This document shows, in pieces, positions 1-64,000 of a DNA stretch of 64,000 nucleotides (the stretch's first letter is position 1; every line of letters begins with the position of its first letter). The stretch covers positions 199 to 64,198 of the forward strand of contig JAMOMC010000188.1 of NCBI GenBank assembly GCA_027068765.1, in the 5' to 3' direction. This stretch comes from Campylobacterales bacterium (GTDB taxonomy: Bacteria; Campylobacterota; Campylobacteria; Campylobacterales; QNZT01). The position numbers and the translations under genes are program-made. A model generated the notes under the pieces. The model was not told where the DNA came from. It made no database searches and worked only from the letters and a program-made list of their open reading frames with translations.

Positions 1-18
1 GTGTAGAGTTTCAGTTAA

Positions 19-411
19 ATGAACTTTGAGTTTCAACTACCATTGTGGGCTATTTTATATTGTGGCTTAATTTTTGCAAATGCTATTATAACGATTATTA
101 TGAGTCAAAATAGAACTAAACTTTATGTTTTAGCTCAGTTACTCTCAACAGCTTTTATAATTAGTTTTTTCTTTATACATTATGGAGCAGTTGCAAAACC
201 TAGTGATGATATGGTTTTGTTTGCTATGCTTGGGTTTATCTTTTTTCAAGAGGTTTTTATAAATCATGAACTATATAAAAGGGTGATGTTTGAGCAGATA
301 CCAAAAGAGGATAGGGCTGTTATGATACCTATTTTTGGTATTATAATGTCTGTTTTCCTTTTGCCATTTTTTTATATTGTGTTTGAAGTTTTAAACAATA
401 ATTTTACTTAA
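19..411 (+). CDS. hypothetical small integral membrane protein (about 4 TM helices)
   Basis: 130-aa ORF with four hydrophobic segments (WAILYCGLIFANAIITIIM, LLSTAFIISFFFI, LFAMLGFIFF, IPIFGIIMSVFLLPFFYIVF). No family recognised. Confidence 0.5.
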   Translation: MNFEFQLPLWAILYCGLIFANAIITIIMSQNRTKLYVLAQLLSTAFIISFFFIHYGAVAKPSDDMVLFAMLGFIFFQEVFINHELYKRVMFEQIPKEDRAVMIPIFGIIMSVFLLPFFYIVFEVLNNNFT

Positions 412-1230
412 ATCCAATTTAATAGTTGTCCCTTTATCTTTTTTTGTATCGATTTTAATATTTATCTTGTTTTTATCACAAAATGATTTTACGATGCCAA
501 GCCCTATACCATACCCTTTTGTTGTTGGGTTTTCTTGAAAAGATTTTTCAAAAATTATGAAGAGATTTTTTGTGTCAATTCCTATGCCACTATCTTGAAT
601 ATGTAGTACTTTATCTTTTAGGTAGATATGTACAAATCCATTTTTTTTATTGTATTTTATGGCATTTGAGATGAGGTTTTCTATGGTTTTTAAGAAACCA
701 TTTTTATCAGTTATTATCTCTGTTTTTGGAATTTTGTTTGTGATTGTTATCTCATCTTTTATCTCTTGAAATTTTGAGATACAATTTTCTATTTCTTGGT
801 ATAAATCAAAAGTATTTTTGTCAATTTGTTCAATATTTTCTTTTATATTGTATTCGATACTTTGGTATAGTTTTGTTAGGTTTTGAGATGCATCTTTAAT
901 TCTATTTAATCTCTTTAAATTTTTTTCATCTTTGATGGATTTTCTTAGCATTGAGATATTTGCTTCTATAGTTGCTATTGGAGTGTTTAATTCGTGGAGA
1001 GTCTCATCTATCATGGTTTTTAGTTTTTTGTCGCTTGTTAAAAAACTATCTGTTAAAGGGATAGCTAAAAATATATAAGCAAAAGCCGAAGCTACAACCA
1101 AGATAAAATCAAGTAACAAACTAGATCCAAGAACATCTCCTAAGATGCGATGAAGTGCCAAAACAGCAACGATTAAAACAACAATAATTAGCAAGTTCGC
1201 AAATAGAAGTTGGGATTTTTTAGAGTTCAA
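391..1230 (-). CDS. two-component sensor histidine kinase
   Basis: N-terminal TM segments, H-box LHELNTPIA, N-box ISNAIKYN, G-boxes DSGIGI and GYGIGLG. Overlaps the upstream response regulator gene by 11 nt. Confidence 0.85.
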   Translation of the reverse strand: MNSKKSQLLFANLLIIVVLIVAVLALHRILGDVLGSSLLLDFILVVASAFAYIFLAIPLTDSFLTSDKKLKTMIDETLHELNTPIATIEANISMLRKSIKDEKNLKRLNRIKDASQNLTKLYQSIEYNIKENIEQIDKNTFDLYQEIENCISKFQEIKDEITITNKIPKTEIITDKNGFLKTIENLISNAIKYNKKNGFVHIYLKDKVLHIQDSGIGIDTKNLFIIFEKSFQENPTTKGYGIGLGIVKSFCDKNKINIKIDTKKDKGTTIKLDLSKIIV

Positions 1231-1876
1231 GTTTGTACCCTATGCCTTTTTGGTTTTTTATCATCTCTTTTCCAAGTATCTTTTTAAGTTTATTTATATA
1301 GACTCTCAAAGATCCCTCACTAGCCTCCTCATTCCACTCCCATAACTTTTCTAATATTGTCTCTTTTGTTACAATTTGATTTTGCTGTTTTACTAAGATA
1401 TCTAAAAGTTCTGATAGTTTTTTAGATAAAATAAGCTCTTTGTTTTTATATTTTAAAGTTTTTTGTTTCGGATAGTAGAGATATTTTCCAACTTTTATCG
1501 TATTTGTAAGGCTTTTTGTTCTTCTTAAAAGTGCAGTTATTCGACTATAAAGCTCATCTAAATCAACAGGTTTTTTCAGATAATCATCAGCTCCTTTATC
1601 AAAACCTTTTAAAATAGAGTTTTTATCTCTAAAAGAGGTTAAAAATATCGCAGGTGTATCATCGTTTTGCTCTCTTATGTTTTGTAAAACTTCAAAACCA
1701 TTTACTTTAGGGACATTTATATCCAAAAGCAAAAGATTGTAACGATTTTCATAACTCTTCTCTAAAGCAGACTCACCATCATTACATATATCAACACAAA
1801 ATCCAAGCTCAGATAAAAAATCTTCTAAACTTTCAGCAAAAAGATTATCATCTTCTAATAGTAGTATTTTAATCAT
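1220..1876 (-). CDS. OmpR-family DNA-binding response regulator
   Basis: REC domain (MIKILLLEDD..LLLLDINVP..KP) followed by a winged-helix output (LRVYINKLKKIL..GYKL). Confidence 0.9.
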   Translation of the reverse strand: MIKILLLEDDNLFAESLEDFLSELGFCVDICNDGESALEKSYENRYNLLLLDINVPKVNGFEVLQNIREQNDDTPAIFLTSFRDKNSILKGFDKGADDYLKKPVDLDELYSRITALLRRTKSLTNTIKVGKYLYYPKQKTLKYKNKELILSKKLSELLDILVKQQNQIVTKETILEKLWEWNEEASEGSLRVYINKLKKILGKEMIKNQKGIGYKLEL

Positions 1877-1934
1877 ATTCTTATGATAGCAATTTTTTAG
1901 TATGATGTATATAAGGTATATAGAAAGGGTTTGT

Positions 1935-2744
1935 TTGAAAATTTTGTATTTAGCGGATGTTATTGGAAGGCCTGGCAGAACGATGGTGAAACATCATATT
2001 GCTAATATAAGGGATGAATTTGGTATAGATTTAGTAATTATTAATGCGGAAAATGCAAGTCATGGTTTTGGTGTGAGTGTTAAAAATGCAAAAGAGCTTT
2101 TTGCTATGGGTATTGATATGATGACAGGTGGAAACCATTCATGGGATAAAAAAGATATTTTGCCTTTGATGGATACACTGCCGATTTTAAGACCTCTAAA
2201 TTATCCTAGAAACTCTCCTGGAAGCGGAGTAGGGTATCTTAGTGTGAAAGAGGAGAAGTTAGTAGTTATCAACATAATGGGAAGTTATACAATGCCGATG
2301 GTTGATAACCCTTTTACGATGATTGTTGATGAGGTTGATAGGTTAAAAAAAGAGGGATTTAAAAATATATTTATAGATTTTCATGCAGAGGCTACTAGCG
2401 AAAAGAGAGCTCTTTTTATGATGTTAAAAGGAAAAGTTAGTGCAATTTGTGGTTCACACACTCATATAGGTACAGATGACTTGGAGATAAATGAGGGCAC
2501 TTTTTATGTTAGTGATGTTGGGCTTACTGGGTGTCGTGATGGTGTGATTGGGATGGATAAAAAACAGCCCATGGAGAGATTTTTAACCTCTATCTCATCT
2601 AAGTTTGATGTGCCAAATAGTTGTAAGAAGATTTTGCAAGGTGTTGTGTTTGAGCTTAAAGATGGTAGATGTTTAGATGCATTTAAAATCAAAGCTTATG
2701 ATTATGAGAGTGTAATCATATCTCAAAGGGCTTTTTGTGAATAA
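1935..2744 (+). CDS. YmdB-like metallophosphoesterase (TIGR00282-type 2',3'-cyclic-nucleotide phosphodiesterase family)
   Basis: Motifs GDVIGRPGR-like (LADVIGRPGR), NAENASHGFG, GGNHSWD, DFHAEATSEK, GSHTHIGTDD. The family normally starts MKIL..., so the TTG at 1935 (LKILYLADV) is preferred over the ORF-track ATG at 1902. Confidence 0.85.
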   Translation: MKILYLADVIGRPGRTMVKHHIANIRDEFGIDLVIINAENASHGFGVSVKNAKELFAMGIDMMTGGNHSWDKKDILPLMDTLPILRPLNYPRNSPGSGVGYLSVKEEKLVVINIMGSYTMPMVDNPFTMIVDEVDRLKKEGFKNIFIDFHAEATSEKRALFMMLKGKVSAICGSHTHIGTDDLEINEGTFYVSDVGLTGCRDGVIGMDKKQPMERFLTSISSKFDVPNSCKKILQGVVFELKDGRCLDAFKIKAYDYESVIISQRAFCE

Positions 2745-3390
2745 TAGTTTTGAACTTTTTGTAGCTTTAAAAAATCAAAATCTTTTAAGCCAAACAGAGG
2801 ATCTTAACTGGTGGCCAAATAGTGGTAGTTTTGAGGTAATTGTTGGGGCGATTTTAACTCAACAGACAAAGTGGGTTAAAGTAGAAAAATCTTTAGAAAA
2901 CTTAAGAGTTCACAACCTTTTGCATCTTGAAAAGATAGCTGATATAGATGTAAAGATATTGGCAGAGTTTATAAAACCAAGTGGTTTTTATAACACAAAA
3001 GCAAAACGCTTAAAGATGCTTTGTCATAAAATTATTGAGGTATATAGTGATTTTGATAACTTTAAAAATGAGGTTACAAGAGAGTGGTTATTGGCACAAA
3101 AAGGGATAGGATTTGAGAGTGCGGATGCGATTTTGTGTTATGGGTGTGGTAGAGAAATTTTGGTAGTTGATAACTATACAAATAAACTTTTAAAATCTTT
3201 TGGATATGAGTTTGAAACTTATGAACAGATGCAAGAGTGGATGATGAAGGGCATAGAGGAGAACCTTGAAAATATCTATAAGCTTTATGAGGGCAAAATT
3301 AATTTATACACGATTTATTCACGATTTCATGGGAAAATAGTAGAGCTTGGAAAAAGCAAAAAAGATATTAGGGAGATACTGTTATGTTAA
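2737..3390 (+). CDS. HhH-GPD superfamily DNA glycosylase (endonuclease III-related / MagIII-like), no Fe-S cysteine cluster
   Basis: ILTQQTKW motif, a helix-hairpin-helix (LLAQKGIGFESADAILCY) and a following Asp (VVDNY). The C-terminus lacks the 4-Cys cluster. Confidence 0.75.
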   Translation: MNNSFELFVALKNQNLLSQTEDLNWWPNSGSFEVIVGAILTQQTKWVKVEKSLENLRVHNLLHLEKIADIDVKILAEFIKPSGFYNTKAKRLKMLCHKIIEVYSDFDNFKNEVTREWLLAQKGIGFESADAILCYGCGREILVVDNYTNKLLKSFGYEFETYEQMQEWMMKGIEENLENIYKLYEGKINLYTIYSRFHGKIVELGKSKKDIREILLC

Positions 3391-3605
3391 AGGAAGAAAA
3401 TATAGATATCACCAAAAAAGAGCACTACATAGTTCAAGTTGCAGAGTTTGAACAAAAGTGCAAAGATAAGATTAGTGAGCTTAAATGGGCTGATGATGAG
3501 TTTGAAGAGTCAGTTATCAAAGATGAGTTAAATAAATATACAACAAGATTAAAAATGCTAAATGATAGATTGTTAATTATTTCAAAGATGGAGAGGAGAG
3601 CTTAG
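3384..3605 (+). CDS. hypothetical small acidic/coiled-coil protein
   Basis: 73-aa ORF that overlaps the upstream gene by 7 nt (ATGTTAA coupling). No family recognised. Confidence 0.4.
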   Translation: MLKEENIDITKKEHYIVQVAEFEQKCKDKISELKWADDEFEESVIKDELNKYTTRLKMLNDRLLIISKMERRA

Positions 3606-3617
3606 CTCCTCTTTTTT
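3592..3617. terminator. weak hairpin plus T-run between convergent genes
   Basis: AGAGG(AG)AG-cttag-CT CCTCT followed by TTTTT. It overlaps both stop codons. Confidence 0.3.
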
Positions 3618-4539
3618 AAAATTTTTTAGTATAAGTGTGGCAGTATGGCTGTTGATTGTTTTTCTTATAATAGTCTTGATGATACTCTTCAGCTTTATAA
3701 AAAGGGTGACTTTTAGCTTCGATTAACTTTGTAGCTACTTTATATCCTCTATCTTCTAAAATCTTTATAAGTTTTAAAGACTCCTCTTTTTGTTTTTCAT
3801 TATTATAGAATATAGCAGATAGATATTGTGATCCAATATCTGGTCCTTGACCATTTGCTTGACTCATATCATGTATCTCAAAAAATAGCTTTGTTAATGT
3901 TTCAAAATCAACCTTTGTTGGATCATAAGTAACCTCTACTACTTCTAAATGCCCTATTGTGCCTGTACAAATCTCTTTGTAAGTTGGATCTTTTGTTTCT
4001 CCACCCATATAACCACTCTCTGCTGATATAACTCCTTTTAATTTTGCAAAATGGTACTCAACTCCCCAAAAACAACCTGCTGCAAAATATGCTTTTTTAC
4101 TATTTTTGTCGTTCGCACCATCAAACTCTAGTGAGATAGAGTTTACACAATGTCTTGTGTTTTTAGAAGTTAATTGCTCCCCTTCAAAAACATGACCTAA
4201 ATGCCCATCACATTTTGCACAAACTATCTCAACTCTTCTACCATCACTATCTGGAACTCTTTTTATAGCCCCTTGTATCTCATCATCAAAGCTTGGCCAA
4301 CCACAACCTGAACTAAATTTATCTGATGAGTTATAAAGAGCTGCTCCACACTGTTTGCACTTATAAGTTCCTTTTTCATAAAATGTATCAAATTTTCCGC
4401 TATATGGTGCCTCTGTACCTTTGTGTAAAATTACCCTCTCTTCTTCTTGTGTAAGTTTTTTAAATTCCACTTTTTCCCCTCCGTGTAAATATATAAAGCC
4501 TATCATGATAAGCACGAATATTAAAACATTCTTTTTCAT
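3616..4539 (-). CDS. msrAB: secreted bifunctional methionine sulfoxide reductase, MsrB domain followed by MsrA domain
   Basis: Signal peptide MKKNVLIFVLIMIGFIYL. MsrB shows CxxC pairs (CKQCG, CAKCDG), GCGWPSF and RHCVNS. MsrA shows GCFWGVE. Confidence 0.9.
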   Translation of the reverse strand: MKKNVLIFVLIMIGFIYLHGGEKVEFKKLTQEEERVILHKGTEAPYSGKFDTFYEKGTYKCKQCGAALYNSSDKFSSGCGWPSFDDEIQGAIKRVPDSDGRRVEIVCAKCDGHLGHVFEGEQLTSKNTRHCVNSISLEFDGANDKNSKKAYFAAGCFWGVEYHFAKLKGVISAESGYMGGETKDPTYKEICTGTIGHLEVVEVTYDPTKVDFETLTKLFFEIHDMSQANGQGPDIGSQYLSAIFYNNEKQKEESLKLIKILEDRGYKVATKLIEAKSHPFYKAEEYHQDYYKKNNQQPYCHTYTKKF

Positions 4540-4557
4540 AAATTTCCCTTAAGCTCT

Positions 4558-5331
4558 CTAAATCTCTATCTCTAGCCCCACAGGACAGTGATCACTTCCC
4601 ATAACTTTATCTAAGATATATGCATTTTTGATTTTATCTTTTAAATCTTCTGATACAAAAAAATAGTCAATTCTCCAGCCGACATTGTTCGTTCGTGCAT
4701 TTGCTCTGTATGACCACCAACTGTATTTGTCTGTTAACTCTCCGTGTATGTGGCGAAAGGTATCTATATACCCTAAAGAGGTAAATTTATCTATCCAATC
4801 TCTCTCAATTTGTAAAAAGCCTGAAGTGTTTTCATTTGCTTTTGGTCTAGCTAGGTCTATCTCTTTATGGGCTGTATTTACATCTCCGCAGACGATTATT
4901 GATTTTCCTTCAGTTCTTAGATTTTCAAGATGCTCTAAAAAACGATTATAAAATGCCATTTTGTACTCTAATCTCTCCTCATTTCTTTGACCATTTGGAA
5001 AATAGACATTAAAAAAAGCGATATTTTCAAAATGAAATTCATTTATCCGCCCCTCATCTAAAATATCAATATGTGGAGAAGTGCAATGTTTTATAGGCTC
5101 TATATCTGTAAAAAGAGCTACACCTGATTGCCCTTTGTTTGAAGATGAGTTTACGAGAGTGTTTTTATACTCTCTGTCAAAAATTGTTTGGGGAATTTGC
5201 TCTTTTTGAGCTTTTATCTCTTGTAAGCCTAAAAAGTCAATATTCTCTTTATCTACCCATCTTAAAGCTTCTTTTTTGTCAACTGCTCTTATGCCATTTA
5301 CATTCCACGATATAAATTTATATGTTTTCAC
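4558..5331 (-). CDS. xth: exodeoxyribonuclease III
   Basis: Motifs SWNVNGIR, LQEIK, GDVNTAH, WSYR and SDHCPV, typical of the Xth/APE1 family. Confidence 0.9.
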   Translation of the reverse strand: MKTYKFISWNVNGIRAVDKKEALRWVDKENIDFLGLQEIKAQKEQIPQTIFDREYKNTLVNSSSNKGQSGVALFTDIEPIKHCTSPHIDILDEGRINEFHFENIAFFNVYFPNGQRNEERLEYKMAFYNRFLEHLENLRTEGKSIIVCGDVNTAHKEIDLARPKANENTSGFLQIERDWIDKFTSLGYIDTFRHIHGELTDKYSWWSYRANARTNNVGWRIDYFFVSEDLKDKIKNAYILDKVMGSDHCPVGLEIEI

Positions 5332-5379
5332 TAGTTTCTATCCTTTTGCTTGGTATGATAGCAAAAAAAATGGATTTAT

Positions 5380-8214
5380 TTAGACAAGTAGAGCTTGTTC
5401 TTTCTCTTCATATACAAAAAGTTCAGGCTTATCTTTAGGCTCTCCCAAATAAAACCCTTGAGAATAATCAGCCCCCATCTCTTTAGCGATGTTATAAACA
5501 TCTTCATTGTGTACAAACTCTACGATAGTTTTTCTATTTAGTTTTTTACAAAATGAGATAATTGCTTTTGTAATTATTTTTGCATCTTCATCTTTATCTA
5601 TATTTTTCACTAAAGAGCCATCAATCTTTAGATAATCAGCATCTAGTGCCAAAATATGCTCAAAATTAGAGTAACCACTTCCAAAATCATCAATTGCAAC
5701 TTTTGCTCCAAAGCTCTTTATCTCTTTTATAAAATCTGAAACTTTAGAGTAATCAGCAATTTCTTCAGACTCCACAATCTCAAAAATAACTCTTGAAGGT
5801 TCATTGAAATTTTGAAGAGACTTTTTTACAAATTTTGTTGTTTCATAGTCTTCTATATCTTCAGGAGATAAGTTGATTGAAAACTCATATGGTAAATCTC
5901 TAAAAGTATCAAATGATTTTTGTATCACAATTTTAGTTATTTGGCTGTAAAGATTTGCTTTTTTGGCAATATCTAAAAAGAAAAATGGTGACACAACACT
6001 TCCATCTTCTTTTATAAGTCGTACTAAACTCTCATATTTATTAGCTTTTGCTGTTTTATTGTCTATAATTGGTTGAAAATATATGACAATCCTATCATTG
6101 GCAATTGCATCTTTTATGGTCTCAATCCAGAGCATATTATTTGCATAATCATTCTTTTTTTGCATAGATTCATCATAGACAAGATATTTTTTATTTGCTT
6201 TTTTTGCACTTTTTAAGGCTGATGATGAAGTTTGGATAAGTGAAGTCAACTCTTTTTTAGCATCTAACTCATCCCCAAATGATATACCAGCTGTTACTGA
6301 AAGAGAGATTTGATTCTCCTCATATTTTATCTTATTTGCTTCAACATACTTTATGATTTTTGATACAAAGTTTACATAATCATCGTGAGAAAAAGAGCCT
6401 AAGTCATTTAAAATTGCAAACTCATCAGCGTGAAGTTTATAAAGATCCACTCGACTACTTTTTGCAATTTTATTTAAAACCATACTAAGTTCAATAAGCA
6501 CTCTATCTCCAACTTGGCTTCCATAAAAATCATTTAATTCGCCAAAAGAGTTGATATTTATAAGCATCATTACAGGATTTTTTATAGTTACCAAATCTTC
6601 TAACATCTGATTTCTATTTGCAAGTCCTGTCAAAAGGTCAGTTCTCTGTTTTTTTAATTCCTCTTTTTTATTTTCTAGCTCAGTTATATCATGTCTTACA
6701 GCTACATATTCATATATCTCACCCAATTCATCAAGTATCGGTATGATAGTTGCATCTACAAAGTAAGCTTCGCCATCTTTTCTTCTATTTTTAACTTTTC
6801 CATGCCATACTTTTTTATCTTTTAGTGTTGCCCACATCTGTTTAAAAGCTTCTTTTGGCATATCAGGATGTCTAATGACACTGTGAGGTTTGCCGATAAG
6901 TTCATTATATCTATATCCTGATAATTCACAAAATTTATCGTTTATATAAGTTATAATTCCTTTTTTATTTGCTTTTGAAACTATACTACTCTCATCTATT
7001 GCCATTTTATATCCACTTAAAAATGACATGTTTGTCCTAATTTTATTGCCCATAAAATTGAAGCTATTTATTACTTCTCCAAGTTCATCGTTTGTGTTGT
7101 GATTGATTTGTACATTTGTATTACCATTTGCTACTTGTAAAGAGGCATCTTGTAGTTTTTTTAAGCCACTCATGATAGAGAGATAAAATGCAGCAAAGAG
7201 ATAAAGTAAAACTGCTGTTGAAACTAAAAAGATAAGTAGATATTGTGCAAATTTATTTTCTATTTTTTCTATTTTTTCAACAATAATACTTTGATATGTT
7301 ATTGCTAATTGATCATATAAATCAAAAACATGTTGTAAAACTTTTGTACCATTTTTAAAAAAGTTTTTTGGATTAAGAGTTAGTTCTTGAGTATTTATAA
7401 TGTGGTTATTGTATGAGTTTAAAAATGTTATTAGTGAGTTATTTGTAGATTTTATCTTTAACTCTGTTTTTTCATAATTTTTTTGCTTAGTTAAGCTATG
7501 GTGGGCTTTTATAGAATCCATACTAGATGTGATAGTAGCATATAGATGCAAGCTATCTCTTTTATCTTCTAAAGCTACCTCTTTTCTTGCTAATATTCCT
7601 GCACCAAGTCCTCTAGCTTGACCTACATTTTCTCCAAGTAGAGGTAGTTTATCTGATAAAATAGTTTCTATATAATTTAAGTCTATATCTATACTTTTTG
7701 AGAAACCTGTTAGATTTGATACTCGCTTCATCTCATTTAAAATAATTTCTATCAATTTTGTGTGTGCTATATTTGAGTGTTTGGCATTAGTATTTGTACT
7801 AATTTTGTCATATTTTAAAGCTTCCCAGCTTTTCATAAGATTTTCTATGAGTTTACTATCTTTATAAAGCATTAGATTTTTTTTATCAAAGTTAAGTATC
7901 ATTTCAAAATCTTGTGAAAGATACTTTTCAGACTTTAAAATATCTTTTTTAAAGGACTTATCCCCACTTAGATAAGCATCCATAGCTCCTCTGTGTTTTG
8001 GAATATGTCTTAGTAGGTTTATAAAAATACCATTATATTCTAATCCTACCATTTTACTTTTTAAGACTTCTCTCTCTTGTTGGATATTAAAAAAGATAAA
8101 ACTTACATAAACTAATAGAGGCAGAAGTATAATGGTAAAGAAAACAGATATTTTTCTCTTGTAAGATAATTTATCCATAAGTAGTGTCATGGGTTTTAAT
8201 AAGCTTTCAAACAA
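5380..8214 (-). CDS. membrane sensor: NIT-like domain, HAMP, Aer-type PAS, degenerate GGDEF, EAL (probable c-di-GMP phosphodiesterase)
   Basis: TM, NIT-like KHRGAMDAYLSG and a second TM. PAS shows GKPHSVIRHPDMPKEAF..KNRRKDGEAYFV. The GGDEF position reads LHADEF. EAL residues ESLVR, NLS, EIVESE, DDFGSGYS, KIDG and QGF are present. The TTG start at 8214 is preceded by AGGAG. Confidence 0.85.
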   Translation of the reverse strand: MFESLLKPMTLLMDKLSYKRKISVFFTIILLPLLVYVSFIFFNIQQEREVLKSKMVGLEYNGIFINLLRHIPKHRGAMDAYLSGDKSFKKDILKSEKYLSQDFEMILNFDKKNLMLYKDSKLIENLMKSWEALKYDKISTNTNAKHSNIAHTKLIEIILNEMKRVSNLTGFSKSIDIDLNYIETILSDKLPLLGENVGQARGLGAGILARKEVALEDKRDSLHLYATITSSMDSIKAHHSLTKQKNYEKTELKIKSTNNSLITFLNSYNNHIINTQELTLNPKNFFKNGTKVLQHVFDLYDQLAITYQSIIVEKIEKIENKFAQYLLIFLVSTAVLLYLFAAFYLSIMSGLKKLQDASLQVANGNTNVQINHNTNDELGEVINSFNFMGNKIRTNMSFLSGYKMAIDESSIVSKANKKGIITYINDKFCELSGYRYNELIGKPHSVIRHPDMPKEAFKQMWATLKDKKVWHGKVKNRRKDGEAYFVDATIIPILDELGEIYEYVAVRHDITELENKKEELKKQRTDLLTGLANRNQMLEDLVTIKNPVMMLININSFGELNDFYGSQVGDRVLIELSMVLNKIAKSSRVDLYKLHADEFAILNDLGSFSHDDYVNFVSKIIKYVEANKIKYEENQISLSVTAGISFGDELDAKKELTSLIQTSSSALKSAKKANKKYLVYDESMQKKNDYANNMLWIETIKDAIANDRIVIYFQPIIDNKTAKANKYESLVRLIKEDGSVVSPFFFLDIAKKANLYSQITKIVIQKSFDTFRDLPYEFSINLSPEDIEDYETTKFVKKSLQNFNEPSRVIFEIVESEEIADYSKVSDFIKEIKSFGAKVAIDDFGSGYSNFEHILALDADYLKIDGSLVKNIDKDEDAKIITKAIISFCKKLNRKTIVEFVHNEDVYNIAKEMGADYSQGFYLGEPKDKPELFVYEEKEQALLV

Positions 8215-8249
8215 AAATCTCTCCTCTCATAATTTTCTATATAAAAGCA

Positions 8250-8276
8250 GTATCGACAAAGTTTTAAATAACTTTA
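8250..8276 (-). promoter_or_regulatory. sigma28 (FliA)-type promoter TAAA-N15-GTCGATAC
   Basis: The minus strand reads TAAA gttatttaaaacttt GTCGATAC. The -10 ends 35 nt upstream of the TTG start at 8214. Confidence 0.6.
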
Positions 8277-8307
8277 AAAATTATATTCTATATATTTTAG
8301 AATATAT

Positions 8308-8316
8308 TGATATAAT
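8308..8316 (+). promoter_or_regulatory. extended -10 (TGaTATAAT) sigma70-type promoter element
   Basis: TGATATAAT lies 31 nt upstream of the ATG at 8347. Confidence 0.4.
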
Positions 8317-8346
8317 CAAACTAAGTTTTTTTTATAAGGTAGAATA

Positions 8347-11300
8347 ATGATAAAAGTAAAATATATATTAGTTTTTTTATTGATGTTTTTTACAAGTTCT
8401 TCACTTTTTGGAGCAACTGGCACGATAAAAGGTAGTGTTTTTGAAGATTTAAATCTAAATCAAAAAAGAGACATAGGTGAGGGTGGCACAGGTGTGCATA
8501 CTTTTGTAAAACTCTGTAGAGATGATGTATGGGTTGATAGTTATGAGATAAATAGTTCAAATGCAGATGGTTCTTATGAATTTACTATATCTGATTTTTC
8601 AAAATATACAATAATTCATGATGATTCAAATACAAGTAGTTGTACTATGCCAACTGATCATACAGTCCACAATGAGAAAGGTTGGTCATCTAGTAGTTCA
8701 CATTTTAGAGAGGTGATAGGTAATCCTCCAAACTCAATAATAGCCCAAGATTTTGCTAAGTTTAGAGATGACCATGAGTATTTTAAGCTGGATGATATGA
8801 AAAAGGCTTATCTCTTTCAAAATAAGCCAACAGATGTATATAGTATCGATTTAGTTACTGGGGATCTGAATAAAGTTGCAGATAATATTACACCTTATTC
8901 TGGGAGCTATAGTGCAAATTGGCACATAAATGGGTTGGGCTTTAATGTTATAGATGGTTTTATGTGGGGTTCAACTCCCATGGAAAAGAAAATTGCAAGA
9001 ATAGGAAAAGATAGTTCTGGGAATTGGGTTCAGATACAGTTTAATGAGATTGAAGGATTAAATATACACTCATATACAGGTGATATAGATGATAATGGCA
9101 CACTTTATATTTTGAATCACAGTAGTTATGCTTCAAAAGCTGTAAAAATAGTTCTTAATCCCGAGTCTAAAGATTATTTAAAAGCAGTTTCATTAAATTT
9201 AGTAAAAAAAGGTACTTTGATAACAGTTGTTATAAAGTCTACTGATTGGGCAGTAAATCCGATTGATGGTATGTTATATACTGTAAATAATGGAACAGGT
9301 TTACACTATCTATGGAGAATTGATCCACAAACTGGTGAGGCAGAGAGACTTGGAGATGCAAAAATAAGTAATAGTGATACAGGCGGCTCAACTAAAGGAG
9401 ATGGGAATATGCCTCCTGGACATCCACTAATTTCAGGTAAATCTCGTGTATTTGGCGGGTCATTTTTTACTGGAGATGGGTACTATTATCTTTATGATAA
9501 TGGACCTGGAAGACACACTGGAGAAGTATTTCGTATAGATATTACTGATCCTTCAAATATAGATCCCACGGCCGTTCCTTTTTCAAAACCTAGAAAAACT
9601 TCCCTAAATGATGGTGTAATGTGGGCTGGTAATTTTATCCTTTTAGATTTTGGAGATGCACCAGATGATAGTAATGTATCTAGTGGAGATGGAACAAAAG
9701 AGGGTAATTATAGAACTCTTTTATCAGATAATGGACCAAGACATACAATTCCATACTCTGGAGCTATTGTATATCTTGGAGCTAATCCACCAGACTTTGA
9801 AGATGATGCCAATGCAACAAAAGATGCTTTAGGTGATGGTGCTGAAGATGATGGTGTAACATTTGAAGGTTCAAGTTTGCAAGGTGCCCAAATAGTTGCA
9901 GATAGTAAAATAGATTTAGAGATAACTACAGCCGGAAATGGTTTTTTAAATGCTTGGATAGATTGGAATAGTGATGGAAATTTTACATCCAGTGAGCAGA
10001 TTGCTACAGATGAAGATGGTTTTTCAGGAAGCATATCTCTTAAGGATATAAAAGTTCCATCAAAGATGAAAACAGATGTGATGAGTGTTGCAAGATTTAG
10101 ATATAGCACAGATAAAGGTTTGGAAGCAACAGGTCCTGCAAAAGATGGTGAAGTTGAGGATTATATGATAAATATTGTCTCTGGAAATGAGTTTGGTGTT
10201 TGGGATACAAATCTTAGCATCGCTAATCAAATCATAACAACCAAAATTGTAAACCAAGATATAAATCTAACCATTGCATCTCTTGATAAAAATAATAGTA
10301 AATTTATGACAAGCTCTTACGAAAATGTAAAAGCTGCAATATTTGCAAACTCAAAACAGTTAACTGTTTGGAAAGATGTTAATTTAACCGATACAAATAG
10401 CACAGATGTGATGTTTGGAAAAATTGATGAAGCTCACAAAATAGCTTATGTTAGAGTAAAGTATGGAGATGCAAATATCACAAGTGATTTAAAAGATGCA
10501 AATTTATCTGAACAGTTTGCCATAAGACCAGATAAATTTGAGATAGGTTCGATAACTGGACCATTATTGGCAGGAAAAGAGTTTGATTTAAGTATTACAG
10601 CAGTTGGAGTAGATGGAATTGCAACTAAAAATTACAATGAAACATCTACAGGGTATAAAATATCTTTAGATGAAGAGCAAAATCTAACTTGTACAACAGG
10701 AGATACAATCATAGCAGTTGGTTCAAAATTTAGCGATGGTTCATTTGGAGCTAAGGCTACTTATTCGGAAGTTGGAAGTGTTGTAGCTAGCATAACAGAC
10801 ATAGGGTTTGCATCTATTGATATAAATGATACCTCTGCTTCGCAAAGGCTCATAACAAGTGCTAGTTCCCCTCCGATTGTATTTAATGCGGCTAATTTTG
10901 ATGTAAAGTGGAATTTTGTAAATAGAGCTCAAGTTGCTAAGATGACTTATTTCTCTTCAATGCCTGATGGTATGGGTGCTAGATTGGATATAGAATTACA
11001 AGCAAAAAACTTTTTAGGGGCAAATTTAAAAAATTATACTGCATCTTGTTATGCAAGTGATATAGCAACAAAAGTAAATTTTAATATATTTGGAACAGAA
11101 GGTAGTAGATATACACCAACTTGGTTGGTAGATATTGATGGTGGAATTTTAGTTAGTTTAAATCCATTAGTTATAACATTTGGGGTAGCAAATGGAGGTA
11201 TAGTTGCAGGTACATTTAAAAATCGTTTTTCTAATGGAAATAATGGTCAAGCAAATACATCGGTTCATATAAATTTGCGAAGAAATCAAAGATTTGTATC

Positions 11301-12009
11301 TAATCCTGTAAATCTTGTAGTAATAGATGTAAATGCTACGGATATAAATACTATGTATGAAAGTAAATATGATAGTGAACCTTTGAGTATGTATGAGAGT
11401 TCATATGGAACGGAAGAAAGCTCATATGGAAGTCCATATAAGTATAGAGATGGTAGTTATGTGAATAAAGATAATTTAAATGGAAGTGCATTTGGATTTA
11501 GTGATACATCAAATACAGCAAGCTTAGATAATGCTAACTTTTACTACGGCAGAGTTCATTCACCTGATTATCAAGCTGTTGGAATAGATTTTAATGCTAC
11601 TTTATTTTATGAGGTATATTGTCGTGATTGTAATCGTGTAAATTTTCCAAAGATTGCTAATGCTAGAGAGAGTGTGGATTCTGTTTTTTGGTATATATTG
11701 ACTTTTAATGATTTTGACAATTTAGGTGTTGGTGTTAATAATCCTGTTTATTCCAGAGGTGGATTAAATATTGCAAATGTGACTAGGAGAGATGTTATAA
11801 CACTGCAAGCTAATCAAACACCTTATACTGACCGTATTATTTATCGGACTGCTCCTTGGTTACTTTATAATAGATTTAGAAATGTAACTGAGCATAGCTT
11901 TTTAATAGAACACCATAGCCCAGCAACAACTTGGAGTGGTAAAGGTGAAGGAGGAGAGAGAATGGAGCAAGATGCATCTAGAAGAAAATCTGAAAAGATG
12001 GATTGGTAG
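8347..12009 (+). CDS. large secreted multidomain surface protein (GEVED-motif domain, MshQ-like C-terminal half)
   Basis: Signal peptide ending SLFGA and a Cna-B/SdrD-B-like start (GSVFEDLNLNQKRD..DGSYEF). A propeller-like middle region is followed by DFGDAPD...DGEVEDY. The roughly 600-aa C-terminal half shows FAIRPDKF.. and FYYGR.. motifs. Confidence 0.8.
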   Translation: MIKVKYILVFLLMFFTSSSLFGATGTIKGSVFEDLNLNQKRDIGEGGTGVHTFVKLCRDDVWVDSYEINSSNADGSYEFTISDFSKYTIIHDDSNTSSCTMPTDHTVHNEKGWSSSSSHFREVIGNPPNSIIAQDFAKFRDDHEYFKLDDMKKAYLFQNKPTDVYSIDLVTGDLNKVADNITPYSGSYSANWHINGLGFNVIDGFMWGSTPMEKKIARIGKDSSGNWVQIQFNEIEGLNIHSYTGDIDDNGTLYILNHSSYASKAVKIVLNPESKDYLKAVSLNLVKKGTLITVVIKSTDWAVNPIDGMLYTVNNGTGLHYLWRIDPQTGEAERLGDAKISNSDTGGSTKGDGNMPPGHPLISGKSRVFGGSFFTGDGYYYLYDNGPGRHTGEVFRIDITDPSNIDPTAVPFSKPRKTSLNDGVMWAGNFILLDFGDAPDDSNVSSGDGTKEGNYRTLLSDNGPRHTIPYSGAIVYLGANPPDFEDDANATKDALGDGAEDDGVTFEGSSLQGAQIVADSKIDLEITTAGNGFLNAWIDWNSDGNFTSSEQIATDEDGFSGSISLKDIKVPSKMKTDVMSVARFRYSTDKGLEATGPAKDGEVEDYMINIVSGNEFGVWDTNLSIANQIITTKIVNQDINLTIASLDKNNSKFMTSSYENVKAAIFANSKQLTVWKDVNLTDTNSTDVMFGKIDEAHKIAYVRVKYGDANITSDLKDANLSEQFAIRPDKFEIGSITGPLLAGKEFDLSITAVGVDGIATKNYNETSTGYKISLDEEQNLTCTTGDTIIAVGSKFSDGSFGAKATYSEVGSVVASITDIGFASIDINDTSASQRLITSASSPPIVFNAANFDVKWNFVNRAQVAKMTYFSSMPDGMGARLDIELQAKNFLGANLKNYTASCYASDIATKVNFNIFGTEGSRYTPTWLVDIDGGILVSLNPLVITFGVANGGIVAGTFKNRFSNGNNGQANTSVHINLRRNQRFVSNPVNLVVIDVNATDINTMYESKYDSEPLSMYESSYGTEESSYGSPYKYRDGSYVNKDNLNGSAFGFSDTSNTASLDNANFYYGRVHSPDYQAVGIDFNATLFYEVYCRDCNRVNFPKIANARESVDSVFWYILTFNDFDNLGVGVNNPVYSRGGLNIANVTRRDVITLQANQTPYTDRIIYRTAPWLLYNRFRNVTEHSFLIEHHSPATTWSGKGEGGERMEQDASRRKSEKMDW

Positions 12010-12013
12010 TTTT

Positions 12014-12041
12014 AAAAAGCAGATAGAAATATCTGCTTTTT
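12014..12041. terminator. bidirectional Rho-independent terminator
   Basis: Perfect 12-bp stem AAAAAGCAGATA-gaaa-TATCTGCTTTTT between convergent genes. The A/T runs give a U-tract in both directions. Confidence 0.75.
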
Positions 12042-12052
12042 ATAGAGCTTTT

Positions 12053-12673
12053 TTAATTTGCATCACAAAGTGTTGCTTTGATGCTCATCTTAAATCCTAT
12101 AGCTACATCACTCCAAGTTTTACCCTTGTGAAGGTCAAAACAAGCTTTGTTTATAGATGCAAGTGCTTTTGAGGCTTTAAAATCTAAAATATCTATAAAA
12201 CCATCTGCTCTCATAATGCCCTTATCGTGGATATATTTTAAAGGGACTTTTTTTGTTACGTCATTCATTGTGATTTCTACGATTAGGGTTCCTGTCTTTG
12301 GTTTTCCCATCTCTTTTTTATGTGTGTTTATTTCAATAATCTTTGCTGTAATCTTTTTATCACTCATAATTTTAAAAAATGAATTGGTAAGTTTCAAGTC
12401 TCTATCTACATGTTTTGAATTTACTTTGTTAGTATTAATTATAACAGATGAACCAACAAGTATCTCTTTAAAGTTTTTTCCCTCTTTTTTAATAGCCATA
12501 TAAGATACATCATCAAAACTTCCACTTACACTAACTTTTGCAGGTGTTTTATAGGATTTCCAATTAACTATAATATCTCCCTCTTGAGATAAAATACAAC
12601 TCTGTTTTGTAGTCATTTCACCAGCATATATAAATGAAGATAGCAATACTACACCAAATAATAACTTTTTCAA
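12053..12673 (-). CDS. YceI-like periplasmic lipid/polyisoprenoid-binding protein
   Basis: Signal peptide MKKLLFGVVLLSSFIYA. YceI-like pattern VNWKSYKTPAKVSVSGSF, INTNKVNS..VDRDLKL..FF, G.L..ITMNDVTKKVPL. Confidence 0.6.
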   Translation of the reverse strand: MKKLLFGVVLLSSFIYAGEMTTKQSCILSQEGDIIVNWKSYKTPAKVSVSGSFDDVSYMAIKKEGKNFKEILVGSSVIINTNKVNSKHVDRDLKLTNSFFKIMSDKKITAKIIEINTHKKEMGKPKTGTLIVEITMNDVTKKVPLKYIHDKGIMRADGFIDILDFKASKALASINKACFDLHKGKTWSDVAIGFKMSIKATLCDAN

Positions 12674-12727
12674 TAAATCCTCCTAAATAATAATTTTTAT
12701 CATCTTACTCTTTTTTTATTAAATCTA

Positions 12728-12756
12728 TTGACAAAAACACTATTTTTCTATATACT
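12728..12756 (+). promoter_or_regulatory. near-consensus sigma70 promoter TTGACA-N17-TATACT
   Basis: TTGACA (12728-12733), an exact 17-nt spacer, and TATACT (12751-12756), 33 nt upstream of the ATG at 12790. Confidence 0.6.
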
Positions 12757-12770
12757 TTGCATCACAAAGT
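12754..12770. promoter_or_regulatory. palindromic operator candidate ACTTTG-N5-CAAAGT overlapping the -10/TSS
   Basis: Perfect 6+6 inverted repeat. Its 15-nt core TTTGCATCACAAAGT is repeated exactly at 12057-12071. Confidence 0.4.
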
Positions 12771-12789
12771 AATTTGCAAAGGAAAATAA

Positions 12790-13413
12790 ATGAGCGAAAA
12801 AGATGAGGCACTACAACATTTAGAAGGTATAAAATCGGTACTTGATGATAAAAAGTTTTTTCCATATAACTACAATGCACTTATATCTTGGGGTGTTATC
12901 TCTATAATTTTATCACTATTTTTACCCTTTCTTTTAAAAAGTAGTCTTGTTTATGGTTCATTTTTTTTGATACTTTTAGTTGGAGCTGGATTTTTTGTGG
13001 AGGGATTTTTAATCAAAAAAGAGAATATCAGTTATGATATAGATGATTGCACAAGAAGACAGAAGTTTATCTTTCGTATCTACTTGGTTACTTCACTTTT
13101 TGGTATAGCTATGAGTATACTTTTGGCAAAACATCAGCTTTTGATTCCTGTTTTTATGTTGTGGATATTTATCTGTGGGCTTGGAAATGTTGTTGTTGGA
13201 CACACTATAAATAAAAGACTATTTTTAACTGCTGGGTATTTTAGTATTTCATTGGCAATTTTGCTTATATTTATCTCTGTTTTTATTTCTGATTTGGGTA
13301 GTGTTGCGTCTTGGTTTTTTAGAGCTTCTCAGTTAGCTACTATCATAAGTATTGGAGTTGTTCCTATATATCTTGCATCTGTTATCAAAAAAGAAGAGGC
13401 AAAAAGTGTTTGA
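12790..13413 (+). CDS. hypothetical integral membrane protein (about 5 TM)
   Basis: 207-aa ORF with multiple hydrophobic helices. It is the first gene behind the consensus promoter, and its stop overlaps the next gene's GTG (GTGTTTGA). Confidence 0.6.
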   Translation: MSEKDEALQHLEGIKSVLDDKKFFPYNYNALISWGVISIILSLFLPFLLKSSLVYGSFFLILLVGAGFFVEGFLIKKENISYDIDDCTRRQKFIFRIYLVTSLFGIAMSILLAKHQLLIPVFMLWIFICGLGNVVVGHTINKRLFLTAGYFSISLAILLIFISVFISDLGSVASWFFRASQLATIISIGVVPIYLASVIKKEEAKSV

Positions 13414-13684
13414 CCCACTTTTACACCAAAGCATTAGGTCTAAACTCATATCATTTTTGATTGCTAATGAAGAGTTGCCGTTTCGTGCTTTAAAAGAGAT
13501 GCTAGATGTTACTGATGGTAATCTCTCATCTCATTTAACAAAACTTGAAAAGGGGGGATATGTGAAGATAGAGAAGAGTTTTGAGGGTAAACGACCAAAA
13601 ACAACCATCCATATCACTGATGAAGGAGTAGGAGCATTTAAAAAGTATATAGATGAGCTTAGAGTTTTTGTACAAGAGAACTAA
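13406..13684 (+). CDS. winged-helix transcriptional regulator (HTH_34-like)
   Basis: Motif RSKLISFL..LPFRALKEMLDVTDGNLSSHLTKLEKGGYVKIEK. The GTG at 13406 is preferred over the ORF-track start at 13352, which lies inside the upstream gene. Confidence 0.7.
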   Translation: MFDPLLHQSIRSKLISFLIANEELPFRALKEMLDVTDGNLSSHLTKLEKGGYVKIEKSFEGKRPKTTIHITDEGVGAFKKYIDELRVFVQEN

Positions 13685-14016
13685 TGAGAGAGATTTTCAA
13701 AAAGATACGGAGTATAATTTTAAGTTTCAAAGGAGTTAGTGAGAGTAAAAGTGCCAATCAAGTAGCTTTTAAAGATGACTACAGCACGGTTTTGATGTTA
13801 AGAGAGTATGAAAATAGAGTGATTATCATCTTGGCAAAAGGTGCTGTATTGCAAGAGAGGTATCCATTTTTAAAAGGAGATGCAAAAGTAGTTAGGCATA
13901 TGGATATATATAAGATGGGTGATTTGGATGAGGGGCTTTTAAGAGAGATTATAAAAGAGAGTATGATTTTAAATATGGAAAATTATGAGTTAAAAAAACT
14001 AAAAGGAAAACGATGA
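13684..14016 (+). CDS. hypothetical small cytoplasmic protein (possibly DUF1801/YdhG-like)
   Basis: 110-aa ORF translationally coupled on both sides (TAATGA, ATGA). The family call is a weak pattern match only. Confidence 0.45.
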   Translation: MREIFKKIRSIILSFKGVSESKSANQVAFKDDYSTVLMLREYENRVIIILAKGAVLQERYPFLKGDAKVVRHMDIYKMGDLDEGLLREIIKESMILNMENYELKKLKGKR

Positions 14017-14765
14017 AAAAGATAATAGTAGCAAGCATGATGATAGCTTCAAGCCTTTTGGCTTTGACAAATTTAGAGATTGCACAAAAAGCAGACAAGG
14101 CAACAGATGGGTTTGAAAGCTCTATTTCAAAAACCCAGATGATACTCATAAATGCAAATGGACAAAAGAGCATAAGAGATCTTTTAATGAAAACTTTAGA
14201 GGGAGAAAATGGCGATAAAACTATCTCCACTTTTTTATCTCCAGCAGATGTTAAAGGGACAAAAGTTTTAGGATGGGAACATATGGATAGAGATGATGAT
14301 CAGTGGCTCTATCTTCCTGCTTTAAAAAGAGTTAAGAGAATTGCAAGCAAAAACAAATCAGGCTCTTTTATGGGTAGTGAGTTCTCATATGAGGATATTG
14401 GAAATCAAAACTATAAAAAATATACATTTGAGGGGGAGCCTGAAATTGTAAAATTAGATGGTTTAGAGTGTTATAAAGGTGCAAGAGTTCCAAAAGATAA
14501 AAACTCAGGTTATACAAAACAGGTAAGCTTTGTTGATACAAAAGATTTTTTGATACGAAAAATAGATTATTATGATAGAAAAAAAGAGCTTTTAAAAACA
14601 GCTACTTTTTCTGAATATAAGCTTATTGATGGCATCTGGAGGGTAGGAAAGATAGAGATGAAAAATCATCAAAATGACAAATCTACAATTTTAATCTGGA
14701 AAGAGGATAAGATAAAAGCAGGTTTAAATGAAAAAGATTTTAATAAACGAGAGTTAAAAAAGTGA
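14013..14765 (+). CDS. LolA-like outer-membrane lipoprotein-sorting family protein
   Basis: Signal peptide, plus DDQWLYLPALKRVKRIASKNKSGSFMGSEFSYEDI, which is the hallmark stretch of the LolA-like family usually linked to MMPL/RND exporters. Confidence 0.8.
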   Translation: MKKIIVASMMIASSLLALTNLEIAQKADKATDGFESSISKTQMILINANGQKSIRDLLMKTLEGENGDKTISTFLSPADVKGTKVLGWEHMDRDDDQWLYLPALKRVKRIASKNKSGSFMGSEFSYEDIGNQNYKKYTFEGEPEIVKLDGLECYKGARVPKDKNSGYTKQVSFVDTKDFLIRKIDYYDRKKELLKTATFSEYKLIDGIWRVGKIEMKNHQNDKSTILIWKEDKIKAGLNEKDFNKRELKK

Positions 14766-15922
14766 AAAAGTTAGTTTTATTCTCTCTTTTACCACTCATG
14801 GTAGTAGCAAGTGAGATAGAGTACAAAGGTAATTTTGGATTTGAGACAAAATATTTTCATCATGATATGCCAAACAAACGAGATAATGCTTTTGCTTTGC
14901 AGCTAGAAGCAGAGTTTAAAAAAGAGTTTGGAGATGGTGAAGTTGTTGTTAGATTAAAAAGTTTTTTTGATAAAGATGACGAAAATAGACGATATTTTGA
15001 TTTTAATGATCTCTACTATAAATATAATTTTGAAAATAGTGATATTTTGATAGGACGAAGCACTAGATTTTGGGGAGCTTTAGAGTTTTATAATCTTAGT
15101 GATGTTTTTAATACTAAAGATTTTTTAGATAATCCATTTGATTATGAGAGTAAGCTTGGGGCTTGGAATGTGGCATATACAAGGTATCTTGAAAACTCTG
15201 AAGTATCACTCATCATAAAGCTTTATGAAGATAGACAACCCATGCAAGATATAAAATCGGTAAATAATTTTTTCCCATTTCCATATAACGATAAATTAAA
15301 AAGACAAAAGGGTAAAGATAGACCTTCAGTTTTTCTAACATATAGTGGCTCTTTAGATGAGGTGCAGATGGATTATGGAGGGGTTTATCAAAATGGTTAT
15401 GACTCTAGTCGTTATATGAGTTTAGAGGGTGGTACTTTTTTTCAAAATGCTTATATAGTAAATAAATTTATAGGATATGCAACTTATATACATGGAGATA
15501 CGATATACAAAACAGAGCTTGTTTATGCTTTTAGTGATGATAAAGAGATAGGTGATTATGGTGAGTTTGGTCTTGGAGTAGAGTATACTTTGTATAGTTT
15601 TTGGGATGCAAAAGATTTAGGGTTTCTTAGTGAGTATTACTACAATGATAGTAAAAAAGATGCTAAGAAGCTTGGTAAGTTTTTTGGAAATGATTTGACT
15701 TTTGGATTTAGATTATCTATGAATGACCAAGCAAGCTCTGAGGTTCTTGGAGGGTTAAGTATCGACTTGGATAACAAAGAGAAGATATTTTTTGTTAAGT
15801 ACGATACAAGAGTTTTAGAAAAGTATAAATTAGGACTCTCATATCAGAGGTTAGATCCCGTGAGTGACTCTAGTTTTAAAGAGTTAGATGAACTAAAGCT
15901 TGAATTTGGTTACTATTTTTAG
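14762..15922 (+). CDS. putative outer-membrane beta-barrel protein
   Basis: Signal peptide MKKLVLFSLLPLMVVAS, alternating aromatic/hydrophilic strands and a C-terminal ...LEFGYYF (terminal Phe OMP signature). GTGA overlap with the upstream gene. Confidence 0.6.
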   Translation: MKKLVLFSLLPLMVVASEIEYKGNFGFETKYFHHDMPNKRDNAFALQLEAEFKKEFGDGEVVVRLKSFFDKDDENRRYFDFNDLYYKYNFENSDILIGRSTRFWGALEFYNLSDVFNTKDFLDNPFDYESKLGAWNVAYTRYLENSEVSLIIKLYEDRQPMQDIKSVNNFFPFPYNDKLKRQKGKDRPSVFLTYSGSLDEVQMDYGGVYQNGYDSSRYMSLEGGTFFQNAYIVNKFIGYATYIHGDTIYKTELVYAFSDDKEIGDYGEFGLGVEYTLYSFWDAKDLGFLSEYYYNDSKKDAKKLGKFFGNDLTFGFRLSMNDQASSEVLGGLSIDLDNKEKIFFVKYDTRVLEKYKLGLSYQRLDPVSDSSFKELDELKLEFGYYF

Positions 15923-15931
15923 GAGAAAAGA

Positions 15932-18220
15932 ATGAAAAAATATATAGATTTTTTAGATAAATTTAAGTGGGTTATAGCTATCGGTGTGCCTCTTTTGGTT
16001 TTAGCTCTTGCTTCAAATCTTAAACATTTAGAGATGGATGGAAGTTATCGTATCTGGTTTGGAGAGGATTCTAAGATACTTACAGATTATGATGATTTTA
16101 GAAGAACTTTTGGAAATGATGATGCTATCATCATAACTTTCAAAGATGAAAATGGCATCTTTACAAAAAAAGCACTCCAAAGTGTAGAAAATATCACCGA
16201 AGCTCTTTGGCAGATGAAGTATATCGCAAGAGTTGATTCTATAACAAATTACCAATATGTTCACTCAAGCCTTGAAGAACCTGATGATGTGATAGTTGAG
16301 GATTTTATACAAGATATACAAAATGCAGATAAGACATATCTAGAAGGTAGAAAAAACATAGCAGTAAACGACCCTTTGATAGTAGATGGTTTTATCTCTC
16401 GTGATGGTACAACAACAATGATATCAGCAAGACTCACACCAAAAGCAAATGACGACACCGATAAGAGTGCGGAAATCATGAAGATGGTAAATGAAATTTT
16501 AGCTCCTGAGATAAAAACAACTGGTTATAAATATTGGTTAAATGGAGGACCACCTCTAAATACATCTTTTGTTGAGATTGGTACAAGTGATGCGACGACA
16601 TTTACACCTCTTGTGCTTATAGCTTCTATGATACTTCTGTTTTTACTATTTCGCCGAGTAAGTGGAGCTTTGATACCAATTGGTGTGGTTGTTTTTACAT
16701 TTTTAACTGTACTTGCTGTGCAGGTTATGCTAGGCTTTAAGTTAAATAACTTTACAGCAAATCTACCAGTTTTTGTTGTTGCTATTGGAATTGCTGATGC
16801 GGTTCATGTCTATATAGTTTGGCTTATGTATAAAAAAGAGGGGCAAAAGAACAAAGATGCAGTTATACATAGTTTGCAAAAAAACTTTCTTCCTATATTT
16901 TTAACATCTGTTACAACTGCAATAGGGTTTGCAACACTTACTATATCTGAAGTTGTTCCTGTTTTTACATTGGGAATTGCTACCGCTAGTGGTGCTATTT
17001 TGGCATTCTTAATATCTATCTTTTGGATGCCTGCTATGCTTTTACTTCTTAAAAAAGAGGTTAAAGCTGAAGTTACTAAAGAGGTAGTTGTTAAAAAATC
17101 TTTTGGTTATGGAGAGTTTATCGTAAAAAATGATAAGAAGATAGTTATCATTACTACTTTGATATTTGCTGTTTTAGCAGCTGGACTTTTTAAAGTAAAA
17201 GTAGATAGCAACACTATAAGATATTTTGATGAGAGTGTAGAGATTAGAAAATCTACAGAATTTTTAGCACAAAATCTAACAGGTCCAATGGCATATGAGA
17301 TAGTTATAGATAGTGGCAAAAAAGATGGTATAAAAGATCCAGAGTTTTTAAATACAGTTGAGAGATTTTATGAAGATTATCAAGAGAAGTTTCCAGATGT
17401 AAGACATCTTAGCTCTATCTTAGATATCGTAAAACGCTTCAACAAAGTTCTTGATGGCAAAGATGAAGTCCCAGACAATCAAAACTTAATAGCCCAATAT
17501 CTACTACTTTACTCTCTATCTCTTCCTCAAGGTATGGAGCTAAATGACAAGATGGATATAGATGAGAGAAAAATCAGAGTAACAGGTAGAGTAAATATAG
17601 TAGATACATCTACAGATTTACAAATGATAGAGTATGCTCATGATTGGTGGGAAGATACACCATATAGTGCAAATGTCAATGGTCAAACAGCGATGTTTGC
17701 ATACATGCAAAGTGATGTTACAGATACTCTTATCTACTCTTTGTCTTTAGCGATAACTCTTGTTTCTATTTTGATGTTAATTATATTTAGAAGACCAAAA
17801 CTACTTTGGGTTTTTATATTACCAAATCTACTGCCAGTTATGTTAGTAGTTGGAGTTATGGGCTGGATAGGGATAAATATCGATATAGGAGTAGCCATAG
17901 CAGGAGCCATCATCATTGGGGTTGCAGTTGATGATACGATACACTTTTTAGTTAAGTATTTTGATGCAAGAAAAAGAGGACTCTGTTTGGCAAATGCTTT
18001 TGATGAAGTGCTTCGTTATGCTGGAAAGGCTATAGCATTTACAACTATAATACTTAGTATATCATTTTCTGTTTTTGCATTTAGTACATTTACTCCAAAT
18101 CAAAACTTTGGAATAGTTACTGCATCTGCTCTTGTTATCGCATTTGTAGTGGATTTGTTACTTCTTCCTGCACTTTTAAGTATATCTGAAAAGAGGGGTT
18201 CTAAAAATGAGTGTTTGTAA
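15932..18220 (+). CDS. RND-superfamily MMPL/HpnN-like exporter
   Basis: 762 aa with two 6-TM bundles separated by soluble loops. Typical MMPL stretches are present (GIADAVH, VAVDDTIHFL). Confidence 0.85.
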   Translation: MKKYIDFLDKFKWVIAIGVPLLVLALASNLKHLEMDGSYRIWFGEDSKILTDYDDFRRTFGNDDAIIITFKDENGIFTKKALQSVENITEALWQMKYIARVDSITNYQYVHSSLEEPDDVIVEDFIQDIQNADKTYLEGRKNIAVNDPLIVDGFISRDGTTTMISARLTPKANDDTDKSAEIMKMVNEILAPEIKTTGYKYWLNGGPPLNTSFVEIGTSDATTFTPLVLIASMILLFLLFRRVSGALIPIGVVVFTFLTVLAVQVMLGFKLNNFTANLPVFVVAIGIADAVHVYIVWLMYKKEGQKNKDAVIHSLQKNFLPIFLTSVTTAIGFATLTISEVVPVFTLGIATASGAILAFLISIFWMPAMLLLLKKEVKAEVTKEVVVKKSFGYGEFIVKNDKKIVIITTLIFAVLAAGLFKVKVDSNTIRYFDESVEIRKSTEFLAQNLTGPMAYEIVIDSGKKDGIKDPEFLNTVERFYEDYQEKFPDVRHLSSILDIVKRFNKVLDGKDEVPDNQNLIAQYLLLYSLSLPQGMELNDKMDIDERKIRVTGRVNIVDTSTDLQMIEYAHDWWEDTPYSANVNGQTAMFAYMQSDVTDTLIYSLSLAITLVSILMLIIFRRPKLLWVFILPNLLPVMLVVGVMGWIGINIDIGVAIAGAIIIGVAVDDTIHFLVKYFDARKRGLCLANAFDEVLRYAGKAIAFTTIILSISFSVFAFSTFTPNQNFGIVTASALVIAFVVDLLLLPALLSISEKRGSKNECL

Positions 18221-18242
18221 AAATTATTGAGCTATATGTTTA

Positions 18243-18279
18243 GAACTAGAGTTTGAAAAAACTCTAGTTCAAGTTTTTT
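18243..18279 (+). terminator. Rho-independent terminator of the exporter operon
   Basis: Perfect 11-bp stem GAACTAGAGTT-tgaaaa-AACTCTAGTTC, then aagTTTTTT. Confidence 0.75.
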
Positions 18280-18416
18280 GATAGCCCATATTAATAAAGC
18301 CAAATCACTGCATGTGCTTGTTTCTTATGATGAAAAAGCTCAAATATGTTACATTATAACAACATATGAACCAGCTACAAGATATTTTTTAGAAGACCTG
18401 ATAACAAGGAAAAAAA
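18257..18416 (+). pseudogene. 5'-truncated DUF4258-like toxin gene fragment
   Basis: Translation ..KSLHVLVSYDEKAQICYIITTYEPATRYFLEDLITRKK resembles the C-terminal beta-strands of DUF4258 toxins. There is no start codon or N-terminal half, and the frame runs into the next relic. Confidence 0.35.
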
Positions 18417-18661
18417 ATGATAGCAGATGTCCTATCTGTCAAGGATATAAATAAAATTCTTTTACAATATTTACAGTTGATTTGAAGTTTGGTATAATTG
18501 TAGTTCGTGATGTTCCTGCAATGATTTGTGAGCAATGTGGTGAAGAGTGGATTGCAGATAAAGAAGTAGGATAACTAGAGACTATTGTAAACGACGCAAG
18601 GCAAAAACATAGTATGATAGAAGTTGCTAATTTTTCAGATTTGTTGAGGGTTGCTAGTTAA
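18417..18661 (+). pseudogene. disrupted YgiT-type (MqsA-like) zinc-finger antitoxin gene
   Basis: Translation CPICQG..(TAA 18452)..FTIFTVDLKFGIIVVRDVPAMICEQCGEEWIADKEVG(TAA 18572)LETIVNDARQKHSMIEVANFSD. The ATG at 18417 is out of frame with the first Cys pair. Confidence 0.5.
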
Positions 18662-18791
18662 TAATATGGGTTTATGATAACCAATAACCTAAAATTTTGG
18701 ATTTTTTTAAAATATAAAGGTGTGGTGGGGACACTACAGTCTCTTACTTTTAGCTTCATAAGGGTTTTTAGAGATGACCTTAATATACTAA

Positions 18792-18800
18792 TGCTATAAT
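18792..18800 (+). promoter_or_regulatory. extended -10 (TGcTATAAT) promoter element
   Basis: TGCTATAAT lies 36 nt upstream of the ATG at 18836, and AGGAGG lies at 18824-18829. Confidence 0.4.
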
Positions 18801-18835
18801 TTAATTTTTAAACTTATAAAATAGGAGGTAAGAAG

Positions 18836-19495
18836 ATGGGATTATTAGGAACATTAGGAAAAGTTGCGATGGGTGTTATGATTGCTAAGGGTGTTGGAAA
18901 TGCTATGGGTGGTTCAGGTGGACTTGGTGGTATGCTTGGTGGACTTTTAGGTGGTGATAAACAAAGTGGAGGAAATAGCAATCAACAAAGCGGTGGTTTA
19001 GCTGGTGGTTTGGGTGGTTTGCTGAACTCTTTGAGTGGTGGTTCACAAAACAATAAGATATCTACTGCAGATGATAGTAATAATCTTGGAGGATTGTTAA
19101 ACTCTGCATTTGCTGGTGAAGAGGTGACTTCCACACCAGAACAAGAGGAGCAAGCTAAACTTTTATTAAGAGCTATGATAAGTGCTGCTAAGGCAGATGG
19201 TAGTATAGATGCAGATGAGCAGAAGAAAATTACTGAGCATATTGGAGATATTACTCCAGAAGATATAGAGTTTGTAAAAAGTGAGATGCAAGCACCTGTT
19301 GATATTGAAGCTTTGATAGCTAGTGTTCCCTCTGGCATGGAGCAACAAGTTTATATGATGAGTTTATTAGCAATCAATCTTGATTCAAAATCAGAAGCAC
19401 TTTATCTAGACAAACTTGCAAAAGGTTTAAATGTTTCCAATGAAGTAGCTGATTCAATTCATGAAAAATTAGGAGCAGCCAAACTATATAGTTAA
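18836..19495 (+). CDS. DUF533/TerB-family (YebE-like) protein with Gly-rich N-terminal region
   Basis: The C-terminal half (LLLRAMISAAKADGSIDADEQKKI...YMMSLLAINLDSKSEALYLDKLAKGL) fits the DUF533/TerB fold pattern. The N-terminus carries GGLGG repeats. Confidence 0.7.
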   Translation: MGLLGTLGKVAMGVMIAKGVGNAMGGSGGLGGMLGGLLGGDKQSGGNSNQQSGGLAGGLGGLLNSLSGGSQNNKISTADDSNNLGGLLNSAFAGEEVTSTPEQEEQAKLLLRAMISAAKADGSIDADEQKKITEHIGDITPEDIEFVKSEMQAPVDIEALIASVPSGMEQQVYMMSLLAINLDSKSEALYLDKLAKGLNVSNEVADSIHEKLGAAKLYS

Positions 19496-20547
19496 CTCTT
19501 ATTTGCACTTTTAAAGACAAAAGCTAAGACCTCTGCAACAGCTTTGTAGAGGTTCTCTGGTATCACTTCATCTATGTTAGCAGATTTGTAAAGTTCTCTT
19601 GCTAATGGAGGATTTTCTATTATTTGGATTAGGTGATTTCTACCTATCTCTTTGATTTTTAAAGCTATCTTGTCTGCTCCTTTTGCTACTACTCTTGGAG
19701 CAGACTCTTTTTCTTTATCATATCTTAGTGCTACTGCAAAATGGGTTGGGTTTGTGATGATGACATCTGCACTTGGAAGTTCTGACATCATTCTTTTTTG
19801 TGCTAATTGCATCTGTACTTGTTTTATTTTAGCTTTTATTAGAGGATCACCTTCCATCTGTTTGTACTCATCTTTTACCTCTTGTTTACTCATCTTTAAA
19901 TCTTTAAAGTATTGATAGCGAACTATCATAAGATCAACCATTCCTAAAACAAAAAATATCATAAGCATAATCAAAACCATTATGATGATTTTTTCAGCTA
20001 ACCACTTCATCTGGCTCATAATGTCAAAATTTATAACAGTTGGAAGCTCTTTTGTATACTCTATCAAAAAGTAAAATGCAATTACAAAAACTATAATTAC
20101 TTTAGCAGTTATCTTAATACCCTCTATAAGTTTTTTCATAGAGATTAGTTTTCCAAGACCTTTAATAGGGTCAATCTTTTTTAAATCAGGAGTAAGAGGC
20201 TTGGTAGTATATACAAAACCAAACTGCACAAGCCCAGCAACAATACCAGAAAGAGCAACGATAGAAGCAATAGGGAGTATCATAAAAACAAGCTCTCTTA
20301 ATGAGATAAAACCGATATCAAATACAATTGTGGTAGTTAGAGGCACACCTATGAGTGACATATAATATTCATATATAAAAATTATCCTCTGCATAATAAA
20401 AGGAATAAAAATATATACAGCTACAACAGCAACTAAAAGAGTTATAAAAGAGCTTGTATCTTGACTTTTTGGGACATTTCCCTCTTTTCTTGCATCTTCT
20501 ATTTTTTTGGAGGTTGGCTCTTCGGTTTTCTCCATATCATCAGCCAT
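19492..20547 (-). CDS. flhB: flagellar type III export gate protein FlhB
   Basis: Motifs EKTEEPTSKKIEDARKEGNVPKS, four TM segments, the NPTH autocleavage site (ITNPTHFAVAL) and ENPPLAR. Confidence 0.92.
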   Translation of the reverse strand: MADDMEKTEEPTSKKIEDARKEGNVPKSQDTSSFITLLVAVVAVYIFIPFIMQRIIFIYEYYMSLIGVPLTTTIVFDIGFISLRELVFMILPIASIVALSGIVAGLVQFGFVYTTKPLTPDLKKIDPIKGLGKLISMKKLIEGIKITAKVIIVFVIAFYFLIEYTKELPTVINFDIMSQMKWLAEKIIIMVLIMLMIFFVLGMVDLMIVRYQYFKDLKMSKQEVKDEYKQMEGDPLIKAKIKQVQMQLAQKRMMSELPSADVIITNPTHFAVALRYDKEKESAPRVVAKGADKIALKIKEIGRNHLIQIIENPPLARELYKSANIDEVIPENLYKAVAEVLAFVFKSANKS

Positions 20548-20559
20548 GGTGCTCCTTTT

Positions 20560-21384
20560 TTACTTGTGTTCAATCCTCATAGAAAAATCAAGCCAGACAG
20601 CTTTGTGAATTAAGCTACCACTACTTATGGCATCTACTCCTGTTTTGGCAAACTCTACTATATTTGTTTTATCCACATTTCCACTAGCTTCTATGAGGAC
20701 TGAAGGAAAGTTTTTATCTCTATATTTAACTACTTTTTTTATATCTTCAGTTTTCATATTGTCACACATTATGAGACTAGCTCCTGCAGACATGGCTTCA
20801 TAAGTTGCCTCTATACTTTCACACTCTATCTCTATTTTAGATGTGTAGGGAATCCTTTTTCTAGCCATTTTGATAAATTGATGCAAGTCATCAATAGCAG
20901 CTAAGTGAGTATCTTTTAACATCAAACAATCATCAAGTCCTAGCCTATGGTTTGTTCCTCCACCACATCTTACAGCATATTTTTCCATTACTCTTAAACC
21001 TGGTCTTGTTTTTCTTGTATCTAAAAGTCTTACATCATAATCTTTTACAAGCTCTACAAAAGATGCCGTATTTGTAGATATACCACTACAGTGTTGCAAG
21101 ATATTTAAAATTACTCTCTCATACATTAAAACTCTATTTGCTTCACCTCTTACATAAGCTATAATTTCACCTTTTTTAAGAGTGTTTCCATCATATTTTA
21201 AAAACTCTATCTCTAAATGCTCCATCTCTCCTAGCTCTTTTATGTAGAGTTTACCAGAGAAGATACCATCCTCTTTTGCTATAATTTTTGCTTCAACTTT
21301 TCGACGGTCACTAACAAGTGAAAAAAGATCTCCTCTTCCTATATCTTCAAGTATGGCTTCTCTAACAGTCTCTTTTACTCTCAT
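20560..21384 (-). CDS. nadC: nicotinate-nucleotide diphosphorylase (carboxylating)
   Basis: Motifs DTRKTRPGLR, KYAVRCGGGTNHR, LKDTH and SSGSLIH. Confidence 0.92.
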   Translation of the reverse strand: MRVKETVREAILEDIGRGDLFSLVSDRRKVEAKIIAKEDGIFSGKLYIKELGEMEHLEIEFLKYDGNTLKKGEIIAYVRGEANRVLMYERVILNILQHCSGISTNTASFVELVKDYDVRLLDTRKTRPGLRVMEKYAVRCGGGTNHRLGLDDCLMLKDTHLAAIDDLHQFIKMARKRIPYTSKIEIECESIEATYEAMSAGASLIMCDNMKTEDIKKVVKYRDKNFPSVLIEASGNVDKTNIVEFAKTGVDAISSGSLIHKAVWLDFSMRIEHK

Positions 21385-22373
21385 ATTTCAAACATCCTAT
21401 CAAGTGCAACTTTTGCCCATTTAGCTACCTCTTCATCCACTAAAACTTCAAAAACTATTTTGTCATCTTCTATTGATTTTAGTACATTATATAGATCTTC
21501 TAAAGTTGTTTCATTCATAGTAGGACACTCTGGTTTTGTAGAAGAGAGTACGTAAGTGTTCTCTTTTCTTAAGCGGTTTACAAGGTTAAACTCAGTCCCA
21601 ACTGCTACTTTTTGTTCTTTTGGTAACTCTTTTATATATTTTATAATTTGACTAGTTGAGCCTACAAAGTCAGATGCTTCACAAACTTCAGGTTTACACT
21701 CAGGATGAGAGATAATCTTTATATCTGGATATTTGTCTCTATAAAATTCAATATCTTCAACATCAAAAAGCTGATGAACTGAACAAAAACCATTGTAACA
21801 GATGATATCCGCATCTTTTGGATCACTTCCATCCCCAATAACACAAGATGTTAATCCCATCATGATGGCGATATTTTGTCCTAAGCATTTATCTGGAACA
21901 AAAAGAATTTTTTTACCACTTTTTAACCCTTTTTCGATAATTTTTTTAGCATTTGAGCTTGTACAGACCAAACCACCCATCTGCCCAACTTTTGCTTTTA
22001 CTTCAGCTGAGGAGTTGATATAAGTTATAGGCATAATATCATCTTTTTTAATACCCGCTTTTTCTAAAAGTTTTACACTTGTATCATAATGCTCTCCATC
22101 AATCATTCTAGCCATCGCACAACAGGCAATTTTTGGCATAAGAACTCTCTTTTTTGGCGAGAGTATCTTGACACTTTGTCCCATAAAACCAACTCCACAA
22201 AATACTAGAAAAGGGTTAGTGTCTTGGACTGCCATTTGTGCTAATTGCAAAGAATCTCCTGAAAAATCAGCCATATCAAAAACTTCATCTTTTTGATAGA
22301 AGTGTGCGACTATGGTTACATTTAGCTTCTCTTTGAGTCTTAGTATCTCTTTTTTATAATCTTCGTTTGTCAA
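21381..22373 (-). CDS. nadA: quinolinate synthase
   Basis: Motifs VAHFYQ, SGDSLQLA, CAMA, YINSSAEVKA, CTSSNA, CSVH and GTE. Confidence 0.92.
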   Translation of the reverse strand: MTNEDYKKEILRLKEKLNVTIVAHFYQKDEVFDMADFSGDSLQLAQMAVQDTNPFLVFCGVGFMGQSVKILSPKKRVLMPKIACCAMARMIDGEHYDTSVKLLEKAGIKKDDIMPITYINSSAEVKAKVGQMGGLVCTSSNAKKIIEKGLKSGKKILFVPDKCLGQNIAIMMGLTSCVIGDGSDPKDADIICYNGFCSVHQLFDVEDIEFYRDKYPDIKIISHPECKPEVCEASDFVGSTSQIIKYIKELPKEQKVAVGTEFNLVNRLRKENTYVLSSTKPECPTMNETTLEDLYNVLKSIEDDKIVFEVLVDEEVAKWAKVALDRMFEI

Positions 22374-22428
22374 TTTTAAATTCCTTTTCGAATTAGTTTT
22401 GACTATTATAACATATGATTTATGAAGC

Positions 22429-22455
22429 TAAATCTTTTTTTAATATTGCCGATAA
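22429..22455 (+). promoter_or_regulatory. sigma28 (FliA)-type promoter, exact TAAA-N15-GCCGATAA
   Basis: TAAA (22429-22432), a 15-nt T-rich spacer, and GCCGATAA (22448-22455). It lies 74 nt upstream of the GTG at 22530 (SD AAGGAG). Confidence 0.65.
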
Positions 22456-22529
22456 ATAGAAGTGTGAGCCAACTTTTAATATGTGAGGTTATTGAAAAAC
22501 CTTTTACCATCTAAAATAAAGGAGAAGCC

Positions 22530-24791
22530 GTGAGTGAAAAAATGATAGAAAAACTTGTAAAAAAATCAAAGAACTTAAAAGTGCTATATGTGGAAGATGA
22601 TGAAGAGACCAGAATCTTTACGCTCCATATGTTAGAAGAATTTTTTAATAAGGTTGTTGTGGCAGTTGATGGGCTTGAAGGGCTTAGAAAATATGAATTA
22701 GAACATTTCGATCTAGTTATTGCTGATATTACTATGCCAAATATGGATGGAGTGGTAATGAGTAGAGAGATTTTGGAGATAGATAAAAATCAATCTATTA
22801 TTATAATGTCTGCATATAGTGAATCACCTATGCTTATGGAATTAATGAATATGGGAGTTGAGTATTTTATTCAAAAACCTATAGATTTAAAACAAGTTGT
22901 AGATATATTTTCACAGTGTGTAACTAAAAATTTAGAAAAAAGAGATTTTCTTGAAAATGTTAAAAAGATAGAAGATTTAAATAAAGAGTTAGATTCTCTA
23001 ATAGGTAGTTATGATAAATATGTCATAGCTTCAAGAACTGATCCAAAAGGTAACATCACTTATGTTAGTGAAGCATTTTGTAAAATTGCTGGATATAAAG
23101 AGAGTGAACTTATAGGAAAACCTCACAATATGGTAAGACATCCTGATATGCCAAAAGAGGTTTTTAAAGAGTTATGGGAGAGTATCAAAAGTGGAAATAT
23201 TTGGCAAGGTGAAGTTAAAAATATTAGAAGAGATGGGACTCATTATTGGGTAAAAGCAGCTGTGGGTCCATATTATGATCAAAGTAGTGGAGAGCTGTTA
23301 GGTTATAGTGCAATTAGAGAGGATATAACTTTTCAAAAAGAGGTTTTAGAACTTGGTTTAAAACTAAAAGCCCAATCTAAACAGATGAGTGATCTTTTAA
23401 ATAATGCAGGTGAGGGGTTTTTATCTTTTGATGAAAATTTGATTGTTGAACAGACTTTATCTCGTGAAGCCTTAAAGCTTTTAGGAGATGAAGTTGCTGG
23501 TAAAAACATAGCAACTGTTTTGTATGCAACTGATGATAAAAAAAGAGAGTTATTTAAAGATATTATCGGGAATATCTTGGCAATTAATGATGATTTATCT
23601 AAAGAGATGATGCTTTCACTACTTGAAAAAGAGTTATCTTTAGGTGATAAAACTCTTGAGTTGGAGTATAAGTTTTTAGGTGAAAATAGATTTATGTTGG
23701 TTATTAGTGATATAACGGAGAAAAAATTTCTTCAAAGAGAGATAGAGTATGAGAAAAAAACTCAAAAAATGATAGTTTCTATTGTAAGCAACTATGATGA
23801 GTTTTTTGAATTAATTAATGATTATGAGAGTTTTGTTAGTACAATCGATTGTTATTTAGATAACAATACTTTAGTAGAATTAAAAAGAGAGATACATACT
23901 TTTAAAGGTCTATTTGCTCAAAAAGAGATGTTTAATACTGTAAATGGACTGCATAACATTGAAACACAGATGAATGTCTGTATAGAAAGTTCACTAAATA
24001 AACATCTATTTGAGGGATGGTTAGCTTGCGATATGAGGATAATAAAAAAAGTTTTAGGGGATGATTTTTTAGCAAATAGGGATAAGATATCTATTAGTTG
24101 CGATACTTTAGCTCAAATTGAGGAAAAAATTACCATAATTTCTGAACATTATAAAGGGGAAGAGCTTGATTTGTTATTGGGACAAATTCAAAGTTTAAGA
24201 GATAAACCTCTAAAAGAGTTACTATCAAATTATCCTGATATGGCTCAAAAAATTGCTAATAAACTTGAGAAGTCAATTTATGCTTTTGAGATTAAGGGAG
24301 ATAAAAATCTTAAAGTTTCACAAAAATATAAGCCGTTTTTAAAATCACTAGTTCATGTGTTTAGAAATAGTATCGATCATGGCATCGAGGAGTTAGATCT
24401 TAGAGTCCAAGATGGTAAAGATGAGATTGGAAGTATCAAATGCCAATTTTCACACCTTGATGACCAGCTTATACTTGAAATCTCTGATGATGGAAAAGGA
24501 ATAGATGTAGATGTTCTTAAAGAAAAAGCTATATCTAGTGGAAAATTATGTCCAAAAGTAGCTGAAAAATTAACTCATAAGGAACAGTTAGAGTTAATTT
24601 TTGTTGATAGTATTAGTACAAAAGATAATGTTAATGAGCTATCAGGAAGAGGTATAGGGCTTGGTGCTGTAAAAGCTGAGATTGAAAAATTGGGTGGAGT
24701 TTTGGAGATAGAGAGTAAAAAAGGTATAGGAACTACTTTTACTTTTAAGACAAAATTAGAAGAGTTAGGAGTAGAAAATGCAAATGTATGA
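22530..24791 (+). CDS. hybrid REC-PAS(Aer-type)-PAS-like-HPt-CheA-core kinase lacking a CheW-like P5 domain
   Basis: REC (Asp66 in VIADITMP) and PAS (GKPHNMVRHPDMPKEVF..KNIRRDGTHYWV). HPt-like His456 (EIHTFKG). CheA-type N-box HVFRNSIDHGIE, G1 DDGKGID, G2 GRGIGLG. The protein ends 41 aa after G2. Confidence 0.85.
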   Translation: MSEKMIEKLVKKSKNLKVLYVEDDEETRIFTLHMLEEFFNKVVVAVDGLEGLRKYELEHFDLVIADITMPNMDGVVMSREILEIDKNQSIIIMSAYSESPMLMELMNMGVEYFIQKPIDLKQVVDIFSQCVTKNLEKRDFLENVKKIEDLNKELDSLIGSYDKYVIASRTDPKGNITYVSEAFCKIAGYKESELIGKPHNMVRHPDMPKEVFKELWESIKSGNIWQGEVKNIRRDGTHYWVKAAVGPYYDQSSGELLGYSAIREDITFQKEVLELGLKLKAQSKQMSDLLNNAGEGFLSFDENLIVEQTLSREALKLLGDEVAGKNIATVLYATDDKKRELFKDIIGNILAINDDLSKEMMLSLLEKELSLGDKTLELEYKFLGENRFMLVISDITEKKFLQREIEYEKKTQKMIVSIVSNYDEFFELINDYESFVSTIDCYLDNNTLVELKREIHTFKGLFAQKEMFNTVNGLHNIETQMNVCIESSLNKHLFEGWLACDMRIIKKVLGDDFLANRDKISISCDTLAQIEEKITIISEHYKGEELDLLLGQIQSLRDKPLKELLSNYPDMAQKIANKLEKSIYAFEIKGDKNLKVSQKYKPFLKSLVHVFRNSIDHGIEELDLRVQDGKDEIGSIKCQFSHLDDQLILEISDDGKGIDVDVLKEKAISSGKLCPKVAEKLTHKEQLELIFVDSISTKDNVNELSGRGIGLGAVKAEIEKLGGVLEIESKKGIGTTFTFKTKLEELGVENANV

Positions 24792-25242
24792 AGATGTTTT
24801 AGGTGCACTTATCGATAGAATGGAGAGTTTTGTTGGTGAAGATATGGGAATTGAGATTTTGGATAAAAATATATGTACCAAGGTTTGTGAGTTTGAGTTG
24901 TTAGATTGTATGACGATTATTGGTTTGGGTGGAGATTTAAATGCTTTAACGGTGTTTAGTTTTGATACCTTTTTGATTGATAAACTTGTGGAGTCTTTTA
25001 TCTATGGAGAGGTTAGCCAAGAGGAGAGAGCTGAACTCTCAAAAGAGATACCTGCTGAAGTTGCAAATACAGTAATTGGAAATGCAATACCAAATTTTCC
25101 AAACTCTGGAAAAGGAGCTACTATAACTCCACCAATTATTATAGAAGATGCAAAGCTTGCTAGAAAATTAAAAGACTCTAGTGTCTTAATGGCTATGATT
25201 AAAACAAAATATGGAAATGCACAGTGTGCACTATTAAATTAA
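24778..25242 (+). CDS. cheX: CheX-like chemotaxis phosphatase (CheC/CheX/FliY superfamily)
   Basis: Pattern IGLGGDLNALTVFSF, catalytic ExxN (E94-V-A-N97 in PAEVANTVIGNA) and ATITPPII. Overlaps the kinase gene by 14 nt. Confidence 0.8.
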   Translation: MQMYEDVLGALIDRMESFVGEDMGIEILDKNICTKVCEFELLDCMTIIGLGGDLNALTVFSFDTFLIDKLVESFIYGEVSQEERAELSKEIPAEVANTVIGNAIPNFPNSGKGATITPPIIIEDAKLARKLKDSSVLMAMIKTKYGNAQCALLN

Positions 25243-25257
25243 AAAAAGGAGAAAGAG

Positions 25258-25656
25258 ATGTTAAATGTAATGGTTGTAGATGATTCATTAATCATAAGAA
25301 GAAATATAAAAAAGATGCTAATAGAGTTAGGATGTAATGTTGTAGCTGAAGCGGTAAATGGACAAGAGGCGGTTAAATTATATGCAAAATACAATCCAGA
25401 TGCGGTAACTATGGATATAACAATGCCTATAAAAACAGGTATAGAAGCACTCAAAGAGATAAGAAAAGATTGTAAAGATGCAGTAATAATTATGGTGACT
25501 TCACATGGTCAAGAAGAGCTTGTAATGGATGCTATAAAAAATGGTGCAAAAGGGTATCTTTTAAAACCTGTGACTATTGATAAGTTAACAATTGTATTTA
25601 AAAAAGCTTTTCCTGAGTTAACATTTGAGGCAAAAAAAGAGCTAACCGCAGTGTAA
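25258..25656 (+). CDS. cheY: single-domain CheY-like response regulator
   Basis: 132 aa with VVDDS, MDITMP, TSHG and KGYLLKP. SD AAAGGAG upstream. Confidence 0.85.
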   Translation: MLNVMVVDDSLIIRRNIKKMLIELGCNVVAEAVNGQEAVKLYAKYNPDAVTMDITMPIKTGIEALKEIRKDCKDAVIIMVTSHGQEELVMDAIKNGAKGYLLKPVTIDKLTIVFKKAFPELTFEAKKELTAV

Positions 25657-25701
25657 CCAAAATATAGTTATACTAAGTGTTATTAATATAAGGATTAAAT
25701 C

Positions 25702-26316
25702 TTGGAATTTTTATTTAACACAAATGTTCAGTTGTATATTTTGGCATATCTTGTTGGGAGTATTCCTTTTGGGCTTCTTTTGGCAAAGTATGTTGGAAAA
25801 GTTGATATTAGGAAAGAGGGAAGTGGTAACATAGGTGCTACAAATGTACTTCGAGTTTTAAAAGAGAAAAATCCTGATTTAGCTAAAAAATTAGGAGGGG
25901 CAACTCTTGCACTAGATGCACTAAAAGGTGTTTTTGTGCTTCTTATTGGGTATATGTTAGGAGTTAGTGAAGCTACTATGTGGGCTATTGCTGTTTTTTC
26001 TGTTATTGGGCATTGTATCTCTATCTTTTTACTTGGAGATGGGGGTAAAGGTGTTGCTACTTCTCTTGGAGTGTTGATGTTTATGGTTCCTTTTTCTGCC
26101 ATCGTGGGGCTTGCTGTCTGGCTTTTTTGTGCAAAAGTTTTTAGGATTGTCTCACTCTCTTCTCTTTTTGGTGTAGTTGGAGCGGTTGCATCTTCGTTTG
26201 TTCTTTATCCTGATATTATTCATACTCCTATTGTTATCATTGGTTTTATGATTTTTTATAAACATTGGGAAAATATCGGAAGGCTGTTTGCTGGAAAAGA
26301 GAGTAAGATAGCATAA
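25702..26316 (+). CDS. plsY: glycerol-3-phosphate acyltransferase PlsY
   Basis: Motifs GSIPFG, GSGNIGATN and GGKGVAT. TTG start. Confidence 0.9.
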   Translation: MEFLFNTNVQLYILAYLVGSIPFGLLLAKYVGKVDIRKEGSGNIGATNVLRVLKEKNPDLAKKLGGATLALDALKGVFVLLIGYMLGVSEATMWAIAVFSVIGHCISIFLLGDGGKGVATSLGVLMFMVPFSAIVGLAVWLFCAKVFRIVSLSSLFGVVGAVASSFVLYPDIIHTPIVIIGFMIFYKHWENIGRLFAGKESKIA

Positions 26317-26320
26317 GATT

Positions 26321-26653
26321 ATGTTGTATACGATTTGTATTGAAAATCTAAAACTTAGAGCGATTATAGGAATTTTAGAAAAAGAGAGAGTAGAGCCTCA
26401 AGAGATTATAGCTTGGTGTTTTATAGGGTATGAGAAGTGTGAAGCAAAATTTATAAATTATGCCAAAGTCTCTAAAATGATTGAAAATATGCTTGTAAAA
26501 AATAGATATAACTTAATAGAAGATGCTTTAGATGATATTATAACTAATATAACTAATAGTTTTAAAGGAATAAAAACTATTAGATTAAAACTTTCAAAGC
26601 CTGAAATTCTTGATAATTGTGTGGTTGCAGTGGAACTCTTCAGGAAAATTTAA
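26321..26653 (+). CDS. folB: dihydroneopterin aldolase
   Basis: Small protein with the IGILEKERVEPQ pattern, in the conserved plsY-folB arrangement. Confidence 0.65.
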   Translation: MLYTICIENLKLRAIIGILEKERVEPQEIIAWCFIGYEKCEAKFINYAKVSKMIENMLVKNRYNLIEDALDDIITNITNSFKGIKTIRLKLSKPEILDNCVVAVELFRKI

Positions 26654-26690
26654 AAAAATTTTAAAAAAACTTTAATTTTTGACAAAATTG

Positions 26691-26699
26691 TGGTATAAT
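26691..26699 (+). promoter_or_regulatory. extended -10 (TGgTATAAT) promoter element
   Basis: TGGTATAAT lies 32 nt upstream of the ATG at 26731. Confidence 0.4.
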
Positions 26700-26730
26700 C
26701 CATATAAATTTTACAAAGATAAGGAAAATA

Positions 26731-27402
26731 ATGAGAGTTTTGATTGTTGAAGATGAGGTTACATTAAATAGAACTTTAGTAGAGGGACTTCAAGAGTATG
26801 GTTATCAAGCAGATAGTTCGGAAAACTTTAAAGATGCAGAGTACTATATAGGTATTAGAAATTATGATTTAGTTTTAACAGATTGGATGCTTCCTGATGG
26901 AGATGGTGTTGAACTTGTAACTGCGATAAAGCAGAAAACTCCAAGAACTGCTTGTGTAGTTTTATCTGCAAAAGATGATAAAGAGAGTGAGATAAAAGCA
27001 CTTAAAGCTGGTGCGGATGACTATATTAGGAAACCTTTTGATTTTGATATTTTGGTTGCTAGAATTGAGGCTAGATTAAGATTTGGTGGTACAAATGTTA
27101 TTAAGATTGATGATTTGGTGATTGATCCTGATGAAGAGAAGATTACATATAAAGGTAAAGATATTGAGTTAAAAGGTAAACCTTTTGAAGTTTTAACTCA
27201 CCTAGCTAGACATAGTGATCAAATAGTTTCAAAAGAGCAACTTTTAGATGCAATTTGGGAAGAGCCTGAGCTTGTAACTCCAAATGTTATCGAAGTTGCA
27301 ATTAATCAGATAAGACAAAAAATGGATAAACCATTAAATATCTCTACAATCGAAACTGTAAGAAGAAGAGGTTATAGATTTTGTTACCCGAAAAAAGTAT
27401 AA
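26731..27402 (+). CDS. OmpR-family response regulator
   Basis: REC (VLIVEDE, LTDWMLPDGDG, KP) followed by a winged-helix output (VIEVAINQIRQK..GYRF). Confidence 0.9.
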   Translation: MRVLIVEDEVTLNRTLVEGLQEYGYQADSSENFKDAEYYIGIRNYDLVLTDWMLPDGDGVELVTAIKQKTPRTACVVLSAKDDKESEIKALKAGADDYIRKPFDFDILVARIEARLRFGGTNVIKIDDLVIDPDEEKITYKGKDIELKGKPFEVLTHLARHSDQIVSKEQLLDAIWEEPELVTPNVIEVAINQIRQKMDKPLNISTIETVRRRGYRFCYPKKV

Positions 27403-28718
27403 AGAGAAAATTTTTAATCCAGTTAGTAGTCGCATCTGTGGCACTAATTGTGATTTTTTCTATTATTCTTTATAGTTATATTAAAGTATCTATCCTAAAT
27501 GATACTATGTACAAATTAAAAACTGATGCGGTCATTTACATCGAAAAATCAAAATCAAAAAAACCATTTTCAAAAAATACTCTCGCAGTAAACGAGTTAG
27601 GTTTAGATGAGATGAGTATGGTTATTCGTGTTGATTTAAAAGATGATATATATTATGAAAAGTATAAAAAAGATGAAAAAAATTATATCAGTATTTTTCA
27701 TATTTTTAATAAAGAAAAATCTACTTATCTAAAAATTGAGAGAGATGTTGATGGAACTCATAAGCTTATACAGAAGATATTAAAAAGTATAGTTCTTGTT
27801 AATTTTTTGACGCTTTTTTTAATTTTAGCTTATGCGATGTTTTTATCAGAGACACTTTTGCAGCCTGTTAAGCAGATAACAAGAAGGCTAGCAAGAATGA
27901 ATGAGAATTTTTTAGAGCCAATTGAGACAAAAACACTTCCTGGCGAATTTATACCTCTTGGAGAGAGTATAAATAGACTAATAGATAGAATTCAAAATTT
28001 TGTGAAGTATCAAAAAGAGCTTTTTATCGGAACCTCTCATGAACTTAAAACTCCGCTAGCAGTCATGAAGGCAAAAAATGAAGTAACTCTTATGAGAAAA
28101 AGAGATCCCTCAAAGTATCAAGAGACACTAAAGCTTAACAATAAAACAATTGACGAGATGAACAGTATGATAAGCTCAATTTTAGAGATTGGAAGACAAG
28201 AGGGTGCTCAGTTTGAGAAGCCTGTTGAGGTTGATTTGATTCAGTTTTTGAAAGATAAATCAAAAGATTTTACACTTATAGCTAAAAATGTTGGTAAAAA
28301 TATCTCTATCGATTTAGAGCCAAAGATGTATTGTGTTATATCTCAACCAAGTTTATTAACTCATATACTTCAGAACTTTGTTCAAAATGCTATTAAGTTT
28401 ACGCCAGAGGGTGGGAATGTTCATATCAAAAGCAGGTTAGATGGAGATGATTTTAAGATTGAGATTATCGATGAAGGCTCGGGGGTTGATGAGTCACTAG
28501 ATCTTTTTGCTCCATTTAAAAGAGTTGGAAAAGAGGCTGGTGCGGGGCTTGGATTATTTTTAGCGAAAGGTGCGGCAGATGCTATTGGAGCGGAACTTAG
28601 TCTTAAAAATAGAAGTGATGACAAAGGTGCAGTTGCTACACTTTCACTAAATTCTAGAAACTATTGTCCAATTGATGATGATTCTAAAGGTGGTATATTT
28701 AATGCATTTAAAAAGTGA
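27381..28718 (+). CDS. sensor histidine kinase
   Basis: Two TM segments, a HAMP-like linker, H-box TSHELKTPLA, N-box QNAIKFT, and G-boxes DEGSGV and GAGLGL. TTG start overlaps the response regulator gene. Confidence 0.85.
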   Translation: MLPEKSIKRKFLIQLVVASVALIVIFSIILYSYIKVSILNDTMYKLKTDAVIYIEKSKSKKPFSKNTLAVNELGLDEMSMVIRVDLKDDIYYEKYKKDEKNYISIFHIFNKEKSTYLKIERDVDGTHKLIQKILKSIVLVNFLTLFLILAYAMFLSETLLQPVKQITRRLARMNENFLEPIETKTLPGEFIPLGESINRLIDRIQNFVKYQKELFIGTSHELKTPLAVMKAKNEVTLMRKRDPSKYQETLKLNNKTIDEMNSMISSILEIGRQEGAQFEKPVEVDLIQFLKDKSKDFTLIAKNVGKNISIDLEPKMYCVISQPSLLTHILQNFVQNAIKFTPEGGNVHIKSRLDGDDFKIEIIDEGSGVDESLDLFAPFKRVGKEAGAGLGLFLAKGAADAIGAELSLKNRSDDKGAVATLSLNSRNYCPIDDDSKGGIFNAFKK

Positions 28719-28728
28719 TGTTTGATAG

Positions 28729-28971
28729 TTGGCTTTGAAAATTATAGATGAGTGTATATCTTGTGATGGGTGTGTTGAAGTTTGTCCAACTGCTTCGATA
28801 GAGGTATGCGATCCGATTTATGTTATAAGTGCAGTAACTTGCTGTGAGTGTGTAGGTTATCATAAAGAGCCATCATGTGTGAAAGTTTGTCCTGTAGATG
28901 CTATAATAGTAGATAAAGATTATTTTGAGAGTGAGAGTTCTCTTTTAGAAAAATATGAAAGAAGTTTATAA
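28729..28971 (+). CDS. YfhL-type 4Fe-4S dicluster ferredoxin
   Basis: CISCDGCVEVCP plus CCECVG...CVKVCP cysteine patterns. Confidence 0.8.
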   Translation: MALKIIDECISCDGCVEVCPTASIEVCDPIYVISAVTCCECVGYHKEPSCVKVCPVDAIIVDKDYFESESSLLEKYERSL

Positions 28972-30447
28972 GTGGCAAAAAGAACAGCGATAATTGATAT
29001 AGGTTCAAATTCAATCTCTCTTGTTGTGTATGAGAAGAGTTCTCGTTATGCTTTTCATCTTATTGAAAAGATTAGATCTAAAGTTAGAATTGGCGAGGGT
29101 GCTTATGAAAATGGCGGGCATCTTAGTGATAAAGCTATGCAAAGAGCTTATGGTACACTTAAAGATTTTTTATCTGTTATCAAAAGCTTGGGATGCAAAA
29201 AAGTTTTAGCAGTTGCAACATCAGCACTTCGAGATGCACCAAATAAAAAAGATTTTCTAAGCAAAGTTTCTAAAGAGTTAAAGCTAAATATAAAGGTAAT
29301 TGATGGTGAAAAAGAGGCATATCTAGGAGCGGTTGCTGTTTTAAATCTTCTTCCTAAAGTTGACAATGCAATAACTATAGATATAGGAGGAGGTTCAACA
29401 GAACTTGCTAGAATTGAAAAGTCAAATGTAGTAGAAACTATCTCTCTAGATATAGGTACAGTTCGTTTAAAAGAGCTTTTTTTTGATAAGAAAAAAGATT
29501 TTTCAGATATTCAAAATTATATAGATGATGTTTTTAAAGATATACCAAAAAGCTATAAAACAGCAAATATAATAGGAATAGGAGGGACGATAAGAACTCT
29601 CTCATCTGCTATTTTACAATATAGCAATTACCCAGTTCACTCTTTGCATGCATATGAGTATGAGTATGATAAGCATAAAGATTTTATTAAAAATATTTCA
29701 AAATGTAGTGTTAGAGAGTTAAAAGAGTTTCAAATTGCAAAGAGTAGGTACGATACGATAAGAGAGGGAAGCACTATTTTTTTCATGCTTTGTGAAAAAC
29801 TAGGAGCAAAAAATGTTATTACTAGTAAAGCTGGTGTTAGAGAAGGTGTCTATCTAGGTGATATTTTAAGAGGATGCAATCATAAATTTCCTGTAAATTT
29901 TAATGTTAGTATAAAAAGTCTTATTGATAGATTTGCAATTTATGGTAAAAATATCTCTTATATTAGAAGAGTTACATCAGATATTTATATGCAGACAAAT
30001 CAATTTTTTGATGAAGATGAAAAGTTTAAAGATGAACTTCTAAAAGCTTCAAAGCTTTTACTTATACTAAGACGGCTAAATATCTACTCAAATAGTGATG
30101 TAAGTTTCTATTTTTTAGTAGAAAATTTAAATTTCGGACTCTCTCATAAGCAAAAAATTTTAATAGCTGTTATACTAAAATATGCACATAACAAAGATAT
30201 AAATGAGGTTGAAATAGAGAGTTTTAAAGAGTTATTGCCTTCGGTAGAGGTGGTAAGATGGTTAAGCTTTATACTCTCATTAACTCTTTGTATCAATAAA
30301 AATAAAAAAATTCAAAAGATAGATGTAACATACAAAGATAAAATACTTACCATAAAAAGTGCAGATAAAATGTTTCTAAGTGAAGCTTGCATAAAGAAGC
30401 TGAAAAAACCAGCCTCTTTTGCAATAGTACTAGAATCTTCTTCCTAA
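28972..30447 (+). CDS. Ppx/GppA family phosphatase
   Basis: Motifs AIIDIGSNS, VATSALRDA, EA.LG and IDIGGGSTE. GTG start directly after the ferredoxin stop. Confidence 0.85.
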   Translation: MAKRTAIIDIGSNSISLVVYEKSSRYAFHLIEKIRSKVRIGEGAYENGGHLSDKAMQRAYGTLKDFLSVIKSLGCKKVLAVATSALRDAPNKKDFLSKVSKELKLNIKVIDGEKEAYLGAVAVLNLLPKVDNAITIDIGGGSTELARIEKSNVVETISLDIGTVRLKELFFDKKKDFSDIQNYIDDVFKDIPKSYKTANIIGIGGTIRTLSSAILQYSNYPVHSLHAYEYEYDKHKDFIKNISKCSVRELKEFQIAKSRYDTIREGSTIFFMLCEKLGAKNVITSKAGVREGVYLGDILRGCNHKFPVNFNVSIKSLIDRFAIYGKNISYIRRVTSDIYMQTNQFFDEDEKFKDELLKASKLLLILRRLNIYSNSDVSFYFLVENLNFGLSHKQKILIAVILKYAHNKDINEVEIESFKELLPSVEVVRWLSFILSLTLCINKNKKIQKIDVTYKDKILTIKSADKMFLSEACIKKLKKPASFAIVLESSS

Positions 30448-32685
30448 ACTAAACTCAATTCTAGAAGTTCTGTCTCCCTCTTCATCATCAAGTGCTTTTG
30501 CATAAAAGAGTTGTAATGGTACACCAAGAGGTGACTTTGCCCACTCTAGTCCAACTCCCGTTGATGATCTTTTAATCTCATCAAAGTTTTTATCTCCAGT
30601 CATTCCATAGTCATAAAAACTAAAAATCCTAAGTTGGGCTGATTCAATAAGAGGAATAGATAGCTCAATTGAAGCTGCTGCTAATTTGTTTGCTCCTATG
30701 AGTATATCATCACTGTTTTTTGGTGCTAATGAACCTGATCTAAATCCTCTAACACTCCCCATGCCCCCTAGATATAGTTTTTCATTTAGAGGAAGATTTC
30801 CTTTATCTTTTATATGATTTATACGAGCTTTTAATCTTATAATTAAATCATAATCAATTAAGTCATAAAAACCGTAATAATATTTAGCACTAAGGGAAGT
30901 TTTTAGAAACTTTGCTTCACCTCCAACTCCAGCATACTCAAAACTAGATGATAAACTAACACCTTTTCTAGGTAGATAGTAGTCATCTGTATTGTCATAG
31001 CTTATAGCTGGGATAAGTGAACTTTTTACAGTTCTTCCCTCTTTATAAAGAATATTATTTTCTTGTAAAGTTTCATTAACATCCGTTAACTCAACATCTT
31101 CATAAAGATAAGTGAGTGAAGCATGGGTATGTCTCCCAAGTTTTCGCCCAAGTCTTAAATCTCCACCTTTTGATTTTTCGTTGTAATTGTAGTAATCAAG
31201 CTCTTTTTTAAATAAATTTCCACCCAAGCTATAAAGTGAGTCATAAACACGAGGATTATAAAAACGAATAGCTCCTCTTTGAGTTCTTTCAGATGCATCT
31301 ATATCTACACCAACTTCAATGCCACTACCTAAAAAGTTTCTATCAGATACTCCAGCATTGATTCCAAATTTATCAAAGCTACCATATGAGAGTCCACCCA
31401 TAATACTTCCAGTACTTGCTTCACTAACATTTACAATAAAATCTAATTTATCTTCAGCAACTTGTTTAGGAACAATTTTTACATCATTAAAATAGCCTGT
31501 TCTTTTAAGAGCATTGTTTGAATCTAAGAGATCTTTTTGATTAAATAGCTCAGATTCACTAAAATACAACTCTCTTCTTATGACACTATCTGCTGTCCTT
31601 GTGTTTCCTGCTATTGTGATATTGTTAACATATACTTTTTTATTTGGTTTTACTATATAAGTTATATTGGCCTTTGAGTTTTGCTTATCTTGTTTAACAT
31701 CTGGGGTGACATTTGTAAAGGCATAACCTTTAGAAGAGACAATTTTTGTAATCTCTCCAATATCTCTTCTGAGCTTTTGAATATCAAAAACATCTCCCTT
31801 TTTTAGTTTTAAATTTTCTATAAGCTTATCTTTATTAGCAATTGAGTTATCAATATCAATTTTAAGTTCACCAACTTTATATTGTGTACCTTCATCTATA
31901 TTGTATGTAATGGTTGCTTTATAGTTATCAAACTGTGTCTTTAGCATAGGTTCACTGACAACTGCGTCTAAATAACCGTGATTTAGATAAAACTCTTTAA
32001 TTCTCATAGCATCCATTCTAAGTTGATCTGCTTTTAAAAGCCCATCATCCCTTCCTAGAAACCAACCCATAGTTTGAGTTTTTTTATTTGCAAGATGTGG
32101 TTTAAAATCTTTGTAAGTAAAATCTTTTGCACCAAAAAAGTATATATCTTCTATATGGATATTCTCACCCTTATTTATAATAATATTAGTTTTAAGGCTT
32201 CCTGGATTTAATATTTCATTTTCTGTCTCTATAGCAGAGTCAAAAAAACCTTTTGCTTCAAGAGATTTTCGTATGTTTGTTTTTGCAGATTTTATTTTTG
32301 TTTCATCATAAATATCACCTTTTTTGATACCAGCAATTTTAAGTATCTCTTCATTTTTATCTTTTTTAAGACCTGTTATTTCTATTTTGGCGATTATGGA
32401 TTTCTCTTTAAAGTGGTAAGTTAAAACTCCATCACTCTCATCAACCCAGATATCTTCAAAATATTTTTGTCTATAAAGTTTTTTAATACTCTCATCAACA
32501 AGTGCAGGGTCAATTTCATCCCCTTTTTTAATATTAATAATCTCATAAGCAATAGCAGGAGATATATGAATTAAACCTTCAAATTTTATATCTTTAACAC
32601 TTTTTGCTTCAAGTGACATAGTCACAAATAGAGTAAAAAATATAAGAGTTTTATATATAGAGTTTTTTGATTGGAACCAAATCAT
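30430..32685 (-). CDS. bamA: outer membrane protein assembly factor BamA
   Basis: Signal peptide, POTRA repeats (IKFEGL.., YF.DV..) and a C-terminal barrel ending EFSLGRRF. Confidence 0.9.
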   Translation of the reverse strand: MIWFQSKNSIYKTLIFFTLFVTMSLEAKSVKDIKFEGLIHISPAIAYEIINIKKGDEIDPALVDESIKKLYRQKYFEDIWVDESDGVLTYHFKEKSIIAKIEITGLKKDKNEEILKIAGIKKGDIYDETKIKSAKTNIRKSLEAKGFFDSAIETENEILNPGSLKTNIIINKGENIHIEDIYFFGAKDFTYKDFKPHLANKKTQTMGWFLGRDDGLLKADQLRMDAMRIKEFYLNHGYLDAVVSEPMLKTQFDNYKATITYNIDEGTQYKVGELKIDIDNSIANKDKLIENLKLKKGDVFDIQKLRRDIGEITKIVSSKGYAFTNVTPDVKQDKQNSKANITYIVKPNKKVYVNNITIAGNTRTADSVIRRELYFSESELFNQKDLLDSNNALKRTGYFNDVKIVPKQVAEDKLDFIVNVSEASTGSIMGGLSYGSFDKFGINAGVSDRNFLGSGIEVGVDIDASERTQRGAIRFYNPRVYDSLYSLGGNLFKKELDYYNYNEKSKGGDLRLGRKLGRHTHASLTYLYEDVELTDVNETLQENNILYKEGRTVKSSLIPAISYDNTDDYYLPRKGVSLSSSFEYAGVGGEAKFLKTSLSAKYYYGFYDLIDYDLIIRLKARINHIKDKGNLPLNEKLYLGGMGSVRGFRSGSLAPKNSDDILIGANKLAAASIELSIPLIESAQLRIFSFYDYGMTGDKNFDEIKRSSTGVGLEWAKSPLGVPLQLFYAKALDDEEGDRTSRIEFSLGRRF

Positions 32686-32781
32686 GAAAATTTACCTTTT
32701 ATAGATATTTGTAAAATAAATATACTATCATTTTAATGATTAAAAAGATAAAATCATTTAAAAAATTAAAAGATAAAAATT

Positions 32782-33609
32782 ATGGTTATAGGTATTGTTG
32801 GATTAGGTTTGATGGGAGGCTCATTTTCATTAGCACTAAGAGCTTCTAAGATTAGTGCAAAGATTTTGGGGTTTGATAAAAATCAAAAACATTTAGAGCA
32901 GGCTAAAAACCTTGGTTTAGTAGATGAGATTGTTAAGTTTGAAGATATAAAAAAAGCTGATATTATTATCTTGGCTATACCTGTTGAGGCGATTATAGAG
33001 AGTTTTAAAGAGTTAAAAGATATATCTTCTAACTCTACAATTATTGATTTAGGGAGTACAAAAAAAGAGATAGTTTTAAAAACTCCAAAAGAGATAAGAG
33101 AAAATTTTGTTGCAGCTCACCCAATGGCTGGAACTGAAAACTTTGGACCACAAGCTGCATTTAAAGAGCTTTATAATGGGAAAATTGTAGTTTTATGTAA
33201 TATTGAAAAAAATAGCACTCTTCATAAAACAAGAGCTATCGAAGTTTTTGAAGCTTTAAAGATGCAGATAGTTTATATGGATGCAAAAGAGCATGATATG
33301 CATGCAGCTTATATTTCACATCTCCCTCATGCAATTAGTTATGCTTTAGCAAACAGTGTGTTAAAACAAGAAGACCCTAAAAGCATATTAACTTTGGCTG
33401 CTGGTGGTTTTAAAGATATGAGTAGAATTGCTAAAAGTTCACCAAATATGTGGAGTGATATTTTTAAACAGAACAAAAAAAATCTTTTATACTCAATAAA
33501 CAGTTTTGAAGATGAGTTAAAATATGCTAAAAAAATGATTGAAGATGATAGGCATGAGGAGTTAAAAGAGTGGATGCAAAATGCAACTACTTTGCATCAG
33601 ATAATTTAG
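32782..33609 (+). CDS. tyrA: prephenate dehydrogenase
   Basis: Motifs IGIVGLGLMGGS, D.GSTK and AAHPMAGTE. Confidence 0.85.
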   Translation: MVIGIVGLGLMGGSFSLALRASKISAKILGFDKNQKHLEQAKNLGLVDEIVKFEDIKKADIIILAIPVEAIIESFKELKDISSNSTIIDLGSTKKEIVLKTPKEIRENFVAAHPMAGTENFGPQAAFKELYNGKIVVLCNIEKNSTLHKTRAIEVFEALKMQIVYMDAKEHDMHAAYISHLPHAISYALANSVLKQEDPKSILTLAAGGFKDMSRIAKSSPNMWSDIFKQNKKNLLYSINSFEDELKYAKKMIEDDRHEELKEWMQNATTLHQII

Positions 33610-33616
33610 TAACATT

Positions 33617-34171
33617 TTATTTAAATTTTTCAAACTCTTCAATCTCTTTTAAACTCAAATCTACTCTCCATAAGACAGAGGTAGATTTAAACTCTCTATT
33701 TTTGTAGCAGATGCCTTTTTTATTAAAGTAGTGTTCATATTTATTGACTAAAGTGTATGGTATTTCAAATGATATTGGCAATTTTTTTATGTATGTTTGA
33801 AATTTTGCATAGCTAATCACCTCTTTTGCAGCTGCTCCATAAGCTCTTACCATGCCACCTGTTCCTAGTTTTGTGCCACCAAAATATCTTATGGTTAAGA
33901 GTGCACTATTTATAATTTTAGCACCTCTTAATATATTTAAACTAGGAGTACCAGCACAACCTTTTGGTTCACCATCATCACTTGAGTTCTCTTCAATTTG
34001 TTCTAAATGGTTTAGTTTTCTATATGCCCAGATTATGTGTGAGGCTTTTGGATGCTCTTTTTTTAGAGTTTTTAAGAGTGTTTTAAACTCTGAAATAGGT
34101 GTAAGATAAGAGATGAAAATTGATTTTTTTACTTCGATTTTTTGGAGTATTGTATAATCTATAAATATCAT
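33617..34171 (-). CDS. yigZ: IMPACT/YigZ family protein
   Basis: Motifs KSIFI, ASHIIWAYR, SDDGEPKGCAGTPSLNIL and RYFGGTKLGTGG. Confidence 0.8.
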   Translation of the reverse strand: MIFIDYTILQKIEVKKSIFISYLTPISEFKTLLKTLKKEHPKASHIIWAYRKLNHLEQIEENSSDDGEPKGCAGTPSLNILRGAKIINSALLTIRYFGGTKLGTGGMVRAYGAAAKEVISYAKFQTYIKKLPISFEIPYTLVNKYEHYFNKKGICYKNREFKSTSVLWRVDLSLKEIEEFEKFK

Positions 34172-34220
34172 TGAAATTCCTAGAATTATAATTTAAGAAA
34201 AAACAGATTATAATGGAGGA

Positions 34221-34404
34221 TTGTAATTTGTTAACTGACACTTCCGCAAATGTCAGTTAACAAGGCAAAAAGTGAAAGACCCGCATCTTCTACTTTTCAC
34301 ATTCAAAAGGAGTTGAATGAATTTGTTTACTCTGAAAGTATAAGATATTAAAGTAAATGGAAAGTTAATCACAACACTTTTATCTTATAAAGTGTTGATT
34401 TTTT
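34221..34404 (+). ncRNA. candidate structured small RNA (orphan hairpins plus plus-strand terminator)
   Basis: Four hairpins: an 11-bp perfect one at 34230-34261, 34272-34300, ATTCAA-aaggag-TTGAAT at 34301-34318, and CAACACTTT-N8-AAAGTGTTG followed by ATTTTTT at 34372-34404. An ATTATAAT box lies at 34207-34214. There is no plus-strand CDS nearby. Confidence 0.25.
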
Positions 34405-34870
34405 CTACAATCGGTGCTTTTATCGTAGATTTCTCTCTTTTTTTCTCTGTTCTTTGGTTCTTTATATCCTTCTCTTGTGCGATATGAGTTAAAAAATTCT
34501 CTTTTACTATAATATTTACTTTTTTGCCTGTAGATTTTAAATCCTTGTTGTAGTAAAAGATTATAGGACTTTCTTTTCCATTTTCAAGAAATACATAAAC
34601 AAACAACTCAACATCTTCATCATAATTTGACTCAAGTATCTTTCCTCTTGCTTTATATATTTGTGAAGTGTTATTTGTATGATTAGCAATTTGTATTGGT
34701 TTGGTTCTAGTTTGTTCTTTATTGGTTTGGACTGTAACATAATCCGCTTTTGCAGCAGATCTTACCTCTGTCTGTGAGTATATATCTTCAAAAAAACCTT
34801 TTGATTTTGCTGTACAGCCTGAGAAGATAAGTGTTAAGATGAGTAAAACTGAGATATTTTGATAGTTCAT
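34385..34870 (-). CDS. hypothetical lipoprotein
   Basis: Lipobox LIFSGC after a signal peptide. No family recognised. Confidence 0.6.
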   Translation of the reverse strand: MNYQNISVLLILTLIFSGCTAKSKGFFEDIYSQTEVRSAAKADYVTVQTNKEQTRTKPIQIANHTNNTSQIYKARGKILESNYDEDVELFVYVFLENGKESPIIFYYNKDLKSTGKKVNIIVKENFLTHIAQEKDIKNQRTEKKREKSTIKAPIVEKINTL

Positions 34871-34895
34871 TTGTGCTCCTTTTTTGTAATATTAT

Positions 34896-35897
34896 CTAAA
34901 TTTTTTTAAACCATTCTATAGTATCGTTGGCTATCTTATCTTGATTAATGCTTTCAAGCTCAAGACTAAGATTTATTGCTTTGCCTTCTTTGAAATTTGG
35001 GGAAACAAACAGTAAAATATCATCAACAATTTCAAGGCTAGCTTTAAGCATGCCCTCACCACCTTCAATCATAATGAACTTATAGTTTTTTAATCTATCA
35101 AGAGTATTTTCTATAAAAACATTTCTATTTTCAATATTAAAAAGTGGAATTTCCTTATCAAAATCATCTCTTTTTGAGTAAATTAAAATATCAGGAGCCT
35201 TTGCATCTATAAATCTACAATCCAAAGTTGGTCTATCAACTCTAACAGTATTACCTCCAATAACCAATAAATCTATTTTTTCTCTTAGTTTATGTACATA
35301 TGTTCTTGATTTAAGTGAGCTTATAATTCCATCTGTATAAACACCATTTTGAGTGAGGGCTAGCTTAAAAAATATATAAGACTCATCTTTTTGCCATTTT
35401 TTAAAAGGTTTTAAAAGTGCATCACATCTTTTTTCCAAAATTCCTTTAACAATTTTTATTCCATTTTTTTCCATTAAAAAGATGCTTCCAGTTGCTTTGG
35501 GATTTGGGTCAACTTTACCAATAACTACTTTTTTAAATCCTAAAGTTGTAATTAAAATAGAGCAGGGTGGAGTTTTTCCTTGATGATTGCAAGGCTCTAG
35601 TGTGATATAGATAGTAGAGTCTAAAAAAAGATTATTATGATATTTTAAAATATATTGATATTTTTCATTTATATCACTAATATATTTTATTTTTTTATCA
35701 CCTAATACCTCTAATGCTTTGATTATTGTGTTTAGTTCCGCATGAGCAGTTCCTGCCTTTTTATGAGCTTCTTTTGCTAATATTTTACCATTTTTATCAA
35801 GTATCAAAGATCCAACAGCAGGGTTTGGATAGGTTAGACCTTGATATTTCCAAGCCTCTTTAATGCATAAATCCATATAAAAATCATCATTAATCAA
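34896..35897 (-). CDS. ribD: bifunctional riboflavin biosynthesis protein RibD (deaminase/reductase)
   Basis: HAELNTI and PCNHQGKTPPC zinc-deaminase motifs, plus a C-terminal reductase domain. Confidence 0.9.
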   Translation of the reverse strand: MINDDFYMDLCIKEAWKYQGLTYPNPAVGSLILDKNGKILAKEAHKKAGTAHAELNTIIKALEVLGDKKIKYISDINEKYQYILKYHNNLFLDSTIYITLEPCNHQGKTPPCSILITTLGFKKVVIGKVDPNPKATGSIFLMEKNGIKIVKGILEKRCDALLKPFKKWQKDESYIFFKLALTQNGVYTDGIISSLKSRTYVHKLREKIDLLVIGGNTVRVDRPTLDCRFIDAKAPDILIYSKRDDFDKEIPLFNIENRNVFIENTLDRLKNYKFIMIEGGEGMLKASLEIVDDILLFVSPNFKEGKAINLSLELESINQDKIANDTIEWFKKI

Positions 35898-35903
35898 AAA
35901 AAA

Positions 35904-36335
35904 TTACCACTCGAAATATGTTTTCGCTTTGATAATATCATTAAAATTAACTAATTTCTCTTCTTTGTTATCTTTGTCATAAAGTAGTATATTTTTATTT
36001 TCTACTTTAAGAATTTTAGATTTGAATTTTTCACCACAAGAGAGTTTTATCTTAACCAGTTCATCTATAGAGTTTTCAAAGTGTTCTAATTTGCTTAGTT
36101 TTCTATCAATCCCAGGAGAGCTTACTTCTAGTGTGTATTCACCATTTAGTGGAGGATCTATATCTAAAATTGGTGAAATAATTTTTGTAATCTCACTACA
36201 TTTATTTAAAGATATGCCATTTTTTGAAGTTATATAGATGCGAAAAATTCTCTTATCTTTATCAGTTACAATCTCTGTATCATAAAGCGATACACCCTTG
36301 TCTTCTATGAGTTGTTTTAGTGTTTGATTATCCAT
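35904..36335 (-). CDS. rimP: ribosome maturation factor RimP
   Basis: Pattern LEVSSPGIDRKL, plus its position next to rbfA-infB. Confidence 0.85.
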   Translation of the reverse strand: MDNQTLKQLIEDKGVSLYDTEIVTDKDKRIFRIYITSKNGISLNKCSEITKIISPILDIDPPLNGEYTLEVSSPGIDRKLSKLEHFENSIDELVKIKLSCGEKFKSKILKVENKNILLYDKDNKEEKLVNFNDIIKAKTYFEW

Positions 36336-36693
36336 CTTTTTTATGTAGCTCTTTTTCTATTTTTAAAAACAGTGCATCTATACTGTTTTGTTTCTCTAAT
36401 GAGTGGTCAAATTTAAATTTAAATTTTGGGCATCTATACCAACCTTCAGCTTGTTTGCAGTAGTTTTCAATGTAGCTTCCAGCTTTAGCTAACTGTTTTA
36501 CAATGTACTTCTCATCTTCAAGATCTGTAAAAGATGGATCTAAAAAGACCTCTGCATCGTATTTCCCGCGAGAACATTTAATATCTAAAACAGGAATATT
36601 ATTTATCCTCTCATCTAAAAGAGTTGTTATGGCTTCAGGAACCAACTCTCTTAGTACAGATTCAACTCTTAATATCTTAACACTTTTATCCAC
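36328..36693 (-). CDS. rbfA: ribosome-binding factor A
   Basis: Small KH-like protein in the conserved position immediately downstream of infB. Confidence 0.85.
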   Translation of the reverse strand: MDKSVKILRVESVLRELVPEAITTLLDERINNIPVLDIKCSRGKYDAEVFLDPSFTDLEDEKYIVKQLAKAGSYIENYCKQAEGWYRCPKFKFKFDHSLEKQNSIDALFLKIEKELHKKDG

Positions 36694-36706
36694 TTTTTTT
36701 CCTATC

Positions 36707-39298
36707 CTAATCCAAAGTTGCTTGCTCTTTTACTTCTTTGAAACTCTCAAGATAATCACCAGGTTTAATATCATTGTAACCAACAACTCCAATACCACAC
36801 TCATACCCTTTTGCAACCTCTTTTGCATCATCTTTAAATCTTTTTAAAGATGAAATTTCACCTTCATATATAACAATACCATCACGAATAACTCTCACTT
36901 TTGCACCTCTGTTTATCACACCATCAGTGACGATAGAACCAGCAATTGCTCCAAGTTTTGGTACAGAAAATACTTCTCTAACTTCCGCTTGTCCAAGGTT
37001 CTCTTCTTTTATAATTGGTGACAACATTCCGCCTAGAAGATTTTTGACTTCGTCAATTAAATCGTAAATGATATTGTAAGTGCTGATAGTAACACCTAAT
37101 TTTTTTGCTTTTTCTTTAACTGAGCCAGTTGGTCTTACATTAAATCCAAGAATAACACAGTTCTCACTAGCTTCAGCTAAGGTTATATCGCTCTCACTAA
37201 CTCCACCGACACCAGAACTGATAATGTTAACTTTAACCTCTTCATTTCTAAGTTTCTCAAGGCTTCCTTTGAGTGCTTCTAAGCTACCTGCAACATCAGC
37301 TTTTAAGATAATTGGTAAGCTTTTTATATTGCCCTCTGCGATTTGTGCTCCTAAATCTTCGATTGTAACTTTTGTAGATTTAGATAGCTCTTTTTGTCTA
37401 ATATATTCTGCTCTTTTGTTTGCATATGCTTTTGCAATTTTATCACTTTCAACTGCTACAAGAGAGTCTCCAGCACTTGGCACTTGACTAAGCCCTACAA
37501 CTACACCAGGCTCTCCTGGGAGTAGTTTTTCTAATTTCTCTCCATCTTCATTAAGGAGTAGTTTTACTTTTCCATAAGCAACACCGCAAACAACTGTATC
37601 TCCGATATTTAGAGTTCCATTTTGCATAATTACAGTAGCAACAGGACCTCTACCTTTCTCCAAAGAACTTTCTATCACGATAGCTTTTGCTTTTTTATCT
37701 TTCTCTCCTTTTAATTCAAGAATCTCTGCTTGAAGTAAAAGAACTTCTAAAAGCTCATCGATGCCTTCACCTGTATGAGCTGAAATATTTATAAACTCAT
37801 GCTCACCACCCCAATCAGTTGGAGTCACACCAAGTTCAGCTAATCCAGCTTTTGCTAAATCAGGGTTTGCATCTTGTTTGTCAATTTTATTTATAGCAAT
37901 TACAAAAGGGACATCAGCGGCTTTTGCATGTTCAACTGCCTCTTTTGTTTGAGGTTTTACACCATCATCTGCAGCAACTACAACAACAACTATATCAGTA
38001 GCTTTTGCACCACGAGATCTCATTTGTGTAAAAGCAGCATGTCCAGGGGTATCGATAAATGTGATGTTTTGACCATTCTTTTCTATCATATATGCACCAA
38101 TGTGTTGAGTAATCCCACCGTGTTCACCTGAGGCTACTTTTGTAGCTCTGATTTTATCTAAAAGTGAAGTTTTACCATGATCTACATGACCCATTATAGT
38201 TATAACAGGAGGTCGCTCTTCACCTTCATTTTCTCCCTCTTCATATGAGCTTTCATAATCAAACTCATCAAGAGGATTTACCGTTGTAACTTCAACCTCA
38301 AACTCTTCAGCTAAAATCTCAATCGAATCTTTGTCTAAAAAGTCATTTTTAGTAACTAAGACCCCCAAAGTAAAAAGAACTTTTATAACATCACTGATAG
38401 GACGGTCGAGCTTTTCAGCAAACTCATAAACTCTAATATCTTCAGGTATCTCTATGTCTGTTACATTTTCACTAATAACATCTTCTTTTTTTCTCTTTCT
38501 CTTTCTTGATTTTCGACTTATTCCTCTATTTTGTGTAAAGCTACTTTGTTTTGTTGCTCGCATTTTAGTGGGATCAAATTTTTTCTTTGTAGTTTGTTCT
38601 CTATCAAATTGTGTTTTGTCTGTAAAGTCAAAATCATGGAGAACAACCATGTCATCTTCGCCTAAAATCTCTATACTAGATATATTTCCACCAGTAAACA
38701 TATCTATTTTCTGTGAATTATCTTGTTTTGCACTAGCACCTTTTTTAATTTTCTTTTTTTTCTTTTGAGCACCTTCAATAATTTGAGGCATCTCTATCAT
38801 CTTTTTTCTTGATGTGCTAAGTGTCTGTTTTATTTCTGGAGGTTGAATGGCTCTTTTTTTTCTAACAACAACTAAGCCTCTTCGTTTTTTGAGGCTAGAT
38901 TGAGCAAGAGTTTCTTTTTTTGGTTCAACTTTTTTTGGCTCTTCAGTTTTTTGAATTTTTGGTTCTTGCTTGATAGTAGGCTCTTCTTTTTTTTGATTTA
39001 TTGGGGTTTTGTCAATTTTTTCAATAATTTCTTCTTTTACTTTAGGAATCTCTTTGACCTTTGGTTCTTGTTTAGTATCCTCTTTTATGATAGGTTCACT
39101 TTTTTTAGGCTTCTCTTTTTTGTTTGGGCCCTCATATTTACCTGTCAAAACATAGTTCATTAGATGTTCGGCTTCATCCAATCCTACGGCACTGCTTGCA
39201 GCTTTGGCTGATATACCTATCTCTTTCGCTTTAGATAGAACATCTTTGGCTTCTAAGCCAAGCTCTTGTGCTATCTCACTAATTCGAACTTTATCCAT
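36707..39298 (-). CDS. infB: translation initiation factor IF-2
   Basis: Lys/Glu-rich N-terminus and a GTPase domain with [17 protein letters not shown] and NKID. Confidence 0.95.
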
Positions 39299-39539
39299 TT
39301 ATTAAACTCTCCAGATTTGTAATTTTTATCTCTTTTTTGCAGGCTCTACTTAGAGCTTTGAGTAAATTTTTATTTTTTGCTTCAAGACATTTGTGACATA
39401 TATAAAAACTTCTACCAAAATTTGTATGTTTAATCAATTCTCTATCCTTGCACTGCAATCTAAATAAGTCTTTTTGGAGGGATCTAGTTTGGCAGCTAAT
39501 ACACATTCTAATTGTTTTTTTAATAATATCTCTTGGCAT
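39291..39539 (-). CDS. YlxR/DUF448 family RNA-binding protein
   Basis: RMCISCQ motif. Lies immediately upstream of infB and overlaps it. Confidence 0.75.
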   Translation of the reverse strand: MPRDIIKKTIRMCISCQTRSLQKDLFRLQCKDRELIKHTNFGRSFYICHKCLEAKNKNLLKALSRACKKEIKITNLESLING

Positions 39540-39573
39540 TATAGATAAATTTCCTTAAGTATAGCTCTAAAAA

Positions 39574-40464
39574 TCAGACTAAATCGGATATAGTGTATCC
39601 CGTATTGTTAAAATTGTATGTTTTTACTCTAAAATTTACAAATTTTTCTTGTAATTTTTTTTGTAAACTAGATGCCTCATCTTCATAAACCATATTAAAA
39701 AATGAAGAACCACTACCTGAGAGTGTACTCATGAGGGCTCCATTTTGCAAAGCACTTTTTTGTACTTCAAATAGCTCTCTCATAGCATTCATTCTTACTT
39801 GTTGATGTAATTTATCTTGTGAAGCTGCTTGTAGAACTTTCCAATCTTCATTAAAAAATGCGGCCGTTAAGACGGCACTATGAGAGAGATTAAAAACTGT
39901 TTTTTGCATAGTGATATTTTTTGGCATTTTAGCTCTTGATTTTAGAGTTGACATGGGTCTATTTGGTATTACTATAACTGCTTTTAAATAAGATGGTATC
40001 TCTTTTTTTTGAGTTATAACTCTCTCATTTCTAATTGTCAAAGATGCGGTGAAACCGCCATATACAGCAGGTGCTATGTTATCTGGATGTGGTTCATAAA
40101 ATAGAGCTTTATTTAGTATAGACTCTCTTGAAAGTGTAACTCCTGCTTGGTGATATGCACTTGCGATGGCTGATACAATTACAGCAGATGAGCTTCCAAG
40201 TCCTCTTGAAAATGGTATGTTGTTTTGAAATTCAAATCTAAAGTTATCTCGTCTGCCTATCAATTTTATATAAAAATTATAAAAGATGCTTACAAATTGA
40301 TTGTTTGTTTTTAATTTTGGTTTGTTTGAGCCTTCTCCTTTTATAGAGACTGTTAAAAAATCCGATGGCTTTATGGAAACTTGGTTGTTTAAGTCTAGTG
40401 CTAGTCCAAGTGAGTCAAATCCAGGACCTAAATTTGCACTTGTAGCAGGTGTTTTTATAATCAA
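39574..40464 (-). CDS. thrB: homoserine kinase
   Basis: Motifs PATSANLGPGFDSLGLAL, GLGSSSA and GSGSS. Confidence 0.9.
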   Translation of the reverse strand: MIIKTPATSANLGPGFDSLGLALDLNNQVSIKPSDFLTVSIKGEGSNKPKLKTNNQFVSIFYNFYIKLIGRRDNFRFEFQNNIPFSRGLGSSSAVIVSAIASAYHQAGVTLSRESILNKALFYEPHPDNIAPAVYGGFTASLTIRNERVITQKKEIPSYLKAVIVIPNRPMSTLKSRAKMPKNITMQKTVFNLSHSAVLTAAFFNEDWKVLQAASQDKLHQQVRMNAMRELFEVQKSALQNGALMSTLSGSGSSFFNMVYEDEASSLQKKLQEKFVNFRVKTYNFNNTGYTISDLV

Positions 40465-40476
40465 TTCTATCTCCTT

Positions 40477-40878
40477 TTACAGTGCAGGTATGATGTATAG
40501 TGGTTCACAATTTGTTGAAAAAAGTGTTTTATCTAAATTTTTTGGTAGAGTAAACGGCACTATTTTTTCACTTTCTAATTTTTGAGTTTGGATTTTACCA
40601 TTTTTTTTTAAAAAATAAAGAGTACCTAGAGCTTTTATGGGAGAGTTTTGGTTAAATGCAAATCCATCACTGGCAAAAAGGTCTATATTTTTAGTGATTG
40701 CTATACTTTTTAGAAATAGGTATGATACTTTTATAGACATAAAGCTCCCTGGACCTTTTGTGTAGTACAAATTTTCAATAGTATATGTTTTTAAAATGGA
40801 TGCAAAAATTTTTGGTAAAACATCACTTGTTTTATCTTTGCTTTTAAATTCTTTTATTAAAATACTATTTTCATACAC
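40477..40878 (-). CDS. tsaB: short TsaB/YeaZ-like tRNA t6A biosynthesis protein (N-terminus probably extends to 40932)
   Basis: GPGSFMSIKV matches the TsaB GPGSFTGLR motif. The in-frame upstream sequence KSVDVFIISLTAPLLVG looks like the family N-terminal strand but has no ATG/GTG/TTG. Confidence 0.65.
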   Translation of the reverse strand: MYENSILIKEFKSKDKTSDVLPKIFASILKTYTIENLYYTKGPGSFMSIKVSYLFLKSIAITKNIDLFASDGFAFNQNSPIKALGTLYFLKKNGKIQTQKLESEKIVPFTLPKNLDKTLFSTNCEPLYIIPAL

Positions 40879-40928
40879 ACCTACAAGAAGAGGAGCGGTA
40901 AGTGATATGATAAAAACATCAACAGATT

Positions 40929-41813
40929 TTATGCATATGCCTTTGAAAATGTTGTATCTGCGGTACTCTCTAACTCTTTTACATAGTAATTTTCTTTAGA
41001 CTTTAAAACCTCTTTTGTCAAAAGATGATTGAGATGGTGACTTCCTGCAAATGATTCGTATTTACCGATATAAGGCATACCAAGAAGTGTTAAATCTCCT
41101 ATAGCATCTAGTATTTTATGTCTAACAAACTCGTTTCCAAATCTAAGTCCATCTTCATTAATAATCTTTTTATCATCTAAAACGATAGCATTATCTAAAG
41201 ATGCACCAAGGGCTAAATTTTTTGATCTTAGCATTTGCACATCTCTTAAAAATCCAAAAGTTCTAGCTCTTGAGATTTGATTTATATACTCATATTTGCT
41301 AAAGTTAAAGTTGAATTTTTGAAAACCAATTGCTGGATGTTTAAAATCTACTGTAAAGATAAATTGGCTGTTATTGTCTGGTGAGATTTTTGAAAATTTA
41401 TCTCCATCTTTGACCTCTATCTCTTTTGCAATTACCATTACTTTTTTATTTCTGTTTTGTTCTTGTACTCCTACTTCGTTTAGCATCATACAAAAACTTG
41501 CACTACTTCCATCCATAACAGGTACTTCGCAAGCCCCAATTTTTATAAGTATATTGTCAATTCCAAAAGCATAAATTGCTGATAGTATATGTTCTATTGT
41601 GGAGATATTGTTTCCGTCTTTTCCTATAACAGTAGCCATCTGTGTATCTACTACATTTTGTGGTTTCGCTTCGATATATGTTCTTGTATCAGTTCTATAA
41701 AAGACAATACCACTATCTACATCAAGCGGATGAAGTGAAAAAGGTACAGGCTCACCTTTGTGAAGACCGATACCTACTCCATCAATTTTTCTTTTTATTG
41801 TTCTTTGTTTCAA
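40929..41813 (-). CDS. lpxC: UDP-3-O-acyl-N-acetylglucosamine deacetylase
   Basis: Motifs MKQRTIKRKI..GIGLHKGEP, TIEHILSA, PVMDGS, HK.LD and SGH. Confidence 0.92.
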   Translation of the reverse strand: MKQRTIKRKIDGVGIGLHKGEPVPFSLHPLDVDSGIVFYRTDTRTYIEAKPQNVVDTQMATVIGKDGNNISTIEHILSAIYAFGIDNILIKIGACEVPVMDGSSASFCMMLNEVGVQEQNRNKKVMVIAKEIEVKDGDKFSKISPDNNSQFIFTVDFKHPAIGFQKFNFNFSKYEYINQISRARTFGFLRDVQMLRSKNLALGASLDNAIVLDDKKIINEDGLRFGNEFVRHKILDAIGDLTLLGMPYIGKYESFAGSHHLNHLLTKEVLKSKENYYVKELESTADTTFSKAYA

Positions 41814-42432
41814 AAATATCCTTTACAAAAGCACCAGCATTGTTTGAGTAGGTAATTTTTTTCAAATTACCATCAAAAAGCTCTTTTTCCAAAATGTCAC
41901 CATTAAAGATAATATGCCCATTTCCTAAATCTTTTACTATCATATAATCACCATCACACTGAACAAGTCCGTCGATAGTTCCGTAAACTTCTACATTTCC
42001 CTCAGCAATTACTTTTGCTGCGCTATTGACTCTGCCAAAAATTGTAACATCACCATCGTGAATAACCTCTTCACCTGAACGGATAGTCTTTTCAAAAACA
42101 AGCGTCTCTATCTTTTTAACTTCCACAATTGTAGCAGATGATTGTGAACTATTTGTGACATTTTCTACTTTTTTTGATGCTACTCTTGGCATTGTATCAT
42201 TTTTAGTAGGTTTATTTGACTTAGTAATTAGTTTTAGATTGCAATCATCAGCTATAATAAAGCATAAATTATTTTTATCAAGATACTTTGTAACTTTTGG
42301 TGTTATATTTCCACTAAGAATTAGAAAATACTCTTTTAATAAAATTAAGTTTTTATCCATGTATGGAAAAAAGTCTACTTCATTTTTAATTTGAATATCA
42401 AAAACTCTTAGGGTTTTTTGTTTTGCTTTCAT
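41782..42432 (-). CDS. minC: septum site-determining protein MinC
   Basis: C-terminal beta-helix repeats (IHDGDVTIFGRVNSAAKVIAEGNVEVYG). Overlaps lpxC by 32 nt. Confidence 0.8.
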   Translation of the reverse strand: MKAKQKTLRVFDIQIKNEVDFFPYMDKNLILLKEYFLILSGNITPKVTKYLDKNNLCFIIADDCNLKLITKSNKPTKNDTMPRVASKKVENVTNSSQSSATIVEVKKIETLVFEKTIRSGEEVIHDGDVTIFGRVNSAAKVIAEGNVEVYGTIDGLVQCDGDYMIVKDLGNGHIIFNGDILEKELFDGNLKKITYSNNAGAFVKDIFETKNNKKKN

Positions 42433-42452
42433 CTAATTGTGTCCTATTTTAA

Positions 42453-43838
42453 TCATTTATCTATCATTTTTTTAGCACCATTTATAACATCTGTTATATT
42501 TGTCTGTATCCATTTTGAGTCCATCCACTCAGCGGGTCTTACAAATTCACCTTGTATTAACATGCTTAAATGAAGATGGTCACCAAGTGCTAAGCCTGTT
42601 GCTCCTGTTCTTGCAACTATTTCACTAGCTTCAATCAAATCTCCTCTTTTAACCATTATGTTTGAGCAGTGACCATAAAGTGTGTAAAGCCCTAAGCCAT
42701 GATAGACGATAAGATTGTTTCCATAAATTCCATTATAATCAGCATAAACAGCAACACCAGGATTTGTAATCCTAATATTCCCCATTTTAACACTAGCTAA
42801 ATCAAGTCCAAGATGATAAGCTTCACTGATGATGTTTTTTTTATCTTTATAGTAGTAATACCTATGATCTCCAAAACTTGCAACAACTTTTGCATTTCTA
42901 AGTGGATAAAATGGTTTCATATCAAAATTGGAAATCTGATTTGAGTCGATTTTTCCTGTTATCTCTTTGATCAGTTTTTCATTCTCTTGCCTATATATTC
43001 GGTTTATAAAATCTAGTTTTTCAGTTGGAGATAGTTTATCTGTTAAATCTGGGCGATCTTCTGCTAAATCAGAAATTTTTCCATTTATAAATCTATCTTT
43101 TGCTTGCAGATAAGATACTTTGTATTTTTTATTTTTTAGAAAAAAGCTTAATCTTGCTCTTGATTTGTTTCCTGCTTTGTCAATAGCTATAACTTTTGCT
43201 GAAAATCTATCTTCAACTATTGGCCATGCAACAAGTACAGCATAATAGCCATCTTTATAAAAGCTTGTAGGGTAGAATTTTTTACCAAAATTTGTCTCCA
43301 CATAAAGCTCTTGGAGATTTTCATCTTCAGCTTTAAATATAGCAAGAGCTGCTCCACCTTTTGTAATACCATAAGAAGTTATTAAAGAGAATAGATCTGG
43401 TTTTTTTTTGTCGATTGTTAGGATGGATTGTTTTGTAGTTTTGTTTCCTCTAAAAAAATTCCATTTACTGATGTCAGTTGTATTGATAGTTAGTTTTAAA
43501 ACTCCTTTTGGATTTTTAAGACCCATTTTTGGATATTTTATCTCTATGGTGTGTGATTTTTTTGCATCTTTGATATATTCATCTACAACCGCTACTCTAT
43601 TGGTTCCATCACTTAAAAAAGCTTTTATATTTAAGAGTCCTGTATCATCTTTTATCTCAATTTTTAAAGGGATATTTGAGTTCCAAAATTGTGAGCTTTT
43701 AAGTTCAAATGTGGGGGCATTTTTTTCAAATATAGGTGAATTTAGCTTTGTATATCCCCAGATACCAATACCAATGATGATAAGTAATATCAAAAAAGAG
43801 CCTAAGGAGAATCCTCTTTTTTTAAGTTTTTGTTTCAT
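42453..43838 (-). CDS. M23 family peptidoglycan metalloendopeptidase
   Basis: N-terminal TM segment. LytM motifs HLGLDLAS, YGH and GDHLHLSM. Confidence 0.85.
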   Translation of the reverse strand: MKQKLKKRGFSLGSFLILLIIIGIGIWGYTKLNSPIFEKNAPTFELKSSQFWNSNIPLKIEIKDDTGLLNIKAFLSDGTNRVAVVDEYIKDAKKSHTIEIKYPKMGLKNPKGVLKLTINTTDISKWNFFRGNKTTKQSILTIDKKKPDLFSLITSYGITKGGAALAIFKAEDENLQELYVETNFGKKFYPTSFYKDGYYAVLVAWPIVEDRFSAKVIAIDKAGNKSRARLSFFLKNKKYKVSYLQAKDRFINGKISDLAEDRPDLTDKLSPTEKLDFINRIYRQENEKLIKEITGKIDSNQISNFDMKPFYPLRNAKVVASFGDHRYYYYKDKKNIISEAYHLGLDLASVKMGNIRITNPGVAVYADYNGIYGNNLIVYHGLGLYTLYGHCSNIMVKRGDLIEASEIVARTGATGLALGDHLHLSMLIQGEFVRPAEWMDSKWIQTNITDVINGAKKMIDK

Positions 43839-44770
43839 AGTTCTACCTTGTTTATAATTTGTTCTATAACTCTATTTATATCTTCTTGTTTATGTTCAAA
43901 GCCTGAAGATTTTTTATGTCCACCGCCACCAAAAGCTTCAGCTAACAAAGAGACATCAAGAGTGTTTTTGCTTCTAAGTGATATTTTGTAGCTTTCATCT
44001 TCTAGCTCTATTATAAAAATTGCTAACTCAACAGTTGCTAAATTTCGAAGTATATCAACTAGATGTACGGTATCGCTTTTTAATGCTCCACTTTTTTTAA
44101 GATCTTTTTGTGTTAGGGTGCCTACTGCTACTTTTGCATCTTTTAAAAGTTCAATTTTGTCTATAAAAATAGAGGTTAATCTAGTCTTTGCAAGAGAATT
44201 TCTCATCTTTAAATTTTGTGCAATTTTAGCAGGTTCTACTCCAAGTAAAATCAGTTTTGAAGCTTTAGAAAATACCTCTGCATCAGTGTTACTGAACATA
44301 AAAAATCCTGTATCTTCAACAAGACCTGTATAGATGCAAATAGCTTCATCTTTGGATATTTTTCCATGTTGTTCTAAAATATCCATTACAACTAGTGTAC
44401 TACTTGCACTTTTTTCATCAACGATATTTATATCTCCATAGAGTGTGTTACTTTTGTGATGGTCGATATTTATAATTTTAAAATCTTTTTTTAAGATGCC
44501 AAGCCTATCAAAACTACCACAATCAAAACAGATAAGAAGATCACATTTTTGTGGGAATATTTTTTTTATTTTTTTAAAGTTTGGTAAAAAATCATATTTA
44601 ATTGAAACCTCTTCACTTGCATTAAATAAAGAGACATTTTTACCCATTTTTTTTAGAGTAGGGTAAAGCGACAACATGCTACCAAGCGTGTCTCCGTCAG
44701 GGTTTATATGTGAGACTAGAGTGATATAATGACTTTTATGAATGAGTTCCCAAACTTGCTTATACAACAA
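43835..44770 (-). CDS. nrnA: DHH/DHHA1 phosphoesterase (NrnA-like)
   Basis: Motifs HINPDGDTLGS, DCGS, NIDHH and GGGHKKSSG. Confidence 0.85.
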   Translation of the reverse strand: MLYKQVWELIHKSHYITLVSHINPDGDTLGSMLSLYPTLKKMGKNVSLFNASEEVSIKYDFLPNFKKIKKIFPQKCDLLICFDCGSFDRLGILKKDFKIINIDHHKSNTLYGDINIVDEKSASSTLVVMDILEQHGKISKDEAICIYTGLVEDTGFFMFSNTDAEVFSKASKLILLGVEPAKIAQNLKMRNSLAKTRLTSIFIDKIELLKDAKVAVGTLTQKDLKKSGALKSDTVHLVDILRNLATVELAIFIIELEDESYKISLRSKNTLDVSLLAEAFGGGGHKKSSGFEHKQEDINRVIEQIINKVEL

Positions 44771-44826
44771 AATACCTTACCAAATATATTTAACCTTAGT
44801 GTAGTGAAAAGTTGCTAAAAGATGCC

Positions 44827-45411
44827 CTAAATTAATAATTTAATCAACCTCAAAGCTTTTGTTCTATGCGAAAACTCTTGTTTAACTTCAATTTCCAACT
44901 CTCCTAAAGTTTTTGAAAACCCATCAGGTATAAACATAGGGTCATATCCAAAACCACCATCTCCTCTTGTCTCAGCTATCACACTCCCATGCATAAAGCC
45001 GTGAGCTGTAAAAACTCCTTTTTCACTCACAATTGCCATAGCCGCGGTATAAAAAGCAGGAGTTTTTTTGATGTTTTTTTCTTTTAAAGCATCTATCAGC
45101 TTATGTAAATTATCTTTATCACTGGCTCCAATTCCAGCATATCTAGCACTAAAAACTCCAGGAATTCCGCCAAGAGAAGGTACCGTTATACCGCTATCAT
45201 CAGCTAAAACTATAAAGTTGTCTATTTTGTCTTTTAATTTTTCATAAATTGTAGTAGCTTTTATGATTGCATTTTTTTGATAGGTATCTCCATCTTCGAT
45301 AATCTCAAACTTCTCTATTATATCAGAATAAGCAAGTACCTCACTATCTTTATAGTAGTTTTTAATTTCTCTAATTTTACCGCTGTTTCCACTTGCTAAT
45401 ATTATCTTCAT
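44827..45411 (-). CDS. rdgB: non-canonical purine NTP pyrophosphatase RdgB/HAM1
   Basis: Homology starts at [16 protein letters not shown]. Also DDSG, SARY, GFGYDP and SHR. The ORF-track 56-aa N-terminal extension was discarded. Confidence 0.88.
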
Positions 45412-45484
45412 ACCCAACCTTAATACAAATAGGACTATAATTGTCTCTATATTTTTACACATTATAACATAAGGGGTTTTAACG

Positions 45485-46822
45485 ATGATAAAAACAGTAA
45501 TGCCATTAAGCATGATAATAGCTCTTAGATTTTTTGGGCTTTTTATCGTACTGCCAGTACTTTCAGCATATGCTCTCACACTTGAGGGATCAAATGCATT
45601 TTTAGTGGGAATAGTAGTTGGAGGTTATGCTCTAACTCAGACGATATTTCAAGTTCCTTTTGGGCTTATGAGTGACAAAATAGGGCGAAAAAAGACACTT
45701 GTTTTTGGTCTTATTATCTTTATAATAGGTTCTATTATCGCAGCTTTAAGTACAGATATTTATTGGCTTATGTTTGGTCGATTTTTGCAAGGTGCTGGAG
45801 CGATAGGCTCTGTTGTTATCGCTATGATTAGTGATACGGTAAAAGAAGAATCAAGAGCTCATGCTATGGCTATTATGGGTGGAACTATAGCTATGAGTTT
45901 TGCAGCTGCTATGATAATTGGTCCAGTTGTTGGTGGACTTTATGGTGTCTCTTCACTATTTTGGATTACGGCATTTTTAGCCGCATCTGCGATTTTTATA
46001 CTATTTACAAAAGTGCCTAATCCTCCGAAAATTGTCCATACTTACTCACAAGAAGAGAGTAAAATGAAACATGTTTTTAAAGATAAGAGTTTAAGAAGTA
46101 TGTATATTACATTTTTATTTCATAGCTCTATTATGACAATGGCATTTTTTATAATTCCGATAGTTATGACTAAAAGTGTAGAAGAGGGTGGTTTTGGCTG
46201 GGATAAGATGGATCTTTGGAAAGTCTATCTTCCTGCTATGATTTTAGGACTTTTAGCGATGGCACCTGCTGCAATACTTGGTGAGAAAAAAGATAAAGGA
46301 AAAGAGGTCTTTATGGTCTCTATCATAAGTATTGGTATAGGCTTTTTACTAATGGGATTTGCAACAGATGCAACACTTTTTATCATAGGTGTGTCTCTAT
46401 TTTTTATTGGATTTAATATGTTTGAACCACTTTTGCAATCATTTGTATCAAAGCTTGCTAAAGTACACCAAAAAGGAGCAGCACTTGGTGTTGCCAACTC
46501 TTTTGCCTATTTTGGAGCATTTTTAGGTGGTATTTTAGGTGGTTGGTTAATGCATAGTTTTGAAAGAGGTACTCTAGCGGGGTTTGTTTTAGTTCTTTGT
46601 GTTTTATGGTTTTGGTGGGTTATGAAGCTTAGAAATCCAGGACATAGAGCAAATGTTTACATGGAGTTTGATAAATATGACAGAGAGAAAGTTGAAGCTT
46701 TTAATCAGCAAGAAGCAGGAGTAATTGAGAACTATGCTAACGAAACAGAGGGAATTATCGTAGTAAAGTATGATAAAGACCTTATTGATGAAGATACAAT
46801 TAGAGCAGCTTTAGTAAAATAG
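45485..46822 (+). CDS. yajR: YajR-like MFS transporter with C-terminal YAM-like soluble domain
   Basis: The N-terminus [48 protein letters not shown] closely parallels E. coli YajR. 12 TM segments plus a roughly 60-aa hydrophilic tail. Confidence 0.8.
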
Positions 46823-46826
46823 CTTT

Positions 46827-47237
46827 TTGGTATATCTCACTCTTTTTGGTGTCTCATTTTTGGCAGCAACTCTGCTGCCACTTGGGAGTGAAGCACTACT
46901 ACTTTACGATATTTCACTTGGATATGATATCTCATTATTAATTTTAGTCGCCACTATCGGAAATACTCTTGGCTCAATTGTTAACTACTTTTTAGGTTTA
47001 AAAGGAGTTGATTTTTTAATTTCTAAAAAGTATACAAAAGAGAAACAGTTAAAAGATGCAAGAAAAATATTTAAAAAATATGGAGCTTTTTCACTTCTTT
47101 TGTCTTGGGTTCCAATTATCGGAGATCCTATCACTTTTATAGCTGGGGTTTTGAAGTATGATATTAAGAAGTTTATTTTGATTGTTTTTTTGGCAAAAGG
47201 GGCTAGGTATGTTGTGGTGAGTCTGTTTATTTTATAA
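46827..47237 (+). CDS. YqaA/DedA-related small membrane protein
   Basis: Motifs PLGSEALLLY, ATIGNTLGSIVNYFLG and GDPITFIAG. TTG start. Confidence 0.7.
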   Translation: MVYLTLFGVSFLAATLLPLGSEALLLYDISLGYDISLLILVATIGNTLGSIVNYFLGLKGVDFLISKKYTKEKQLKDARKIFKKYGAFSLLLSWVPIIGDPITFIAGVLKYDIKKFILIVFLAKGARYVVVSLFIL

Positions 47238-47763
47238 CATTTATAGGTTTGGATAAATATTTTAAAGTAAATTCGCTAAGAATATATTTTACACCTTTAC
47301 TTTCAAGAACATAGTAGGTAGTTTCTCCATTGAAAGCATCTTCATAAAAATGTACTTCTACAAAAGTAAATTGAGTTTCAGGTGGGATATGTTGATTTAC
47401 TTTTTCGCTATCTAATTTAGGATGCATCTTGGTTAACTCTTTTTCAATATCTCTAACTATTGGCACAATTGATGGATGTTTTCTTATGATATATCCTAAT
47501 GGTTGAGGAAAAGAGATTTTTTTGCCAATTTTAGGATGATTTTCTATTTTTAGATTGGTTGTGTGATTTAATTTTTTTAATGTTCTTACAAAATTTGGTT
47601 CACAACTAGAGATAAAAAAAATTATAAAGAAGAAAATAAAAAAACTATAAAAAATTATTAATCCAATATTGCTAGTTTTTTTATTATTTTTTTTTAATAA
47701 TCCACATCTTGGGCATTTATAAAGATTACCAAAATAATAATTGCCACAATTATCGCATTTCAT
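47227..47763 (-). CDS. hypothetical zinc-ribbon / single-TM membrane protein
   Basis: Zinc ribbon CDNCG..CPRCG, a TM segment (IGLIIFYSFFIFFFIIFFI), then a roughly 115-aa extracytoplasmic domain. No family recognised. Confidence 0.55.
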   Translation of the reverse strand: MKCDNCGNYYFGNLYKCPRCGLLKKNNKKTSNIGLIIFYSFFIFFFIIFFISSCEPNFVRTLKKLNHTTNLKIENHPKIGKKISFPQPLGYIIRKHPSIVPIVRDIEKELTKMHPKLDSEKVNQHIPPETQFTFVEVHFYEDAFNGETTYYVLESKGVKYILSEFTLKYLSKPINVIK

Positions 47764-47790
47764 AATAATACCAGTTCCTTATATTAAGTA

Positions 47791-47817
47791 ATATCGACAA
47801 ATATAAGCAACAGTTTA
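47791..47817 (-). promoter_or_regulatory. sigma28 (FliA)-type promoter TAAA-N15-GTCGATAT
   Basis: The minus strand reads TAAA ctgttgcttatattt GTCGATAT. The -10 ends 27 nt upstream of the ATG at 47763. Confidence 0.6.
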
Positions 47818-47901
47818 GAAAATTTATTTTGATTTGGTATAGCTTTCTACACATTTTTTTCAAGCTATGAAACCTCAATATTTAGGGCTTTTTTTCATAG
47901 C

Positions 47902-48795
47902 TTAAAAAGTTTGACAATCCTTCATCTTCCCACTTTTAAGACCTCTATGAAACCAAGTCATTCTCTGCTTTGAACTACCGTGAGTAAATGCATCTGGTTG
48001 TACATAACCTTGAGCTTGTTTTTGAAGTCTGTCATCTCCTATTGAGCTTGCTGCATTAAATGCTTCGTCTATATCACCTTCTTCTAGCATGTTGTATGTT
48101 TTGTGTGCATGATGTGTCCAGATGCCTGCATAACAATCTGCTTGAAGCTCTACTTTTACTTGCAGAGCATTTGCTCCTGCTTTTCCACTGGCTCTCTGTT
48201 TTGCATTTTCTACTTTTTTTAAAGTTCCTTGTAGATGTTGGATGTGATGTCCTACTTCGTGAGCCAATATATAAGCTTGGGCAAAATCTCCTGTTGCTCC
48301 ATATTTTCGTTGTAATTCATCAAAAAAACTCAAATCTATATAGATACTTTTATCTGAGGGGCAGTAAAAAGGTCCAATTTGTGAATTTGCTAATCCACAT
48401 CCACTTCTAGTCTCTCCACGATAGAGTATCAATTTTGGCTCTTCATATCTATACCCTTCATTTCTAAAAATCTTACCCCAAATAGCTTCAGTATCAGCAA
48501 ATACAGTTGATATAAAAGCGGCTTGTTCATCATCTTTTTCCTCATTTGCTACAACTAAAGAGCTACTAGATGCTCCTCCCATTCCAACTACTGAAAGAGG
48601 GTTAAACCCGCTCATGTAAGCAACTGCACCAAGACCGATAACAGCCCAGCCAAATTTACTTTTTAAAAGAGGTTTTATAAGTGGCATTATAAAAAATATT
48701 GTTTGCATTGAGGGCATGCGAAATCCTCCGCCTCCACTGCTGTTTTTTCGTCTATCATCTACATTTGAGCTTTTTTTTCTATTTTTCCACTTCAT
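47902..48795 (-). CDS. YpfJ-like neutral zinc metallopeptidase
   Basis: N-terminal basic region plus a TM segment, FYCP, and the HEVGHH zinc motif. Confidence 0.85.
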   Translation of the reverse strand: MKWKNRKKSSNVDDRRKNSSGGGGFRMPSMQTIFFIMPLIKPLLKSKFGWAVIGLGAVAYMSGFNPLSVVGMGGASSSSLVVANEEKDDEQAAFISTVFADTEAIWGKIFRNEGYRYEEPKLILYRGETRSGCGLANSQIGPFYCPSDKSIYIDLSFFDELQRKYGATGDFAQAYILAHEVGHHIQHLQGTLKKVENAKQRASGKAGANALQVKVELQADCYAGIWTHHAHKTYNMLEEGDIDEAFNAASSIGDDRLQKQAQGYVQPDAFTHGSSKQRMTWFHRGLKSGKMKDCQTF

Positions 48796-48886
48796 TCATT
48801 TGCCTTTTTGCGGTTATAATTTTGTTTACTTTATCAAATATTTGGTTAAAATTGATACAATTAAATAAATTAGATTATGGAGAGTT

Positions 48887-49957
48887 TTGATGAGTAGAGT
48901 TTTTAATTTTGGTGCAGGTCCTTCGACAATTCCGCTAGAAGTGCTTGAAGAAGCACAGGAAAATTTGGTAGATTATAAGGGTGAAGGTATGTCAATCATG
49001 GAGGCTTCACATAGATCTAAAATGTTTGATGATGTTCACATGGAGGCTTTGGCACTTATACGAGAACTCTATGAAGTTCCTGAAGATTTTGAGATTTTGT
49101 TTATGCAAGGTGGGGCTTCTATGCAGTTTGCATTGGTTCCTTTAAACTTAATGCAAACTGGTGTAGCCCAATATGTAGATAGCGGAGTATGGTCACAAAA
49201 AGCTATCAAAGAGGCGAAAATTTTAAAGATAAATTATGAAGTAGTAGCCTTGTCATATGATAATATACCAGAAATTTTAAACTTAAATGATAAAGCAGAT
49301 TATGTTCATATAACTTCTAACAACACAATTTATGGAACACAATATAGAGAGTTTCCAAAGACAAAAGCACCTTTAGTTATAGATGCATCTAGTGATATAT
49401 TTTCTTATGAAGTTGATTGGTCAAAGATAGATTTGATGTATGCAGGTGCTCAAAAAAATGCAGGACCATCAGGAGTAACAATTGTGATAATAAAAAAAGA
49501 TTTGTTAAATCGTTTTAGTGATAATACTCCATCAATGTTTCGATATAAAACTTATGCTGATAATAATTCACTCTATAATACTCCTCCAACTTTTGGTATA
49601 TATATGTTAAACCTTACGATGAAGTGGATTAAAAAACAAGGTGGAATTAAAGCTTTGCAAAAAGCAAATGAGAAAAAAGCAAAACTTCTTTATGATGCAA
49701 TTGACAATAGCGAAGGATTTTATATAGGTTATGCCAAAAAAGATTCAAGATCTTTGATGAATGTCTCTTTTAATATAAAAGATAGTGGATTAGAGTCAGA
49801 GTTTATAAATCTTGCTACTAAAAGTGGATTAATTGGATTAAAAGGGCATAGATCAGTTGGAGGCATAAGAGCTTCTATCTATAATGCGATGAGTTTTGAG
49901 GGAGTTAAAACACTTGTGGAAGTTATGGAAAAATTTGCAAGTGAAAAGTCAAGCTAG
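48887..49957 (+). CDS. serC: phosphoserine aminotransferase
   Basis: Motifs FNFGAGPS, SHRS, AGAQKN and GGIRAS. Confidence 0.92.
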   Translation: MMSRVFNFGAGPSTIPLEVLEEAQENLVDYKGEGMSIMEASHRSKMFDDVHMEALALIRELYEVPEDFEILFMQGGASMQFALVPLNLMQTGVAQYVDSGVWSQKAIKEAKILKINYEVVALSYDNIPEILNLNDKADYVHITSNNTIYGTQYREFPKTKAPLVIDASSDIFSYEVDWSKIDLMYAGAQKNAGPSGVTIVIIKKDLLNRFSDNTPSMFRYKTYADNNSLYNTPPTFGIYMLNLTMKWIKKQGGIKALQKANEKKAKLLYDAIDNSEGFYIGYAKKDSRSLMNVSFNIKDSGLESEFINLATKSGLIGLKGHRSVGGIRASIYNAMSFEGVKTLVEVMEKFASEKSS

Positions 49958-49979
49958 ATTATTTAGCTTGACTATCTTT

Positions 49980-51887
49980 TTAATTTAGAATTAGCTTAAT
50001 TTTTACAGCTTGAACAGCTCCATCATCAAATGCATCTACATATGGATTTGATGATCCACCAAGATTTAAAGCAAACTCTGTTGGCTCAAAAGTTCCAGGA
50101 TTTCTAACAAATGATCTATCAAATGTACCATTTGGCATCTTCTCATGTAGAGTTAAATGCATTTTTATAGGTCCCTCTTGTGTTAAGTTTTTAACTAATA
50201 TACTTTTAGCTACACTAGAAACACCTGTAGCATCTCCCGCAGCTATAAGTCTAGTAAAATACTTTCCAGGATTAAATGAGAACTCATTTCCTATTGTAGC
50301 ATCGTCCATCTCTTTATTTGTTGTAACTATCATAATACCAGTTGTTTGTTCTAGTTTTTTTGCAGTGAGTAAAACTTTACTATCTGCTGGTGATGAAAAA
50401 TATAGTTTTTCTCCACTTCTTGCCACATCTATTTCGATTACAGCACTCATATACTCTTTGTTTGGAGTATTTTCAGCTTGATTATTTGTAAAGTGCAAAA
50501 CCATAGTTGCTGCAAATGTTCTTGTGTCACCATCATTTAAATTAAATGGGTTATTGTCATTTTCAAAAACATGACTTTTTATAGAAAATAGTGGCTCAAT
50601 ATAATCTTTGATTAACTCAAACTGTGCATCTGTATCAAGATTTTTTGCACTATCATTTAGACGAATATATTTTTTCTCTATCCATACATGTTCTATTCTA
50701 TTTTCACCCTTACCATTTTGTGCAAACTCTGGTATTACATCATTTAAGTCTGAGCTAGCTTGATAGAGTAGCATTCCTCCGTCTGGAGTATTAGAATCAT
50801 TATCAATTGAACCTAACTCTCCAAAATCTGCAGCAAATTTAAAGTTGTCAGCTTGTGGTCCACACACGATAGAAGCAGAACCACTTAAGTCTAAATTTGA
50901 ACATGTTGTTATTGTAGTTGGTGTATCGTTATCTGTTATAGGAGTAGTTTGTGGATTAATTTTGGCAGTTTTAGCCATTTTTACACCTTGGGCATAAAAG
51001 TTTGTATTGTTATTTATGTTTATCGTTACCCAAGACTTAACTGAAAGTGCAGCAGTTTGGTTAGTTACTGCTGTTAATGAAGCTAAATCATCATCTTTTA
51101 AACCATCAGTTGCTAACTCTTTTATTGCACTCATTATCACTACAATTGCATTGTAAGCTATCTTTTTTTGCTCAGCTGTTCCTGTATAATCAGATGTAAG
51201 ATTCATAAGCATATCTGATATACTCTCTAACATCTTCTCTTGATCTGGTGATAATTTATCCATAAGAGCTTGGTTTTGTTTTAATAAAGCAGTACTTGTA
51301 CCAGTACTGAGTACACTATAAGCAGATTCACTCAATGGCTCAGTTAATGCTCCGCCTGCATACTCAAATGCATCTTTATATGGTATGTTAAAATATGTAA
51401 GTGCTTCTTGCATATTTAATAGGTAGTTTTTTTGTGCTAATGAGAGTGGGGTAGGTACATTTAAGTTGTACTCTTTATTTAAGTAGTTTGAGAGACTTAA
51501 ATTTGCTGTTTCACCAACAACATCACTTGATAGATTTAAAGTAATTAAGTTATCATCTTCACTATTTGCTTGCTCATCATTTCCTGTTCCTTTTGCACCA
51601 GATTGTAGTACAACATAAGATGGCTTTGTGCTTAATTTGGTTAAAGAGTAAGTTCCATTAGCATTTAACTCTGTAGCTCCTAACTCTTCTCCTGTTTCAT
51701 TATATGCTTTAACATCACCTCTAAAAATTTTGCCTACATATGAAGCATCACCACTCACATCATATGTGATAGTCTCTGTATCTGGAGTAGTTGATGGTGG
51801 AGAACTTTTATCACTACACCCACTCAATATAAATACACCTGCTAATAATGCACTCGCCGCTACTTTTGAAATCATACTTTTTTTCAT
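49980..51887 (-). CDS. large hypothetical lipoprotein
   Basis: Start moved to the ATG at 51887 (AGGAG 6 nt upstream), giving MKKSMISKVAASALLAGVFILSGC with a lipobox. About 610 aa of mature protein with no recognised family. Confidence 0.7.
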   Translation of the reverse strand: MKKSMISKVAASALLAGVFILSGCSDKSSPPSTTPDTETITYDVSGDASYVGKIFRGDVKAYNETGEELGATELNANGTYSLTKLSTKPSYVVLQSGAKGTGNDEQANSEDDNLITLNLSSDVVGETANLSLSNYLNKEYNLNVPTPLSLAQKNYLLNMQEALTYFNIPYKDAFEYAGGALTEPLSESAYSVLSTGTSTALLKQNQALMDKLSPDQEKMLESISDMLMNLTSDYTGTAEQKKIAYNAIVVIMSAIKELATDGLKDDDLASLTAVTNQTAALSVKSWVTININNNTNFYAQGVKMAKTAKINPQTTPITDNDTPTTITTCSNLDLSGSASIVCGPQADNFKFAADFGELGSIDNDSNTPDGGMLLYQASSDLNDVIPEFAQNGKGENRIEHVWIEKKYIRLNDSAKNLDTDAQFELIKDYIEPLFSIKSHVFENDNNPFNLNDGDTRTFAATMVLHFTNNQAENTPNKEYMSAVIEIDVARSGEKLYFSSPADSKVLLTAKKLEQTTGIMIVTTNKEMDDATIGNEFSFNPGKYFTRLIAAGDATGVSSVAKSILVKNLTQEGPIKMHLTLHEKMPNGTFDRSFVRNPGTFEPTEFALNLGGSSNPYVDAFDDGAVQAVKIKLILN

Positions 51888-51921
51888 AAAAACTCCTATT
51901 TTAATTTTAAAGCTATTAGCC

Positions 51922-51948
51922 ATATCGACACAATATAGAAAAACTTTT
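51922..51948 (-). promoter_or_regulatory. sigma28-like promoter AAAA-N15-GTCGATAT (imperfect -35)
   Basis: The minus strand reads AAAA gtttttctatattgt GTCGATAT. The -10 ends 34 nt upstream of the ATG at 51887 and overlaps the ORF-track ATG at 51923. Confidence 0.45.
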
Positions 51949-52033
51949 GCTTTTTAATAATTAAGACAAAATTAGTATTATTTTCTATTAAGAAAGATAT
52001 TGTATTATAAAGTTTAAAAACAAGGGAAAACTT

Positions 52034-52351
52034 ATGAAGACATCACTACTTCACAAATTTAGGACAATAGGAAATATAGAAGGAACTTCATATTTGATAC
52101 TTCTTTTGGTTGCAATGCCTTTAAAATATATTTTTGAGTACCAACTTGCTGTAAAGGTAGTTGGAATGGCTCATGGAGTTCTATTTATAGCATATGTAAT
52201 ACTTCTTTTGATGGCGATGAAAGCATATAAATGGGATTTTAAATATGGAACACTTCTTTTTATAGCTTCACTTATACCACTTGGAACATTTTATACAAAT
52301 AAAAAATTAAAAAAACTACAAGAGGCTGAAGAAGCAAAAGTTACAGCTTAA
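52034..52351 (+). CDS. DUF3817-like small integral membrane protein
   Basis: FRTIGNIEGTSYLILLLVAMPLKY...GMAHGVLFIAY pattern. 3-4 TM segments. Confidence 0.55.
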   Translation: MKTSLLHKFRTIGNIEGTSYLILLLVAMPLKYIFEYQLAVKVVGMAHGVLFIAYVILLLMAMKAYKWDFKYGTLLFIASLIPLGTFYTNKKLKKLQEAEEAKVTA

Positions 52352-52361
52352 AAAGCTGTAC

Positions 52362-52886
52362 TTATGTTTTAAGCTCTCTCATAATTATCTGTTTAGGTAG
52401 AAAATCATAACAAAAGTATGAGCTACTAAAGGTTATTTTACTATTGTCTCTTCCATCGGGGCTTATAAACTTCATCCGCTTATCAAACATTAAAAGTTGT
52501 AAGTCTTTATCTTTAAAGAGCTGTTTTGGAGCGGCATCATTTAGCCAAGTGTTTGACATTATTAGTGCAAATGGTTTGTTGAAACTTAATGCTCTTTCAA
52601 AATATCTCCTCTTTTTTGTAAATGGTGGGTTGGAGATTATGATATCCCAATTTTCAGGCTCATACTCAAAAAAATCTTCTCCATTATCTATATGGCTATA
52701 AACAACTTCATTGATACAAGATATCTGTTTTACAAATTGGCTCTCTTTTTTATCAAAAGGGCACCAGATAATCTTATCTTTTGGGATAAACTCTAATATA
52801 GGAGAAACTGCATAACTAGGTGTGTAACATTCGTCATTATCTCCTTTAGAGTAGAGAATCTTTTTGCTATCTGTTTTTACACTCAT
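52362..52886 (-). CDS. minimal N6-adenine methyltransferase-like protein (orphan)
   Basis: CYTPSYAV (TP motif), an IWCPFD AdoMet-loop-like stretch, and catalytic DIIISNPPF (motif IV NPPF). Only 174 aa, with no adjacent nuclease. Confidence 0.5.
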   Translation of the reverse strand: MSVKTDSKKILYSKGDNDECYTPSYAVSPILEFIPKDKIIWCPFDKKESQFVKQISCINEVVYSHIDNGEDFFEYEPENWDIIISNPPFTKKRRYFERALSFNKPFALIMSNTWLNDAAPKQLFKDKDLQLLMFDKRMKFISPDGRDNSKITFSSSYFCYDFLPKQIIMRELKT

Positions 52887-52959
52887 TTTAAATCTTAAAT
52901 TTTTTTATAGTGTAGCATAAGAAATATCTAGCTATCCTTTCATAATTAAGGATAATTTT

Positions 52960-54219
52960 GTGGAAAAAGTAGAACTTCTCTCACCAGCTGGTAATTTTGA
53001 AAAATTGAAAATAGCATTAGCTTATGGAGCAGATGCAGTTTATGGTGGAGTTAGTCACTTTTCACTTCGTATTCGCTCAGGTAAAGAGTTTGATTATGAT
53101 AGTTTTTTAGAAGCTATTAAATACACTCATAGTAAAAATAAAAAGATTTATGTAACTATAAATGGTTTTCCTTTTAACAATCAGATAAAACTTTTAGGCG
53201 AACATATCGAGAAGATGGCTAGTATGAGTCCAGATGCGATTATCGTTTCTACTCCAGGAGTTGTTAAACTTGCTCATCAGATTGCCCCGCATATTCCAAT
53301 TCATCTTTCAACTCAGGCGAATGTTCTTAATTATCTAGATGCTGAGGTTTATTATGAGATGGGAGTAGAGAGGATAATCGCAGCTCGGGAGGTTAGTTTA
53401 AAAGATCTTATAAAGATAAAGGAGCATCTGCCAAAGTTAGAGTTAGAGGTATTTGTTCACGGTTCGATGTGTTTTGCTTATAGTGGAAGGTGTCTTATTA
53501 GCTCAGTTCAAAGTGGAAGAGTTCCAAATCGTGGAAGTTGTGCAAATGATTGCCGTTTTGATTATACTCTGTATGCTGAAAATCCAGATAGTGGAACACT
53601 TTTTAAAATTGAACAAGATGAGGGTGGAACACACATCATGAATGCAAAAGATATGAATATGAGTGCTTATGTTGATGAGATTTTAAAAAGTGGAGTAATC
53701 TCTTCATTAAAAATTGAAGGTAGGACTAAAAGTGCTTATTATGCGGCTGTTACTGCACGAACTTATAAAATGGCGATAGATGATTTTTATGCAGGAAATT
53801 ATGATGCAAAAAAATATGAAGAAGAGTTAAATACGACTAAAAATCGTGGCTTTAGTGATGCTTATTTGGTGCAACGCCCACACGAGAGAGTTGATACACA
53901 AAATTTAAAAACAGCTATAAGTGATGGGACTTATGAAGTTAGTGGGCTTGTGCTTGAAAATGGGGAGTATTTTATGTGTAAATATAAAACTTATCCAAAT
54001 GTTGAGATAGAGATGATTTTGCCAGAGGGTGAAAATGTGCAAGAGGTTGAAAATGAGATTGGTAAAATATATATAAAAGATACAAAGCCATATATCAAGT
54101 TTTATAAAATTATTACAAATACGGGTAAAGAGTTAGAGAGTGTGCATAGTGGCTATACTTTACCAATTAAATTACCAGCATTTTTACCATCTTTTACTAT
54201 TTTAAGACAACTCTCCTAA
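52960..54219 (+). CDS. U32 family peptidase-like protein
   Basis: Motifs ELLSPAGN, GADAVY, E.FVHGSMC.AYSGRC and SGRVPNRGSCANDCR. GTG start. Confidence 0.85.
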   Translation: MEKVELLSPAGNFEKLKIALAYGADAVYGGVSHFSLRIRSGKEFDYDSFLEAIKYTHSKNKKIYVTINGFPFNNQIKLLGEHIEKMASMSPDAIIVSTPGVVKLAHQIAPHIPIHLSTQANVLNYLDAEVYYEMGVERIIAAREVSLKDLIKIKEHLPKLELEVFVHGSMCFAYSGRCLISSVQSGRVPNRGSCANDCRFDYTLYAENPDSGTLFKIEQDEGGTHIMNAKDMNMSAYVDEILKSGVISSLKIEGRTKSAYYAAVTARTYKMAIDDFYAGNYDAKKYEEELNTTKNRGFSDAYLVQRPHERVDTQNLKTAISDGTYEVSGLVLENGEYFMCKYKTYPNVEIEMILPEGENVQEVENEIGKIYIKDTKPYIKFYKIITNTGKELESVHSGYTLPIKLPAFLPSFTILRQLS

Positions 54220-54243
54220 ATTTTTTTTGCTAATTGTCGATAT
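54217..54243 (+). promoter_or_regulatory. sigma28 (FliA)-type promoter TAAA-N15-GTCGATAT
   Basis: TAAA (54217-54220, includes the U32 stop codon), a 15-nt spacer ttttttttgctaatt, and GTCGATAT (54236-54243). It lies 29 nt upstream of the TTG at 54273. Confidence 0.6.
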
Positions 54244-54272
54244 ATTAAGTAGAAAAAAATTATAAAAGGCTT

Positions 54273-55529
54273 TTGGTGTATAAGATACTTTTGGTTGAAG
54301 ATTCAAAACCAATCTGTTCATTTTTATTAAAAAAAATTAATCGAAATTTAAATATTTCTGTTGACATTGCTTCTACATTTAAAGATGCAAAAAAGTTGAT
54401 AGAGGAAAATCCTGATTATTTTTTAGCACTTTTAGATGTGCATTTGCCAGATATGGATGATACAACTATGGTTGATTTTGTATTAAATAAAAATATACCT
54501 AGTATCATCATGACGGCGGATTACAATAGCGAGACTAATCGTAATTTTTCTAAGAGAAATATTGTTGATTTTGTTTTAAAAGAGTCTCCTGAATCTTTAA
54601 ATTATATTGTCTCTTTAATTGATAGAGTTTTGGAAAACAGTAAAACAAAAGTACTTGTTGTAGATGATTCTAAGGTAGTTTTAAAGCAGTTAGATAAGTT
54701 TTTAAAAAATCAATTGTTTCAGGTTTTTCCTGCAATTTCTCCATTAGAGGGACTTAAAACTATTGAAAAAAATCCTGATATTAAGATTGTTATTATTGAT
54801 TATAATATGGCAGATTTAAATGGTGTGGAGTTTTTAAAAATTATTAGGCGGAATTTCTCTAAAAATAAAATTGCGGTTGTTGGCATTTCTAGTGATGAGA
54901 GTAGTTCTATCTCTTTTTTAAAACACGGTGCAAATGATTTTATAAAAAAACCTTTTATAAAAGAGGAGTTTATCTGCCGTATAAATAATACAGCAGAAGC
55001 ATTAGAAAATGTCATTAAACTAGAAGAGATTGCAAATACTGATTTTTTGACTAAAGTATCAAATCGAAAATACTTTTTTGAACAAGCAGAGCACTATTTT
55101 TCAATAGCATTAAGAGAGCAAAACTCTTGTGCTGTTGCTATGATAGATATTGATAATTTTAAGCTTATTAATGACACTTATGGACATGTTATGGGTGATG
55201 AGGTTATAAAATCATTGGCAAAATTATTGACTGATAATGTAAAAGGGCAAGATATGGTTGCCCGTTTTGGTGGGGAAGAGTTTGTTTTGTATTTAAAAGA
55301 TATATCTCCTTTTTTTGCTTCAAAATTTTTAGATCAGATATGTAAAAAAGTTGCAAAACAAATGATTAGAGTAGAAAATGATAAATATATCAGTTACACT
55401 GTCTCAATAGGAGTTGCTACAAAACAGTCTATGACATTATCAAAAATGATTGATGATGCGGATAAGCTTTTGTATAGTGCAAAACAAAGTGGTAAAAATA
55501 AAATTATTAGCGATCTTGTAATTGCTTAG
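54273..55529 (+). CDS. PleD-like REC-REC-GGDEF diguanylate cyclase response regulator
   Basis: Two receiver domains (LLVEDS..LLDVHLPD and VLVVDDS..IIDYNMADLNG). The GGDEF domain has RFGGEEF, and the I-site position reads KGQD. Confidence 0.88.
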   Translation: MVYKILLVEDSKPICSFLLKKINRNLNISVDIASTFKDAKKLIEENPDYFLALLDVHLPDMDDTTMVDFVLNKNIPSIIMTADYNSETNRNFSKRNIVDFVLKESPESLNYIVSLIDRVLENSKTKVLVVDDSKVVLKQLDKFLKNQLFQVFPAISPLEGLKTIEKNPDIKIVIIDYNMADLNGVEFLKIIRRNFSKNKIAVVGISSDESSSISFLKHGANDFIKKPFIKEEFICRINNTAEALENVIKLEEIANTDFLTKVSNRKYFFEQAEHYFSIALREQNSCAVAMIDIDNFKLINDTYGHVMGDEVIKSLAKLLTDNVKGQDMVARFGGEEFVLYLKDISPFFASKFLDQICKKVAKQMIRVENDKYISYTVSIGVATKQSMTLSKMIDDADKLLYSAKQSGKNKIISDLVIA

Positions 55530-55576
55530 AAAAATTTTGATAGAATAGTCTTTAAATATTTTAAAGAGGGATTTTT

Positions 55577-56071
55577 ATGAAGTTTGTAGCTATCGTTATT
55601 GGAAGTAAGAGTGATTTTAGTGTCATGGTTGAGTGTGCTAATACACTAGAGAAATTTGGAGTTTTACACGAGCTTATAATATCATCAGCGCATAGGAGTC
55701 CTGAGAGAACTCAACACTATATAAAAGATGCTGAAAAAAGAGGTTCGAGAGTTTTTATTTGTGCAGCTGGAATGGCGGCTCATTTAGCTGGAGCTGTTGC
55801 TGCTCTCACTGTAAAACCTGTTATTGGTGTTCCTATGAAGGGTGGAGTGATGGATGGCATGGATGCAATGCTTAGCACTGTTCAGATGCCTTCAGGTATG
55901 CCTGTTGCTACTGTTGCTATGGGAAAAGCAGGAGCTATAAACTCTGCATATCTTGCTATGCAGATTTTATCTTTGGAAGACAATGATTTGAGAGTTAAGC
56001 TTGAAGAAGACCGTATTTTAAAATCTAAAAAAGTTGAGAGTGATTCTTTGGATGTTGAGATAAGATTGTAG
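55577..56071 (+). CDS. purE: 5-(carboxyamino)imidazole ribonucleotide mutase
   Basis: Motifs GSKSD, SAHR, AGMAAHLAG, VIGVP and MP.G.PVATV. Confidence 0.92.
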   Translation: MKFVAIVIGSKSDFSVMVECANTLEKFGVLHELIISSAHRSPERTQHYIKDAEKRGSRVFICAAGMAAHLAGAVAALTVKPVIGVPMKGGVMDGMDAMLSTVQMPSGMPVATVAMGKAGAINSAYLAMQILSLEDNDLRVKLEEDRILKSKKVESDSLDVEIRL

Positions 56072-56078
56072 ATTTCAT

Positions 56079-56405
56079 ATGCAAAGCACAGATGAACTTG
56101 AAGTAATTAGCACAAAAAGAGATACAAATGTAGCCACAAGCGAATTTGTAAAAAATTCATTTCAAGCGGTACTTCATCTTCATGAACAGGTGGTAGATGC
56201 AAAAGAGGCTACACTTGAACAGTTAAGATCTGAAAATGAGTTTTTAAAAGAGATCATAAAATCTATCCAAGATGTTCACACAGAAGATAGACAAACGGTC
56301 GAAACACTAACTAATCAGATAAAAATTCTACAAGAAGAGTTAGAGTTCACAAAGCGAAAATATAAGCTAATGTGGAATAAAGCAGTAGAAAATTATAAAA
56401 AATAG
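56079..56405 (+). CDS. hypothetical coiled-coil protein
   Basis: 108-aa ORF with heptad-like Glu/Lys/Leu content. No family recognised. Confidence 0.5.
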
Positions 56406-56415
56406 AAAAAAGAGT

Positions 56416-57288
56416 ATGACTAAATCAATAAATTTTTCACAAATGTTACTAAAACTACAAAGCTATTGGGCAGATCAAGGTTGTAATATACTTCAATCTT
56501 ACGATATGCCTTCAGGTGCAGGGACTTTTCATAAAGCTACTTTTTTAAAAACCCTAGACCCAAGACCATGGAGAGCTGCTTATGTAGCACAATCTCGTCG
56601 TCCAACAGATGGTAGATATGGTGAAAATCCTAATCGCTTGGGGATATATTATCAATTTCAGGTGATTATTCAGCCAAGTCCTGACAATATTCAAGAGTTG
56701 TATTTAAAAAGTTTAGAGGCTCTTGGTTTGGATCTTAAAAATCACGATATTCGTTTTGTTGAGGACAATTGGGAGGCTCCAACTTTGGGGGCTTGGGGGC
56801 TTGGTTGGGAAGTTTGGCTTGACGGTATGGAGATTACTCAGTTTACATATTTTCAGCAAGTTGGTGGATTTGCTTGTGAGAGTGTTGCCGTTGAGATTAC
56901 TTATGGGACTGAACGACTTGCAATGTATCTTCAAGATAAAGATAGTATCTATGACATAATCTGGAATGAAAGTGAATATGGTGTGACAACTTATGGAGAT
57001 GTTCACAAACAAAATGAGTTTGAATTTAGCAAATATAGCTTTGAAGTTGCAGATGTCGATATGCTCTTTAGGCACTTTGATGATTTTTATAATGAGTGTA
57101 AACTCTGTCTTGATAACAAACTAGCACTTCCAGCTTATGATTATTGTCTTTTAGCATCTCACGCTTTTAATGTACTAGATGCAAGAAAGGCTATTTCTGT
57201 TACTCAAAGACAAGATTATATTTTAAAAGTTAGAGATTTGGCTAAGGGGTGTGCTAAGGTTTATAAAGAGGGAATTTCACCCTCTTAA
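56416..57288 (+). CDS. glyQ: glycine--tRNA ligase alpha subunit
   Basis: Motifs [31 protein letters not shown]-like, and [18 protein letters not shown]. Confidence 0.95.
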
Positions 57289-57297
57289 ATTAAGTTT

Positions 57298-57483
57298 TTA
57301 TTTATGAGATTTTAAAATTACAAGTGTCATTTTTATATTTAAAGCAATAAATCTAATAAATTGCCAAATAACACAAGTTCTGAAAAATTTCACCATACCT
57401 GTAGGGACCATAGTCTCAAACTCTGCTGTATAAGGTTCGATATGTTTCACATGTGGTGTTTGACTTTTCTCTTTTGTTTCCAT
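57298..57483 (-). CDS. hypothetical small membrane protein downstream of the SQR-like gene
   Basis: 61-aa ORF with one hydrophobic C-terminal helix, 43 nt after the SQR-like stop on the same strand. Confidence 0.35.
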   Translation of the reverse strand: METKEKSQTPHVKHIEPYTAEFETMVPTGMVKFFRTCVIWQFIRFIALNIKMTLVILKSHK

Positions 57484-57526
57484 CTTTTTCCTTCTTTTTT
57501 ATTTTAATTAAATTGATAAATCATCT

Positions 57527-58987
57527 CTACTCTGGAATAAACTTCCATCCTGGCTTCATTTGGGCTTTCCATAAAAAGCCGTAATGAAGTAGATGTTTTA
57601 TCCAGTGTCCCGCAAGCCCAATCTCTCCAAATGTATGGTTAAGATCTCTTCCAATTCCTGGGTATTTTTCAAAATCAGGAACAACAGGATAGACCGTAAG
57701 TGCTGCTGCTGTACCACTAAAGAAATTTTTTCCTGTAGATGCAACACAAGCCGCTCCCATCTCAGTCATACTTGCTGTATGAGTTGGTTCACTTTTGCCT
57801 TCTATTATCATATCTCTGATACTTTTTGCAACCGCTTTACCAATCATAGCAGAAGGCATTCCAGTTCGTGGAGGTGTTGGGTTTATTGGAGTACCATTTG
57901 GTGAACTCATAGGTTTTGAGATGAGATGAGGAGGTGCAAATGCTATACCAACTGCAAAGATATTTTTGTATGTTGGATTTTGATAGTTCCTTGGCCAATC
58001 AGATGCTTTCCACTCTTCATAAGGTTTTGGTGTATAGTCTGCATCAACTTTTAAAAACCCATTTGCTGCGAAAATATCAGCTGTTATATCGTTATCATTT
58101 TTATCAAATGCTTTAAGTCCTACACCTGCAAAAGGTGGTATAAGCATAGCAAAATCAAACTCTTCTACATCCATTGTGCCATCTAATAGTTCATAATGTG
58201 CTTTACCTTTTTCTACTTTATTTACATGTGCACCTATAATCCAACCTACATCTCTTTCAGCATAAATTGATTCAGCAAAAAGTTTACTGGAAGCTGCATA
58301 ACCACCTCTTTTTATATGTAGTCCGCCAATTCCAAAATCTCCTAAAAATGATTCATTTGATATCCAAGTGATTTCAGCCATATCTCTAACACCTGCATTT
58401 GCTAATACAAACTCAACATTAAATATATACTCAAATGCTGCACCTTGACAAGTACACATACCATGACCTGTTCCTATCAAGAATTTTTGTTTTTCACCAT
58501 TTTTCATCTTTTCTATGCAAGCTTGGAGCTCTTTGCTCGCATGTTCAGCATGCTCAGCTGTACAAACTGAAACAGTGTTTCCGCTATCTGGTCCTAAACC
58601 CTCAGTTGCTGCAAAATTTAGTTTGGGTCCAGTTGCATTTATGAGATAATCATAAGTTACAACCTCTTTTTCACCACTTTTTGAAGAGTCTGTATACTCT
58701 ATTGTTATATAAGGAGATATAGCATCCTTTCCCCCTTGTGGATGAATTGAGAGTGCTTTTGCCTGTTTAAATGTGGCACCTACTTTTTCGTACACTGGAG
58801 CAAGATCAAAAGTTACATCCTCTTTTGACATCTCTCCTACACCTACCCAAATATTTGATGGTATCCAGTTCCATTTGCTGTTTGGAGTTACTACTACAAC
58901 TTCATGTTCTTTGCCTATCCAATCTTGTAAAAATGATGCAGCCGTATGTCCTGAAACACCAGCTCCCATTATCACCACTCTTGCCAT
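57527..58987 (-). CDS. sqr: sulfide:quinone oxidoreductase-like FAD-dependent oxidoreductase
   Basis: Rossmann start VVIMGAGVSGHTAA. Conserved Cys contexts GHGMCTCQGAAFEY and MGAACVASTG, typical of the SQR/FCSD family. 486 aa. Confidence 0.75.
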   Translation of the reverse strand: MARVVIMGAGVSGHTAASFLQDWIGKEHEVVVVTPNSKWNWIPSNIWVGVGEMSKEDVTFDLAPVYEKVGATFKQAKALSIHPQGGKDAISPYITIEYTDSSKSGEKEVVTYDYLINATGPKLNFAATEGLGPDSGNTVSVCTAEHAEHASKELQACIEKMKNGEKQKFLIGTGHGMCTCQGAAFEYIFNVEFVLANAGVRDMAEITWISNESFLGDFGIGGLHIKRGGYAASSKLFAESIYAERDVGWIIGAHVNKVEKGKAHYELLDGTMDVEEFDFAMLIPPFAGVGLKAFDKNDNDITADIFAANGFLKVDADYTPKPYEEWKASDWPRNYQNPTYKNIFAVGIAFAPPHLISKPMSSPNGTPINPTPPRTGMPSAMIGKAVAKSIRDMIIEGKSEPTHTASMTEMGAACVASTGKNFFSGTAAALTVYPVVPDFEKYPGIGRDLNHTFGEIGLAGHWIKHLLHYGFLWKAQMKPGWKFIPE

Positions 58988-59156
58988 GTATACTCCTTAG
59001 TTTAAAAATTTTAAATAGTATAATACTATAATAATTATTAAAATATTATAAGTAAAAATTATTTTCATTTATAATAAAAAATTATATTATAAGACTTTAT
59101 AATGGAAGATTATATAAATTTATTTTTTAATTGTATAATTAAGTAAAGGCTATATC

Positions 59157-60149
59157 TTGAGACTGATTTTAATACTTATATCTGTTTTTGCTATTTCATT
59201 GCATGCTAAAAACTACAATTTGAATCCAAAAACTGTAGAGTTTATTAACATGATGGTAAAAGAGCATAATTTTAAAAGGCATTATTTAGAAAAGCTTTTT
59301 TCCAAAGTTAAGATGCAAAAAGCTCCTCTTCGTTTTTATGCTGAAAAAACTAAAAAAAAGCCGAGCAAAAAGGCACAAAAACTATATCCACTTCACGGTG
59401 CATGGGATCGTTATGTTAAATACAAAGTAACACAAAGACGAACTGAGCAAGGGGTAGAATTTATAAAAAAATATAAAAGCACATTTAAAAGAGTTGAAAA
59501 AGATTATGGCGTTCCCTCTCATTATGTGGCTGCGATTATTGGAATAGAGAGTGTTTATGGTGGAAATGTTGGTAAATATCCAGTATTTGATACTTTAACA
59601 ACTTTAGCTTTTGAAAAAAATAGAAGAAATAAGTTTTTTAAAAGAGAGTTAGAAAAGTTTATTTTGCTCTCATATCGTCAAAAATTTAATCCTAAAAATG
59701 TAAAAGGCTCATTTGCAGGAGCTATTGGTCTTAGTCAGTTTATGCCTAGTAATTATGAAGCTTATGGAGTTGATTTTAATAATGATGGCAAAATCAGTCT
59801 ACAAAATCCTGTAGATGCAATAGCTAGTGTTGCAAACTATTTAAAACAACACGGTTGGAAAAAAAATGAAGAGGTTGCTACAAGAGTTTCGTATAAGGGA
59901 GATAGATTTAAAAAATACAAAACAGGATATAACAAAAAATATCATCGCTCAAAGCTTGTAGGAATAGAGCCAAAATATGGAAAATGGAATTATTTTGATA
60001 AAGTAAGACTTATAAAATTGAGTCGCAAAAGTTACGATGAGCTTTGGTATGGGGCAAAAAACTTTTATGTTATCACCAGATATAACCATAGTGCCTATTA
60101 TGCGATGGCAGTACATCAATTGGCGGTGAAGATAAAAAAAGAGATATAA
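59157..60149 (+). CDS. mltB: lytic murein transglycosylase (MltB family)
   Basis: Signal peptide. Motifs IIGIESVYG and GAIGLSQFMPSNY. TTG start. Confidence 0.85.
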   Translation: MRLILILISVFAISLHAKNYNLNPKTVEFINMMVKEHNFKRHYLEKLFSKVKMQKAPLRFYAEKTKKKPSKKAQKLYPLHGAWDRYVKYKVTQRRTEQGVEFIKKYKSTFKRVEKDYGVPSHYVAAIIGIESVYGGNVGKYPVFDTLTTLAFEKNRRNKFFKRELEKFILLSYRQKFNPKNVKGSFAGAIGLSQFMPSNYEAYGVDFNNDGKISLQNPVDAIASVANYLKQHGWKKNEEVATRVSYKGDRFKKYKTGYNKKYHRSKLVGIEPKYGKWNYFDKVRLIKLSRKSYDELWYGAKNFYVITRYNHSAYYAMAVHQLAVKIKKEI

Positions 60150-60216
60150 GTGAATTTAAGCTATATGTAAATATAATCTTATTCGAAGAAATAAATTACT
60201 TAACAAAGGAAGAAGA

Positions 60217-60591
60217 ATGATTAAAATAATTTCAGGAGCAGTGGTTGCTGCGGTTTTATTTGCAGGGTGTTCAGCAAAAGATGCAGTAGTGGATGCAACA
60301 AAGGGTGCAGCAAGTGCAGTTGCAGACGGGACAACAAGTGCTGTTAGTGGTGTAGCATCAGGTGCTGCTGATGTGGCTGGTGGAGCGGTATCTGGAGTTA
60401 CAGATGCAGCAGGTTCAGTTGCTGATGGTGCAAAAGATGCAGTAAGTGGTGGTGCATCTGATGTTGCAAAAGATGCAACTAGTGTGGGTACAACAGATTC
60501 TTTAAAAGATAAAGCAATTGACAAAGCGGTAGATGTAGCTGATGATAAAACAGATGGAGCTGCTAGCAAAGTTATAGATGCTGTAAAATAA
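60217..60591 (+). CDS. Ala/Gly/Asp/Ser-rich periodic lipoprotein
   Basis: Lipobox VLFAGC, then about 100 aa built from DA..G..S.VADG-like units. The antisense 137-aa ORF is a mirror artefact. Confidence 0.65.
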   Translation: MIKIISGAVVAAVLFAGCSAKDAVVDATKGAASAVADGTTSAVSGVASGAADVAGGAVSGVTDAAGSVADGAKDAVSGGASDVAKDATSVGTTDSLKDKAIDKAVDVADDKTDGAASKVIDAVK

Positions 60592-60606
60592 GTTCTACTT
60601 AAAATA

Positions 60607-60631
60607 GGGTGCTTTTATGCACCCATTTTTT
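60607..60631. terminator. Rho-independent terminator between convergent genes
   Basis: GGGTGC-ttttat-GCACCC followed by ATTTTTT, with an A-run on the other side. Confidence 0.6.
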
Positions 60632-60644
60632 ACACTCTCTTTTT

Positions 60645-62642
60645 TTAATGAACTCTACAAGTAAACTCAGCAAGAGAGCTTTTAAGTTCATTTGCTGTAT
60701 TTTTAAGCTCTTTTGTTGTTTGTGTAGCACCAAAGATACTATCTCTATTTTCAGAAGAAGATAATTTTATCTCTTGCATAGTGGAGACAAATGTTTTCAT
60801 CATTTTTGAAGATTCTACTATCTTAGTTGTTGTTGTATGGACATTATCAACAGCTGTTTTCATGACTTCGCTCACTTCGTCAACTTCTTGATGAACTTCA
60901 TTTGATGTTTGTGTGAGAATGCTTATGTTCTCTACATTCTTGTTCATCTCTCCACTCGTATCTATGATTGCTTGAACGATTACACTTATAGTTGCATTAA
61001 TTTCGCTAAGTGACTTTTGTGTTCTTTCAGCTAGTTGTCTAACTTCATCAGCAACTACTGCAAAACCTCTTCCGTGTTCTCCAGCTCTTGCTGCCTCAAT
61101 TGCTGCATTTAGAGCGAGTAGGTTTGTCTGGTCTGCAATATCACTTATAACACTAAGCACAGATTTTACTTGCTCAGCATCTCCACTTAATTGATTTAGT
61201 TTTTCGGCTAACTCTATTTCACTATGAGAGTTATCACTCATTTTTTCTATCATATTTAAAATTTTTTCTCTAGCACTCTCTAACTTATCTTGAGCTTGCT
61301 GTATATTATCTTTTGTTATATTTGCTTCATCTGTTGAGCTAGATAGTGTATCTTGTAGCTCTCTTGCGCTATTTGCAGTCTCCTCAATCATCTTAGCTTC
61401 ACTCTCGATATTTTGAGTTATATCTTGAAATATATTGTCTATTTTGTCTGTAGCCTCTTGGTTTTGTTTAGTTCCACTTTGAGCATGGCTTATGGCATCT
61501 GATGTACCAACCACCAAAGAGCGTACAGATTTTGCAATTGAGCCTATCTCATCACTGCTTGAAACATCGATAATATTTGTTAAATCTTTTGTACCAACTA
61601 TATCTTCAATTTTCAGTTTAAGTTTTGAGATGGAGTTGTTTATCCCTTTAATTAAAGAGATTGCAAATAAGATATTAAATAAAATTGCAATAGTTGCTAA
61701 AATAGAGTGAAGTAGTAGTGATGAAGTAACTTCATCTTCAAATATTTCGATATTTTGATCAAGATATTTAGCCGTCTCATCATCAATCTCTTTTAAGATA
61801 TTTATCTTTTTAGTAATTTGTTCAAACCAATATACACTATCAACACCAAATTCTCCAACAGTTGCTTTTTGTATAGCTATATCTCTCATTTTTTGAACCT
61901 CTTTGACACTTTGTGCATCCATCTTTTTCTCATAAAATGAAAAAAGCTCATTTGGTGCAAAACCTTTAAAAGTTTTTATAAAAGCATTTTGTTCTCCTAG
62001 CAAGTCTACAAATGTATGGTGAGATTTACTTGTAAATTTATCTTTTGCAAAAACACCACTCATAACAGCTCTTTCAACTCCAGCTCTCTCTTTTGCTTCT
62101 AAAAAGACAAAATAAGAGGCTAGTGCTTTTGTGATTTCATTTTGAGGAGAATTTCTTGTATTATTACTTGCGATACTGAGCATCTTTGCATTCATATTTG
62201 TATAGTAAGCAACTGTATCTTTTAACTCAATATTTAGTGTTGAGATTTTCTCTCTCATATTGTCAAGACGATTTAAATCTTTTAACAATGTAACTGTTCT
62301 ACTTTTTAATTCATTTGGAAAATTAGAAAATTGGAAATTATCTATAAACTCTATAAATTTCTTTTTTTGTTTGTTAGTTAATTTTCGTTGGTTTGCAAGT
62401 TTTTCTTTAAACTTTACTCCATTTGAGCCAACAAATCCAGCACTTGCACCTCTCTCTTTTTGAGTCTCATGTAGTATGAGACTTATCTCTTTACTTAGCT
62501 GTGATAACTCTTTTACTTTTGCAACATCCTCTTTTATGACTAAATCATTAAAAATTATTGAGCCTGTGAAAAATATAATTAACAGTGAGGGAATCAATGT
62601 TAAAGTTATTAGCTTGGTTCTGATTGTTAGATTTGAAAACAT
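60645..62642 (-). CDS. methyl-accepting chemotaxis protein with NIT (nitrate/nitrite-sensing type) periplasmic domain
   Basis: TM, the NIT hallmark [18 protein letters not shown], a second TM, HAMP, and a signalling domain with [37 protein letters not shown]. Confidence 0.9.
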
Positions 62643-62678
62643 GTGCTTGTCCTTTGAGTTTTTTTGGTCGTAGCATAT

Positions 62679-62705
62679 GTATCGGTAGAAATGAAAAAAT
62701 CTTTA
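62679..62705 (-). promoter_or_regulatory. sigma28 (FliA)-type promoter TAAA-N15-ACCGATAC
   Basis: The minus strand reads TAAA gattttttcatttct ACCGATAC. The -10 ends 36 nt upstream of the ATG at 62642. Confidence 0.55.
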
Positions 62706-62707
62706 AT

Positions 62708-63466
62708 TTATTTTAACTCTATATAAAATGAAGTTTCAAACACTTTTTTAACAGCTCCTTTAAAGTAAATTACACCATCAACCATCGATAGTAAAAGTTC
62801 CTCTTTGCTAGTTGGGTAGACTTTTGTCACTTCATCAACATTTTTATCTTCTAAAGCTGCATAAAAACAAGCCGCCATGCCCGTTCCACAAGCTTTAGTT
62901 TCATCCTCTACACCTCTCTCATAAGTTCTGATGTGGAGTGTTCTATTTTCGCTATCTATTTTGGCAAAGTTTACATTTGCATCGTATTTATCTCGCATCT
63001 CTTTGGCTATATCTTTTGAAAATAGTTTCAAATCATCTACAAAAGTGACAAGATGAGGGACACCGGTATCTATAAGTCTCCACTTAAAACCCTCTTCAAT
63101 TATGACACTATCTAAGAGTTTTGCTTTGGTTAATTTAACTTCTGCTTTATCATCTTCAACAGTAGCTTCGATAACACCTGAAAGGGTTAAAAACTTCATC
63201 TGTTTTTCACATAAGTTATTTGAAAAAGCATAGTGAGCTACAGCACGGCTTCCATTTCCGCACATTTCAGCAACACTTCCATCGCTGTTGTAAAACTCCC
63301 ACTCAAAATCATAAGAGCTATGGGGAAGAATAACTATCAATCCATCAGCGCCTATACCGCTTTGTCTGTTACATAGTTTTTTTGCTAGATTAGCTCTTGG
63401 TTTTTTTAAAAAAGTGTGAAAAATGATAAAATCATTTCCACTTGCATTATATTTTGTTAGTTGCAT
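62708..63466 (-). CDS. dapF: diaminopimelate epimerase
   Basis: Motifs NASGNDF, MCGNGSR, GVPH and ACGTG. Confidence 0.92.
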   Translation of the reverse strand: MQLTKYNASGNDFIIFHTFLKKPRANLAKKLCNRQSGIGADGLIVILPHSSYDFEWEFYNSDGSVAEMCGNGSRAVAHYAFSNNLCEKQMKFLTLSGVIEATVEDDKAEVKLTKAKLLDSVIIEEGFKWRLIDTGVPHLVTFVDDLKLFSKDIAKEMRDKYDANVNFAKIDSENRTLHIRTYERGVEDETKACGTGMAACFYAALEDKNVDEVTKVYPTSKEELLLSMVDGVIYFKGAVKKVFETSFYIELK

Positions 63467-63490
63467 CTACACTCTTTTCTTATTTTTTCT

Positions 63491-64000
63491 CTATTTTAGC
63501 GAACATTTCCTATATAAAAATGTCAACAATGGCTCTTCTAATTTAATACGAATAAGATAGCTAATTACAAATATAGCAAATATAGCCACCAAAGTAACAA
63601 TCCAACCATAACTAACATGCACTGCAAATTTAAAATCTACAATCGACAACATAGGTCCATGGATCATAAGCATTATGTACTCCGCTTCTCCTAATTTATA
63701 TATGAAATTATTAGCAGGAGCAGGTTTAAATTTACCATAATTTACAACTGCAATCACCATCAAAAGAGAAGCAAGACCAAATACTAAAACTCTAGATTTA
63801 TAGAAATCAACTTCAGTATAAGCATGTATTGTGCCAATGGCAAAAAAGACAGATATTGCAAAAACTAAAAATAGGTTATATCTCTCAATTTTATAACCTT
63901 TTTGAAAAAAGTAGTATGCAAAAGCTCCAAAAGCAAACTCAAGATTGTGAGGGCTAAAAACCCTATAAAGCACATCTTCACCAAAGATTTGTGATCCTAT
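63491..64000 (-). CDS. acyltransferase-3-like integral membrane protein, C-terminal part (gene runs off the window)
   Basis: The reading frame stays open to position 64000. Multiple TM helices, and an LGEAEYIMLMIHGP pattern like the acyltransferase_3 C-terminus. Confidence 0.5.
   Translation of the reverse strand: MGSQIFGEDVLYRVFSPHNLEFAFGAFAYYFFQKGYKIERYNLFLVFAISVFFAIGTIHAYTEVDFYKSRVLVFGLASLLMVIAVVNYGKFKPAPANNFIYKLGEAEYIMLMIHGPMLSIVDFKFAVHVSYGWIVTLVAIFAIFVISYLIRIKLEEPLLTFLYRKCSLK

Follow-up and report, generated by a model that had tools for sequence, protein, structure and literature searches.

Genes and other features of the window

The window examined in this work, i.e. the entire stretch of 64 kb of DNA that was analysed, has a G+C content of 31.8% and is ~95% coding, with intergenic DNA accounting for ~3.2 kb (5%) of its length. 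No RNA genes were detected in the window by Rfam and tRNA scans. The genes that are pertinent to this study are listed below, with the basis of each identification given in brackets.

5380..8214, minus strand: HAMP-PAS-degenerate GGDEF (HADEF)-EAL protein (Pfam, motif reading, orthologue comparison)
19492..20547, minus strand: flhB, flagellar export gate gene, standing alone (Pfam PF01312, E 3e-121)
22530..24791, plus strand: REC-PAS-HPt-like-CheA-type kinase (Pfam; PDB CheA P3/P4, E 1e-31; HTFKG and HVFRNSIDHGIE motifs)
24778..25242, plus strand: CheX-like phosphatase, beginning within the 3' end of the kinase gene (Pfam PF13690)
25258..25656, plus strand: single-domain CheY-like receiver (Pfam PF00072)
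47227..47763, minus strand: protein of 178 aa that has a Cys4 zinc ribbon at its N-terminus and a single transmembrane segment (sequence)
49980..51887, minus strand: 635-aa lipoprotein with lipobox LSGC (sequence)
54276..55529, plus strand: REC-REC-GGDEF diguanylate cyclase, with a GTG start giving MYKILLVEDSK (Pfam, sequence)
60645..62642, minus strand: NIT-sensor methyl-accepting chemotaxis protein (Pfam PF08376 and PF00015)

The descriptions of these genes in the first-pass annotation, which was made from the sequence without database searches, were mostly right. However, the NIT sensor that it had placed in the protein at 5380..8214 was not confirmed, the match to this domain being faint (Pfam E = 0.24; BLASTP against the NIT domain of the chemoreceptor, E = 0.07). 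Because this protein has a degenerate GGDEF motif (HADEF) and intact EAL signatures (ESL, DDFGSG), it is likely a c-di-GMP phosphodiesterase, and its true start may be M13, at position 8178. In the diguanylate cyclase the GGEEF motif is intact and no RxxD inhibitory site is present. The kinase has an HPt-like HTFKG motif and a P3/P4 core and it lacks a P5/CheW-like domain, due to which the label CheA-like is a fair one for this protein; the PAS-CheA-like/CheX/CheY module is widespread and uncharacterised. The zinc-ribbon protein, for which no Pfam family was matched, has 3 matches among 5.8 billion proteins and it is thus a near-orphan, and the 635-aa lipoprotein is similarly lineage-restricted, with seven homologues among the same number of proteins and an AlphaFold model of low confidence (mean pLDDT 54).

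Six bipartite boxes in the intergenic regions of the window

The intergenic regions upstream of six of these genes or operons contain a box of the same bipartite architecture. The sites, the scores that they receive with a weight matrix derived from these six sequences and then run over the window, and the genes that they serve are as follows.

8250..8276, minus strand: sigma-28-type box TAAA-N15-GTCGATAC, score 18.6, serving the phosphodiesterase gene
22429..22455, plus strand (focal site): sigma-28-type box TAAA-N15-GCCGATAA, score 16.9, serving the CheA-like kinase/CheX/REC operon
47791..47817, minus strand: sigma-28-type box TAAA-N15-GTCGATAT, score 18.1, serving the zinc-ribbon protein gene
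51922..51948, minus strand: sigma-28-type box AAAA-N15-GTCGATAT, score 16.1, serving the 635-aa lipoprotein gene
54217..54243, plus strand: sigma-28-type box TAAA-N15-GTCGATAT, score 18.1, serving the REC-REC-GGDEF cyclase gene
62679..62705, minus strand: sigma-28-type box TAAA-N15-ACCGATAC, score 15.6, serving the NIT chemoreceptor gene

Direct pattern scans of the window recovered all six sites that the first-pass annotation had reported, with the same coordinates and letters and with a spacer of exactly 15 nt in every one of them, and the site at 22429 agrees in every letter with the classical FliA/SigD consensus (TAAA-N15-GCCGATAA), as had also been claimed. The boxes were said to be co-oriented with the adjoining gene and to lie 27-74 nt before its start codon; this holds for 6/6 boxes, in divergent and co-directional intergenic regions alike, and the distance reaches 86 nt if alternative start codons apply. 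The TAA of the box at 54217 is at the same time the stop codon of trhP (peptidase U32).

The pattern TAAA-N15-GYCGATAY has 3 matches in the window vs 0.00 expected from shuffles. The broader pattern [TA]AAA-N15-[GA][TC]CGATAN has exactly six matches on the two strands of the window, all of them intergenic, and the numbers expected for it from a second-order Markov model are 0.049 for the intergenic DNA and 0.66 for the whole window. When the pattern is widened further to [TA][TA]AA-N15-[GA][TC]CGAT[AT]N, still just the six boxes are found in the window, and they occupy 6 of its 23 intergenic regions of >=40 nt. With the weight matrix, the six boxes score 15.6-18.6 and the best other site in the window scores 12.9. 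The octamer [GA][TC]CGATAN occurs 32 times in the window, and the -35 element [TA]AAA precedes all six of the intergenic copies and none of the 26 coding ones; the coding GTCGATAT octamers at 44462 and 57055 are without this element, in accordance with what had been noted earlier. The related proposal that the bipartite box is confined to promoter positions was examined by a coding/antisense check within the window, where 6/6 boxes are intergenic and 0 strict matches are coding.

The high frequency of TAAA in a genome of 32% G+C, together with the fact that the pattern was defined after inspection of the sequence, could suggest that the boxes are chance matches, AT-rich compositional artefacts or remnants of a dispersed repeat. 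However, six boxes are observed vs 0.05 expected, the octamer contains a CG and is thus disfavoured in AT-rich DNA, and the -35 element accompanies 0/26 of the coding octamers. Further, no longer repeat containing the boxes was found, and no repeat family in the window includes them. Based on these observations, and on the results from other species described below, an origin of the boxes of this kind is hardly credible. A dispersed repeat of the REP/MITE type was considered separately and ruled out, as the flanks and spacers of the boxes are unrelated and they match no repeat family.

Other promoter classes were also considered. A housekeeping sigma-70/80 promoter of Campylobacterota, which consists of an extended -10 (TGnTAtAAT) with no fixed -35, was ruled out by the invariant CGAT core, and the hexamers overlapping this core (GATATT, GATAAA, GATACA and GATATG) do not fit TAnAAT. 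A generic sigma-70 scan of the window gave results at background level (80 sites found vs 75 expected), and a scan with the sigma-54 consensus found two exact matches, both within coding sequence and without any excess over chance. Two additional sites in the window resemble the boxes to some extent. A candidate at 57417-57443(+), CAAA-N15-GTTCGATAT, was rejected, as it has a low score and lies antisense within an unlisted 63-aa ORF (57300-57491, minus strand). The other site, a core match at 11841-11867(-) (TAAA-N15-TCCGATAA; score 11.9), lies antisense within a GEVED-domain gene and it is without a T-tract; it is possibly a weak antisense promoter or a chance match.

Similarity of the boxes to mapped FliA promoters

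In Campylobacter jejuni, FliA promoters have been mapped by dRNA-seq upstream of flaA, flaG, flgM, Cj0391c and Cj0977 (Dugar et al. 2013; PMC3656092). The promoters of Cj0391c and Cj0977 are TAAA-N15-GTCGATAT and TAAA-N15-GCCGATAT, respectively, the -35 element of flgM is TTAA, and the transcription starts lie 7-9 nt past the octamer (PMC3656092 Table S6). With the matrix built from the window, the Cj0391c and Cj0977 promoters score 18.1 and 18.2. The consensus given for C. jejuni FliA is 'TTT N10-12 CGAT[AT/TT/TA]' (PMC3656092), and octamer positions 7-8, where A and T alternate (CGATAT, CGATTT, CGATTA), fit this consensus. A natural C-to-T SNP in the CGAT core abolishes promoter activity in C. 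jejuni (PMC3656092). When 27 boxes at promoter positions in the window and in its relatives are compiled, similarities are also seen outside the search pattern, viz. a T-tract at spacer positions 8-12 (T in 18-21 of the 27 sites), an enrichment of T at position 19, and an A located 8 nt past the octamer, at the expected start position, in 18/27 sites. Both the identity of the box format with the mapped promoters of Cj0391c and Cj0977, and the match in features that were not searched for, viz. the T-tract of the spacer and the A ~8 nt downstream, support the view that the boxes are sigma-28 promoters.

A different possibility is that the boxes are operators for a DNA-binding transcription factor, e.g. 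a response regulator, rather than promoter elements. Several of the targets are signalling genes that could have a common regulator, and a site just 5' of the genes would suit an activator. However, the element is asymmetric and it is composed of two unlike half-sites with a rigid 15-nt spacing, strictly co-oriented with the gene, and it forms no palindrome and no direct repeat. Further, its distance of 27-86 nt from the start codons is promoter-like, and the box equals the known format of sigma-28 promoters. An operator function of these boxes is hence most improbable.

Conservation of the boxes upstream of orthologous genes

The placement of the window was determined by searching its trhP protein against one genome per species, and it places the window in an uncultured clade of Campylobacterales. 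The trhP identity is 85-87% to the nearest relatives (L002-L004), 78-80% to a second shell (L005-L010) and ~70% to Arcobacteraceae. One locus from an ENA metagenome (L001) is from the same species as the window, and a 21 kb locus (L167) comes from the same metagenome source as L001.

For four of the six genes, viz. those for the cyclase, the phosphodiesterase, the kinase and the lipoprotein, both half-sites have been kept upstream of the orthologues while the spacer and the flanks drifted. The cyclase gene has orthologous loci in six relatives (51-70% aa identity). In five of these (L002, L003, L005, L009 and L010), the box TAAA-N15-G[CT]CGATAT is kept before the orthologue with an unrelated spacer, and in the sixth (L004) the -10 is of the variant GTCGATTA; in L006 and L007 neither the cyclase gene nor its box is found after trhP. 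The lipoprotein orthologues in L162, L164 and L165 (55-68% identity) are preceded by cAAAAg-N15-G[CT]CGATTT, in which even the atypical AAAA of the -35 element is included. The phosphodiesterase orthologue in L169 (54% aa identity over the full length) has TAAA-GTTATTT...-GTCGATTA at ~70 nt before its ATG, comparable to the 71 nt that separate the box from the start of the window phosphodiesterase when M13 is taken as its start. Upstream of the kinase orthologues in L167 (59%) and L173 (50%), TAAA-N15-GCCGATTC and TAAA-N15-GTCGATTC are present, respectively, and in L166 and L169 the kinase gene is operon-internal and it has no box. A scan of JGI metagenomes for relatives of the kinase gave one close match (L082), whose sequence stops short of the promoter; the remaining JGI metagenome loci are unrelated and they served as background. 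For the chemoreceptor box only the same-species copy in L001 is comparable, and it differs by one spacer SNP. The only distant homologue of the zinc-ribbon protein (L170), whose start codon is unclear, has no box.

The conservation of the half-sites upstream of the orthologues of four genes lends further support to the sigma-28 interpretation. At the same time, the retention of the boxes across species in the midst of divergent flanks argues against their being chance matches.

Distribution of the boxes in other lineages and their link to motility

The strict pattern TAAA-N15-[GA][TC]CGAT[AT][ACT] was counted in each group of loci as a control, with the following results.

Window, 64 kb: 5 at promoter position, 0 elsewhere
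Clade relatives, 229 kb: 10 at promoter position; elsewhere, 2 other intergenic and 3 inside ORFs
Other cheZ-positive Campylobacterota, 351 kb: 0 at promoter position; elsewhere, 5 inside ORFs
cheZ-negative loci, mainly Arcobacteraceae, 765 kb: 0 at promoter position; elsewhere, 1 other intergenic and 6 inside ORFs
Miscellaneous metagenome loci, 648 kb: 2 at promoter position; elsewhere, 9 inside ORFs

The 351 kb in this comparison are from FliA-bearing Campylobacterota that were sampled around trhP, and the lack of promoter-position boxes in them weighs against the sigma-28 interpretation. One of the two promoter-position matches in the miscellaneous loci is from the same sample as clade contigs. 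The rarity of the pattern in the control loci, and its location there inside ORFs, is another observation that does not favour a chance origin of the boxes. Arcobacter has been reported to be without FliA, FlgM and RpoN (PMC2147049, PMC9321776). The absence of promoter-position boxes from the mainly Arcobacteraceae loci, i.e. from a family reported to be without FliA, supports the recognition of the boxes by sigma-28, and the kinase homologue in an Arcobacteraceae locus (L171; 44% identity) has a TTGACA-type (sigma-70-like) upstream region and no box.

In the clade relatives, trhP is preceded by cheZ. The cheZ-trhP gene order has been described as co-occurring strictly with the chemotaxis class F3, in which FliA-FlgM are retained by every member (PMC9321776). 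A box is present before cheZ, or before an operon of a small ORF and cheZ, in seven relatives (L002, L003, L004, L006, L007, L010 and L021). Its -35 element is TAAA in L002, TTAA in L003, L021 and L006, and TCAA in L007 and L010, and in L004 the box reads TTAT...ACCGATAT. The cheZ genes of Sulfuricurvum and Sulfurospirillum, which are more distant and FliA-bearing, have sigma-70-like promoters and no box. In the window itself, the adjacency of cheZ and trhP that is kept by its closest relatives is lacking, and a DUF3817 gene and a methylase-like fragment are found there. Sequences of E. coli FliA and of the N-termini of C. jejuni FlaA and Salmonella FliC served as the fliA/flagellin probes in phmmer and tblastn searches, and none of fliA, flgM, flagellin or other late flagellar genes was found in the window or the fetched loci. 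This result and the lost cheZ-trhP adjacency weigh against the sigma-28 interpretation. The stand-alone flhB of the window indicates that the organism is flagellated and that its flagellar genes are scattered. Hence, because cheZ of the relatives is boxed, the cheZ-trhP order marks the FliA-FlgM class, and the window has flhB, the link to motility also supports the sigma-28 interpretation.

Breadth of the regulon and the identity of the sigma factor

Boxes are also found before genes other than those discussed above. The locus L167 has five promoter-position boxes, located before genes for a YkuD transpeptidase, a lipoprotein, a DUF2059 protein and an HDOD protein and before the kinase operon, and those of the YkuD and lipoprotein genes stand back to back, so close that their -35 elements overlap. 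In L173, box-like sequences (TAAA-N15-TCCGATAT and TAAA-N15-TCCGATGA) lie before a further NIT chemoreceptor and before a chemoreceptor operon in divergent orientation. The window has 6 boxes in its 64 kb, and the relatives have roughly 4-5 in every 100 kb. In C. jejuni 81-176, ~20 primary starts with a FliA motif are known in 1.6 Mb, and the density seen here is several-fold (about 5-8 times) higher in a sample that is small and partly chosen via box-linked genes.

One possible explanation of this density, which we consider to be less than probable, is that the regulon of the FliA-type sigma factor has grown greatly in this clade, to roughly a hundred primary promoters (one in every 10-20 kb), and is dominated by signalling proteins (c-di-GMP enzymes, HDOD proteins, PAS kinases and chemoreceptors) and envelope proteins. 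Because of the small size of the sample and the manner in which part of it was picked, viz. through box-linked genes, an expanded regulon is put forward here as a hypothesis and not as a result. If it is true, then sigma-28 would be a general 'motile-lifestyle' sigma factor in this clade rather than a small late-flagellar one, and it might be partly uncoupled from flagellar assembly.

The high density of the boxes also means that the sigma factor in question could be not purely flagellar. It may thus be asked whether the boxes are the promoters of another alternative sigma factor, either an ECF factor or a FliA paralogue uncoupled from flagellar assembly, which resemble sigma-28 promoters and control a broad signalling and envelope regulon. 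Besides the unusual density, this possibility is favoured by the many non-flagellar targets (viz. the YkuD, lipoprotein, DUF2059 and HDOD genes in L167, and the lipoprotein and zinc-ribbon protein genes in the window), by fliA not being observed in the window or the fetched loci, and by the precedent of Legionella oakridgensis, in which FliA/FlgM are reported to have been retained without flagella (PMC5655016). However, the FliA regulons of C. jejuni and Legionella contain non-flagellar genes too, and the motif agrees with the mapped FliA promoters of C. jejuni in every letter, including the T-tract of the spacer. The boxes also differ from ECF promoters, for which GAAC / CGTC elements are typical. 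Further, cheZ, the chemoreceptor and the CheA/CheX/CheY relay are classical motility-class genes, and flhB is present in the window. Another sigma factor is therefore an unlikely explanation of these results.

The interpretation of the boxes in the first-pass annotation as a sigma-28/FliA-type promoter set is thus supported by the statistics of their occurrence, their match to the C. jejuni format, their conservation upstream of orthologues and their distribution among lineages. Based on these results, the six boxes are very probably promoters that are recognised by RNA polymerase containing a sigma-28 (FliA)-type sigma factor.

Proposed mechanism and its significance

In the mechanism that we propose, a bipartite element consisting of the -35 TAAA and the -10 G(C/T)CGAT(A/T)N, separated by a fixed 15-nt T-rich spacer, would drive the adjoining gene. 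By analogy with C. jejuni and Helicobacter pylori, transcription would start ~8 nt past the octamer, so that the 5' UTRs would be some 20-80 nt long, and FlgM would keep the sigma factor inactive until assembly of the hook-basal body has been completed. The starts are thus predicted at about 8241-8243(-), 22462-22464(+), 47782-47784(-), 51913-51915(-), 54250-54252(+) and 62670-62672(-). The six transcription units, which are those for the NIT chemoreceptor, the PAS-CheA-like/CheX/CheY relay, the PAS-EAL phosphodiesterase, the REC-REC-GGDEF cyclase, the lipoprotein and the zinc-ribbon membrane protein, are then predicted to come on together with flagellin in newly motile cells. A motile cell would in this manner gain a sensory input, a sink for c-di-GMP, and a source of c-di-GMP that is signal-gated (phosphorylation-controlled). 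The assignment of these genes to the 'late flagellar class', as made in the first-pass annotation, would follow from what is seen in other Campylobacterota.

The mechanism is a textbook one, and FliA is already known to control chemoreceptors and c-di-GMP enzymes in E. coli, Pseudomonas and Legionella; due to this, the finding will be expected rather than surprising to a specialist. The novel aspects are the lineage, the apparent density of the boxes and the specific targets, viz. the phosphorylation-gated cyclase, the PAS-CheA-like/CheX/CheY module, which is uncharacterised, and two envelope proteins that are orphans. The results provide a testable prediction of a regulon for uncultured environmental Campylobacterota with large c-di-GMP and chemosensory networks, in which the phosphodiesterase, the phosphorylation-gated cyclase, the PAS-CheA-like/CheX/CheY module and a nitrate/nitrite-type chemoreceptor are predicted to be co-expressed with the flagellar filament. 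They also offer a first functional context for two orphans, the 635-aa lipoprotein and the zinc-ribbon membrane protein.

Comparison with known sigma-28 systems

The class 3 promoters of E. coli and Salmonella have the sequence TAAA-N15-GCCGATAA, and they drive fliC, tar/tsr, the cheA operons, PdeH/YhjH and YcgR (the PilZ brake). Their consensus is exactly that of the site at 22429, although the -10 preferred in the window is GTCGATAT and not GCCGATAA. The same logic applies in both cases, as in E. coli/Salmonella the chemoreceptors, chemotaxis kinases and phosphatases, and a c-di-GMP phosphodiesterase belong to the late class too, with FliA of E. coli controlling chemoreceptors and the phosphodiesterase PdeH/YhjH (PMC6119863). 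However, the master regulation differs, as the Campylobacterota are without FlhDC, and the set in the window, unlike class 3 of E. coli/Salmonella, includes a diguanylate cyclase.

In Legionella pneumophila, lpp0952, encoding a PAS-GGDEF-EAL protein, is part of the FliA regulon (PMC5655016), and in Pseudomonas putida bifA is under FliA (PMC5300878). These systems share with the window, where it is predicted, the expression of a phosphodiesterase of PAS-GGDEF-EAL type from a sigma-28 promoter, by which completion of the flagellum leads to low c-di-GMP. However, both organisms are Gammaproteobacteria for which there is experimental proof, whereas the window is known from its sequence and has, in addition, a REC-REC-GGDEF cyclase and a CheA-like relay in its set.

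The FliA promoters of C. jejuni are those to which the boxes are most readily compared, as they are from the same phylum and of the same format, TAAA-N15-G(C/T)CGAT(A/T)(T/A) with a T-rich spacer. As in the window, the C. jejuni FliA regulon includes non-flagellar targets, and a chemoreceptor gene of this species has a secondary start with a FliA motif, similar to the box that precedes the NIT chemoreceptor in the window. The transcription starts and the dependence on FliA have been measured in C. jejuni, whereas in the window they are inferred, and the targets in the window are mostly c-di-GMP and chemosensory proteins that are largely missing from C. jejuni.

A CheA-like kinase operon and its relation to the phosphodiesterase

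The operon at window 22530-25656 encodes a REC-PAS-HPt-CheA(P3/P4) kinase lacking the P5 domain, followed by CheX and a receiver. This kinase/CheX/receiver family, which is apparently uncharacterised, is widespread in Campylobacterota, with >440 homologues, and in many homologues of 900 aa the CheX is fused to the kinase. The DNA encoding the PAS domain of this kinase (23025-23261) and that of the phosphodiesterase (6748-6984) are about 70% identical over 237 nt. Further, in one relative (L169), the phosphodiesterase and CheA-like kinase genes are adjacent and convergent, and in another (L173) a NIT chemoreceptor gene adjoins the kinase operon. This PAS DNA similarity and these gene neighbourhoods suggest a single functional module sensing a common signal.

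Other matches to the sigma-28-type box, and two near-orphan proteins

In L167, a locus from the metagenome that also yielded the same-species contig L001, two oppositely oriented sigma-28-type boxes (272-323) lie back to back and share 2 nt of their -35 elements (TTTAAA). These predicted promoters would drive divergently the genes for a YkuD transpeptidase and a lipoprotein. Within the window, there is a seventh full match, without the T-tract in the spacer, which represents a weak antisense promoter or else has arisen by chance:

11841-11867 (-), TAAA-N15-TCCGATAA, antisense to the 3' end of a 1220-aa GEVED-domain gene

Two of the box-controlled genes, viz. those for the 635-aa lipoprotein (49980-51887) and the zinc-ribbon membrane protein (47227-47763), encode near-orphans, with 7 and 3 homologues, respectively, among 5.8 billion proteins. 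In the lipoprotein model, which is poor as a whole, a middle domain (residues ~140-320) is confidently predicted to be helical.

The region upstream of trhP

When window 52034-52959 was compared with relatives L002-L010, the cheZ-trhP pair was found to be conserved in the closest of these, whereas the window lacks cheZ upstream of trhP. In its place are present a DUF3817 gene and, on the opposite strand, a 174-aa methylase-like fragment, and this replacement points to a local rearrangement or insertion. In several relatives, the box and cheZ are separated by a conserved small ORF of ~83-105 aa that ends in ...(K/T)(E/Q)(V/I)RELLEDFA. This ORF is a cheZ partner gene that has not been annotated:

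L006, 3221-3472
L007, 8877-9194
also present in L005 and L010

Additional open reading frames

Two further ORFs were noted in the window:

60217-60591 (+), 124-aa ORF composed of repeats of 33-36 nt, which are imperfect and translate roughly to DGAKDAVSGGAS; the strand is backed by a gene call on L001
57300-57491 (-), unlisted ORF for a hydrophobic product of 63 aa, which has a ribosome-binding site of its own and lies directly downstream of a 486-aa pyridine-nucleotide-disulphide oxidoreductase-family gene

The largest stretch without a called gene (18221-18835; 615 nt) gave no Rfam or tRNA matches, and two short ORFs within it carry zinc-finger motifs of the CxxC type:

18278-18454
18482-18574

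These ORFs look like the remains of a toxin-antitoxin pair.
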